Source: Schmidtea polychroa
Taxonomy: Eukaryota
Length of the DNA: 64,000 nt
NCBI GenBank assembly: GCA_044892525.1
Contig: CM097885.1
Location: 149,854,001-149,918,000, forward strand
Reading direction: 5' to 3'
Positions within the stretch are counted from its first letter, which is position 1; the number at the start of each line of letters is the position of its first letter. The translations under genes were made by a program, and so were the position numbers. The notes below the pieces were generated by a model that saw only the letters and a list, made by a program, of their open reading frames with translations, made no database searches and had not been told where the DNA came from. Below, in pieces: positions 1 through 64,000 of the stretch.

Positions 1-451
1 ATTTGACTTTTATCGTAGACACAGACCTAGTTTCGGAGTCATTGGTGCAGTTTTGAGTCAAATTACAGAATATGGAGAAGAATCTGTCATAGCTTATGGC
101 TCGAGACATATGTCATCACATGAAAAGGGATACTGTGTAACCAGGAAAAAACTGCTCGCCGTACATGAATACGTCATGCATTTTAGAGAATATCTGTACG
201 GGAAAAAATTCATAATTCGCACCGACCACAAGGCATTGGTTTTCATGAACACTACAAAAACGCCAATCAGTCCGCAATTCCAAACATGGTTAGCTAACCT
301 GTCGGAATATGATTTTGAACTAAAATATAATAATATAATAAGAACACTCGAATGCAGATGGACTATCAAGATAAAAAAGTATGGTTTGCACCCAGTGTCA
401 AACAAGACATGAAGAAGCTAAGGAAGGAAAATCAAAGATTAGATATATATA

Positions 452-1907
452 GCATTTTCGCGTTAAATTAGACACTTTCCATTTTAAATTAGACACTTTC
501 GAATTTGAATTGGACACTTTGAAAGTTGAATTGGACATTTTAAAAGTTAAATTGGACACTAGTTATAAAACTGTAAAAGATGTGAATTTATATTTCAAAT
601 AAGACGACTTAAATCAAACATGATTTTTCAAATTTTAAATCTCTCTCCTGCCACTGCTTTTGAAATGTTATCATATGCATAACATATCCATTTAATATTG
701 TTCAAGCCATTACAGATAATATCCCGTAGATTTACATTATCCACATTCGATGATAAAATATTCTTGACGAAACTCTTCAACTTACTCCATGCATTTTCGA
801 TGGGATTCTGCATGTATGAATAGGGTGAGAGAAATTTCAATACAAATCCGGTATCGGTAAAGATGTTTCGTATATAATCAGTTTTATGAATTTGAGCATT
901 ATCTAAAACTATCCATGCACCATTGTAAATCTCATCGCGTTGAATAATCGCAATTAGCTCCATTAAAAAATCACCGAATATTAAACTTGTACATGTACTG
1001 TCGTCAAAAATGTGGCTATGAATAATTTTGTTTGAATTCATTGCTGCAATAACAGTTACATTTCGACCTCTCACTGTTGGCATCACGATATTTACCCTTG
1101 TTCCAATTTTTGAGCGGGCGGTAGTTCGACGAATATGTAGATTAAAACCACATTCGTCTATAAAAATGCATTTCTCTTTTAGCGCGGGAGCATTTCGGGC
1201 AAAATCCAATGCGTATCGTCGTCTCTTTTCAATGGTTTCTGGTAAATGTACTCGTTCAAGTTCACGAGAAGCCTTTTTACATGTAGTACGAAGCTTCTCA
1301 AGACATTTAGACACAGACGTGGTTGATAAAGACACTCCTTCGGCTTAAAGTTTGTTTTTTATCATTTTTAAAGTAGTTTGATTATGGTTCTCTACAAAAA
1401 ATTCAATTCGGTCTAGTATATTATCCGTAATTTTTGTTTTATTGTTACCACCTCTTTTTCCTACAATAAAAGTTCTTTTACGCTTGTAGTTGTTTATTAT
1501 CGTTCTCGCGGTGCTCTCATCAATTCTGCAAGCAGCTGCTGCTTCCCTTATTGTTTTCCCGTCCACTGTGACCATGCTTATTAGCACCAATTTAACGTCC
1601 CGGGTGGATTTGGCATACGATTTCTTTATAGGAGATTCGCGATTCTCATGCACATCCGCACCATCAATTTCAGTTTCTTCAATGTTTGATATCGGCCATT
1701 TGACATGATTAATGATTTCAAACGATTATATTTTTTTGGGCGGGAATTTAGTTGCTATGTTCTGTTTATAAAGTATTTCTATAAAAACACATATATTAAA
1801 TAGTAGGGGTGTTATAACTAATGTCCAATTTAACTTTTAAAGTGTCCAATTCAACTTTTAAAGTGTCCAATTCAAATTCGGAAGTGTCTAATTTAACGCG
1901 AAAATGC
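452..1907 (-). mobile_element. Tc1/IS630-like DD34E DNA transposon with ~100-120 bp TIRs, inserted at TA in the Gypsy pol
   Basis: Left end GCATTTTCGCGTTAAATTAGACACTT is the reverse complement of the right end AAGTGTCTAATTTAACGCGAAAATGC. TIRs are built of ~21-bp AATT(A/G)GACA subrepeats (5 left, 4 right). Flanked by (TA)4 and (TA)10. Removing the element restores the Gypsy frame ...KIRYILSKEQK. Confidence 0.93.
628..1653 (-). pseudogene. Tc1-like DDE transposase pseudogene
   Basis: HTH region (1345-1653) is in frame with the catalytic region (628-1335), separated by one TAA. Motifs IFIDECGF, VLDNAQIH and SPYSYMQNPIE, with 34 residues between the second D and the E. No in-frame ATG found. Confidence 0.9.
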
Positions 1908-3128
1908 TATATATATATATATATATACTATCCAAAGAACAGAAGCTATGAAAAAAGTATGGGAACAACACCAACGAAAGGACATTCGGTTTCGAGAGCT
2001 GCGAGAGATATTGGAAATGGATGTACACGGGAGAAAAAGAATTGTTTTCCTTTTAACGTAAAAAATACACAAATTGATGGAGGATTATTAACAGTAGAAA
2101 AGAACAAAAATATCTTAATGTTAGTCCCAGAAACATTTGCAGGCCTGTTAACAACAACGCTACATGAAGAACTATGTCACATTGGAGTTATGAAATTATT
2201 TCATTATATGGAAAAGATATTTTATTGGCCGAAAATGCAAGAAACAATCCAACTCTGTTTACAATGTTGCGAGATCTGCGCTAAGAGAAAGATCGATTAG
2301 ACAAGAACCAAGGAAACATTTATTCCTAGATATAGCTCTGAATTCCTAGAACAGATTGTTATAGATGTGACTTACATGGACATAAACGCCATAAAAAATA
2401 TGGTAGTAATGGTGGACCGTTTTAGCAAACTGATTTCTTTAACTTCAATCACAAAGCAAGACGAAGGGACCATTTTCAAAACAATACTTAATAGTTGGAT
2501 CTATCGATTTGGAAAACCGAAGAGTATTTTAACAGATAGAGGCCGAAATTTCGAAGGGAATTTCCTGAGACAGAAGCTACAGGAACTTGGAATCAAACAG
2601 AAATTCAGCTCACCTTATCAGCACCAATCAAATGGTTTAGCCGAAAGAGCCATACGAACGATAAGAGATCTTATTACAGCAACATTGGCAAGTGGATGTG
2701 AAGAGAGAAACTAGCACGAACTTCTACCCAGAATAGAGTTCACTATAAATAGCAGTCGACAAAGTGCTACAGGTTATTCACCATTTGAGATAATTTATGG
2801 ACGGAGTGTTAACCTACACTCTAACCTGAAACAAGATATCAAGAAGCGAAACAATCGAAGACGCGAGATTTAACTCGAGTAAAGCCGCAGACACTATGAG
2901 AGCTATGGATAAGACAAAGAGGAGCACTCGTGTTTTAGAGGTGGGGGAGGAGGTATTCGTACGTAAAGAGCCGCAGAACAGGCACAAGGATGGTATGCAA
3001 TACGATGGCCCATATAAAATCGCCAGATTTCTATCACCTCATCGAGTTGAACTACACTCACAAGAAGGAACGAAAGAAAGAAGAATCGAGTGGCTGAAGA
3101 AATAGAAAAAGTCTTAAGAAGGGGAGAG

Positions 3129-3304
3129 TTAGATATCTTGTTGTTTTAATAATTTGGAATTGGCGGTTTTTGTGAATTAAATAAAACTTGTTATTTATAA
3201 ATTCTTTGAATAAATATATATTGTTAGTTTCAAGATTTTTCTGCGAAATTTAAAGATGGATCTAAAGATGGATTTAACTGTTAATAAATCAATTTCTTAT
3301 TTAC
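3129..3304 (+). repeat. Candidate short 3' LTR of the Gypsy relic
   Basis: Directly follows the PPT, contains AATAAA and ends in TTTACA. The 5' end reads TTAGATA instead of TG, and the partner LTR is outside the window. Confidence 0.4.
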
Positions 3305-4350
3305 ATTTACTTATAAAATTTATATTTTTTTAAATTTAGTGTAAAATATTTAATTTTAATTGTATTTTATAAAAGTCATCAATTTTAATATTTATCTTAT
3401 TTTGATTAAAAAGAGTAATAACTAATATTATGATAATTGTTTTCGAAATTGAAATATTTAGTGTAAAATAGTAAATTTAATAATAAATAGATATTTTTAC
3501 ATTATTAAAAGACTTATTCAACAAAAAAAACTTTTTTATTTCTAATGTTTTATTCCATCAATAAATTTAAGTCTATATCTGGTAAAAAAAAATTAATTAC
3601 GAATTTCTAATATTTTAGAATTTAAAAAACTTATAAATTTTTATTGTATTTTATAAGACTAATATTTGAATATTAACTTATTTTTATTGAAAAGGGTAAT
3701 TGTTTTTGAAATTAGAAATTATTAAGGTATTGAAGTATTTATTCAAATATTTGAAAAAAAATCCTAATCAATATTTCTCAGTCAAATATCATTCACAGCT
3801 TGTTATGTAGTCACGGTTTGTTATGCAATAAAATATTTTAAAATAATTTAAGTTGATTATATCCTCCTCACTTATATTCCCACGATTCTCGATTTTCCAT
3901 TAATTAATCCTTTATATTCCCCCGATTCTCGAAATTTGAAAATCTTAATTTTTACTTTTTAAAAATGATTGGTTTATGTTTATTCCAGTTATTAATCTCA
4001 AGTGAGCGAGAAAATGAAAAGACAATTAATCTAATTTATTTTCCCAAATCCCTTATCATATTGGGATTTGTCTATGGAATCATTTTTTAATTTGGGACGT
4101 AATCAGCCAGTTGACTGATTAATTGTTTAAAATTTCCCATATAAAAGAGATTTTCTTTTATTGTATTTATCAATTGGAATTTTATGTATTTAATCATTTT
4201 TTCAAGTATCTAGAAAATCTGTTGAAAAATCGCACATTTCGAAGTATAATTTAAGAAGTTCTAATTGTAATTTTAATTACAATTTGCAATTTCAGCTAAA
4301 TGTAATTTTTTGATTTTTTTTTCTAAAGATATCTTAAATTTTCTTTTTAG

Positions 4351-4726
4351 ATGCAACTTAACAAGGAGGAAAAAGTCAATGGTGTTACTACCAAAGAAAC
4401 AATTATTACTTCTGAAGATAACTAAACCTCCTGTTGAAAGACCATATGAAAGAAAATGAAGTAATGTTAATGCCAGCCCAACAGTAGAGCCAACTACTTT
4501 TAAATCAGAAAATGAATTAACAATTGAACCTAAATCAGCTAAACCAAAGACACCATCTGGTAACACAGGTAATTTTGTTTTCGAAATAATTCACAAAATT
4601 CACAATTTCTAACCAAGATAATTCAGAATACGAATGGTGAAAAACATTGGATTCGAAAATTTACCAGACCAAATCGATAGACGATCACTTTTCAATGGAT
4701 TTGAATTTAATTTAATGGTTGTTGGA
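4351..4726 (+). pseudogene. Septin gene fragment (N-terminal extension exon plus IGF...MVVG exon), disrupted
   Basis: 4646-4726 translates IGFENLPDQIDRRSLFNGFEFNLMVVG, matching the septin [27 protein letters not shown] motif. Upstream exon-like segment 4351-4568 has AG/GT ends but carries a stop and a frameshift. No GKST P-loop follows. Confidence 0.65.
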
Positions 4727-4735
4727 TGTCAAGAC

Positions 4736-5081
4736 CAATGTTCCCTCTAAGCCATAAGCAGCAGTGCGCGCAAAGTCAGCTGCGCTGAGCAGCCTTTAAA
4801 TACAAATGAGCGTCAAAATGCTATAACGTGGTTGTAAGAGTTTTAAAACGACGCTACTGAAATATACCGTTATTATGCATCTGGTTATTAACATTGAAAA
4901 TTTTTAAATATTCAAAATGAACCACATAATAATATTGAGTATCAAAAATTCGTAATGTTTTATAATAAATATGTTAATTGGAAGGTGAAAATAAAATAAA
5001 AAATAAAGTATACTGGGCTGAAAATAATTTTGCTGCGCTGGGGTGTTGGAGGTGCTGCGCGCGCAGCTTAGAGGAACGTTG
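4736..5081. mobile_element. hAT-type MITE (346 bp)
   Basis: TIRs CAATGTTCCCTCTAAG / CAACGTTCCTCTAAG. Perfect 8-bp TSD GTCAAGAC (4728-4735, 5082-5089). Confidence 0.9.
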
Positions 5082-6562
5082 GTCAAGACTCTGTTTCTCT
5101 CACAATAAAACTTATTATTATTTATTTAAGTAATTTGAATATTAATATTAATTTGAATTAAATATTTAGTTTAGAAATTTTAAATTAGATCAAATTATAA
5201 TAATAATTAATGTAAATGATTATATTCTTTAATTATTCATGTATTCCGACGTCTACTAGAGTATAGTCAGTTATTTATTTGATTTGTCGCGCATGTAGAA
5301 TTATACACCAAACACCACTGAGAACCGTTTCCTATAATATAACAAAATAATCAATAATCTTACATTATAGAAACATACATACTTACTTTGATTTCACGAT
5401 GATGTTCTCATTTTTAGCTCAGTGAGATACATCTTATACTATAGAAATCTGAAAAGTGGAAGAAAAATTAAAAACTGCACACAAACGCAACACATATTAA
5501 AAAACACATACAAACTTTTGATTCGTAGAAATGTAACGATGAGATACGTTTCTATAATAATTCTATTTTAGACAATTTTTAGAAAAAAAAGATCGTTGAA
5601 AATTTTTAAAATTATATTTTAATGAAAATATCAAGAGCAGATGAATTTAGTTCAATATCTTTTTACTCCAGATTTGATTTCCTGAAAGAATCCCCTCATA
5701 TTGAGCTCAGAAAAAAAATTACAAAAATTAAAAAAATTATTTTAATCAGCGATTTTTCCCAAAATGTTTTAAAAAAATACACATTTTGGGGGATTTATTT
5801 ATTTATTAATTAATTATAATTAAAAATATATAGGTCTCAAATATTTTCGAAATAATTCCAAGATAAATATCATAAAATTCCTAAAAAAATTAATTAATTC
5901 CTGAAAATTAATTAAAAATAATTTATAATTATACTGTTGATTAAAAGTAATATTTAAGAACTTGAATAATGATCTCATAACTCATATGGATCAGAATTCA
6001 AGTCTTAAAATTTACTTTAAATTAAAAAAATTACTTGAAAGCCATTTGTAAAATGGCTAAAATAAATTTCCAAACAAATTTCAATTTCATGATAAATGAA
6101 TAAATGTGATGATGAGTAAATCGGTGAGAGAAATTGTTCTACACGCCAACCACCACTATAGAGAACGTATCTCAGTGGTGTTTGGTGTAATAAGGTAGTG
6201 ATGAAATTGGAAACACTAAATGTTATGATTAACATCGACGATGAAACAATAATAATTCGTCTGATTCAATTGCATGAACCACTGAATCCCAGCAAAATTT
6301 ACCGTTGCATACTATTATATTTCATGAATCGATATTTTTTTTTATATTTTATTTTTATTAAAAAAAATCAACAATTAGATTCAAAACGAGATTGACTATG
6401 AATAATCGATATATGTATATTTTTTATTTTATTTATTTATCAATAATTTAAAATAAAAATTTTTCAATTCCCAATCTCAATTTCTCCAAAGTTTCCTTCA
6501 GAAAAACGGAAGTTTATTTTTATCATATCCAAAAGAAATCTGTTAAAATCTGCTACAAAAAC

Positions 6563-6886
6563 TTATGGAGTTATGAATTTTATGGACCTAATGGTCATCC
6601 AGTATATGATAATAAAAAAATAAGTGTCAATTGGTTCAGATTCTTGGTCTAGATGGAAATATTAAAATTTTAATAACTAATTGGTGGGGTCGATGTAAAT
6701 GTATTTAATTTTATAAATTTATTTAAAATTAAGGTATGGCATGATGAATTATTAAAGTGGAATTCCGAAGATTAACCGAATTTGTTTAGAAAAGCATTAT
6801 ATGTGGATGCCAGATATTCAATTATTATATTACCATAATTATTATAATGGCTGACAGAAGAGTCAATTGCATCACACAAAAGATAA
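6563..6886 (+). pseudogene. Cys-loop ligand-gated ion channel (nAChR-like) extracellular-domain relic
   Basis: Frames give YGPNGHPVYDN, QLVQILGLDGNIKILITNWW, VWHDELLKWNSED* and MWMPDIQLL, the ordered loop motifs of nAChR subunits. A 39-nt GT-AG intron lies at 6695-6733. Stops and frameshifts are present. Confidence 0.65.
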
Positions 6887-9210
6887 GTTATTATAGTAAT
6901 TTTTTTATAGCTACTGATCCTAGTCACCATGTCATGTTTCTTATTGGACACGATGAGGATGAAGAGATATTATATTTTGATTTCCGAAAAATAAAAATGT
7001 AAATAATAATCACTTAATAGCTCAATGATATTTATCTAATTTATCAAAATAGTAATTTCAAAAATTAATGTGTCAATAAACTTTTTTTCCCAACTGTTAG
7101 TCATTGGTTTATTTAAACTTAATTCATATATTTTACCTTTTGTGTAACTGTATTGAAATTTGTTGTGTTTATTTTGCAAATAACTGAATATAATCTGCAA
7201 ACTCTCATTGACATTTTAACCAGATACTCATTGATTATTTTATTGATGCATGATATTTTGAAATTAATTAACCGGTAACCTTTAATTGTTCACAGCATGG
7301 TAAAAATATTTTGAATCTCTCTATTTCTAATTTATTTATTTTTTTTACGTTCACATCATTTATTTAATGTTTTTAATCTAATTGGTTGATCTCACCTTCA
7401 TCCTCCGATTCTTCTGAAACCCCTTCTACCTTCATTCAAAAAATTACAAATTCTGCTTCGTGTTGAAATAATAATATCTCTAGGCGATCCAACCGCTTTC
7501 TCAGATGGAAGTTTTCTTCCTTCAAATCCGTTATCCTCCCATGCATATGTTGGGCTAGAACTGATTTCTAGACCCAAAACTCTAATTATGACTAAGGTGC
7601 GTAGGTACATAGCACGCAAACAGCAATAAGCCCAGTTAAATAGAAAAATACACCAAATAAACAATATTAATTAAGGAAAAAACAACAAAAAATATAAACA
7701 CAGAAATTAAATAAAATGATACAGATGCAAGAAGTAGTGCAAGAAACTTTCTCAAAACACAAAATTACAAAAAACAGACTCGAATAGCTTAGAAAGATGT
7801 TAAAACATCGGAAAATTCTAGAAAATCCCAGAACATTTCATAAGAATGGCGATAACCATCATGAAAGTCATATAAAACAATAAAAGTAATCAAATACAAT
7901 AATTAGTTATAAAAATAAAAATTCTTAAAAAGAAATTCAGAAAAACATCAATAAAATAAAAATTAATTTAAAATTAATATGGAATGTTCTGGAACCTTTC
8001 CAAATCCATCATGGAGGTAAATTTAGCAAGAAATAAATAGAAAATAAAAATTTAAAAATAAAAATAAAAATTATGGCGCAAAAATTGCCATTAAAAATAT
8101 CAAAAATAGAAAATAGAAAATTCTAGAATAAAAAGAATTCGAGTTTGTTTTAATGCATCAATACATACACGTGTACTTGCACACACAAAAATAGGTATAT
8201 ATACCGACGCATTTTAGTCACAAAAACACTCTTTATGCCAAAAAGTTTTCTTCGACACCAGAAAATCGATAATAAGGAAAATTTTATTGTATTGTTTATT
8301 CATGTATAATTATACGTATATGTTTATTTCAAATCACTTAAATATTATGATGCTAATTTATGCTGGCTTATTGAATTTTTTTTAATTTTTTATGTACATT
8401 TAAGCAAGAGTGATCATTGTCGTCTTAAAAGTATTTTGCTCACGACGATGACCAGCCTTGCTTCCAATTTAATAAGATCTCATGCACCAAATTTGGGTCA
8501 ACAACCCCACATGCACTAAAATCACACTTTTCTCATAACCAGAAGTCGCCACGAACTATTGGTGTTCAACCATGAGTAGGGCGGGTAAATCCATCTTGGT
8601 AGTTGGTATGGTCATAGGGACTATGCGGACAAAACAATTTCTGGGATACTAATCACGGGTAAATAACACAATAGGGCCTATCGTACCGTATTCAGTTGAA
8701 TCGGGAAAGTAGGTAAATTTTAATTAATTCGACCTTTCAGTAAATTACATACTATACTAACTATACTATAGGAGACACAACCTTAGGAAAATCTAAACGG
8801 GAAATATCCCAGACTTAATATTCTACAAAACACTCTAGTAGTCGGTTAATTGCACGAAATAGTTCAAATATTTAATATGCTCAATATAGAATAATATTAA
8901 TATACTATAATTGATGCTATCTATAATTATGTTTAATCGAAAGTTTAATGATTAAAACCCCGAATCTAGATCGAGTTTAACAAACCCAAGACATTGTGTA
9001 ATGATACTTTTTTATAAATTTAACACCCCTGAAAATGTTGTTAAACGAACTTTATATAATGTCATCAAAAATTAATTGGAAATACAATACGGTAGGTCTA
9101 TCATATTTTCCTTATACAGCCTCCAAAAAATTCATATTTAGAGAATCCTAGCCGGAATTTAATAGCCCAAAGGCATTTTTCACATTAGCATGTAGATTTT
9201 GGCACTTGCT

Positions 9211-9568
9211 AAAATATAATCCTTATTTGGTATCCATTTGACTAATTATAAAATGATTCTTAAATTATTCCGTAAAATTTCTTATGTTTATTGTCATACA
9301 TATTATATACTGGTTATATAAATACTTTAAAAATAAAATATAACCCTTATTTCGTGTCTATTTGAATAATTATAAAATAATGCTTAAATTATTTCAAAGA
9401 TTTTTTATGTTTATTGTCATACATATTATATACCAGTTATATAAATACTATAAAAATAAAATATAATCCTTAGATTGTGTCTATTTGCCTAATTATAAGA
9501 TAATTCTTAAATTATTTCGACAAATTTTTATGTTCATTGTCATACATATTATATAAATACTTTAAAAA
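9211..9568. repeat. Tandem repeat, ~124-bp unit x ~3
   Basis: Units start at 9211, 9335 and 9458 (AAAATATAA(T/C)CCTT...TTATGTTTATTGTCATACATATTATAT). Confidence 0.9.
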
Positions 9569-11698
9569 TTTTAAAGCACAACCATATTTCCCCTACAATT
9601 ACGATGATGATATGTATATATTTTGATTATATTATCTCTGTGAAAATCTTTTATAACCGCCCCTTTGAATCACATAGTCGTTAATGACTACCCCAGAGAG
9701 TAAGTTAATTAATAAATTCGTTTATATTTCCTTTAAAAATTAAATTGAACAAATTTTCTTCTTTTCAGACCCCCCCCCCCTCAACCTGCATGTAGATAGA
9801 AATCTTAAAGCTTTTCTAAACTTACGTTGATGGTAATGTCGTTATTTAATAATGGTTACGTCTTATTATGAACAATTAATATCAGCCAATTTATTCGATG
9901 AACTGGAATTTAAGAATAGCACGAATATGTTAAAATTAATCGAATAAAATGGACTTATATTCTACTACTAAGACGCGATTAATTTCTCCTTTCGCCATCC
10001 ATACCTATATAATACGATAGGACACTCCATCTTAACCCCTAATTCATTATGTACTTTACCCAAACCAATTTATCGATTTTGCCAAAATGTTACTATTATT
10101 AGAAAAGTTCAAAACCAACATTATCGATTTTCTTTTCCATGTAGTAAAATTTAGCCAATAGAACCGCTTCTATTAATAGAAACAATCCTACAAACTAAAG
10201 GGTGTCCTCATCGAACTTCCCTGGTTGACCAAATCGACGATGCATACGCTCTAGTGAACGAGCCAATCAGCATCGACCAAGACAGCAAGAACTCCAATCT
10301 TCGTGCAAAACCCATTACACCCTGGCAGATTTAACACTGTTACCCCAGAAGTAGATCACATGCATGCCAGAAAGGACAAGGGACCTTTTCCCCGAGAGCG
10401 ACTGTTTAAGTTAGGATAAATACCCAGTACAACCATAGACCAGGGATAATGAGGAGTATAGGTTACAGTTATAATCGCTAATTACTTAAATTCCAATGAA
10501 AAGCTAACAAAATTGCTTGATAACTATTACCTTACGCTAAACAAATTATTTAATTAAATTCAACAAGAGCGAAAAATTGTATTCAACGAAATCATAAAAT
10601 TTATTTAGGAAATCATTTTAGCCACTGAAAAAGTCTTACCGATGATATAGAAGGGTGAATGAAAGAGGGCTACTCTAAAATCCCTCGAGTTCAAATTGTT
10701 GCCTTAAATTCCCACGGCATAGATCCAAAATTTGAAATGAATACAAATTTCCATCTAAATACCCCACAAATTGAGTGTGTCGGCATATTTTGGATTTCCG
10801 CCAAGCAGCAATATCTCGAATATGTTATCCGACTGAGATGTCATGTCCAAAACGGAGGGTTTGGAGACCCATTTCTGAAATTAAACGAATTAAAAAAGAA
10901 TCAAAATTTAACTTACCCTTCAAATATCAGTAGATAATAAGGCCACTTATAATCATTATGGTCAGGGATTGCGAAGAGCCGAAATAAATTCAGACAATTA
11001 ACAATGCACGCTTTCCATAATGGGTCCTAGCAGCATAATTTCTGTTAACTATATTGAGACAAAGTTTTTAAACACATTGTCTGTATATTAAATTAATAAA
11101 TCAAACCTTTGAATAATTTAAACAATAGGCATCGGTATGGGCGATTTTAAATTTAATTTACTGTTGGTGTATGTAGGGGGAAAGATTAACCTTGTTGCCA
11201 AGCATACAAGTCTTCATCGTTCCGTTAAGACACTTCCCTTACATACTCCAAATGATCATGCAAATATTCCCACGCATGAGCCCGTGGTGATGTTCCACGT
11301 TGGTACTGCCCACACGGGTTGGAAAGGGTTAGCAGGTGAGCCCCTGCCTTAGGACTACTCCTAACCCCTACTCGGTTTAGGTTCTACGGTGCCTTAGAAG
11401 GGCTTACCCATTTCTACACTCATACTTGGTCCGACCCTGGTCCAAAGGGACGACCTTCCTTCCAGGACATATTTTCAGTTTACCAATCCATCCATGCATT
11501 TCATTCATCACTCTCACCATTACCTCAAAAAAAATTATATTGTTTATATTACACACCCGAATTTCCAAAAAACCGAACGTCTTACACCAATATATAATAA
11601 ATAACAACTAAATAACACTGATAATTTGTTATGTACAGGAGAGTTAGCTAGTAAGTCTATCCAGAGTAAGAGATAGGCACTGTCGTCGCATTAGCTCA

Positions 11699-12457
11699 TC
11701 AGAAGACTTCTCCATCGGCGAACACTTCATCTATATCCACAGGCAACCGGCGATCCGCCAGATACTTAATACCGTCGGCCGGAACTACCCTGAAGATTTC
11801 CTTGGCCGGAATCGTGTGAGAATTCGAAATCTCCTTGATGGTAGACTGGGCCACTGACAACGAAGCCTCTAGCGCTGCGATGGCGTTCCTGCGCTTTTGG
11901 TTTTTCTCAGAGCGCGTCGGCCTCTTGCGCTTCCGATGCGGCAATGTGGCTTTTACTGAAGACGGTGCGACAGTTGACACGAGAATCGGGGCCAAGATGG
12001 GGTCCATTGGGCCTCCTGCCATAGGTCGATAGCCTGAGAGAACTGGAGCGGGAATTGGTGGCAAATGTAGGCCATGCCCCTTACAACCCGTTGCTGATGG
12101 CTTCGAAGATTGGTGATGCACTGGGAACACGTTAGTCCCATCTTGAATTAGATATTCGCGAACTCGCTTCGCTATTTCAGATTCGGAATATACTTTATGA
12201 AGTGCCTCAGATTGGGCTTTTATGGTTAGCCTCTGACACCTACTCTCTTCTAGGAGACTGTCACGGCAGTGCTCCAGACGTAAGATCTTGCTCTTTTCTT
12301 CCTTCATTTGTGGCGGGGAGAACCACGTTCCTTCGTAGAGGTCAATTCTCTTTTTCAGTTCCCCGATGTACAGGTGTAGTTGCGCGATATCCGAATTTTT
12401 ATCGGCGCAGGAAAAACAAGGACGAAGATTTTTTCCAGTATTGGTTGCGGTGGTCAT
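11699..12457 (-). CDS. Orphan 252-aa ORF (CxxC, coiled coil, Pro-rich linker, basic NLS-like patch), probably a retroelement accessory protein
   Basis: Uninterrupted ATG-TGA ORF, visibly GC-richer than its flanks. CFSC is followed by heptad-like IAQLHLYIGELKKRID, and later HRKRKRPTRSEKNQKRR. No family recognised. Confidence 0.55.
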   Translation of the reverse strand: MTTATNTGKNLRPCFSCADKNSDIAQLHLYIGELKKRIDLYEGTWFSPPQMKEEKSKILRLEHCRDSLLEESRCQRLTIKAQSEALHKVYSESEIAKRVREYLIQDGTNVFPVHHQSSKPSATGCKGHGLHLPPIPAPVLSGYRPMAGGPMDPILAPILVSTVAPSSVKATLPHRKRKRPTRSEKNQKRRNAIAALEASLSVAQSTIKEISNSHTIPAKEIFRVVPADGIKYLADRRLPVDIDEVFADGEVF

Positions 12458-15097
12458 CTAAAGATTAAAGATATTTACATTTGCCGTTTAAACATTTGTT
12501 TGATCAACAATCATACGTTCACGACGCGAGTTTCACCACATTCACTATGTGTAAAATAGAATAAGAGCGAAATGCCTCACACATGCATGCTAATGACCAT
12601 CCTTAAACCCATTCAAGCCTCAAACATTCAAGTTAACTCTCTCACGTATTTGTAACTCAATGAAAACAAAATGGGAATCTTCACAATAAATTATTCGTCT
12701 ATAACATCCTTGTATCTATTTCTTGGGTTTGTCCATTTTTATTAAATACATCATTATCGATTTGCAGTGTTATTTTATTATCGTTAATCTTATTTATTAT
12801 GTCACCCCATTATATTTTTATGTTGTGCTCCATACTTTGTCTAATATATGTGGCTTTAAGTCAGTAGAGCAAGTTAACGCGACTAAGGTTCCTGGCGCTG
12901 TTCTAGAATCAATTAGTTGGACACAGAGTTCACAAATTACTAATTTTCAATTTTTCATTTAAAATCTCAATTTTTCTATTTCAAACTTCCGCCGTAACTG
13001 TCGTCATAACGACGCGGAATAGTGAGTGATTGTAGGTAAACATCAACACCTGGTTGTGATACAAACGTTGTTTGAAAACGTCGCGGTGTGTACCTATAAT
13101 ATAATTCATTATGTAGTACCTCCAACACTCCTAGTAATTCATCCATTTTCTGATGAATGTAGTCGATTCACTCATACACACAGTCTCAATATTTCCCTCA
13201 CTATAATTACATAATAGTGGTGTCGACATACTCACTGCGATCAACTAGATGGGATACATGTGTGTTATTATGTGTACCGCCTTATAGTTATGGCAATGCA
13301 AACGGATTCTCTCGCTGGGACAGGATCGTAGTTGATGTTAAAAGAAAATTATAAATCTAATTGTGTGGGTCGGTCACAAATTCAACAGACAAAATTAATT
13401 CTAATCTCCATATTTTCTCTGTTATGTTGACTCAGGATAAGAACGGTCAATTCATTCACTCGATGGCCCTTGTTAGACGCAATTAAATTCAAGTCTTCTT
13501 CAAGCATTTATTTTTATAACAACTTCAAAAATTGTGCCGTTTACTAGAATATTTAAACACCGAGGCGTGATAATTATTAATATTAATGTAATTACTGGTC
13601 ATACATTTAATTGATTTAATTTAATATAATTTAATATAATATGATATAATTTAATATAGAATTTAAATATACAAATTTAACAGAAATAATTATTTCTACT
13701 AACTGATCTCACTTCTACCATTTAACCATAATAATTTTATATAGAGGTTTACTAACTCCTTACAGCCCTCACTCGCAATCTATTCGCTGGATAAATTATC
13801 GAAGCCTCCCTGGTCATCTGCCGTGTTCGGGGTTAAGCCACGAGGAAAACAAATCGGTATTTACTCGATGATAACGAAGATAAATCTCCCTCAGGTTACG
13901 GCAATCACTTTGATTAATTATCAAGAATATTTATTCCGCTGTCTAGGTTAGCTTATTAGCGCTGATAATGACCTGCCAAGGTTGATCGATACGTTCGCTT
14001 GAACCCGATAGTCGTCAAGAAAAATGGGTCTAACTGCTAACGTCCTGGTGATGCACATCCTATCAGATTTTTTTTTGCTCTCAAGAAAACTACGATGATT
14101 TTCCTAGGTCTTTTCGAGCCAAAGACAATCCTCAACTATTTGGACTCATCTACCAACATCTGGAGTAACAACGTTCACCGAAAAACGATAAAATCCTCGC
14201 GTCGACGCTTGGGCATATAACGATTTCTCTGAAACTTCCTATGGAATTTTTTCTTTCTGTCGAGCTGGATGACTATTATCCCTTCGTGGAAAAGGTTCTC
14301 AGGAGTAAATGACCTCACTCGGCGAAAAAAGTTCCTTCCATTTCGATTATCATCATCCACCAGATGTCCTCACCCCTCCTGACCCACCCAAGAACGGCAT
14401 ACATCTCTGCCACCGCTCTTGGACCGTCAGGAAGGACGATTCTATCTCTCCGAATCTCTATCCTTATTACTTCACAAGCAACCATCAAAAGGAAAATAAG
14501 TAGTGTAATTCGTCAAATGGATCGATTTTACTGAAATGTGATCATTATATAAAAGAACTATTTACCTGGCGACCACGCCGCCTGAATTTCGAACATGATG
14601 CCATATCGTGGTATTCATCGTACATTTAGTATTACATTCCCGGTGAGGTCTATTTCATTTAAATTCTCGATTCAATTTCCTCGTTTCTCATCGTTCATTC
14701 TCAGATATTCCTTTGACAATCCATTCGAGTCTCCGCATCATGTCCGATTTCCAGACGACATCGTCGCCAGCACCATAGAGAAAGAATACATACTGAACAT
14801 CAATAAATTTTATTAAAAATAAAGTATTTTAGTTATTCATTTTTATTTTTATATATAAATCATAAACAAAATACATTCAACCCACTTACTGCAATTTTCC
14901 TTCGAGAGTATCGAAAATAAGGTCTAAATTTTCCTTTTTCAAGTTATACGTACTGTTGATGTTACTGAAATTCCGATCGCTGTCTGAATGGTTTTTACTA
15001 GATGTAGTTATCGTAAGTCGTTTCAATTAGCTGGTTCCTATGGAATGCTGTATTAATGTTCGAAAAGTAGCTCTTGAATGATTTCGTAGATCCTAGT

Positions 15098-15178
15098 CCT
15101 GTAGAGTTTGGTTAAAAAGTGGTCTAATAAACTAAAATTTTTACCTGTAGAGTTTGGTTAAAAAGTGGTCCTCTACAG
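15098..15178. repeat. 27-bp direct repeat with stem-loop
   Basis: CCTGTAGAGTTTGGTTAAAAAGTGGTC at 15098 and 15144. CTCTACAG (15171-15178) can pair with CTGTAGAG. Confidence 0.8.
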
Positions 15179-15786
15179 ATTTTTCCATTTCTTTTTTACT
15201 ATTTTTCGTCCAATCAGGACACGACTTGTGTGTAATGTTATTATTTATTATTATTTTTATGTTTTTAATGTAATATGCTAAATTTTTATGACTTTTCTTA
15301 TTTTTATTATTATTTTATTTATTCTCCTATTTTTTATTATTTTTCTCTTGTTTTTTCCTGTAAATTTATTGCTATTTAGTTATATTATAATTTTTTGTTT
15401 TAATTTGCCTATACATTTATTTGAAAATGGTTTTATTTCTATTTTATTTCCTAATTTCTTGTTTATTTTTCCTAAGTTCTATTATTTTATTTTCTTCTGT
15501 TATCATGGTGCTAGGTAATTTTCTTTTTTCGTCTTATTTTCCGTCTTATATATTTTATTATTTTATTAGTTATTTTTATTCCCTTTATGTTCTTATTTCT
15601 TTTATTGTTATTTAATTTAGTTGTTCTTATATTTTCCGCGTTTTTCGTGACATTTATTTTTTCCTTTTTGTTTATCCTTAACCTGATTTCCAATACTCTC
15701 GAAGCTTGGCCCAACATTATAATATGTTAATTTATCCATTTTTACTGTACTAACTATCAATTCATTAAACCCAGAGTTATTAATCT

Positions 15787-18245
15787 TTAATGACCTCCCA
15801 ATGCGTCTCTGTGCTTGGATGGGATAAGAATTAATGCTTCTTCATTTTTCCAACACTTATGTATTCCATTATGAATTACATACTTGCTGTTTGCATCTAT
15901 GAGTCCTTTCCAATCTTGTTCTTTTCTTATTTTAACCGCTTGTTCCATAAATTGTTTTAATTCACTGTCGTTTTCCTGATCGTTTTGTAGTTCAGACATA
16001 TCATTAAAAGCTTTGATTGCGGCGAATATAATACCTACCATTTTTTCAGGTGTTCCTTCACTATCATTTTCTGGGATTCTTGACATTACATCTGCATTTG
16101 TGTTAGCTTTACCTGTCCGATATTTAATCTCAAAATCGTATTCTTGGAGGGCTATTGACCATCGGATTAACTTACTAGCTGAATCTCTGTGTTTCATTAA
16201 CCACTGTAGTGTATTATGATCCGTATAAACAGTAAATTTTCTACCCAATAAATATTGTCAAAATGTAGTAATTCCATACATTAACGCTAGCGTTTCCTTT
16301 TCAATAGTTGAATAGTTTTTCTTGTGGGATCTCAGTGATCTTCTTGCGTATGCTATTACGTGGTCCTTTTCACCTTCAAACTTTTGGCCCAACACCGCGC
16401 CCAATGCGACGTTGCTTGCATCAGTCATCAAGATAAATTGTTTCGTAAAATCTGGACATCGTAATATGGGAGTTGTCACTAATTTCTCTTTTAAAATTTT
16501 AAAAGCGCTTTGTTGTATTTGCCCCCATATAAATTTCTTATTTTTCTTAAGTAACTTATTCAATGGTTGAGCGATATATGAGAGAAATCTTTTATAAATT
16601 TTCTGTAATACCTAGCCAGACCTAGAAATTGTCTGACTTGATCGGCGTCTTTCGGAACTGGGTACTCTTCCAGTTTTTTGATATTCTCCGGATTACTTTG
16701 TAACGCTCGCCGTGATATTATATGTCCAACATAAACTACTTCTACTTTACCCCATTCACATTTCGATGGTTTTATTTTTAATTTTGCGCTTTTGAGCCGT
16801 TTGAATACGGTTTCTACATCTCTGAGGTGTTCTTCAAAATCATTTGAAAATATTATTATATCGTCGATGTATACCAACGCATGTCGAATACTTCGTAATA
16901 CAAAATTCATTCCCAGTTGGAATGTAGCTGGGGCTCCTGTTAATCCAAATGGTAACACTTTGAATTCATATAGTCCTTTGCCATCAGAGAACGCCGTCTT
17001 TCCTCTATCTTCCTCTTTTACTCTAAATTGATTGTACCCTTTGTTTAAATAAATAACTGTGAAATATCGGGCTTCTCCCATTTGATTGAACATTTCTTGA
17101 GGTACCGGAATTGGATAGGTGTCTTTCCTCGTAACATGATTTAGCTTCCGATAATTTACGCAAAATCGTAATTCTCCATCTTTTTTCTTAACTATCACTA
17201 TTGATGAGGAGAATGGAGATGCACTATCTCGAATTATTCCAAATTCCTTCATTGCTGTAATCTGTCGGTCACTTTCCTCTTGATGAACGTATGGGATTCT
17301 GTATGGCTTTATTTTAATTGGAGTTTCGTCTAATAACGGTATTTCATGCTCAATTACATTGGTTAAACCCAAATCATATTCGTGTTTGGCGAATATGTCT
17401 CGATATTTTCTCAACAGTTTTTGAATTCCTTTTTTTGTATTTCATTTAAATCATTGTTTACCACTTCAGACTCTTTATATACCTTGACGTTTCTCGGAAT
17501 TTTTCAATTAGTTTCAATAGACATTTTTGATAACTTTCTAAATTTTGTTTTTGGGTGTAGCTGAACCGGTTTATTACTACTATTCGTAATATGGACTGGT
17601 ACTATCTGATTTTCCACTTTGACTATTTCGTCGCATATCGTTATATCATATTTTTGACTAGTGTTTGGTTTGGCTCAAATATGAAATCACCATTATCCAC
17701 ACTTGTGGTATTTGCACAGTAGACCATCTTCGATTGTTGTGGTATTGTCAGTGTCTGATTCAGAAACACTTTACTTGCCCTGTGAATTATTTCTCCTGTT
17801 TCTCCTGCTATCAAATTACCTGTCTTTAAATCAAGTGAGATTCCGTCCAGCTGCTCTAATATATCCATGCCGATCAGACATCGTACTGGACTTCCGTTCA
17901 TTATGAGCGCATCGTGCGCTATTATTCGATCTCCAATATGGAATACGACGTTAAGTTGTCCAATTATGTTTAATTCGTTTTTTGATAATGATCTAACTAC
18001 TTCGTCTAACTAGTTCTTGGCTTTATTTGCATTCTTTCCTTCGCGTTTAATACATTTTCCAAAATTATTGTGTGACTAGATCCCGAATAAACTAAAGCTT
18101 CCACTTTATATTTGTTCATTTGTATAAATATTCGGAGTTGTTTTCCTCTTTTTGTTAATGTCATCAATGAGTAATTGCATGGTAAACCTAACATATTCTT
18201 TCTTTCGATCTCCGCACTAGAAGGCGCTCGACTCTCTCCTGCCAC
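15787..18245 (-). pseudogene. Ty3/Gypsy pol (protease, RT, RNase H), frameshifted, integrase deleted
   Basis: Protease LVYSGSSHTII (catalytic D to Y) ...CLIGMDIL. RT RFCVNYRKLN, PFGLTGAPATFQ, YIDD. RNase H TDASNVALGAVL, STIEKE, TDH, NADVMSR. Homology stops at ..LGGH, at the start of the integrase zinc finger. Confidence 0.92.
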
Positions 18246-18515
18246 TCTTTCACATTGTAATGCGATATTTCGACTGGTTTCATTTCTCGTAATCGATCAA
18301 CTGGATAAACTGGTGCTGCTTGCATGAATGATTTTGGTATACATAATTTTGTAAACGTATCTACGCTACTCGCATTCAACAGTGGTTCTTTTAAGATTTG
18401 ATAAGTTCTCAATGCCTCCTTATTTACTTCACTTAGTTCTTGGTTATCTACATATAACGGTGCACTATCACCCTCGTTGTCTTTGTCATTGTTCTCGTCC
18501 CTTGAAGGAATTATA

Positions 18516-19660
18516 CTAGCATATTGGCGCCTTGAGTATCTCCAACTCCTGGTATTGATGATGAGTGATGAAGAATCTTGCCAGTAATGGTATGCAACCA
18601 ATTACTAGCTTCCACGACCAACCTGTTATCGCGTATAGCCTGTGTGTTGAAAGGACCTGCGATATTATTAATTTGATTACAACACAAATTACATAAATTC
18701 CAATCAATCTGGCGCACGCTTGTCCAATGAACATAAATTTTCCCCAGATCTTTTTCATCGTATTATACATCACTTTCTTGTAATGATCTGGAGTTAACAG
18801 ATATTCGTAATTTACCTTCCCACTTCCGCTTGGGAGGATTGTATCTACCATTTTCATTATTACTATTTCTTTATTTGATGGAAATAACAAATTTCTGCGA
18901 GCTTCCTCAATATCTTCGCTTGAGTAAATTCCACTTTGCGATAATTTTTCCAACGATGTGAAATTCACCAAATATTGTAATTCTGTCAATTTTAAATTTT
19001 CCGGTGTCTGTACTTCTCGATGATCTGGCAACGCAATCCACGATTCTGGTGTTAGTCTGTATAGTGGTGCTAACAATCTATTACATTGTAATACTTTAGG
19101 TTTCACGTCCTCTTCCAGTAAGATTCGTGTCATAGACTCCATAAATCGTAAATTTCCATTTAAATTTACTGGTAACTCGTTGGTGCATTGATCGTACTTT
19201 GTCAATTTGACTGGTACCGCTTTACATTCATAGCTATATAGTGCTTCACCGAAGATTCTGACAAACACCCCATTTTCTGTAATTAACATTGGTGCTACCA
19301 AATTAGGATTGGTTATAGCCATTACCATCTGGTTTCGGAGTATTTCTTTATTGAGATTGTAATCATTTATAATAACTTCTCGGTACACATTTTCAACGGT
19401 ATTTTGACCGAAGTGAAACAAATAATCTATTTTGTTATTGAAGTAATTTGTCAACTTAATATCTCCTGCATGTATTATTGTTTGAGCCTCTGTAATCACC
19501 TCCTGGAATACATATATATCTTTATAATTTGTCTCATAGACACTTTGTCCACACTTTGTTTTAGTGTCTTTTCTCAGAAATCGCATCCCATCTTCTGTCG
19601 ATGTTGACATTAACACTGTTGGAGTGTCCTTCATCCATTGAGGAGTAATTCTGGTCGTTG
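18516..19660 (-). CDS. Env-like viral glycoprotein fragment, chuvirus/Monjiviricetes (class III fusion) type, N-terminally truncated, with TM anchor
   Basis: 372-aa ORF (frame open to ~19690) with ordered motifs CG..VYET, GEALYSYEC..V, C.NELPV, TRIL, C..LL.P.Y, SGIYSSED, LLFP, W..F..IG..A..IGI...KLII and GWS. I recognise these from chuvirus-like G proteins and their endogenous copies. No signal peptide. Confidence 0.82.
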
Positions 19661-20592
19661 ACTCGTGGCTGGATCCATTCTTATCTTCTCAGGTTTTTCC
19701 CTAATCTGCTCTCCCGTAATTTCTTTAAAGTTCATTGACTTCAATTGCACTAAATTGCACCTTTTTGTATCGACATCGTACACTAAGTTCTCTTCACTTT
19801 TCATTTCATTTATACTTGGTAATTCCCTGTTACCCATGCTCATTTCCTCGTTATCCCTTTTAGCTTCATTTTCCGATCCCATTTCCTCATTTCCCATTGT
19901 TTCTAATCTCTGCGATTCATTGATTTCCTGATCAATTTCTCCTGGGTCATCTACAACTTCAGTTTTAATCTCTGCTGTCTCTACATTTTCATTATCCATT
20001 TCCTTATACGGATGCCAAAACGGCATCATTACTGCATCTCTTTCCATTTCATTACTTTGGTTTGTTGCGTATACATTATTAATACAATTTGAATAGCTTT
20101 ACACATAACTTTATTGCTCTTTTCAGTTCACTCTGGGTTGGTGGCATCAAACTGAGTTCTGCGATCCATCGTTTCAACTGGGAGTTGTCAGTTTCCATTC
20201 TAGTAAGCCATCTTTCAACTCGGGCTAAAAATGCCGTCGGATTCTCATCTGATCTGATTTTTCTTACTTTTGTGGCGGGTTTTCCTCACCGCCTGACACT
20301 GTTCCAAATATCATATGAGATTCAGTTTCCTCGTCAGATTCGAATTTAGCCACTAATTTGTTCAACTTTTGTCGCATTTCTCGAAATTCATTTTCCATCT
20401 TGTCTTGAAATTCATCTCTTTGCGCAAATGTCATATTACTGGTAGTTGGCATATCTTCTTGGAACCTGATCGATTTCTTTAAAATAGGTCTGCTAAATCT
20501 CTCTGAGTTCCTTGGGCATGATCGCGCCATATGACATTGTATTTCTTCCTTTGTGGTGACAGTGACGTTGAAGATGATCTTGATCTAGTGAA

Positions 20593-21513
20593 GCAGTTTC
20601 TGCTAATATGCCCTTTCTTCCCGCATCGATAGCATTCGACATCACTTTTGATCCTTTTGTTATCCGTGAATCTCTTGTTAGGGCTGGGATTTTTGCCATA
20701 TTTGAACCAACATTGATTTGAGTAATGTCCGGACTTTTTGCAATATTCGCACTGAGGGCTATTTGACTGTCAATTTGATTGCACGTTCATGGCTGATCTA
20801 CTTGATTGAAATCTATTGCTCGGTCTCAAAATTGAACTGCTGGTTTGGTTTATTTTCTTTTCATCCCATGGTGCTCTCACCGGAGTAATTGACCTCTCAC
20901 GTCTCTCCATATTAACTTCAAAAGCATCTGATCTTTTCGCACTTTTCAAGTTCAGCTCGATCTTCATGGCTTTCTTCACGAGCTCATCGATTTTAGAAAA
21001 TTCCACATAACATAGGGCCTTTTTGATTTCGGAGTGGGCTCCGGTTATAAACTGATCTTGTAACAGCTCTTTAACCTGCTTGGCCATATCTAATTGATCT
21101 GGTTTGACTTCAAAGGATTTATCTGCTTAAGTGGTCAAATGATAAGCAAACTCACTGACCGATTCATCTGGACCTTGAGCTCGATTATAGAATTTCTGTC
21201 TCACGATTCTTTTGATATCTCCACCAATCAATTCCAATGCCATTACATCCTTCAATTTGGTCCAATCATTGCCAATGTTTCGTTCATCGACTTGCGGCCA
21301 GGCTTCCCTTGCCGCGCCCTTCAAATAAAGTGGGAATCTCTGAACCATAATGGCTTGTGTCCATCCATATGCTGAGGCATACATATAATAATCTCCCATA
21401 AAATCAGCGAAATCAACAGGGTCTCCTCCATATTGATTGACTGGTAATTTTTGACAACTTGCGAAATCAATCATCTCTCTATTGAGAGGCAAAACAGCAT
21501 TATCATTTACCAT
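20593..21513 (-). pseudogene. Gypsy gag with two CCHC zinc knuckles
   Basis: Retrotransposon-gag-like YGGDPVDF...LYLKGAAREAW...QGPDESVSEF, in-frame stop at 21127-21129. Knuckles CEYCKKSGHYSNQC (20710-20751) and CYRCGKKGHISRNC (20593-20634). Confidence 0.88.
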
Positions 21514-21769
21514 TTGGGTTTGTTTCTGACTTTTGAGGTTGTATCGACTTACTTTGTGCTAAACTTCAAACGTAAAACAATAATTTAAATTTACTTTTCA
21601 AATTCTTTAAATCTTCCACTAATAACCTTTAATATTTATCTCGTCAGTACTCCAATACTTTTTAAACTACTTTCAATTATTCTCCACCGACCTTCAATAA
21701 AGTCGATATTAATTTCCAATAAAAAAAATTTTTTTTCACTAACTTTCACTAATTCTCAGCCGACTTTCA

Positions 21770-21787
21770 ATCACGTCGGGCTCACCA
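21770..21787 (-). promoter_or_regulatory. Primer-binding site, tRNA-Trp type
   Basis: Minus strand TGGTGAGCCCGACGTGAT is a 17/18 match to the complement of the canonical animal tRNA-Trp 3' end (TGGTGACCCCGACGTGAT). It lies 7 nt inside a ...CCCAACA LTR end. Confidence 0.85.
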
Positions 21788-21794
21788 GAATATA

Positions 21795-23087
21795 TGTTGG
21801 GTTTTAGTTAATTTAAGTCGGTAACCTCTGACTCCTCGTGTCCTTTTAATCAAAACAATAACTACCCAACGTATATCTGAATCACAAAAATTATATTCTT
21901 TTTTCAACAATAAACAATCAGTAATCAATGGTTCAAGTTTGACCGATTCTTCGCTCGGTGTTGATGCTTTGACAAAAGATAATATTCACCTTTTATTTCC
22001 TTAGGTTCTCTTGATCAACGTTTTCCTTTTTCTCTTTGACTCGATCCTTTTTCACCTTTTCGTATTCATATTCTATATCTTCTTTTTCCCTAATCTCCTT
22101 AATTCGTTTTTACCTTTCGCCTATTCTCGTTTCTTCTTACCCTAACTGAGGCAAAATGCCGATTTGCTCTGATTTTCCCATTCCTTATATACTCTTCGAA
22201 ATCGGAATGACAAATCGTTATTGCCGAGCCAATCTCTCACTTGACATTCGACTCCACATAGTCCAATGAACAAAGATAATTAATGGCCCGCCCGGCCTTT
22301 CTGCACACACTATCTTCTTGTTCTTTTCCTATTAATCATTTTGTCACGCTAATGGGCCCAAATCTTCCTTCTATTTACTTTTCTCTTTGTTTACCCAGCT
22401 CGGGTTTCCTTCATCTCTCGGGTTCTCCATTGGCTCGGGTTTCCCATTAGCTCGGGTTTCCCATTAGCTCGGGTTTCCCATTAGCTCGGGTTTTCTATTA
22501 GCCAATTAATTAATTAACGTTTTCTGTTTCAACACATTTGAATGCTTTTCGACCCTTTCTAACCATTTTCTGATAAATCCCTAATCATCCTCTTGTTGAC
22601 CATTAGCTAATCTATACCTGTCCCGTTTTACCAATTCGATTTCGATGATTTTACAATTTATTGATTTTTCTCGGATTTCCGGATTCTTGCCTTTCGCAAC
22701 TGCTTTTGCCATTTCCTAATACTGCCTCCATCATAATTTCCTTTACTATCAATTCTGTGCATGATCACGCTTTTATTTGTCTTTTTTCTTCACTTACTTT
22801 TATTTAAATTTTCAACTTAAATTTCATTTAAATTTCATTTAAATTTATTTTAATTTACAGACCTCAACAGGAATATCATCTTGATTTTTGCAATTCTTTG
22901 ATAAACTCTAGCCATAAAATATTGGTGGCTTATTCGTGTTCGTAATCCGTATGATATCTTGTGATTTCTGCGTTTTTACTTGCTATTTCCTAATCTATAA
23001 AGTCTGCTAAAAAGAACTGCATATAATAAAGTAATAATGCGTATTTGCTAATTTTTTTTGATTTAAATATATTTTATTTTAATAACA
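21795..23087 (-). repeat. Putative 5' LTR (~1.3 kb) of the env-bearing Gypsy
   Basis: TGTT...AACA termini. In minus-strand order: enhancer-like 17-bp repeats, TATATAAG (22184-22191), AATAAA (21992-21997), then the PBS. The upstream boundary is uncertain because no partner LTR is present. Confidence 0.6.
22399..22501. repeat. 17-bp tandem repeat x5-6 in LTR U3
   Basis: CTCGGGTTTCCCATTAG: three perfect copies plus degenerate flanking copies. Confidence 0.9.
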
Positions 23088-23543
23088 ACCTGCTCCAAGG
23101 GACCGGTGGGTTCTTTTAAGGGGACGAGCCACGGCTGGTATCCGAAACTGAACAATCTTCCCCGTGTATTTTTTCGCTCTTTTTAGTCATGTACTAATCT
23201 TACTAATCTTATTATTTAATTTCTATAGATATTGATTCTATCTTAATGATTGTTGTTTGGGATGTGGTTTTGATTGTTGAATTGTTGACTTTTGTTATAT
23301 TTGGGTATAATGCTTTCTTTTATTCTATTTGTATTCTATTTCTTAAATTCTATTTGTTTTGGATGTTGTTGATAATGTTAATTATGTTTTAATTTATTTT
23401 ATTTTTTTGTATCTGTTACTGGATTTTGGAAGGTTGTTTTGAATTTTTTGTGGGATTAGTTTGCCTTTTGATAAGCTTGGGCAGTGATAGTGCTTTCTTA
23501 ACCTTCATTTATTCCGTTTTATTTATCACAAGTCTATTTATGC

Positions 23544-23988
23544 AAGGGCCGTAAGAAGGTATTATTGCGCCCTGTGAGGTTCATATATCTGGCGCCTCTA
23601 AAACCCGAATTCAAATCAGCCTACTATAATAATTATAATATTCATGTTGAGATTGTTAACTATGTATTCATCTCCAGCTATTATAATAGTTAGTAATGCC
23701 CTTGAAATTCTGTTGCTAATTGAAAAATGACAGGAGTCCATTTTGTGGACTAAAATTTTTCAAAATACACACCTACGAAGTTACGCTAATGGACCAGTCC
23801 AATCAGTAATGTTAAAGATAGGCTAGTTAGTGTGTCGTTTTTTTTGTGCAGGCCATTTGATAATTTCTTTTATTTATATTTTGTTATTTTTTGGTAACAT
23901 TAAAAAATGTTACATTCCAATTTTGCGCCCCTTTCAGATGTGCGTTCTGTGCGACTGCACCGCTCACACCACCTTTATCACGGCCCTG
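23544..23988. mobile_element. hAT-type MITE (445 bp)
   Basis: Ends AAGGGCCGT / CAGGGCCGT (reverse complement). Perfect TSD ATTTATGC (23536-23543, 23989-23996). Confidence 0.88.
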
Positions 23989-24245
23989 ATTTATGCTATA
24001 GTTAAGACTGAGAATGTTATTGCGTGCTCTTATTAAAAAGTAGTATTGGTTGTCTGTAATGTCTTGACTTTTAATATGGTATGCTGACAGGTTATTGTTT
24101 CCTATTGTTCGTGAAATTTACCATTGATGTATCATGTTAAACCATTTTTAAGCATACCATTTGCTAGTTATCGTGTCTAGTGCAGATGAGGTATCTTCTG
24201 TCATTTTTTTATCTATATAGTTTTTTTCATTATTAGGTTTAATTT

Positions 24246-24558
24246 CTAATGTAAAGCAATTTTTAATAATAAATATTTTTTGTTAATGCTAAATTTTTCG
24301 CGCAATCTTTTCACTGAGTCTCTAAATTTTGAAAAAAAGGAAATTGTACAAATAATGTCGCCATTGATGTCGGAGTTAAGCCAGTCAAGTGCCTTCTCCA
24401 TGTATATGTCATTATTATATAATCTTTGCTTGACTGCTTCGATGAGTTCATCTATTATGAAATCTCTCATCTTTATGTCATCAGAGTTAAACAGTCTAAT
24501 TAATTGCTCTAGTTCCAAACGCTATTTTGTATTGTTCTCAAGATTCTGCCACAGTAGG
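24246..24558 (-). pseudogene. Non-LTR retrotransposon relic (R2/NeSL-like post-RT region)
   Basis: EQLIRLFNSDDIKMR...AVKQRL...WLN...FSKFRDSVKRL resembles the region downstream of RT in RLE-clade LINEs. Contains a stop. Confidence 0.4.
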
Positions 24559-24870
24559 TAGTTAGTAGCCCGCGGCAGCAGGACCATCCGCTAAACCCCC
24601 GGGTCTGCTGACAACTGTTTTTTTTGCTTTTTTGGTTACGTAACTGCTGCTGTGGGCTACACTTATTTTTTCTGGGATTTTCAATAGAAAAAATCCGGGA
24701 TTTTTATGACTATAGTGAGGGGTCTCGATGGAAGCTGAGAATTTCAATACAAAAAAGGGTCCTCGCTAAAAAGTCAAGGATTTATCTGACTATAGTGAGG
24801 GGTCATCTTGGTCCTGGAATTTTAAATACAAAAAAGTGGTCTTCAATAAAAAAGCATGGTAATTTAAGGA

Positions 24871-25200
24871 TAAATTATGGGCCTACAAATTGAAATACAG
24901 TTAATTATGGGCTCAGATTTTTGAATTAAATTAAATTATTGTCCAAATTTTAATATTAAAGTAAATTAAGGGTCTACAATTTTAAATTAAAGTAAATTAT
25001 GGGCTCAAATTTTTGAATTAAAGTAATCAAGGGTACAAATAAGTAATTTAAGGTCCAAATTTTTAAATTAAAGTAAATTAAGGTTCAAATATTTTAATTA
25101 AGTAATGGTCTAGAATTTTAAATAAGTAAATTAAAGTTAAAAATTTTAAATTTAAGTAAAAATTTAAAAATTAAAGTAAATTTATGTAATAAGTAAATTA
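24871..25200. repeat. Degenerate ~30-bp minisatellite
   Basis: At least 8 units like TAAATTA(T/A)GGG(T/C)CAAATTTTTAAATTAAAG. Confidence 0.8.
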
Positions 25201-25867
25201 AAGTAAGATTTTTAAATTTATTAACAAAAAGTTTGAATAACCACGAACTTTCTGAGAAATGTAATTTTTTAATGAAAATATTTATGAAATAATTTTCAAA
25301 GTCAATTTCAGATGCAAATCTTTCTGAATTAATCAATGACCACGTGAAATTATTGGTTAAATATGTAAATAACGGTTATATTTTGTTGTTAAGTAAATTA
25401 TGGGTCTAAATTTTTAAATTAAAATAAATCAATCAAAAATTAAAGTAAGATTTTTAAATTTATTATTTAAATCTATCAAATTTTTTAATGAAAATTTTAA
25501 TTAAATAATTTTTAAAGATAATTTTTAATGAAAGTTTTTTTGAAATATTTTTTAATTACAATTTTAGGTTGAATTATTATTACTAATTATTATTATTAAT
25601 AATTTTAAAAAATAATTTTAAATGGAAATTTTTATGAAATATTTTTCAATGATAATTTCAGATGTAAAGTACTAATAAAGTATTGGTTAAATATGTTAAT
25701 AAGGGTTATATTTGGTAAATAAGTAAATGAAGGACTAGATTTTAAAATTAAGTAATAAATTTTGAATTATGATGAGAATTGGTGGTAATAAGTAAACTAA
25801 AGTAAATTAAGATCGAAGTTAATTACGTAAATTAAAGTTAATAATAGTAATAATAATTCAACAACCA

Positions 25868-26152
25868 TGTACTAACAACCAACTAACAACTAGATACCAA
25901 ATACTAGACACCAAGTACTTACAACGACATATCCACAACTAAGTACTAAGTACTAACAACAACCAAGTACTTACAACCAACAACAACCAGGTACTAAGCA
26001 TTATCAACTAAGTACTAAGTATTTACAACCTGCTACCAGATACTAACAACCAAGTACAAGATACCAAGTACTAAACACTATTAACTAGATACCAAGTACA
26101 AGATACCTCCTACAAAGTACTTACAACTACCTACCAAGTACTAACAACTAGA
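25868..26152. repeat. Degenerate ACCAAGTACT(A/T)ACA satellite-like array
   Basis: Many imperfect CAAGTACT / ACTAACAAC units, strongly strand-biased (A/C-rich). Confidence 0.8.
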
Positions 26153-26470
26153 TGACCACTTGAAATTATTGGTTAAATAGGTAAATTAAGTGATAAATTT
26201 TTAAATTACAACCTAATAAACATCGAAAACAATATAATTTAAACACAGGAACTATTATTGATTCATAGCTGACTAATGTATTGTAATTTCCCTTAAAACA
26301 ATACCAATAAGAACATCACCCATTTAAATATTCAAAAGATTCCAACATTAACCAATCCCTCATCAAATAATTTTACCCCTTTAAACATTCAACCGACTAG
26401 ATCCCACTTAAAACCCATAAATTCCCATTTGAACTGATCTCTCACCAAATATTTATACCCCTTTAAGCAT

Positions 26471-26656
26471 ATACCTAAAATTATGAATAGATAAGTTGTA
26501 CAGTACATATGATATAAATATAACCGTACGATACAAAATGAATAAATCTTTTTGGGGAATGTGAAAAAACTGAAATAGGATTTCATTCATACCAAAGAAT
26601 TCAGGAAATTTAAACGAGTGGAGAGCAAATGAATAAATTACATGTTACTAAAAGCT
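26471..26656 (+). repeat. 186-bp dispersed duplication, copy 1
   Basis: Matches 28116-28301 with 2 mismatches seen. Confidence 0.92.
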
Positions 26657-26892
26657 ATTTATTATATCTAACCGACTATATCACTAAATTCCACCCACTT
26701 GAGGTTATATCCCCTTTAATTCAGTCAATCCTCTTAAAATCCTTAGAGAACTCTTCAAAAATAAGAATTTTCATTAACTGTTATCGCCACCTAACATACA
26801 TCTATGAAATAATTTAGTACATAAATAATATGAGCTCATTAAAAGATCAAAATTCACTAAAATCAATATTTTCTACAAATATTTCACCCATC

Positions 26893-27315
26893 CAGTGCTC
26901 GAAGTGAGGCGGGATAGCCGGGATATTATCCCGGCATTGATTATGTAGGCGGAATTGCATCCCGGCACTTCATTTCATATAATCTATAGGTTTATCCCGG
27001 TACTTATTTCATTTTATAGGCACACAAATACTGCAATTAAGGTCACACATAGTACATCCATATATGTATGTATATATATATTCTTTATTCTCTATTCTCT
27101 ATTCAATTAAGAATTTCCCAAGCAGCAGTAATGGATAGGTAGGTATATTCTGAAACTTATGATTAAATGGGTGGACACCCCCCCCCCAAAAATTTGTTGG
27201 ACACCCCCCAAAGTTTTGCAACACCCCCAACTGAAAATTTCTGCATAAAAGCCTGGAATCCCGGGTGCCACAGCATGCCTATCCCGGCACATATTTTGTT
27301 CCACTTCGAGCACTG
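26893..27315. mobile_element. hAT-type MITE (423 bp)
   Basis: Perfect 14-bp TIR CAGTGCTCGAAGTG and perfect TSD CACCCATC. Subterminal ATCCCGG motifs are repeated. Confidence 0.95.
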
Positions 27316-27541
27316 CACCCATCAAATATCTAACTAGAGATATATATTGATTGACCATAATTCTTCATCGATTCAGTCAATCATTTTCAAGCATTATAGA
27401 AAACCAAATCAATAAAAGAAGTATTACAAACCAAGAAGCACGTTTTGAACATAAATATCCTTGGAAATATCCTTCATATGTGTGTTCTCGCCCGGGATCA
27501 GATTTCTTATTCAAACGACATTATTTTTTCAATATTTGTTT

Positions 27542-27572
27542 GCGCTCCATATTTGAGCGCGCGCCCGGCTAG
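27542..27572 (+). mobile_element. Candidate Helitron 3' terminus
   Basis: GC-rich hairpin GCGCTC-catattt-GAGCGC, then 8 nt, then CTAG|T. Confidence 0.45.
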
Positions 27573-28115
27573 TGGGATTGTGGGTAGGCTACTTACCGAA
27601 ATTCCTATGATCACCAAATTTTAACTTAAAACAAATAATCTCAAATATCTTTCGAAGAAACATAAATAGAGAAGTACAAAGTGATTTATGATAATCGCTA
27701 AACAAAGCACGAAAACTTCCAGACATTGAAATTTGGTAATATTTTAATGGTGTAAAATTGGTTCAGAAGGGAATAATGAAAATGTGTACATAGTTCAAAT
27801 TAAATATGGATTAAAGGTGGAATGTAAGCAGGAAGAATACCACTTCTTAATATCCAAGGTCGAGATGTGGGAAATTGTTGAATCGGAAAAGTTGACATCG
27901 TTGGCCATCAGTTAAAAAGCAATGAGGAAAAGAAAATGCGAGCCTCATGTAGCGAGGTGCGAAAAAAGTACAATGCAAAACTTTGTTAGAGGAACAAGGA
28001 ATCAATTGTCTCAAATACACTGAATGCCAAAAAATTTATTTGATAGATAAATTTAAAGGAAATAAGTGTATTGATTATTCCAAATACACCCCAAGACCAT
28101 GATCTACTTTCTCAG

Positions 28116-28301
28116 ATACCTAAAATCATGAATAGATAAGTTGTACAGTACATATGATATAAATATAACCGTACGATACAAAATGAATAAATCTTTTTGG
28201 GGAATGTGAAAAAACTGTAATAGGATTTCATTCATACCAAAGAATTCAGGAAATTTAAACGAGTGGAGAGCAAATGAATAAATTACATGTTACTAAAAGC
28301 T
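28116..28301 (+). repeat. 186-bp dispersed duplication, copy 2
   Basis: Matches 26471-26656 with 2 mismatches seen. Confidence 0.92.
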
Positions 28302-28522
28302 ATTTATTAACAGAATACTAGGAATTAGAAGCCTAATTCTAAAATATAATATCGATGGAAAAGGAAGAAATGGCATCAATACAGATGAAAGAATCGTTGG
28401 TGCATCAAAAGCAGTGGGTATCATACAACGGGTGGGAAAACATAAAAGGACCCCGAACCATTTTTACATAAGAGCAGATTTAAAATAAGCATTAATAAAA
28501 CAAAGTTTGCCAATAAGAATAC

Positions 28523-28528
28523 TTTATT
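28523..28528 (-). terminator. Candidate polyadenylation signal of DHX9
   Basis: AATAAA on the minus strand ~60 nt after the stop codon. Confidence 0.5.
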
Positions 28529-28589
28529 CATAACAAAATAACACAAACACAGCGTATATTAAAATTCATTTTGCTTCCGGATACAGAAT

Positions 28590-29624
28590 TTATAAATCAG
28601 TTTGTCCACCATTAAAATTATTATCACCAAAAAATTGATTTCTATTGTAACTAGAATTTTGCTGCATAGCGCCAAAATTAGAATCAGACGAATTTCCTCG
28701 ATAGTGTGTTAAGGATTTAGGGGTTTGATGATAACTTGTTTGCGGTCTGTTGTATTGACCGGTTACATCAAATGATGGAATTTTACCTGATAAGAACGGG
28801 TGATCATTCTTAATTAAAGGAGTTGATGTTTGAGGTTGAGAATTCGGATTATCATGCATCATTCCAGATTCATATGGTGGCATATTGGTAAGATTAGAAT
28901 CAAATGAATTTCCTTGGTAACGATTGTCAAAAGAGCTATTTGAATAACCGGAAACGGGGAAGTTGTTTGAACGAGGATTAAAATCGTCATTTACGTAATT
29001 TTCAGAATTAAAGCGGTTATTATTACCAATAAATTGATTTCTGATGAAACTTGAGTTTGGCCTTTCAACAAACGGGATGTTACTATTGGAAGGACGTGAA
29101 TAAGCTGAATTTCTAATAGGAGTGAAATTTCCTCTGGATTCACCTCTAATATTTCTATTTTCAAAAGAATTTTGAGATGATGGAAAACGAACCGGACCAC
29201 GGGTATAATTGGATTCAAATCCTCTGAATTTGTTTGGGACACCTCGGTTTTGATTAAATGGTTTATTAGATTGCCAATTAGATTGCCTTTTTCTGTTAAA
29301 AGGAAGATTATTAGATGATGTAGCATTTCCGTGGCCACAAACAACAGGATCGCTGAGTTTTGTGACAATGTTCATAATTTGACTATCGTGATCATCGGGA
29401 TTCATGACTATATCTGGATCCATACAAACTTTCACCATTAACCCCTCTAACGCTGGTCTGAGAGCTAGAATTTCTGCGGCCACTTCAAATTCCATATCCA
29501 ATGACAACCACTCATCGAGAATAATCATTTTATTGGTGTATGTTACTTTTCTGGCCCCAAACATAAGAAGCTGCAGTGGATTAATCATAGACATTTGCTT
29601 GCAAGATATTGCTCGAGTTCTAAT
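28590..29624 (-). CDS. DHX9: DHX9 exon 13 (OB-fold end plus Asn-rich tail)
   Basis: IRTRAISCK...PLQLLMFG...LDEWL, then a low-complexity tail to TAA. Confidence 0.94.
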   Translation of the reverse strand: MRTRAISCKQMSMINPLQLLMFGARKVTYTNKMIILDEWLSLDMEFEVAAEILALRPALEGLMVKVCMDPDIVMNPDDHDSQIMNIVTKLSDPVVCGHGNATSSNNLPFNRKRQSNWQSNKPFNQNRGVPNKFRGFESNYTRGPVRFPSSQNSFENRNIRGESRGNFTPIRNSAYSRPSNSNIPFVERPNSSFIRNQFIGNNNRFNSENYVNDDFNPRSNNFPVSGYSNSSFDNRYQGNSFDSNLTNMPPYESGMMHDNPNSQPQTSTPLIKNDHPFLSGKIPSFDVTGQYNRPQTSYHQTPKSLTHYRGNSSDSNFGAMQQNSSYNRNQFFGDNNFNGGQTDL

Positions 29625-32600
29625 CTAAATATTAAAATAATTGTAATAAAATTAATAAATTTTTTGGATAACTTCAATCTACTAATTTATCGCTTTATGC
29701 CCAAAATATGCCTGTAAAATGAATATAACAACTTATTATTGTCACCTGAAAACGAAAATATTCTTAATGAAACAAATTTTGTTTGATCTTATTGATTTAT
29801 TTTTCAAATTCTCAGATACTTTATATACTATTTAAATAATATCAACGACATTATTTAGAGAAACCCTTTATGAACGTATGCGTGGACAGTGGCCAACCCA
29901 TTTGCAAAATCTCGCAGAAGTGATAGGTACAATCGAGGCTCGAAAATCCTTAATCAACTATTTAGCATTTTGAGACTTATATTTAAACAGTAATTAAGAA
30001 ACAGGGTAAAGTAAAGTAAAACAATATCAGTTCAAATGTACAAATTATAGCATAATTTCAAAATTGAACTTCTCAAATAATATTCTAATACCGGAATAAG
30101 AAATATAATTATAAAAATAAAATATTAAAATAGAAAATTGTAAATTGCGTTAAATGTTAGACAGCAAAATAAAACGAACATTGTCAATTTCAACAGGAAA
30201 TAAAACTTGAAAGTGGCAAAGTAATTCAAAGCAAATAACCTAATTATTGCTTCATGGCATGCATACCTATTGTTTTTTTCTCGAGATATTCAATAAATTG
30301 CTAATGTATTAGTATTTTTTAATACACAACATGACATTAATAATAGTATTTCCATATGAAACGAAAAATTATAATCAATGAGAATGGAATTGCAAAAAAA
30401 TTATACAAAAACTATAAAGTCCTTACCTTTTCACCAAAAATGAAGAATGGAGAGGGAAATGTTGTAATGTAGTTACTACAATTAACTGATGACTTGTGAA
30501 CCAATGCAGCTTTTCCTTCTGTTGTCAATACTTTACGTTTTTCTTTGTGATAGCAAACATTGGGATACAATCCTAAGACTAGTAGAGAGAGAACATTATT
30601 AAGTGTTGTACAATTGTTGTCATAATCAAAAAATTGCGATTCCAAACATTCCTGTGGAAATCCAGTATTTATTAAAATGTTTTTCATCTAAAATATATCT
30701 ATTCGTAATCATCAATAAATATAATAATCAATTAAACTTGTGAAGCTGCGTCTTTTGACATTTTTAGAATAGATGGATTTAATCCTTTAGATGCACAAAA
30801 TTCTTCCTCAGAAAATCCACGGCTTTGAACATAACTCCATTTTTGAAATGCATTCAAGATAGCAATATGATCTGAACATCTGTTTGCAGACAAATCGACT
30901 TGAACTCTGGTCAATCTTTTACGATCTGGAGGAATAATGAAAGGGTCACCCAAGGAGGTACACGCCGCAACTGTTGCACACGCATCTCCAACACCAAATA
31001 AACAACCAAATATTATCATTTTTCCCATTCTAGGTTCAATTGGTAATCGAGCAAGGATTTTACCGAGGGGTGTTAATTCATCATTTTTATCAAAAGCTTT
31101 CATTTCTTTTAGCAGATGTTCCGCTTCTATTATTGCATCTATTGGAGGTTGCTCAATAGCTCGCGATAAAAATTCTTTCGTATCTCCTAGTTTTAGAAGT
31201 TTAATCATCAATGCAACATCATGTAATGCTGTTCGGAGAATTTCTGGAGTTTGATGTGTTTCTAGTCGTTCGAATCTGGCTCGGCTACATAGATGAAATG
31301 CGTAACCTTCACTGACTCTTCCTGCGCGACCACGCCTCTGTTCTAGATTTGTTTTTGAAGCCCAGACAGTGTTATAACTAGTAAGATTATTTCGAGAAGT
31401 AAACATCTTCACTTTTGCACGGCAAGAATCGATAACAAACATGACATCATTGATTGTGATACTACTTTCCGCAATATTTGTAGCAAGAATAATTTTCCGT
31501 ACACCTTGCCGTGTTGGTAGAAATACTTTTTTCTGATCAATCCGTGGAACTTGTGAATGAAGTGGCAGAATTATATATTTATCAGATCCAAATTTAGGAT
31601 GCTTGGTCAAATTTTTCAGAAGTAATTGAATAATATTCCACCCAGGTAAAAATATGAGCACAGCACCATCTGGATGAATTGTTTCAATATATCTAAATAT
31701 CAGAAATTCTTAATTAATTTAATTGTTAATATTATGAATAGGAGGAAATCCTATTCTGGAATCGAAAATGTCATAAACATATTTATAGTTTATTATATCA
31801 TATATAAATAAAAATCCCAATAACGAATAAATGGACATTGAGGCGAATACGAATACGTCATTTAATAAAGAATGGGTTGCAATATCTTAATTAAACAATA
31901 AAATGTGCTATTTTGCGCCCAGAATAATTATTTGAAAAATATTGTTCATTTATTCCATGATTTTGAACATTTTGGGCTTTATCAATATTTATCAAATAAT
32001 AATGAATTTCTTGTCATTAAATACGTTTATTTAAGCAGTCAATTAATTTTGAAATTATAAATATTAATTTATGAAATGCAAGGATAAAATTTAAATCATA
32101 AATACAAAGAAACACTAACTGAAGAAGTGATTCGATCAACTCGAAACTAATTTCCTTTTCTGATAACTTGCCCATGGCCATTTTTGTTTGTGGTTTATAG
32201 GAAGCATCACAAATCATATTACAATTGACATCAGATTCATCGGGTTTCCCATTATTCTTTGTTGGGGAATCTTCATTTACATCAATCGAACGGGATTTAT
32301 TATCCTTTTTGAATTGTTGATCTGGTTGGAAGTTTAATGTTTCTATGCAATCTTCGAGAAAAAAATCTATATTATTATTTAAAAACAACTAATATTAAAT
32401 AAAACAGTTACAGTTGACAGGAAAAGTACGGCCTTCAATTTCTAAAACGAAAACGGAGGGAAAGAAATTTTTAAATAAATTAACATCGATAGTTGCACTC
32501 ATTAAAATTATTTTGATCTGCTGATAACAAGAAGCCATGTCCTTCAATAAAATCATCAGGAAGTCAGTCTAAAGTAATAAATCAACTATTAAATTTGTGG

Positions 32601-35600
32601 ATGAAACGTGATTTACAAAATTTAATTAAAATAATCAATGTTAGTAATTTATTAATTATTAGTGATCAGGCATATCATTGACAAAATGTCTTCTGAGAGA
32701 ATTTCACTGTATTTCCGTTATGATAAATAACATTATGTTTGTACATTTAGTATACGATTTAGTACAAATCTAGTAAGATTGATATTTTCTAAGTCAATTT
32801 AAGTAAAATAAAGATTTTGAATCAATATTTTCAGCAAGATAATTTAGTGAACTTAATTGATTCAACAATTTAAGAAAAATTTACTAGTCACCTACTTATA
32901 CTTTATAATTGATAACATGGCAATTATGAGCATTATTCCCATTTCATCAAAATCATGAGAAAATTACGATGAAAATCTAGAAATCAAATCAAAAAATAGA
33001 TAACCATTTACAAATATTTAAAATCTAATTAATGTTTCAACTAACTTACACAGATTAACAATACTTTGTCAACCTGTGGGTAAAATTGAAATTTTATAAG
33101 GCAACTGATCAATTCATATATGCAATCTCTAACATTATGAAATAGAAATTTTATAAAACTCTAATATTAGCTGCCATGCATTAACGAAATAAAATTAAAA
33201 TTTTTGAATATATTTAACCCGGTTGTCAAAATACTAAAAGTTTATCACAATATCCCTTCTTAAAAACCACTTGATCTGATTAAATACTATTGTATATAAA
33301 TGTGAAAAGATTTAATAATATGTAACAACAATCTATCAGAATTCAAGTTCACTTTTTATTATGTATGTATGACTACTGCCCCTACTACCGAACATAGAAT
33401 GGAGAGAAACAGACATGGGAACTTTATTAAGCCAAACCTGACAGAAATCGTGAAATGGGTAAATAATTCATGGAATAAAATTATCATCAGCGCACTTAGT
33501 ACAGGATATTTGGACAAAGTGTTCCTTTGGAGAAAGTTATCGCTAAACACATAGATTTGTTCCCACATATTCTAAAAGAGATCCATTTGCAAGAAATACC
33601 GTCTGGCATTCGAGGTTTGATGTGCTATGACGACGTCCCAGAAGAGGATGAAATGATGGTGTTAGAATAAATGTTTTGCTTTGTTAATGTATGTTGCTCT
33701 TGCTTAGCAAATAAACAATTCTGATTGTATAAATCTTGAGGTTTAATAAGTTAACGTGTTTTGTACTTTTAATTTTTCTCACAAAAATAAAACCTACATC
33801 GAAAAAAAGACCTAGTTGATATTCTGGGCAAGTAGATTTAATAATATGTAACAAAAATCTATCATTATTTATCATGTATGTATTATATGACAACTACCAC
33901 TACTAATATCACCTTTCTCTGCCTACCCCTTGGTGACACAATGTAATGTAATAAAATCTAATATTAAATGAAATACTTTCGGCGTTAAAGGGAGCAACAA
34001 ACCAAAAATTATTAAGAAATACTAATTTAGAGTAAATCTTAGTAAAGATTGGAAAGTAAATAAAAAAATTTAAAGTTCTTTTTAAATACTTATTTTAAAA
34101 ATTAATCTAACTAATATTCATATTTAAATAAGCAATTCATAACATTTCTCTCCAATCAAGTTTACTATGGCATTAGTGCGGGCTACAGAAATTTAGAGTA
34201 TATAAACAGAAAATATAAATCATAATTTTAACAAAACATTTGTAAACAGAAAATATAATTTTACATTCAGATCTCTTTCGTGGATTTCATCAACGATTAT
34301 ATGAGAAATACCCCTAAGACCAGATTCCATTTTCCTGAGAAGAGTTCCAACTGTACAGTACAGCAAGCCACCATAATATTGAGGATGCACTGTTTCAAAT
34401 CTAACGGAATAACCACATGTTTGTCCAAGTTGCTCTCCACGTTCTTGAGCAACTCTTTCTGCTAAAGTTATCGCTGATATTCGACGCGGTTGAGTAACAA
34501 TTACATTGCATTCGGCTCCTTTATTTGATCGAGTATAATAATCCATAATAAACTGTGGAACCTATAAGACAACCTTTAGTGAATATTTGTTTCTTGTTAT
34601 TTAATTACTTGAGTAGTTTTTCCACTCCCAGTTTCTCCTCTGATTAATACAATTTGATTTTCTAAAATAGCGTTAATAATACTTTTCTCATAGGCTGCCG
34701 CTGGTAAATTTTGTCTTTCAATTAATATAGATTCCAATGCTTTATTAGATCTAGTTTCAGTGAATTTATTTTTCAGTCGTAAACTTATTTCTTCTAATGA
34801 CAAAAATGCCTTCATAATTAAATAGATAACAATACAAAGAAATATCTAAGACTTACTTCTTCGCCTTCGTCTATATTACATGCAGACCATGCATTCCAAT
34901 TAGGAATAACTGGAGACCAGGGTATAACTTGAGGTCGGTGATGACTTTGAGGTTCGAAATCAACAATTGTATAATTTACCACCATATTTATCTCTTCACT
35001 GCTTTCAAGCTCTGGTTTTTCTTTAGGCTTCAAACCAAGATTACAAACTACTTCACTCAACTGTTTTTTAATTTCTGGATCTACATTTATACTGTACGGC
35101 GGAATCTATTTATAAATTCAAAATTAGGAAATGAAATTAATTTATAATTGGAGTATAATAAAAATCATTTTTTAATTTTACTGATGTTTACATAATATAG
35201 CTAAATTATGAAATTTTATAACTAAAATTTTGTAATCTCGATAATAATTATTACTGAAAACTTTATTAAGTATTTGTTAGATTTTACTAGAATTGTTTTC
35301 AGTTTATAATCTTGAATCTTATCAATTTTTATTTTATATTTCAATGGCAGTCAATCAAATAATTGACTTTGATTAGAATTTACCTTTCTTTAGAAAATAG
35401 ACCAGTGAGACTTATACCTCAGCTAGTCTTAGTGGATGCTTCATCTGTAGAGATACATGAAATACTTTCTAGGAGTATTCGGTATATCTTTAATTGTAGT
35501 GTCTCCTTTTATCGACAACATTAAATATATACATAAAAAATTTACAACTGTGTCGTATATAAAAAAATTAATTTTAACTAACTGTGACTCTCGTAAATAT

Positions 35601-38600
35601 TTTAAAAAATCATAAAATCTGGTTTTACGAAAATGAGAAAGAATATTATTCCTTTTCAATTTTATCTTCTGTTCGTTATCCGAGAAGGTTGAAAACCAGA
35701 AATCACACTAGGTTTATACTTTTAAGACACATAATTAATACATTTTATAATTTTATGAATTATACTTTTTAAAATCAATTATTCAGTGGTTGTTTTGATG
35801 TAAATAACAGTAGCATGTGAAGCGGCGACCTTAAAAAATTATGTCTAATGTTATTATGAATAGATCGCAAAATAATTTGCTTAGTGAGCCAGTTATGGAT
35901 TATGGATTCTTATGGGCCACGCAAGAAACTATGAAAAGCATGATATTTTTATTGAGATAATTCCATCAAAAATGACAGGATGTTGTTGTCAATAAGATAT
36001 TTCAAGAAAACTATAATGATTTATATGTTGCATACATTGCTGAAGCTATTTCTGAGCCTGAAATGCAGACAAAGCAATGGAATCCGAAAGTACCAAATTA
36101 TAGTATCGCTTCGAAATTGGTAGTTGATTGGCAGTCAAAGATTTTATCTGCTGTGTAATATTTCAGCAGAAAAATGATCACTTTGATATTGACACATTGA
36201 TGTCCATCTTTGTAGGCAATATGTCAGCAGATACAGATTGCTAATATGAAATGATTGAATGCGGACATTTCTTATGGACCGAAAGAATTTCTACAAGCTT
36301 TGTTGAATGCATCAATAGTGCAAAAATGAGTTCTGATGATTTTGAAGATTGGATTAAAAAATACATTAACAAGGTTGTTAATTTTTTGAAAAAAGAAATG
36401 AAGGATCTGATTGATTGAAAAATTGAAAATGTTTATGGTTTAAAATTGTGATACATGTATTTTGTTTTGATATATTTTTAATGATCAGCATCTAAGAAAC
36501 TAATAAGTCTGCAGAAATGCGATTAATAATAATAAAATATTAATTATTTTTGTTTATTTTATTTAAATAAATACTGAATTTGTACTACTTTACTGAATAA
36601 ATAGTACAAATATTTTTTGTACAAAAATTTGAACTTTTAAGACGTTTTATTTGAGGTATTTTGATTTTTTAGGCGTTCTCAGATACAAAGATTAGACTTT
36701 TTAACAATGGAAAACTGTAGTAACTAGTGATTATGCAAAATAAATACTTGCATTATTCTGTCAATTCTATTTATTTAAATCAGTGCTTTCCAACCTTTTC
36801 ATGCTTGTGAAACACTTTTTAGACTTCCATCATTTCGCGACACAGCAAATCAGTTTTACCAGAAAATCAGACGTCATACAACTTACGCCATATGGTAAAC
36901 CGTTATACAAGAGACAATGAAACATATTTAAATATAAATATCGAATTCCAACGATTAACTAACAGGCGTTCTTGCAGCTAAAACACGACGGACTATATAT
37001 GTGTATTGTATTTCAGTCTAACAATCGTTAAAAAGTTTATAAAATTAAGGGACTCTGTGGCTTTTCATTATGTTCATGCGACACACCTATGCAGCGCTGC
37101 TGACACACCGGTTGGAAAGCTCTGATTTAAATGATATATGGATTGCACAATTTACTTAATATACTGACATTTCATCATCTGCTAGGAACTTTAATCACCA
37201 AAAAAATCAAAAAATAAGTACAAATTGTTCATTTCATGTCTAATTCAAAGAATATTATGCCTGTTGTGTAGAAAAGAGGTAAAAATAATAGAAACCTTGC
37301 AAATTTAATTGCTGAATACGTTTTCATCATATGACCTCCATACAACAACTATCACCTTTCCTAGTTTTTAATATATGTTACATTATTTACAATAAACTAC
37401 GTAATGATGAAACTTCAACAGCTGTTGGCTACTTCTAAATACTAACATTCCAATCTCCAAATTTTGCCAGAGTCCAGTTAACCAACAAAAGAGAACATTT
37501 TATCAATAAAACAGACAATTATATTTTAAAATTTCTATGCATATTTGAATTTACAATGTCAGTTTTTTAAAAATTTATTTGTAGGTGCAATTTTTAAAAA
37601 AATTTTGTTCGAAAACTTCAAATTTCATTTTAAAAATTTGATTTCATATGAAATTTTGGATTCCAGTGTGTATTTATTTCACCGAATGTGCAATTATTAT
37701 ACAAAAATTTAGATCTGAAAATCGATTTCTATCAATCAGATGGTCTACGCAATTTACCTATTTAGTTTACAATTGTCTATTAACACATTATTGACTGCTC
37801 GGCGAGATTTCTCCATTTGACAATGTAATATTTCAAACATATTTTGATGCTCATTATATTATCACTACAACTTTTTAATAAAAAAATAGATCGCTGATAA
37901 ACATTTTAAAACGTCACTAGTCGTCTCTTGTAAAAAAAATGCGCGTTGACTAGGGCAATTGGTTAGGTACGTAATGTGTTAAGATTAATATTTTTCTAGA
38001 CCACAAATCGGCCGTCTTATGACATGTATATTTATGCTAGCATCTTTCATGTTTTTGTCAATTTGATTAATTTATTCGCATGTTAGAAAAAGACAATATA
38101 ATATACCTGATCACTCTTGATTTTTTTTGTGACACCTCCAAAAGCTTCAATGACACCTAAATGAAACATTTGTCTAACTAGAGATAAAGCACATGCTTTT
38201 GAAGACGTTTGTTTATTAGATCCCGTTTCACTTGCATACAGAGTTCTCTTCAGTTGATTACAAAATATTCCCATTTCACACACGAAGCTTCTGTAAGTTT
38301 AATGATTGTAAAAAATCATCCAACAATGATAAATTCCATTATGAAAATGTTTCTAAATTGAAAAACACTAATGCATCATTTTATTTTATTAATAATTATT
38401 TTAATAAATGATTCATAAATGTGTTTCAAAAACAACAAATAAATGAATCAAATTTTTTTAAACTATTTCTATTTTTGCATTAACATTGCAAATAAAATGA
38501 TGCATTGTGTTTATACAATTTGTAGAAACTATAATTTTAATAAGAACATTGTTTTTGAAAATCAACGTTTACAGAGGAGTTAAACTCATTTTGAATGTAC

Positions 38601-40822
38601 AATGATTACTAGTTTTCATGTACAATGATTACTAGTTTTCAAATGCCAAAAATGAAAGTCATTAATAATCTGCTCAAATTAATAAAATGCAATTCAAACA
38701 ATAATTCTTTTTGAGTAATTTTTTAAATTTAGATCGAAACTGTTACAACAAAATACAGTTTAAAAAATAATTTTTCGTTTATATAATCTTATAAATTGAC
38801 ATAAATGCAAGAAACTTTGCTATTTTGAATTAATCACGCAAATTTTCATATTATCATTAAATATTATGAATTTTATTTTTGCATTTTGAGAACTTTTTCA
38901 GAGCGCTCGAGTTATAAAATTTCTACAACAATGTTACCTGAAATCAATTGGAAGTATTCACGTATGGGCATTTAAATACTTTATAGTTAACAAATTTCAC
39001 CAATTGAAAAGATTACATTTCGATGAAATATTGAAATAGCTACACTGATCCGTTCACTTTAACGAATGGAACCCTTTGAATAAAGGAAATGATGGTTTGT
39101 CGGTAACAACTTAAATTAACAGTTTCAAAAATTAATAAATATTATAGGTTTAATCTTTTGATTGTTAGTATATTTTCCAAGAACATAGATAGTAATATAT
39201 TAGAAATAATTTAAAGTTTATGATTGAAAAAATAAATTGAAACTAAATACAAAAGTTGTCAATGAGTAATTCACGCTATGATCAGACAATCTTTTAAAAG
39301 CCATTCAAAAGATTAACGAAAATATATTTAAAATTTTACTGCATTCTTTAAAAACTATTTTATTCACTTTCCAATATTTTAATTGAGGTTTCGTTCAACT
39401 TTTCGCAGCGTAGGATTTATTTTGGAAATATTAACTTACTGAAACACATATAGCTCCGGAACTTTTAGATTATTTTTTGGTAATGATTCAAAATGACACT
39501 AATTGTTTTTTACGAACGGGAAGTGAGTGTATTAAGAATAAAACCAAAAATTCTATTAATTAATAATAAACATCTACTGCCATTCACTACTGTGAGTATT
39601 AGAAGGTCATTAGATTATATGTAGTTATTTAGATACAAACCAAACATTTTTAATGTTTCTTATATTTCCTGGGCAAATAAGGAATTTAATTTCTAGAAAG
39701 GAATAATTAGTCAGAAATAACTATATTGAAGAAGCTTGGTTTGATTATGGATTGAAAAATTAATGTAATATGAATTGAAAGTTTTTATATTTATGATTCG
39801 GTTAAACCAAAATTAGTTAATACTGATTTGAGAAGAGAAACTGATATTAAATCTGAATAATTGCCGACACTGAAATAGAATAAACTTGGTGGTAATGTTC
39901 CAGTTGATATTGAGAATTCTAATTGAATTGCCATTTAAAGTTTGCAAATCTGTGAATTCTTAAAACTAGAATAGTTCATATTAAATTAATATATTGAATC
40001 TGAATGGAAATGAAGATAATGTAACTTAGCAATTAAACCAGGTCAATGTTGAAAAGAATTGAATGATAATTAAAAAGTATTAAATTTATATTTAAAATTA
40101 AAAATTGCGTTAAATACAAATACTTCAAATCAATCAAATTACTTGTTGTGATCAGGACCAATCGGTGTAAACTTATAATCCGATTGGATTTTATTCAATT
40201 GCATATATTGGTGCAAACGAGCTTTGGCATTATCTAAAGACCAATTTCCATGTATATCAGCAGTAAAATCTACACCTTCGGCCTAAATTTGGATAAACAG
40301 GTTGAGGAAATATTTATTTTACCTCTTCTAGTTTTTTCTGATCAAAAATATTGGTAATATAATTTCTATGTTCAGCTTCATTTGTTCCTTCACCAATTGT
40401 ATTTACTATTGGTCTTGGTAATGTAGCAAAATTTTCGGCTAAATTTTCAGCTTCGCCGACTAATTCTGTACTCTTTGATACATAATTAAAACATTAAAAT
40501 AATATCTGAAGTACTTTAAATTCCGGTACAGCTTGTTTGTTAATAACATTTTCTCGGACTAAAAAATTTACAAAATCTCGAGCAGCGTTTGTTTGAGCAT
40601 CTTTTTTACTCGTGCTACTTCCGAATCCAATATAACTATACCCATCAACAGTAACCTAGTTAGCTTATTATATTATTGAGAAAAATGACTTTATCTAACC
40701 TCACAATTGAATCGTAATCTTTGATTACCTCTTCCTCCCTGACTTATTATATTATAATTTGGAACTGATTTATGAGATTGAGAACACCATGTATGAAGAA
40801 ACTGTTTAATATTATCCGACAT
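28590..40822 (-). CDS. DHX9: DExH-box RNA helicase DHX9 / RNA helicase A (maleless orthologue), 13 exons, 1379 aa
   Basis: Exons 40822-40700, 40655-40515, 40472-40323, 40282-40143, 38290-38107, 35105-34857, 34809-34609, 34561-34265, 32568-32412, 32366-32120, 31692-30738, 30687-30427, 29624-28590. All introns are GT-AG and phases are consistent (4140 nt). Two dsRBDs, [25 protein letters not shown]2 and OB-fold. Confidence 0.96.
30427..30687 (-). CDS. DHX9: DHX9 exon 12 (OB-fold)
   Basis: [20 protein letters not shown]...HKSSVNC...FFIFGEK. Confidence 0.95.
30738..31692 (-). CDS. DHX9: DHX9 exon 11 (RecA2, HA2)
   Basis: [41 protein letters not shown]. Confidence 0.96.
32120..32366 (-). CDS. 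DHX9: DHX9 exon 10
   Basis: FLEDCIE...FELIESLL. Confidence 0.93.
32412..32568 (-). CDS. DHX9: DHX9 exon 9 (motif III)
   Basis: TDFLMILL...ILMSATID...EGRTFPV. Confidence 0.95.
33390..33670 (+). pseudogene. pogo/Tigger-like transposase C-terminal relic in a DHX9 intron
   Basis: [24 protein letters not shown] resembles the pogo DDE_1 C-terminal G..K.P.....W+..AW motif. Confidence 0.55.
34265..34561 (-). CDS. DHX9: DHX9 exon 8 (DEIH box)
   Basis: TQPRRISA...VDEIHERD. Confidence 0.96.
34609..34809 (-). CDS. DHX9: DHX9 exon 7 (Walker A)
   Basis: ERQNLP...[12 protein letters not shown]. Confidence 0.95.
34857..35105 (-). CDS. DHX9: DHX9 exon 6
   Basis: ...[22 protein letters not shown]. Confidence 0.93.
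35840..36420 (+). pseudogene. pogo/Tigger-like transposase relic in a DHX9 intron
   Basis: Broken frames give [24 protein letters not shown] and T..WNPKVPNY...VVDW. Many lesions. Confidence 0.5.
36781..37124. mobile_element. hAT (Charlie/Buster-type) MITE, 344 bp
   Basis: TIR CAG(T/A)GCTTTCCAACC. Perfect TSD ATTTAAAT. Confidence 0.93.
38107..38290 (-). CDS. DHX9: DHX9 exon 5 (dsRBD2)
   Basis: SFVCEM...[26 protein letters not shown]. Confidence 0.95.
38349..38529. repeat. Fold-back inverted repeat in DHX9 intron 4
   Basis: Arms 38349-38386 and 38490-38529 (AATGCATCATTTTATTT core) pair with few mismatches. There is also an inner TGATTCAT/ATGAATCA pair. Confidence 0.75.
40143..40282 (-). CDS. 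DHX9: DHX9 exon 4 (dsRBD2 start)
   Basis: [13 protein letters not shown]...GPDHN. Confidence 0.95.
40323..40472 (-). CDS. DHX9: DHX9 exon 3 (linker)
   Basis: 50-codon open exon between 42-nt and 40-nt GT-AG introns. Confidence 0.85.
40515..40655 (-). CDS. DHX9: DHX9 exon 2 (dsRBD1)
   Basis: VTVDGY...[17 protein letters not shown]. Confidence 0.94.
40700..40822 (-). CDS. DHX9: DHX9 exon 1 (start; dsRBD1)
   Basis: [13 protein letters not shown]...RFNCE, followed by a GT donor. Confidence 0.92.
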
Positions 40823-41242
40823 TTTTATAACGAAAACAATATTTAATTGTAAATAGTATCTAACTTATATGTTTAAAACAACATTTACTTCATTAATATG
40901 GCAACATTTTGTTTCATTATTTCTTTTTGAAATGTAAATATAAATATTGGATTTCTTATGTCAAATAAATTCTATATTTCAATTAATTCAGTGTGTTTTA
41001 ATAAAAATAAATAATGATTTACATATTTTTGTTGTTAACTAAGTTTAATTTAACTACAATTTTACTTTTATACAATTATGTGATTATATTATGTTTTTAA
41101 TTTTCCTAGTTCTCAGTTTTTCTACACAAAACCACATAAATTTTTGTACGTTTAACCATAAATTAAGATTTAATTGTTGGGTTCGAGTAGGTTAAAAATT
41201 TCTATGACTACCGTGAAAATGCATAATTTTATCCCACTATAC

Positions 41243-42032
41243 CAGTGTTTCTCAAATTAAAGAAAAATTAAATCTTTGGCAAAGACGAATTCTTAATAAA
41301 GAAGTAGATTCCTTTTCGTGATTTTATAATTAATTCTGGTAATACAATTGATGATGATATTCTGAGCTGTATAGCTTAGTATTTGGAGAATTTGCAAGTT
41401 GGTCTCGAAAAATGTTTCCCTGATTTAAAAAAATATATAGAATGGATAAGATATCCATTTGATATTAATATAACATTGATGCCAGAAGGATTATCATATG
41501 CAAAAGAAGAAAGATTATTAGAAATATTCTCAGATGATTTCTTGAAAAATAAGCATATGACATGCTTTTTGCCATTATTCTGGTTACACCTACAATCAAT
41601 ATATCTTCCTTTATCAGAAAAGGCCCTGAAATGCATCTTTCCTTTTCCAACATCATATTTATGTGAAGTTGCTTTTTCTACATTTGTAGTTATTAAATCG
41701 AAAAGAAGAAATAGGGTTTTAAATGTTGAATCTCATCTAAGATTAAAATTAACGAATAGAGAACCAAATTATTATGAATTATTATCTCAACATAAGCAAT
41801 TTCATCCTTCTCATTAATTACAATAAATTAAGTATAGTATTTTTTATTTTACAATATTTCAGTTATAAAAGTAAATAATTTTTCATTAATGCTATTAATT
41901 TAAAGGTCGTATATTTTCAAAAAGATATTATAAAAAAATTTAATCATTATATAAAATTTTAAAGCAAAGGGATATATTATATAATGAAAATGATCAATGT
42001 GGTACGCAGTACCAAAAGTATGGGAAACACTG
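41243..42032 (+). mobile_element. hAT Buster/Charlie deletion derivative (790 bp) retaining the transposase C-terminus
   Basis: TIRs CAGTGTTTCTCA / CAGTGTTTCCCA. TSD CACTATAC / CACTAGAC (central TA). ORF 41383-41817 contains FPTSYLCEVAFS...KSKRRNR...HPSH*, typical of ZBED5/ZBED8/Buster transposases. Confidence 0.92.
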
Positions 42033-42371
42033 CACTAGACGATCAGTGGCGTACCTAGGATAAATGGCGCCTATGACAAACACCCATCTTGCGCCCCTCT
42101 TCGACGATAAGTTTTATTTTCTAAAAAACTACTTTAGAATTGGGAAAAAAAAGCACACAAGTTAAATCTATTAACACTTTATCACAAATTTATCTTTCTT
42201 GCTTTACCAAATATTACCAAAGTCAATTTTTTTGGTCATTTCTCGTTCTATGCTAAGTAAAGCATGATCACATAATCGACTTTGGCCAATCAAGGCTCTC
42301 AAATATGAAAGTATCAATTTTAATTTGCTAAATGATCTTTTGCAACGGGCAATAGAAATCGCGATTGTCAG

Positions 42372-43239
42372 TGTAATGTACTGTTATTTTTGTATGTATT
42401 TTAGTGTTCACAATTAGGAATTGTGAATACTAAAATATAAACGGTCACCATCTGGGAAATCCAGATTTTCAAAAAAAACTATATAGCGATAATTTAGAAA
42501 ATTGAAAATAAAAAAAACAAAAATCAATAAAAGTTAAAAAATTAAATTACCATAGAAAGAAAGAAGCTACTAGAAACAAAACTAGAAAATTAAAAGTCAA
42601 TTAAAAAATTTATTATACCAAAGAAAGAAAGAAGATATAATAAAATATTTATTGAAAATAGCAAAGATATTACATTATCAAAGTATTCCCAAATAAACCA
42701 GAGTATCCACCAGCAATAAAAATTAAACGAGGTTTTGAACATTTACATTGGCAAAGAACGAATAAACTAGAAAATCGGAATTATTTACATCGAGTTTTCC
42801 TCGGGATTATCAAAATTATTATCTCAATAAAACATTATAACTGAACCGGAAAGTTTCATCTTATCCTATTGTTATTACCAAATTGTCCTCATTTTTTTCG
42901 GTGAATTTATCGAGTCCTATAATTATCCGAAACAAATACTTAATTCCATTATAACACCTTCAAAAACTATTTCAGAGCCTAATTAACCTACCCCCGGACT
43001 CAAGGTTTTTCTATTTTGTTTAGATAAAAGTTTGAGTATAATATATTATTGTTTATTATTATTTTATTTTATTTGTTGTTACTCAGCACTCACCCTGATT
43101 GTCCCAACACATTTTGTTATCGGTGACTCTTTCGGGCTCATCAAATTTCTCATCAACTAACAACTCATCAGATAACAACCTCCAAACATAACAACTCTAT
43201 ACCACACGCAAACAAAATAGTCAAAACAATAATATAACA
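42372..43239 (+). repeat. 5' LTR (868 bp)
   Basis: TGTAATGTAC...AATATAACA, near-identical to 47493-48363. Confidence 0.96.
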
Positions 43240-43241
43240 AT

Positions 43242-43253
43242 TGGTGTCAGAAG
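43242..43253 (+). promoter_or_regulatory. Primer-binding site, tRNA-Leu type
   Basis: TGGTGTCAGAAG, 2 nt after the 5' LTR, complementary to the 3' end of animal tRNA-Leu. Confidence 0.85.
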
Positions 43254-43436
43254 CAAAGCAAACACAACACGACACTCGCATTCGACGTTTTCTTTCAATC
43301 ACTACGCCTTTCAGCATACTTATTATAGAAGTATAAAGGATAGTGACTCTTTTGGCTGAACACAGTAAGCCATATCCTTGAACAATCTCATTTTTTTAAC
43401 ACAACAAGCAATAAAAAAACATCAACAAACCAATTA

Positions 43437-44611
43437 ATGGCATCAAATCAAACAAATCCAACAAACATTTCACAAACATCCAATAATAATGAAAACACAC
43501 ACATGATGGAAAATACGAATTACTACTATAACCCAAACACTAGCACAGATAATACACACACCATAAACTCAGTAATTAACCCAAGAACAAACATCCCAAA
43601 CTACTTTAGTGACGAAAATGGGACACCCCAAAATGGCTCGAATTTGCTAAATTAACCCTAACCCTATCGGGAATAAAATCAACGAAAACGCTATGTTCAA
43701 ACATCATCGCTGCACTCCCAAGTAGCAAACTGAACGAAATAGCTGACCAAAATGAGGAAATTTCAAAGAGCGAAGATCCGTTCAACAAGCTTTGCAACGT
43801 CCTAACAAACAAAAACAAAATCAACAGGAGGCAAATGCTGGAATCATGTCTCAACAACACACAACTTGGCGACAATAAACCAACAGATTTCCTTCGCCAA
43901 CTAAAACAAAAATTGGAGTACCTCCAACCAAACATCACTAATTCGGGATCAAACGAATTAGTATAAGAATTTTTTATGCGAGCAATGCCGCCCGAAATTA
44001 GACGTATCCTCGCAGCCAGTAGCAATTCGGACGTAGAAACGCTAGCAGACATAGCAGATAAAATCAATGAAGAAATTTATCCTACTATATGCAGCACACA
44101 AAACTACAACAGAAATAAAACTAATCACAACAACCAACCAATCAACAAAAACACCGAACCAAATGAAACAACAAACCGATTAATAAACACTTTGATCAGC
44201 AAATTCGACGAAATAATTGTCGAAAACAGACAAATAAAAGCGGAACTAGCCGAAATAAAAGAGAAATACAACAGGCAAAATTTCAATCGAAACGAAAACA
44301 GAGACCTATTCAACAGAAACAATTTCAACACAGACCAACTATCATATAATCTCAACAGACAAAACTATGACCGACCACCCAACGGAAACAACAGACAGAA
44401 CTCCAGCCACAGACAATCCCCAAACGGACACTACAGAAACCGGTCAAACTCACCAAACCGATACAACAATTACCGAAACAGCAGCCCAGAAAGGGATTCA
44501 AGAAAAGATTTCCTAAACAAAAACCACTGCTACTTTCATAACAAATTCGGCGACAAAGCATATAAATGCATAAAACCCTGCGAATTCCACAAAACAGAGC
44601 AGGAAAACTAA
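43437..44611 (+). pseudogene. gag with CHCC motif (frameshift ~43620, stop 43964-43966)
   Basis: LGDNKPTDFLRQL, RAMPPEIRRIL, LADIADKI and CYFHNKFGDKAYKCIKPC. Confidence 0.88.
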
Positions 44612-47320
44612 AAATGTCACCATTGATAGCACCCACATTTGGTGACAATAAATATACTTTCACGGTGAATTCAAACAATACAGATTTTCTAATCGACACA
44701 GGTTCCGTGATCTCCCTATTACCACACTACTTATACAAAAATACAAAAACTACAGAAAAGTCACTAACCGCTGCTAATGGCTCCAAAATTAAAACATTTG
44801 GCCAACATACAATAACACTCACAATAAATTCAAAAAAATACAATTGGCCATTCACAATCGCAGAAGTACAACAGTCAATAATCGGAACCGACTTCCTAGC
44901 AAATTACAACCTAATAGTGGACTGCCGAAACAAGAAAATAGTCGAAAACAACAAAACCGACAAAGAAACAGCCAGGAACACAACATCAAACTTTTCGAAA
45001 GTAGACATCGGCGTGATTCAAACAAGTACACCAACTATCAAAACAATCAAAACTATTGAACACGCACCAAAAAATGCCACACTACTGGAAAAATACGATA
45101 AACTCTGCGAACCAGTAACTTTCGATGGAAATTCAAACCACACTACTGAACACGCAATACTGACAAACGGAAACCCAGTCCACTCAAAAGTAAGACCATT
45201 GGATCCCAAAAAAATAGAAATCACAAAAAATATATTTAACGATCTGTTGGAAAATAATATAGTAAAACATTCAAACTCAGAATGGTCTTCAGCACTGATG
45301 CTAAAACAAAAAGCTAACGAGGAATGGAGAGCTTGCGGCGATTACAGACTCCTGAACAAAATAACAGAGCCAGACAGCTACCCATTACCTATAATAAAAG
45401 ACATAATAAATCGAATAAACGGCGCAAAATATTTTTCAAAAATTGACCTACAAAAAGCATATCATCAGATCCCAATTAGAAAAGAGGACATAAAAAAGAC
45501 AGCAATAACAACACCGATCGGCATGTTCGAATACAACCGAATGCCTTTCGATCTACGAAATGCCGCAGCAACTTTCCAACGATTCATGGACCAAACAATA
45601 AAAAACAACAAAAACACAATTGCTTACCTAGACGACATTCTAATTACAAGCCCAGATAAGGCAACTCATCTAAAAGATGTAGAAAAAGTATTCGAAACAC
45701 TAAACAATGCAAAACTAAAAATAAACACTCAAAAGTGCGAATTTATGAAAACGGAAATAAATTTCCTAGGTCACACACTAAACGACAAAGGAACACAACC
45801 AATAGAAAACAAAATAAACAATATAAAAAATTACAAATTACCAACAAACACAAGAGAATTGAGAAGATTTTTGGGAATGGTAAACTACTCGGTTACCCAG
45901 ATCCAGAACTAGAGTATCAACTAACTACAGACTGTTCTGGTTTTGCAATGGGCGCAACAATTTTCCAGGAAAATAAATTTGGCAAACAACCACTGGGATT
46001 TTTCTCGAAAAAACTAAAATCACATCAAACAAGATACTCAACATTCGACAGAGAACTCCTAGGAATACACGAAGCAATCAAACACTTTCAACATTTACTC
46101 GAAGGACGAACCTTCAAGATATTCACAGATCACAAACCGCTAACAAACGCAATAGAAATGAAAAACCCTTCACCAAGGCAGATTAGACAAATCAATTTCA
46201 TTTCACAATTCAACTGCACAATAAACTACGTAGCAGGAAAATCAAACATAGCAACAGATGCTCTATCTAGAATTGAAAGTGACATAAACTCCCTAGAATT
46301 CGGAGAAATAATCGAATTAGATCAAATCAAAACCAGACAAACCGATACATTAAGCAAACTGCCTACTAAACACAGCCTGAAACTACAGGAACTCGACGGA
46401 ATATGGCACGATGTCTCCAACGAAAGCAACAAACGAATCCTACTACCCCAAGAATTCCGACAAGACTGCATAAAAAAATACATAAAAAAACAATCATAAC
46501 CGATCAAGGCAGGCAATTCGAATCGGAAATGTTCAAAATACTGTGCAATAAATACAATATCAAAAGAAATCGAACAACACCTTACAACCCACAATCAAAC
46601 GGAAAAATTGAACGGTTTCACAGAACATTAAAAGAAAGCATCAGAACAAAAGCTAATGACCAAAACTGGTTAAATCAACTGCCAACAATATTAATCGAAC
46701 TGAGAAATAGCCCAAACTCAACAGATAATGAAAGTCCAGCATACAAAATTTTCGGAAAAGCAACAAACTTGACATCACTTAAATCAGATACAAACAAAAA
46801 CACTGAAAACAGCAAACAAATAACAAACAAAAATAGTGAAACCACCGAACAGAAACCAAAAGGAATCTTAAAAAGAAGACCAGACTCCGAATTAGACGGA
46901 AAAATAGTATTAACAACAGATTTCATCTTAATAAAAAAACCATTCACAAAAGGATTCGAATCCAAATACGAAGGTCCATTCAAACTCCTAGAAATCAACA
47001 AGAACGTCGCCACAATAATTAAAAATAACAACAAAATGAAAATAAACATCAGGCGGATAAAACCATACCACAAGAATATAGACCCCAAAACGACTCACCG
47101 AAAGACAAAACACAAACCCAAACACAAACAAAAAAACAACCAATTCACAAAAAAATTACATTCAACCACAAAAATTCAATCAAAATATTCGACAAAGACA
47201 CAATACTGGCTCCACTATACAAAAAACGTTACAGCGAATGCTTTAAATAAAAACACAAACATACACAAACAAACACACGCACAAACAGCGTTAATTGTAC
47301 AGTTTTTATTTTCCTTGTAA
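44566..47320 (+). pseudogene. pol (protease, RT, RNase H, partial integrase) with two internal deletions
   Basis: LIDTGS, YLDD, TDCSG, TDHKPL, TDQGRQFES, SNGKIER and YEGPF are present. The RT-RH connection is deleted at ~45890, and the integrase HHCC plus first Asp are deleted at ~46480. Confidence 0.92.
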
Positions 47321-47492
47321 ATACAAAACAAAATGTAAATTTTTAATTTTATTGAGGTTGTAGATACAAAGAAACAGAAACAAAATACATAAAAACATAT
47401 AAAACATACGGAAAAAAAAGGTTATTGAATGTAATTTTTTATGTTACTGTTTATTGATTCATGTTAACCTCCTGTTTTAAAGGAGGAAGTTA

Positions 47493-48363
47493 TGTAATGT
47501 ACTGTTATTTTTGTATGTATTTTAGTGTTCACAATTAGGAATTGTGAATACTAAAATATAAACGGTCAACATCTGGGAAATCCAGATTTTCAAAAAAAAA
47601 CTATCGCTAAATTATCGCTATAGAAAATTGAAAAAAAAAGCCAAAAATCAATAAAAGTTAAAAAATTAAATTACCATAGAAAGAAAGAAGCTACTAGAAA
47701 CAAAACTAGAAAATTAAAAGTCAATTAAAAAATTTATTATACCAAAGAAAGAAAGAAGATATAATAAAATATTTATTGAAAATAGCAAAGATATTACATT
47801 ATCAAAGTATTCCCAAATAAACCAGAGTATCCACCAGCAATAAAAATTAAACGAGGTTTTGAACATTTACATTGGCAAAGAACGAATAAACTAGAAAATC
47901 GGAATTATTTACATCGAGTTTTCCTCGGGATTATCAAAATTATTATCTCAATAAAACATTATAACTGAACCGGAAAGTTTCATCTTATCCTATTGTTATT
48001 ACCAAATTGTCCTCATTTTTTTCGGTGAATTTATCGAGTCCTATAATTATCCGAAACAAATACTTAATTCCATTATAACACCTTCAAAAACTATTTCAGA
48101 GCCTAATTAACCTACCCCCGGACTCAAGGTTTTTCTATTTTGTTTAGATAAAAGTTTGAGTATAATATATTATTGTTTATTATTATTTTATTTTATTTGT
48201 TGTTACTCAGCACTCACCCTGATTGTCCCAACACATTTTTTTATCGGTGACTCTTTCGGGCTCATCAAATTTCTCATCAACTAACAACTCATCAGATAAC
48301 AACCTCCAAACATAACAACTCTATATCACACGCAAACAAAATAGTCAAAACAATAATATAACA
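47493..48363 (+). repeat. 3' LTR (871 bp)
   Basis: Near-identical to the 5' LTR and preceded by the PPT AAAGGAGGAAG (47479-47489). Confidence 0.96.
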
Positions 48364-50517
48364 GTCAGCAATACTTCCAATGCTATATGCATATTGGGAA
48401 AGAGTTTTCGTCTCCATAATGAACTATAAAATTAAGTAATTGTTCGGGGCTTGATATTTTTTTAGTACGGCTTGTTAGCAGCGTTCTAAAATCCAAAATT
48501 TCTTTATATAATTTTTGCCCATCCACATCACAACTGTAGGCTTCTCCAAATTTTTAACAACGCTCTTTCAGGTAGCTTGTTTCGGCTTTAAAACACAACC
48601 CTTCCATATCAAGAAGAAATCCAAATTTTTCATCAATTTCTTGTAAACGAACGCTTCTACTTTTTAATTCATTGAATAGATGGTCGACAGTCCCTTTCAT
48701 AACTCTTTCCATTTCTTCTCAGCTGATAATCAGCATCTATCGGTGTTTCGCCATCCATTCTTTTCTTTCTTCTGTGTCGTCTTTCAAATTCAATGTCCCA
48801 TTCATTGCAAATTTGAATTCCTTGTTTCAGTGAGTCACTAAATAACACTTCTCTTTCATCATGAAAACAAATTTGGAGAGCTTTTAAATCTAAGCTACTT
48901 CATGAAAGTTCATTTTAGGGTCCTGCAACCTCTTTTGAACACGGTCAATACGAATTAAGATCTGGTTCCAAAACCCTAGCAACGTTAAAAACTCATAGGT
49001 CAATATTTAATTATAGAGTTGCTTTGCGTCGCTTTTAGTTTCACTAGTCGCGCTTTCATCGTCCATTATGTTCTGGAGAACTTCCACTATTTGCTCGAGA
49101 TATTTTTAACAGATTTTACAGATTCGATTTTTGGGCTCCACCTGGTATTGAAGTCAGACTTTAAAGCCACAGGTACAACAGCTTTGAGCTTTTCCCAACG
49201 CTGGGTTGAACAAGAGAAGAAAACATAAAGTGCATCGATGGTTCCGAAAAAAGTTACCATCATTACTTCTTCTTTGGCTGCATGGACGCCTACCAAATTA
49301 AGATAATGATTACCACAATTCACAAATATTGCCATGTTGTTTTTTTCTTGATTCTTTGATGAACACCAGTCTTGTGTTCAGCCATAACAGCAGTATTATC
49401 ATAACACCGACCTACAATCTTGTAAATCCATATTGTCTTTCTCTAACTACTTCAATATTTCTTGAACCAAGCTTGCAGCGTCCTTATCGCTTATAATAAT
49501 TGATATAAAACCGAGAAATGATTCTTTAATCTGAACAGATTGTTTCTCAAAATTTATATCAACATATCTTACTACTTCAGACATTTGTTCACGATGAGCT
49601 TGATCAGGAGTAGAGTCAAACATTAGTCCATAATACTTTGCTTTACGCATTCTTTCTAGCAAACTAACACGAACAGTAGGTGTCATGATGTGAATATACT
49701 CGTTCTGTTTTTCTGGTGAAAGATATGAAGTGAAAGATATGATGGCTCTCCGCAAATCTTATGTTTTCTTTAACGACAGGGTCAAAATTAAGAATTAGTA
49801 TGTGTCGCTGTGTTGTGATAAGTGTGGTAGAGGAAATTGCCGGACCCAGCAGAGTCACCTTTAAAAAATTGTCTTGGAACAGCTGGAGTGTTAGTATGTA
49901 GTACGGGGAAATGAAATGATTAAATAATAATAAAATAATGAACTGATATTTACAATTTTATTAATCAAAAATTAAAGTACGGTCGTAATAAAAAAACCTA
50001 ATTGAGGTTTTGTTGTAAACCATAATAACAATAAAAATATAACAATCTACAACACATGCATTCTAGTCCTCTCCGAAAATGTAACTTTTGATATACTGGG
50101 AATTTTGGACTATAAGTTAACTTTGTGTCCTTTTACTAAATTTATTTATAAAAGTTGATGAAGACCTCGATTTAGTTTCTTATTTTTATGGATTCGAAAG
50201 TTATTATTATTTGCAAACTTGATGTTATTTTACCTAGATTTCAGGCCTTTAATTGATTACTTTTAGTGTAACTGATAATGATGTTCTTGGTCTTCTCCTA
50301 TATTTGATTACTTAGGTACTTATGGAAACTTGCCTATTTCCCTTCGTCCTTTTGTTAGTATCCCTAATGAATTTAATTAATATTTTAACAAATGAAACCG
50401 CTGAAATGGAATTTCCAATAGACGAATGGTTTTGATAGATTTGATAGAAAGCCAGAACAGTAACGACGATACTAGTAGAGTAAATTTACTGTAGATACAA
50501 AACACCAAAACAGATAA

Positions 50518-50720
50518 TAATAAATCAAAGAACTAATTTCACGAGTAAAATAATATACGAAGTGACAGAATACTTCAGAATTGCAAAATTGAGAATCTCA
50601 CCTTATCAACCGCAAAACAATGATCAAACAAAAATGTTTAACGATATATTGAGAGATATGATGTCAAATTATGTGAGCAAATACCAGAAAGATGAATATA
50701 TAAAGTTATATTGGTTCGTT
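50518..50720 (+). pseudogene. Gypsy integrase core relic
   Basis: NQRTNFTSKII...ISPYQPQNNDQTKMFN..LRDMMS..YV is a degenerate DQG.NFTS...YHPQTNG.TERFN motif. Confidence 0.7.
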
Positions 50721-52258
50721 TATATTTTTCAAGTCGGTTACCTCTGAATTCTCGTGTTCTTATTTAAACAAATAAATCGAAACCCAACACAGAATAACCT
50801 TTTTCAAAATGATGAAAGCGATTGAAAGATGAGGAGGACCCGAAGGGAAATAACGAAGGAGGAAACCCGAATGATCAGAACAATAAGGAAGACGAGCAAT
50901 AGGAAGACGACGATGTCGATCAATACTAGGGCGAAAACGAGATGGAGAATGAGAAACGAGAACCACCACTATATCTCATAGTAATGCGGAAGAATCAAAA
51001 TCAGCCATCCCCACTACAAAGAATATTACTAATATTAATATCTATTTGCCTAAGAGACGAAAATACTATAATCGTACGAGCAAACTCAAAAGAAGTCATG
51101 ATAAAAATTACCAACAACGAAGAAAACGCAAAAACTGGATTAAGTCTCCAACTAATAGAGGGAACAAGAGTAAGTTGTGAAATTAAAAATGAAAAAAAAC
51201 TTCAACAGTCAGGAAAGATATTCAAAACTATGCACAACTTATAGCATTTGCAAAAACAACATCAGAAGAAATAGAGCCAGAGAGAACCAATGAAACTGGA
51301 ATGAGCGCCTAAATGCCATTAGATTAAAACCGAACTGACTTGCATTAGTTAAAAATGTTAGTTTATTCTATGACTTTTCTTTACATACAATTTATTAGTG
51401 AGTATTTCTAAGTCTATTATGCTAATTACCAAGATTCGTTTAATTTATCTGAAATTTCTTAAATAACAAGCACTGAAATATAAATTTCTAACCCATCTAA
51501 ATTCAATAGTAAATAAGAGCTTCTTTCGATTTTCACCTCTGATTTCTTTTCAATTGGCATTACATTTATAAAACAATTGACTATGAATCAATAAAGATAT
51601 CGATGCCTTTTGATATTCACGAATTTTCGGAACAGACTTTTTCAATGATTTTGAATATCTAGATTTGCATTTCAAATTGTGTGACCTTGAAATATGACCT
51701 TGTATTAGGAAAAATAATAATTATTATGAGTTTAATTTTATTAACAAATAACCAAACAAAAACGTAGGAAAACATACTTTATTTTACATAAATCTAAAAA
51801 ATGTCATACAATAAGTCGTATCATCAACAGTGCTGACAAAACATCAAATTGTACTGATGTGAAATTTAAAAAAAAATCGCTTAAATTAAAATAGCACTTG
51901 TATTCTTTAAGCAGCAGTTCCCGAACATCAGACGGACTCTTTGCAATATCTTCGTATCACTCTAGATTGTACATAGTATAGGATAGCAATTAAGTTTAAG
52001 TCCATTAAAGCTATTTACAGAATACTATAGATCATCCACTGATAAGCAGTGTTGACATCCGATTTATTCTTGATCCTCAAAGCAAACTCCTCCATGCAAA
52101 TAAATGTCAATTATAAATACTTCATCAGCAGCATCATAAACACTATTAAATAAGAAAACATGTACCCAAGCAAAACTACAAAAGTTATTGGAAAATATCT
52201 GGTATGTTCGATCAAATAATTATTTTCAAAAGATAAAGTCTTTCGAAAAAAAATAATG

Positions 52259-53482
52259 TTAAACTGCACTACCGTTGAAAGGTCGGTTCGTTACACTTTC
52301 TGGCCAATAAGCAGTAGTTCGGGGATTTTCTTCTTCATCTGAGCCTTCTGGAGAAGTTTGAGGTCGTGATGGAACTCTTGAGGCTGGTTCACTTGTAGCA
52401 ATTTTGTGACACAATCCATTTTGATGTTCAATTCTAAACCAATAATCGCAAGTACACTCTTGATCTCCGGTTTCCATGCAACCTCCAAGGGATGTTTGTA
52501 ATAAAACTGGAATGTAAGTAGCACATCGGTCCATATTATTTGAAGAGCAAGTCCTAGCTCGAACTAAATGTATTCTTTCTTGACTTTGTGACAACGAACG
52601 ATAAGAATGCTTTGATTTCTTTTTCATAACTTCACTTGGGATTTTATCATTATGCCCAGGAGCATGAATGCACAAACTAGCATTTGAACCTTCTTTCATT
52701 TTAGATGAAGACTTTATATCTTTAACTAAAAATGCAATTGGATCTTGATTATCTGTCGAGTAAGGGTATTTTGATGATGTCTGATTGGGTTGATTTTGGT
52801 TGGAAAGTGAGCGATGGTTTGGTACTGAAGGATAACTTGATTTATCAGATTCACTTGGATAATTATTTGAAATCACATTGTCCTCAGTAGCCAAAGGTGA
52901 ATAAATATAACCTGGTTTTGAGTAATTTAATGAAGATTTACGTTGAGTGTTTGTTGAAGAATTTTTCATAATGTTATTTTGATTCACTTTGACTTTTAAA
53001 ACTTCGTTTCGTTTGGAAATGGATCTGAGATTATTTGTCTGGCTTCTTGACTTTGACATAGTACTTCTTACTCTCTTTGATATTGCTTTATTACTTCGTC
53101 CATACCCAGCCCAACAAGTTTGAGATATTCTATCATCATCTTCATCAGATTCTCCATCAATATCAGCTTCTTCCCAGAACGAATTAGGATCAACAAATGG
53201 ATCTCCAGCAATACTTAAGTCATCAGATTTAAAAGCTTCAACAGATCGTAAATGGTAAATCAAAGTTTTAAACAACTGCCAATCGCCAAAATTCATTTCC
53301 ATTTCATTCTGAAGTTGATCCATATCACAAACACTAAGAACAAGACCGGTAACATTTAATTGAATCAACTTCTCCTTATATTTCTCAATATTTTCTTCCG
53401 AAGAGAGGCCTTCTATTTGACACATAAGGATTCCAATTTCATATTTATCCAATTGCGATAAATCTTTTCCAGGATATCCGTC
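52259..53482 (-). CDS. KIDINS220: Kidins220/ARMS homologue, terminal exon (SAM-like domain plus C-terminal tail)
   Basis: QIEGLS..NIEKY...LNVTGLVLSVCDMDQLQNEMEMNFGDWQLFK matches the Kidins220 SAM-like segment (QIEGL...NINGRVL..C..DELKKEMNMNFGDWHLFR). TTTTTAG acceptor at 53483. Open frame to TAA at 52259, ending in -SAV (PDZ-ligand-like). Confidence 0.78.
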   Translation of the reverse strand, partial: DGYPGKDLSQLDKYEIGILMCQIEGLSSEENIEKYKEKLIQLNVTGLVLSVCDMDQLQNEMEMNFGDWQLFKTLIYHLRSVEAFKSDDLSIAGDPFVDPNSFWEEADIDGESDEDDDRISQTCWAGYGRSNKAISKRVRSTMSKSRSQTNNLRSISKRNEVLKVKVNQNNIMKNSSTNTQRKSSLNYSKPGYIYSPLATEDNVISNNYPSESDKSSYPSVPNHRSLSNQNQPNQTSSKYPYSTDNQDPIAFLVKDIKSSSKMKEGSNASLCIHAPGHNDKIPSEVMKKKSKHSYRSLSQSQERIHLVRARTCSSNNMDRCATYIPVLLQTSLGGCMETGDQECTCDYWFRIEHQNGLCHKIATSEPASRVPSRPQTSPEGSDEEENPRTTAYWPESVTNRPFNGSAV

Positions 53483-54256
53483 CTAAAAATAAGAATTTTA
53501 TAACTCATGATAGTCATTTATCGCTCCAAAATATAAATATTAACAAAGGTAAGCAAGTCTTTTTCCTTTCAAAATAATACAATTATTAATCCTTGATAGA
53601 TCCAGTACCAAAAGTTTGTGGTAAATTCAAACATAAATCTATGCTGTTATCAAGGCCACCACAAGATACAGGCAGTACTTGCGATCGCTTGTGACACCCT
53701 GATGCAAAATAAAGGCATAATATTCAACTAAATTATCAATGTATATTGTTAAAGAATATAATCTGATATTATTTGCTGACATAAGTTTGAGTTGAAGTTG
53801 TTTGAGTTCATAAATTTATAATTGCACAAACACTGTACCCATTTTTCAGAGAATAATAGATAACTTCATCGAAGAAAACAATTAAAAAAACACACTTCAA
53901 CGGCATTATAATAGGAAGAAAGATTACAAATAAGACAGATCCTATACCAAAATGGAAGAATTAGTACATTATCAAGCCATTTGGCATCATATTTAACACT
54001 TCGTTGGAAAATTGTACTGACACAAAATATCAAACAGTTACAGGGATAACACATAAGTAAATGAAAATGACATCAAGAGGAATTAATGATGAATCAACTG
54101 AGATACTAAATGTTGCAGTCACAAGATCAGACCAACGTAAAATTTTCCGTCTCGTTTCAACAATTAGGGGGAATGAATGTTGTAAATAAGTTTGTTTAAA
54201 TAATTTAAATATCACCAAATTCATTCATAATACTTAAATTAGTAAATAAATACATG

Positions 54257-55270
54257 CAAGGGCGCTCCAAGCGGGCGTGTAACGCGTGCGTTGCACGCAG
54301 ACGGCCGGTTGAAAGAGCGACAAATTTAAAATAAAAACCATTTGCAAAAACTACAAAAAAAATTTTCATTTTGTATAATAAAAAAAATTACGACTATTTT
54401 GTCATTGAACGCACCCATTGTGCGTGTGGTGTCATTGAACGCACTCCAGCTTAATTTTCATATATCTGTCATTATCTTATCAAAGTCATTTAGTGTTTTA
54501 ATTTTTGAACCAAATCAACATTTCAAGTTTTAAAATTTATAAAAATCAATAAGAGATTTTTATTTAAAAAAATAATATGTTTTCTAATATTTTTGTTAAC
54601 CAATATTGTTATGGTGTACATTACAATTTGTTAGATTAGAAAGCAGAATAATAATATAGAATTTGGTAAGTATAAATTATATGTTTTCTAATATTTTTGT
54701 TAACCAATATTGTTATGGTGTACGTTAGATATTTATTATTTGTATGATTTGCACACTTAAATATAACCGGAAGAAAAACTAAACGTTTATCTGGAGCTCA
54801 ATATAAAAAGCAGCGTTTAAATAAAGTTAAATCAATCCAGAGTTTGAAGAATATTTCAAAATATTTTCAAAATACACCAACATCATCGTCTAAGCAATAT
54901 ATCAATAATTTCAATTGAACATGAAATCCTATATAATTTAGATATGCATGACTTAATTTCACAATTTGTTTGCACACGGCAAGAAAAGTCTCTTTTTTGT
55001 GAGTAGTAAACTATTGATTTCATAAAATTTCTAATTTTTGTGTGTACTAAACTATAATTTTCCTAAACTACTGTGTTTTGTGATTAATAAACTATAATTT
55101 TCATAAACTTTTGCATGTGATATGTGTGTTCATCCGTAGTTAGTTTAATTTTTACTTTAATTAAAATGTTATTTTTATTTTGGATTATAGAAAATTTTTT
55201 TAAAGAAAGGACGGTGAGCGACAGTTAATTATTTTGCACGCAGGCGGCATAACAGCTCGGCGTGACTTTG
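54257..55270 (+). mobile_element. Non-autonomous hAT (1014 bp) with dimerisation-domain relic
   Basis: Perfect TSD AATACATG and degenerate CAA.G.C TIRs. HRLSNISIISIEHE..DLISQF at ~54885-54970. Internal ~45-bp direct repeat. Confidence 0.85.
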
Positions 55271-55380
55271 AATACATGTTATTTACTTGTTAATGTACTT
55301 CTTACTCAAATATAAACAAAAAAGAGGTCCATCATCTGAATATAATGATAGTAATAAAAACTCTTATTTTGGCGAAAACA

Positions 55381-55480
55381 CTATTTAATAATATTTAAAA
55401 ATGTTTAATAATATTTAATAATATTTAATAATATTTAATAATATTTAATAATATTTAATAATATTCATTAACATTCAATA
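55381..55480. repeat. 10-bp tandem repeat (ATATTTAATA)n
   Basis: About 10 units, degenerating toward the ends. Confidence 0.9.
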
Positions 55481-56639
55481 ACATTCATTTTATTTCCCGC
55501 AAAATACAATATAATTAAAACAATACAAATCTTGTTTTAGAAATTATGTTAAATAAAAATGTCGTATTCCACGATAAAAGTATAATCTTTGAAAAATTAT
55601 TTAAATTAATTCATGCAAAATAATATAAAACAAATTGTGATTTATAATTTATGTTAATTCGATCAAAACCAAAGTTTCATATTATAGTTCCACCTGAATT
55701 TTTAAACCATATTTTCAGATACTGTAAAATTTAGTTCGAGAAAGACATTGTATAATTTAATTTGAAACTCTTGGCCCAAATTCCCAACCCGCCAGGAAAC
55801 CCTTAACATATTATGAACTCAATTACATTTTATTAGTTATAAATATAATTTAAAATTAAATATAATGTAATTTTAACTTTACTTGCATGTTAAAAATAAA
55901 GAAATTTTATAAATAAATGACATTATAGTAAAACAGCAGTTTCCAGACGAGAATTGTATAATTGCAATATCTACAGAGCCTTAAAATTATAAGCATAAAA
56001 TAATAATATTTGTTTATGATGAATAAATATCACATTTCTTTAAAAAATAATTAATTACAATTAAATGACGGGCTAGACTAAAATGATCAGTCATACAGGA
56101 TTATGTGAGACAATTGAAGATTCGAGTTGCCTTTCCAGCCGTTGTAATCTGCCCAAAGTAGATATAAAAATTTAAAAAATAGAAAATATTTAAAAAATTT
56201 TAGATTTCAAGGAATTCGTCAAAATTGTAGAATTTTACTAGTTGAGACATTTAAAAAAACATTTAAATATAGATTTTCATTTATCTTCATTTAACCCTTT
56301 CTCTAAGGCAAAGGAAACTAAAAGTGATGTAAAACTCAAAGTTTTTTAATAATAATTATATAGTTACAAATGATCATAAAAAAATATGGTTTCAAATACT
56401 ATAAATTTGTTCTCTTGTCAGTAGTTGTACCAAAAGTAAAAATGATTACCGACAGCGTTACACTTAGATATTTTTATTAGTTTAAAATGGTGTACAGTAT
56501 ATTGCCACCACCTTAGAAATGGTTAATTTTCGACTATAAATCAATGTTTTTTCGTTTTAATACAAATATGCATTTATCAAGTTCTATTTTTAAATTGTAA
56601 TATTTACAAAGTATAAGTTTGTCAATATATATATCTGAT

Positions 56640-59600
56640 CAGACCCGAATTAACATCTTCGTAGGCCTTAGGCACTTTTAGCTTGGGAGACCCTCTCGCA
56701 TAATTTTTTGTCAGTACAGTATCCCTAATGAAGTCAGCTATATCGCTAATTTTTAAAATGCGTTAATAATTCCATAGTGCTTTATTTTAACAACATTTTA
56801 TTTTATGAACGTTATTTTAAGAACTTTATTTTTTTCTTTATGTTGTGTTATAACACAACCGAGCGTTTTTCTACTACGCCCGAAATTGCGTATTTCGTAT
56901 GTATGTAAAACGTTGATGAGTATACTATTTATTATACTTTAAATGTTTTTTTCTAAGTTTAAATCCCACGTATTAAAAAAATAATCCTCCTGCAAAAATA
57001 TTCAACCCGCCTGCTATGATTGCTATGGTTAATTATCAATAGCGATTTTTTACATATAGGAGTGAATTTAAATTTGCGTATTTAGTAGCTGTGGATTTAT
57101 GGTTGCAATTGTTTTTTTGTAGTACTTTTTTTACAATTAGTTTTCAGAAAAATTTAAGAATTATAATAGTGTTTATTCTTTGTTAAAGTTATCTATAGTT
57201 ATGTTATTTATAAACGATAATATTTCTGTAAACTGTAAATATTAATTATTTAAAAGTAAGTCTTCTTTTTTAAATATATAATAATTTAATAAAAATATTA
57301 ATATATATGTAATTCCAAATATAAATTATTTAATAGTAAATCAAAAAACAAGTGATTTGTATCAAAAGGAATTCTAATTGAAGTACATATATTAAAAAGT
57401 TCCAGTTGTATTAACAATAATAAAAACAAGCATCTCTATATAAAATCTATAAAAGTGTAGATTAAGTATATTGTTCATAGAACTGAAATTCTTGAAGTAA
57501 GTATACATAATATTAAATATTTTCCTCTAACTATAAAAATTATATTTAGTTTAGCCAGTTTAAAATTTAAAGAAATGTCTGACAGATATAAGAGAAAACA
57601 CGAGTCAGGCTCAGAAAAGCGTAAAAAGAAAATTGTCAAAGAAGAAGCATTGAAAAACATGAAAGGTTCACTACTCAAATATATAACAGCAACAAGAGGA
57701 AATAATGAAAGCTGTTCTACAAATGTAAACGAATTTATTGGACCAGAAAACCAAAATCAAAATAAAACTTCAGAACAATTATCATGTGGTAGTAGTGGTA
57801 CAGAAGATATTAGTACTGATAAACAGGGCACGTATACAGGTGAGACAGAGGTAGTAGAAGGTCAAACTTCTGCCGAAATAATTATATCTTTAGAGGATAA
57901 TATAATAGAAATATCTAATGAAATATCAAAAGTTAATTTAAACTTAAAATATAATAATGATCCAGCTAATTGGGATATTACTGCTGATCTCATAAGTTAT
58001 TTTTCTGAAAATAAGCCTTCGCAAAATATAGATTTCAATTTTCTCTTGAAGGGTAGAAAATATGGAGACAAAACCAGATATCCACGTAAAGAATATTTTA
58101 TCAGGAAATTAACAAATGGGGAAACAATCGAAAGAGACTGGCTTATATATTCTCCGTCAACTGGAACAGTACATTGTTATATCTGCAAGCTTTTCCCTAG
58201 AGTGAACGTGAACGTAATTCTCAATCAATTTAAAATTGGATTTGATGATTGGAAAAATGCAATGTCCAGGATTACATCACATGAAAAATCAAAAGATCAT
58301 CTTGACGCAGTATCAGCTATGTTTCAATTACAGAAGAACAGTAAAATTGATGTAGAACTACAGAAAGAGAAAGATAAATTATGTAAATACTGGATTGAAG
58401 TTTTAAAGAGAATAGTTGCCGTAATAAAATTTCTATCTGAAAGAGGTTTGCCATTCCGTGGGAATAATGAAATTCATAATTGTTCTAATAATGGAAATTA
58501 TCTTGGTTGTATCGATCTTATAGCCGAATTTGATTCTTTTTTAAAGGAGCATATTCGAAGACATGGAAATCCTGGAAGAGGAAATGTTTCCTATTTATCT
58601 AATATTATATGTGAAGAATTTATTGGTATACTAGAATCCAAGGTAACAACGCAGATAATATCTGAAATTAAAGAAGCGAAATATTGTGGAATCAGCATTG
58701 ATTCAACTCCTGATATTAGTCATATGGACCAGATTACCGTGATAATTCGGTATGTACTTAAATGTGGAAATGTGGTTGAACGATTTTTAAAATTTATTGC
58801 AATTGAACAACACGATGGAAAATATTTATTCGACATTATACGACATACTTTGGAACATCATAACATAAGTATTGGAAATTGCAGGTCCCAATCATATGAT
58901 AACGCCAGTAATATGAGCGGCATATATACAGGTGTACAAGCTAGATTTAGAGAAATAAATAAACTGGCGGAATGGGTTCCATGTGCTGCACATAGTCTTA
59001 ATTTGGTGGGTTCAACTGCTGTGGAGTGTTGCCTGGAAGCAGTAAAGTTTTTTGGAATTTTAGAAGCAATATATACTTTTTTTTCCGCTTCACCACAGAG
59101 ATGGTCCAAATTTAAAGACAATATGAAAGAAAATACTTGTGTTGTAAAAAAATTATCAGAAACCAGATGGTCTGTACGACATGATGCTACTAAAGCTCTA
59201 TTCATGAATTATTCAGAAATTCAAAAAGCATTGTTTGAAATAACTGAAGCGAACGTCAGCCTGCAGTGGCTGTGCAGGAAGCTAAATCTTTAATAAAAAA
59301 CCTGAACAATTTTGAAATAGCATTGATGTGTGTTATTTGGAATGATTTATTGCAAAATATTAATATTGTCAATAAAGCTCTGCAGGAGACTGGCATAGAA
59401 TTATGTACCATTGTCAAATTATTTAAAACTCTCATAGCTTACTTTCATGGTATTCGTATAGAGTTTGATAAATTTGAAACCATGGCAAAAAAACTTACAA
59501 CTTCCGAATATAAACAACATACACAACGTAAACGAATAAGAAATAGATTTTTTGACGAAGTTTTAGACAACACCGATCCTAGTTTGAGCCTGAGTGCAAG

Positions 59601-60356
59601 TAACAAATTTCGTATTGAATCTTTTTATATAATAGTAGATAAACTTATTATTGAGATGCGTAAACGTCTTGAAGCATACGGAATGTTATATGAAAGGTTT
59701 AATTTTTTAGTGGACAGAACTTTGACAAATGATGAAATAGTTTCGAAAGCAAACAAGTTAGTGCAAATATATTCTTCAGATGTTGAAGATGCATTTTGTG
59801 ACGAGTTTTTATTATTTTCACGAATGTATGGAGATAAAAAATCAGTGAACGAAATGTTAGTTGCACAAATAAATGATAAATTAGTTACCAGTTTTCCCAA
59901 TGTAAATATTGTGTTACGAATTTATTTATCAATATTTGGTACGAATGCGGAAGGGGAACGTAGTTTTTCAAAGCTTAAAAGAATTAAAAATTGTCTCCGA
60001 TCAACTATGGGGCAGGAACGATTGTCAGCACTAACACTTTTATCTATTGAAAGTGATTTAATGCGAGAGATTAGTTTCGATGAGGTTATTGTCGAATTCG
60101 CAAATAAAAAATGCAGAAAAGTTATTTTAGAAAATAATTGAATAAATTGTTTACTAAATTAATGTTATTTTTTTATATATTTTTTTGAAAATAAATTTTT
60201 AATTATTATGAATTAAATCAATTTTTTTTTCATACTCTGGTTAAATATTTATAATATACATTTTTCGTAAGTATAAATACATATTTTCGTAGGCCATTTA
60301 ATATTCGTAGGCCCTAGGCAATGTGCCTACTGTGCCTATGGGATAATGCGCGCCTG
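56640..60356 (+). mobile_element. Full-length hAT transposon (3717 bp)
   Basis: Perfect TSD TATCTGAT. Imperfect TIRs CAGACCCGAATTA / CAGGCGCGCATTA. Subterminal CGTAGGCC motifs at both ends. Confidence 0.94.
57575..60141 (+). pseudogene. hAT transposase (TTF-type Zn finger, DUF4371/ZMYM1-like, dimerisation domain), single frameshift ~59250-59290
   Basis: Motifs WLIYSPSTGTVHCYICKLF, SIDSTPD, YDNASNM, CAAHSLNL, TRWS and GERSFSKL. Two long ORFs (572 + 291 aa) overlap at one point. Confidence 0.93.
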
Positions 60357-63300
60357 TATCTGATTCATAGTATTATTTTATAAAATAACACAGAAATACT
60401 ATTTATTAACTAAAACTAATTCAATATACACAGTTACAATTTATGAATAAGTTTGAGTACCAATGACACTTTATTGAAAATCAAGTAAGAGGGTTATATT
60501 TTAAAATTTTGAATACATTAAACTCCGTGAAAACGTTTCAAATACAATGGAGATCGTACAATAATCAGTAAATAAGAACAAAGGAACATACATGAAAGCA
60601 AGTAAAGAAAAGCAGTCTTCAAGATGTTTGATAAAATAATTGAAAAATTATCCCCACCCTTGATGTCACAGAAATAGGGAAATCCTTAAATAAATACCTT
60701 TTCTTGTGTCCTAGAAAGCACGAATTCTTCAAATTGTGACTGATTTTTGGAAAATGTTTTATTATTGTATTTTGTAATATATTACAAATTTACGTTGTTA
60801 CTTGTTTATACTTAATAAGTTACCGACAGCAAGTTAAAATATACAATATATCAAGATCGGAACCATTATAAATCGTTCTAACTACATATAAAGTCCAGGT
60901 CTATTAATGTTTTATCCCATAGTCACAATTTGCGGAGAATACGCATTGACCATACAAAAACTGGAAAAAAACATTAAAAAAATTATATTTCAAACGCTAT
61001 TTATTTAAATATTAGTTTAAATAAAAGTTGATTATTGAAGTTATTGGTTATCTAAAGACCAATCAGATTTCAATAGTAAGCGTAAAATTTGATTGCAATT
61101 CCATCAATCATTTATATATAATTTGTGTGTGCTATACGTGCAACTAAATCAAGTTTATTCTTTCCCCTACTTATATATTTGAAAATAAAACAGCAAAGGG
61201 ATCTAATGAAAAACTAATGAAGAACATTATTATTTTCCAAGAAAAAGTTACGGGTGAAAATTTAATAGGAATTTCAATCAATGTATTGAATTGTTTAAAG
61301 AAAACGACAATGAAATATAGGGTATGACTAGTGTGAGGTGAAATTGTGACAGATTATTTGACTGTATTGGCATCATGTTTATTTATATTATTTTGTGAAA
61401 TGAAAATAATATATTTAAGAAGACCTTAAAATAGTATTGGCATAAAAATGTAAATAATTGTCATGTTAAACTTTCTGATTCAATGGTGAGCAATGATTTT
61501 CAAAATGCCTGAGATGATTTATTATGAAATGTACGAATGTACACAATTGATCAAGGTGTTTTCATCATTTCCAAATAGTATCCCCTATAAGCATATAAAA
61601 TATGAGTCATATTTGTGAAACTTATTTTAGATTAGTAAATCTTTTGTAAATAAATAAAAGGAGATAGTTGAAGATAAACGTGTATTTAATCCAGAATTGA
61701 GTTTATTTATGTCCTTTTGACTATATGCCACAAATGAGTATGTATGCATCTGGTACTGTTCACATTTTTCTGTTTATAGTAAATTAAATTTAGAAATTGT
61801 GCATTTAATTTAATTCTTCAATGAGACATAATTTATAATATAACATATATAATATAACATATAAGTTGTAATAATAATAAATTTTTATGTCTCCTAATAA
61901 TATTAAATAGAGCAAAATTCTTATTGTTCATTAAACTTAATAAAATGTTGTATTACAAAACTATAATTTTCTTTTTACTTTTAAAATTACGTTTTATTGT
62001 TAAGGAAAGTCCTGCAGTATTTTAGCTAATAAATTTAAATGACAATTTGAAAGTACTGTAAATACAATAAGTATTGCAAACGTGACAGGATATACTATCA
62101 GGCCAACTGGGGCCATCGCCTCAGAACGCCAAACAAAATGGGGCGCTTTAATTTAGTTAATAAGATAAAAGATACTGGTTTTCTGTATAAGAAAAATTAA
62201 AAAAAAAGCTAATTGGAAATTTGCAAAAAATTCTCAATTGTAAATTTTTTTAGAAAAATTACAGTTATTGCCTATTCAAACTGCCAAAAAAAATTATTCT
62301 GTAAATTATTTTTATTTAAACTATTATTATAATCAAAGCAAGTATATTTGTTTTCATAATATTAATTAATTGATTATTAATTATTTGTTTTTTTCTATAT
62401 AAGAATGGAGAAGAAAAAAAGCGGATTTAAAAATAGGGACGCAATAATATTTTTGGCCTCATATTTAGATGGTCAATTTTATTCAACAAAAAAAGGAGTT
62501 TCTCAAAACTGGGATGTTGACCTTTAATGAAATGTAAAAGGCCCAATTGTAAAATGTATGACAACTTTTAAAATTATTTTGGTTAGGTTAATGTTTCTTC
62601 TGTAAAAGGTTGAATATTTGAGTTACAGTAGAATAGAAAATTATGGTAATTTTAGGCAATTTTAAAGGGTTCTTTCTCCTGGGTTATATATCCGTGTTTA
62701 GCGGGGAATTTATGGTCCTTTAAAGGCCTATCGTCTGAAAATAGATGTATAAGGAAGAATTATAACACTTTCGGAAAATTTCATCCTTTTTGAATGATTT
62801 TAGAGGACAATCTGCTACATGCTTCGGTATCATTAAGAAAAGGAATATAAAGGTTAATTATCCCCATTTTTGAAGGAATTAAAGGATTTATTATACAGGG
62901 TGGAGCAAAAGGATCTGACAAATTTGAAATAAATAAATAAAAAGTATTGATATAATAACTATAAAAGTCTTACTACTCATTGAATATACCATGTATTTAG
63001 TTACTATTATAGATAGGAAAAACCACTAAAATTCATCACATAGCAAAACTTGGTCCAGACCCATTCAATTCATTTACAATAAATACACAACGCAAGAATA
63101 TTGGTGCAGATAAACCCTGACAATTTTTGCAGACGTTATCCTGCCTCAGCGATGATCCTTACATAGGAGGGTTTTTTAAACCAATAAAGACAGAACCAAT
63201 TTCTAGTTTTATATTTTGCATTTATATTTCTATATCAACAGGTCTTGATAAAGAAAATGAAAACAAAGATTCCATCACAGCCTTTAAAGTCAATTTTATA

Positions 63301-64000
63301 TTATTATGTATCAGTTGACCAACACTATTTATAAGAACCATTCAATTTTTTATTCGTCTTTGCCTGTGCTCTGCATCATAGTATGATTGTAGTATCTGTC
63401 AATGTCGGATCTTTATCATTGTCAATCACTACTTTCCCATAGACTTTCTTTCATGCAGCCATCCACATTACTGCATTAGTGATGCTTCTTAGGCCGGGTG
63501 GCTTGTGACGCCTCGTATGGTTTCTCTGGTTTTGAAATTGGAATTAATTCATTTATATTTTATTTCAGCTTCTCGCATGGCCGCTTTCTTGAGTATTGGT
63601 TTTTTATCGTAGCATCGCTACAGTCTGTTTACTTTCTCAACCTATGTCTTATTCCCTTACCAACCGAGCTTTAAGTTTCTAGGATTTGTGCCAGTGTGTT
63701 AGATTTTTGGGAATTTCACTCATTGATTATTTGAAAAATCTGTTTAGGTCGTATGAAATAAACTCTTAAATTTTAATATTTAGTAAAACATTAATAATAT
63801 ATTGAATAATAATGGATGAAAAGTTCACCAATTTTAAATTAACGCTATGTTTATTAGTTAATAATAATAATAATAATCAGTGCTTTTTTGTGACTGTACG
63901 CACCGGTATGGCGTACCAGCACCTATCCAAACTTATTAAAAATAAAAATTATTAATTTTAAATTTTAAGTGTTTTAAATATTTATTGTATTTTATTATAC

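Follow-up and report, generated by a model that had tools for sequence, protein, structure and literature searches.

The element in the window, by which we mean the whole 64,000-nt stretch of Schmidtea polychroa DNA analysed (CM097885.1; positions follow forward-strand numbering), lies on the minus strand and is very probably the defunct remnant of a multi-copy Ty3/gypsy element, with internal deletions and a truncated 3' end; intact members of the family encode Gag, Pol and, between them, a complete gB-like envelope protein as a single frame of 3,319 residues. The position of the glycoprotein (G) between gag and pol in a single frame is the normal layout of this family, and the window copy belongs to an older subfamily (dS of about 0.35 with respect to one young copy). 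The initial annotation took captured env genes to lie normally 3' of integrase, a premise that is outdated: both the arrangement and the family have been published (PMC6431247, PMC13524379). The window copy is a damaged old member of a known family and, as flagged, matters little: its layout has been in print since 2019, and 215 copies of the family are catalogued. The analysis removes a false lead, that of a truncated envelope kept by the host, and supplies anatomical detail for a young, abundant family: the single Gag-Env-Pol frame, the priming site for tRNA-Trp and, probably, a second membrane protein. The planarian host is a model animal with RNAi.

The sequence and Pfam matches of the window copy gave the order first annotated on the minus strand: LTR, PBS, gag, glycoprotein, protease (PR), RT and RNase H (RH). 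The 5' LTR (21795..22869), with TGTTG...CAACA ends and 76–79% identity to the 3' LTRs of young copies, does not extend to 23087 as annotated initially. The tRNA-Trp PBS (21769..21787) is located 7 nt inside the LTR end and, as proposed, matches the 3' end of the host tRNA-Trp plus CCA over 19 nt; among the LTR, PBS and polypurine-tract hallmarks, the window copy retains only this 5' LTR and PBS. The gag pseudogene (20503..21513; capsid and CCHC knuckles, PF03732 and PF00098) has two stops and one frameshift, and contains the two knuckles originally described; small deletions have damaged a third, and a young copy has three. It is followed by a post-Gag linker remnant (20092..20502), terminating at a 746-nt deletion with most of the ubiquitin-like region gone, and by an acidic linker remnant (19788..20091), bounded by a 1,179-nt deletion in which the Bcl-2-like domain, an internal signal and G residues 1–190 were lost. 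The charged linker of the initial annotation is what the two deletions left of a stretch that originally spanned about 880 codons (coil, ubiquitin-like, acidic, Bcl-2-like, signal and G N-terminus). The G remnant begins at 19787 with about 42 codons in an upstream frame (19661..19787), shifts frame by 1 nt at 19660 and continues in a stop-free frame (18516..19688), which corresponds to the C-terminal 62% of a class III glycoprotein (homology from 19660 to 18523), includes a transmembrane (TM) helix (18651..18707) and is closed by a 23-nt frameshift at 18523. Further downstream are the G-to-protease linker (18156..18522), frameshifted according to a comparison of lesions with a young copy; an aspartic protease pseudogene (17817..18155) with a frameshift and the catalytic Asp replaced with Tyr; an RT pseudogene (16499..17427; PF00078) with two frameshifts and the same replacement of the first catalytic Asp; and an RH pseudogene (16079..16498; PF17917 and PF17919) with one stop. 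A spacer (15800..16078) leads up to the integrase (IN) start, where the copy is truncated (one public contig bridges this end point, at about 15800); neither an integrase core nor a 3' LTR is present in the window.

Places elsewhere in the genome with 91–92% identity to the window G accounted for 105 of the 106 scored, from 2,478 candidates. At least 11 distinct loci have one stop-free frame of 3,333–3,361 codons, which bears out the suggestion of a lineage in which env is embedded in the Gag frame. The six full-frame copies read encode Gag, ubiquitin-like and Bcl-2-like domains, full-length G, PR, RT, RH and IN, in one frame, so that G lies between Gag and PR and not 3' of integrase, the alternative that had been raised for intact members. 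The ubiquitin-like (E 1.4e-5) and Bcl-2-like (E 0.004) matches are below Pfam's cut-offs. The layout is common to two sister families, and the protease follows G in 10 of 11 long public proteins. Young elements are about 16.8–17.8 kb long, with LTRs of about 1.06 kb and the Ty3/gypsy hallmarks of TG...CA LTR ends, a PBS (Trp) and a polypurine tract. LTR pairs were found in five of the six young copies (96.4–99.9% identity); a clean 4-bp target duplication was present in one of four copies examined, and two others were ambiguous in AT repeats. The Pfam matches in Pol were, in order, PF13975, PF00078, PF17917/17919, PF17921 and PF00665, with no BEL-type family among the matches of the young-copy polyprotein.

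On the basis of its profile match and modelled fold, the glycoprotein is of the Monjiviricetes/chuvirus type, a gB-like class III protein, as the initial annotation had recognized. The window frame matches PF24664 with an E value of 7.9e-62, and young copies cover positions 5–210 and 241–628 of this profile in one frame with hydrophobic flanks. The structural model of G (monomer, pLDDT 88.6) gave pseudorabies gB (5ys6) as the best Foldseek match in the PDB (E 1.0e-14), and all the matches listed were herpes gB; the fold is alike, but identity is only 10–13% and the TM-score 0.37. A sequence search of the PDB with the window ORF returned only centrins, at chance level (E 0.6–1), and a word-index protein search with it gave two matches. 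The young-copy polyprotein contains no R-x-K/R-R furin motif.

The stop-free G frame of the window copy comprises 390 codons, or the 372 aa first described when counted from the first Met at 19634, and is 92% identical to young copies. It has the C-terminal TM that was reported (hydropathy 2.5 at residue 328) and, again as reported, is restricted to the C-terminal part of G (PF24664 positions 244–604 of 653), with nothing signal-like among its first 80 residues (maximum hydropathy 0.47). The initial annotation considered this frame remarkable for being unbroken amid broken neighbours, and it is indeed the longest lesion-free stretch (P = 0.046 if the stretch had been chosen in advance). However, for the longest of 15 gaps, the probability of at least 379 codons is 0.60 with lesions at 14 sites across 1,921 codons, so the unbroken state is no more than expected by chance; the RT of the same copy also has a 281-codon gap. 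The 14 sites derive from 17 indel rows and four stops in the lesion table, after exclusion of three indels that keep the frame, of one compensating pair and of the last row, and after merging of one adjacent pair. The dN/dS between the window copy and one young copy (G 0.10, RT 0.10, Gag 0.13) is low for G but the same as for the dead RT; G evolved under the same constraint as RT. We consider it very unlikely that the truncated frame is a domesticated EVE, kept by the host for restriction or to serve as a membrane anchor: despite its Met start, TM and low dN/dS, the frame has no signal segment, a frameshift at each end, and substitutions at an invariant Cys, at a Pro that is 91% conserved and at a Gly of the TM (to Arg). 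The Cys, which reads Tyr as first noted, is conserved in 98 of 98 aligned relatives. Two of 18 highly conserved G columns are altered in the window copy, and any such change was found in only one of 49 other loci, which, as top-scoring matches, are biased towards intact copies. The 372-aa frame, without a signal and the N-terminal third, is likely to have no function.

Partial capture of an env gene, also suggested at first, finds no support in the relatives: 46 of 49 loci (43 of 46 distinct places) have all 608 residues of G in one frame, and the remaining three have 569–606. The 1,179-nt deletion, with its loss of the signal and the first 190 G residues, is in frame, and one sister-family copy has lost RT-RH-IN in frame while its LTR pieces match, as might be expected if a non-autonomous subfamily with a shortened G were spreading. 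However, a 26-nt degenerate pattern of this junction had a single match in 781 Mb, the window itself, and such a subfamily is highly improbable, although the search was for exact matches and diverged siblings could be missed. Misassembly of repeated sequence is an extremely improbable source of the deletions. The two large junctions (19787 and 20091) were bridged by no public contig among the 32 of 10,656 records listed, but both have 3–4 nt of microhomology, and public contigs span the 18523 lesion, the 19660 lesion and the 3' end at about 15800 without a single mismatch (both runs come from one study, possibly that of the source assembly, and contig depth at the window is swamped by other copies of the family). 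The gag-G-pol order rests on other copies, whether or not the window deletions are assembly errors. Taken together, the layout, the class III G and the env-in-Gag-frame lineage of the initial annotation stand, whereas its capture, anchor and host-maintenance readings are not supported.

Cleavage of the family polyprotein is likely to be shared between the signal peptidase of the host and the protease that the element encodes. The hydrophobic stretch at residues 1019–1037, which follows the Bcl-2-like domain, would thread G into the ER, and the TM helix of G would bring the chain back to the cytosol for PR-RT-RH-IN; signals and TMs were called from hydropathy. G would be the fusogen of enveloped particles, and a 1:1 ratio of Gag, Env and Pol from one frame is odd for building these. 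Past integrase, the young polyproteins, outside the part retained in the window, have a signal-like segment (2945–2965), a likely FN3-type ectodomain (dN/dS 0.28), a TM helix and a PDZ-ligand-like tail; they thus probably end in a second membrane protein, the ectodomain of which would be exported by this segment and anchored by the last TM helix. The top ESM Atlas matches of this module were FN3 at 0.92 (165 shared features and recognition 2013, both below guide values), and a comparison in VIA with a cytokine-receptor chain gave Z 6.7 and rmsd 3.3 over 84 residues. No Pfam fn3 match was obtained with a 233-aa part of the module, and its model (pLDDT 38.5) had no Foldseek match at E ≤ 0.001. 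An FN3-like motif occurs in five of six modules and nowhere outside them, a lead only, the pattern having been picked after the sequences were viewed. By position and hydropathy, the module was found in all three related families, in Burro1-type copies and in all three public polyproteins extending past integrase. A three-module profile gave no significant match (best domain E 0.14 in the protein collection searched and 0.21 in Burro1-type frames), so the kinship of the modules is drawn from position and hydropathy only; a word-index search with the module had no match among longer proteins, which is weak evidence. No description of the module was found in the open-access article text searched; figures, bioRxiv supplements, subscription papers and Repbase lay outside this search. 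In herpesviruses, gB works alongside distinct proteins that bind the receptor. It is possible, if rather unlikely, that Burro-type elements are two-glycoprotein retroviruses made from one polyprotein, with a gB-like fusogen before the protease and a fast-evolving type I membrane protein (here FN3-like, with a PDZ-ligand tail) after integrase as an attachment or cell-junction-targeting partner. If the second protein sits on particles, the element would divide fusion and attachment between two proteins, and it would offer a way to ask whether these elements move between stem cells.

The closest catalogued relative is Platyhelminthes_Rhabditophora_Smed_errantivirus_2, one of the GAG-ENV-POL errantiviruses of Chary and Hayashi (eLife 2026, PMC13524379), which is positioned in their POL tree and listed with an HSV/gB-type ENV and 215 copies. 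It shares with our family the gB-type ENV, the GAG-ENV-POL order and the many copies, and its ENV is identical to that of a young copy at 246 of 251 residues (98%; by-eye comparison of the ENV segment in the paper's supplement). Its LTR and PBS are given as 'none' in the table, whereas the family here has LTRs of about 1.06 kb and a Trp PBS; LTR pairs more than 14 kb apart were removed by a filter in that study, the main text of which does not mention polyprotein, fibronectin, Bcl or frameshift. The window copy differs from Smed_errantivirus_2 in being broken and of an older subfamily and, unlike young copies, lacks a full ectodomain between signal/TM and TM. For planarian Burro, an env sharing its frame with the flanking gag and pol was in print in 2019 (Arkhipova and Yushenova, PMC6431247). 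The Burro1/GYPSM1 polyprotein has a Gag with three knuckles, ubiquitin/SUMO-like and BCL2-like domains, an in-frame env akin to mononegavirus fusion proteins and PR-RT-RH-IN (PMC6431247), the same series as in our family. However, Burro1 exceeds 30 kb, with an ORF1 of about 4,800 residues and BIR/MATH/ankyrin domains, whereas the family here is half that size and its polyprotein has no Pfam match to BIR, MATH or ankyrin. Burro1-type copies have a 4,791-codon frame (two of three), long LTR repeats (3.5 kb or more) and BIR in a frame of its own, and are 43% identical to our family in Pol and 33% in the G region. The family is Burro-like in its workings but is not Burro1. PF24664 is also the glycoprotein family of Anakin-type BEL/Pao elements and of chuvirus-glycoprotein EVEs in arthropods (PMC7642597, PMC10084718); the present family differs from these in that Pol is of the Ty3/gypsy type and G precedes the protease in the same frame.

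The decayed Ty3/gypsy element at 15800-22869 of the window (minus strand), hereafter the window copy, contains a single LTR, a primer site, gag, a glycoprotein frame, protease, RT and RNase H, in the minus-strand order of the initial annotation, with the LTR bounds revised to 21795-22869; neither an integrase core nor a second LTR was found within the 64-kb window. The frame 18516-19688 (minus strand) matched the Pfam Monjiviricetes_fusion profile (E 7.9e-62) at positions 244-604 of 653 and ends in a hydrophobic helix, and no signal-like start was found, confirming that only the C-terminal part of the glycoprotein (G) is present. Over 19 nt, the primer site matches the 3' end plus CCA of a host tRNA-Trp; its offset from the LTR end (window 21788-21794, minus strand) is 7 nt in this focal family versus 3 and 4 nt in two related (sister) families. 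The tRNA-Trp pattern had 821 genome matches, and nearly all of those listed came from tRNA-Trp genes arrayed in tandem every 284 bp (G000:C4:55.02 Mb, L070). A 199-bp stretch (window 7348-7546) resembles a young copy's 3' non-coding region (78%), and both may contain the same small insert.

A search of the genome (781 Mb) with the frame 18516-19688 gave 106 scored matches among 2,478 candidates, 105 of them elsewhere in the genome (91-92% identity). Stop-free frames of 3,333-3,361 codons were present at seven loci, and a further search added four. The six of these young copies that were read keep the gag-G-protease order and the in-frame Gag-G fusion for which the initial annotation had proposed a check, and encode polyproteins of 3,319 residues (five copies) or 3,346 (one). 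LTR pairs of about 1.06 kb were identified in five (99.9, 99.9, 99.7, 99.5 and 96.4% identity) and none within the 30 kb examined for the sixth; element length was 16.8-17.8 kb in the three measured. Five long frames were mutually 98.8-99.4% identical, which indicates recent movement of the focal family.

The young-copy polyprotein runs from capsid and three CCHC knuckles through a region resembling ubiquitin (E 1.4e-5), an acidic stretch and a region resembling Bcl-2 (E 0.004), both matches being below Pfam cut-offs. A hydrophobic segment (1019-1037) then precedes the whole G and a TM (about 1586-1610), after which come protease, RT, RNase H and integrase. PF24664 matches to the two halves of G lie in a single frame. 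The closest PDB structures to a G model built from 98 sequences (pLDDT 88.6) were herpesvirus gB (E 1.0e-14, TM-score 0.37), in agreement with the gB-like class III fold anticipated from the sequence.

Relative to a single young copy, the window copy is missing 746 nt at 20091 and a further 1,179 nt at 19787, each with 3-4-nt microhomology. The 19787 junction pattern had a single genome match; public contigs span 18523, 19660 and the 3' end of the window copy, and none of those listed spans either large deletion junction. The larger loss removed the Bcl-2-like region, the signal segment and G residues 1-190, and young copies have the whole G, so that a partial capture of the glycoprotein is not supported. 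The frame itself is bounded by a frameshift at 19660 that cuts G and a second at 18523 that ends it. The initial annotation had noted that this ORF is unbroken amid broken gag and pol, and had considered host maintenance. Over 1,921 codons we counted 4 stops and 10 frameshifts (14 sites, with three in-frame indels, one compensating pair and the terminal row left out and one adjacent pair merged); a clean gap of at least 379 codons arose in 60% of random lesion placements, or 4.6% if the stretch were chosen beforehand. The dN/dS between the window copy and that young copy was 0.10 for G, 0.10 for RT, 0.13 for Gag and 0.06 for RNase H (dS about 0.35 for G, RT and Gag), and 0.45 for protease, with few changes. 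These values are read as selection on G during lineage activity, with no particular protection of the remnant itself. Of 18 highly conserved G columns, two are altered, including the Cys whose loss had been noted and which is invariant in 98/98 relatives, and a Gly in the TM is replaced by Arg; among 49 other loci, which are top-scoring matches from 46 distinct places, one carried any change at the 18 columns. Tyr replaces the catalytic Asp of protease and the first catalytic Asp of RT. Domestication is thus not supported, given the gap length within chance, the RT-like dN/dS and the missing Cys.

Gag-G-Pol is encoded as one frame with the domain order given above, and hydropathy, together with general knowledge of polyprotein viruses, suggests how it might be processed. 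The segment C-terminal to the Bcl-2-like region would serve G as an internal signal (small residues occupy -3 and -1 in 3/3 families compared), the TM of G would bring the chain back into the cytosol, and signal peptidase and the element's own protease would free the parts, with G serving enveloped particles as fusogen. Such a scheme would give a Gag:Pol ratio of 1:1, for which it does not account.

The young-copy frame extends about 375 residues beyond integrase, into a module absent from the window copy. There a hydrophobic segment (2945-2965) is followed by a region rich in beta structure that bears four N-glycosylation sequons, and a TM (3275-3300) precedes the short tail. Both sister families share this plan and two sequon positions, with 37-40% identity to the focal family in the module versus 78-89% in RT, RH and IN. 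Within the module, dN/dS was saturated for both pairs involving the focal family; for two sister-family pairs it was 0.28 and 0.29. The tails end in ETRL (focal family) and ETWV and ETFV (sister families); Burro1-type frames have a terminal TM and a tail ending ATLV, and their upstream signal-like segment, seen by eye, falls below the hydropathy threshold used. These endings fit the pattern of class I PDZ ligands. In all three public polyproteins that extend beyond integrase, one hydrophobic segment follows it and a second lies close to the C-terminus; these parts show no detectable sequence relationship to the focal module. The predicted ectodomain may be of FN3 type: ESM Atlas returned FN3 at 0.92, and a separate structure comparison with a poor model gave a weak match (Z 6.7), each below the guide value of the tool concerned. 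We consider the module probably a real type I membrane protein; an attachment role is doubtful. No published description of the module was found in the texts of the openly accessible papers searched.

Downstream of the polyprotein, both sister families have another frame, about 490 codons long (L083:3605-5065 and L085:4334-5824, plus strand, in stretches of the source genome) with RNase_T exonuclease matches (E 4.9e-5 and 4.1e-4); no coding-like frame of at least 110 codons was found at the equivalent place in four focal-family copies. In one sister-family copy (L078; G000:C52:148574-152874, minus strand), G, protease and the post-integrase module remain joined in a single frame although RT, RNase H and most of integrase are missing; its LTR pieces are 100% and 97% identical, and the copy is possibly a non-autonomous form. 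A head-to-tail sister-family element (L082-L083, G000:C3:53.22 Mb), with a 13.5 kb repeat identical (100%) over the 4.7 kb compared, is either a tandem duplication or an assembly repeat. The window also contains an unrelated second Gypsy-type element at 42372-47930 (plus strand; LTR pieces 99% identical, gag-pol frameshifted), in which no env was seen, DEAH helicase exon-like frames at 28590-31709 (minus strand; Helicase_C, HA2; C-terminal frame RG/N-rich), a KIDINS220-like SAM domain in frame at 52259-53482 (minus strand; E 1.3e-21), a DUF4371 (hAT-like) transposase split over two frames at 57461-60141 (plus strand) and a DDE_3 transposase flanked by inverted repeats at 440-1919.

Identity of the focal family with Burro1 was ruled out: Burro1-type copies, so classed from their size and a BIR frame, have frames of 4,791 codons, and Pol identity to the focal family is 43%. 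Among long public proteins with the same G, protease lies downstream of G in 10/11. HBK71150.1 (P0009), a G-PR-RT-RH-IN polyprotein under a Flavobacteriaceae genome-bin label, is likely a misbinned animal retroelement, and P0002, a metagenomic protein joining a 68-residue G piece to an XPD-like helicase, is likely a gene-prediction chimera. Chary and Hayashi 2026 (PMC13524379) describe gB-type ENV in GAG-ENV-POL order in errantiviruses of Nematoda, Bryozoa and Platyhelminthes, including Smed_errantivirus_2 with 215 copies, which differs from a young copy at 5/251 residues compared by eye. The initial observation is confirmed in part, and the suggestion of a lineage with env inside the Gag frame is correct, as the young copies show, but this layout was already known.
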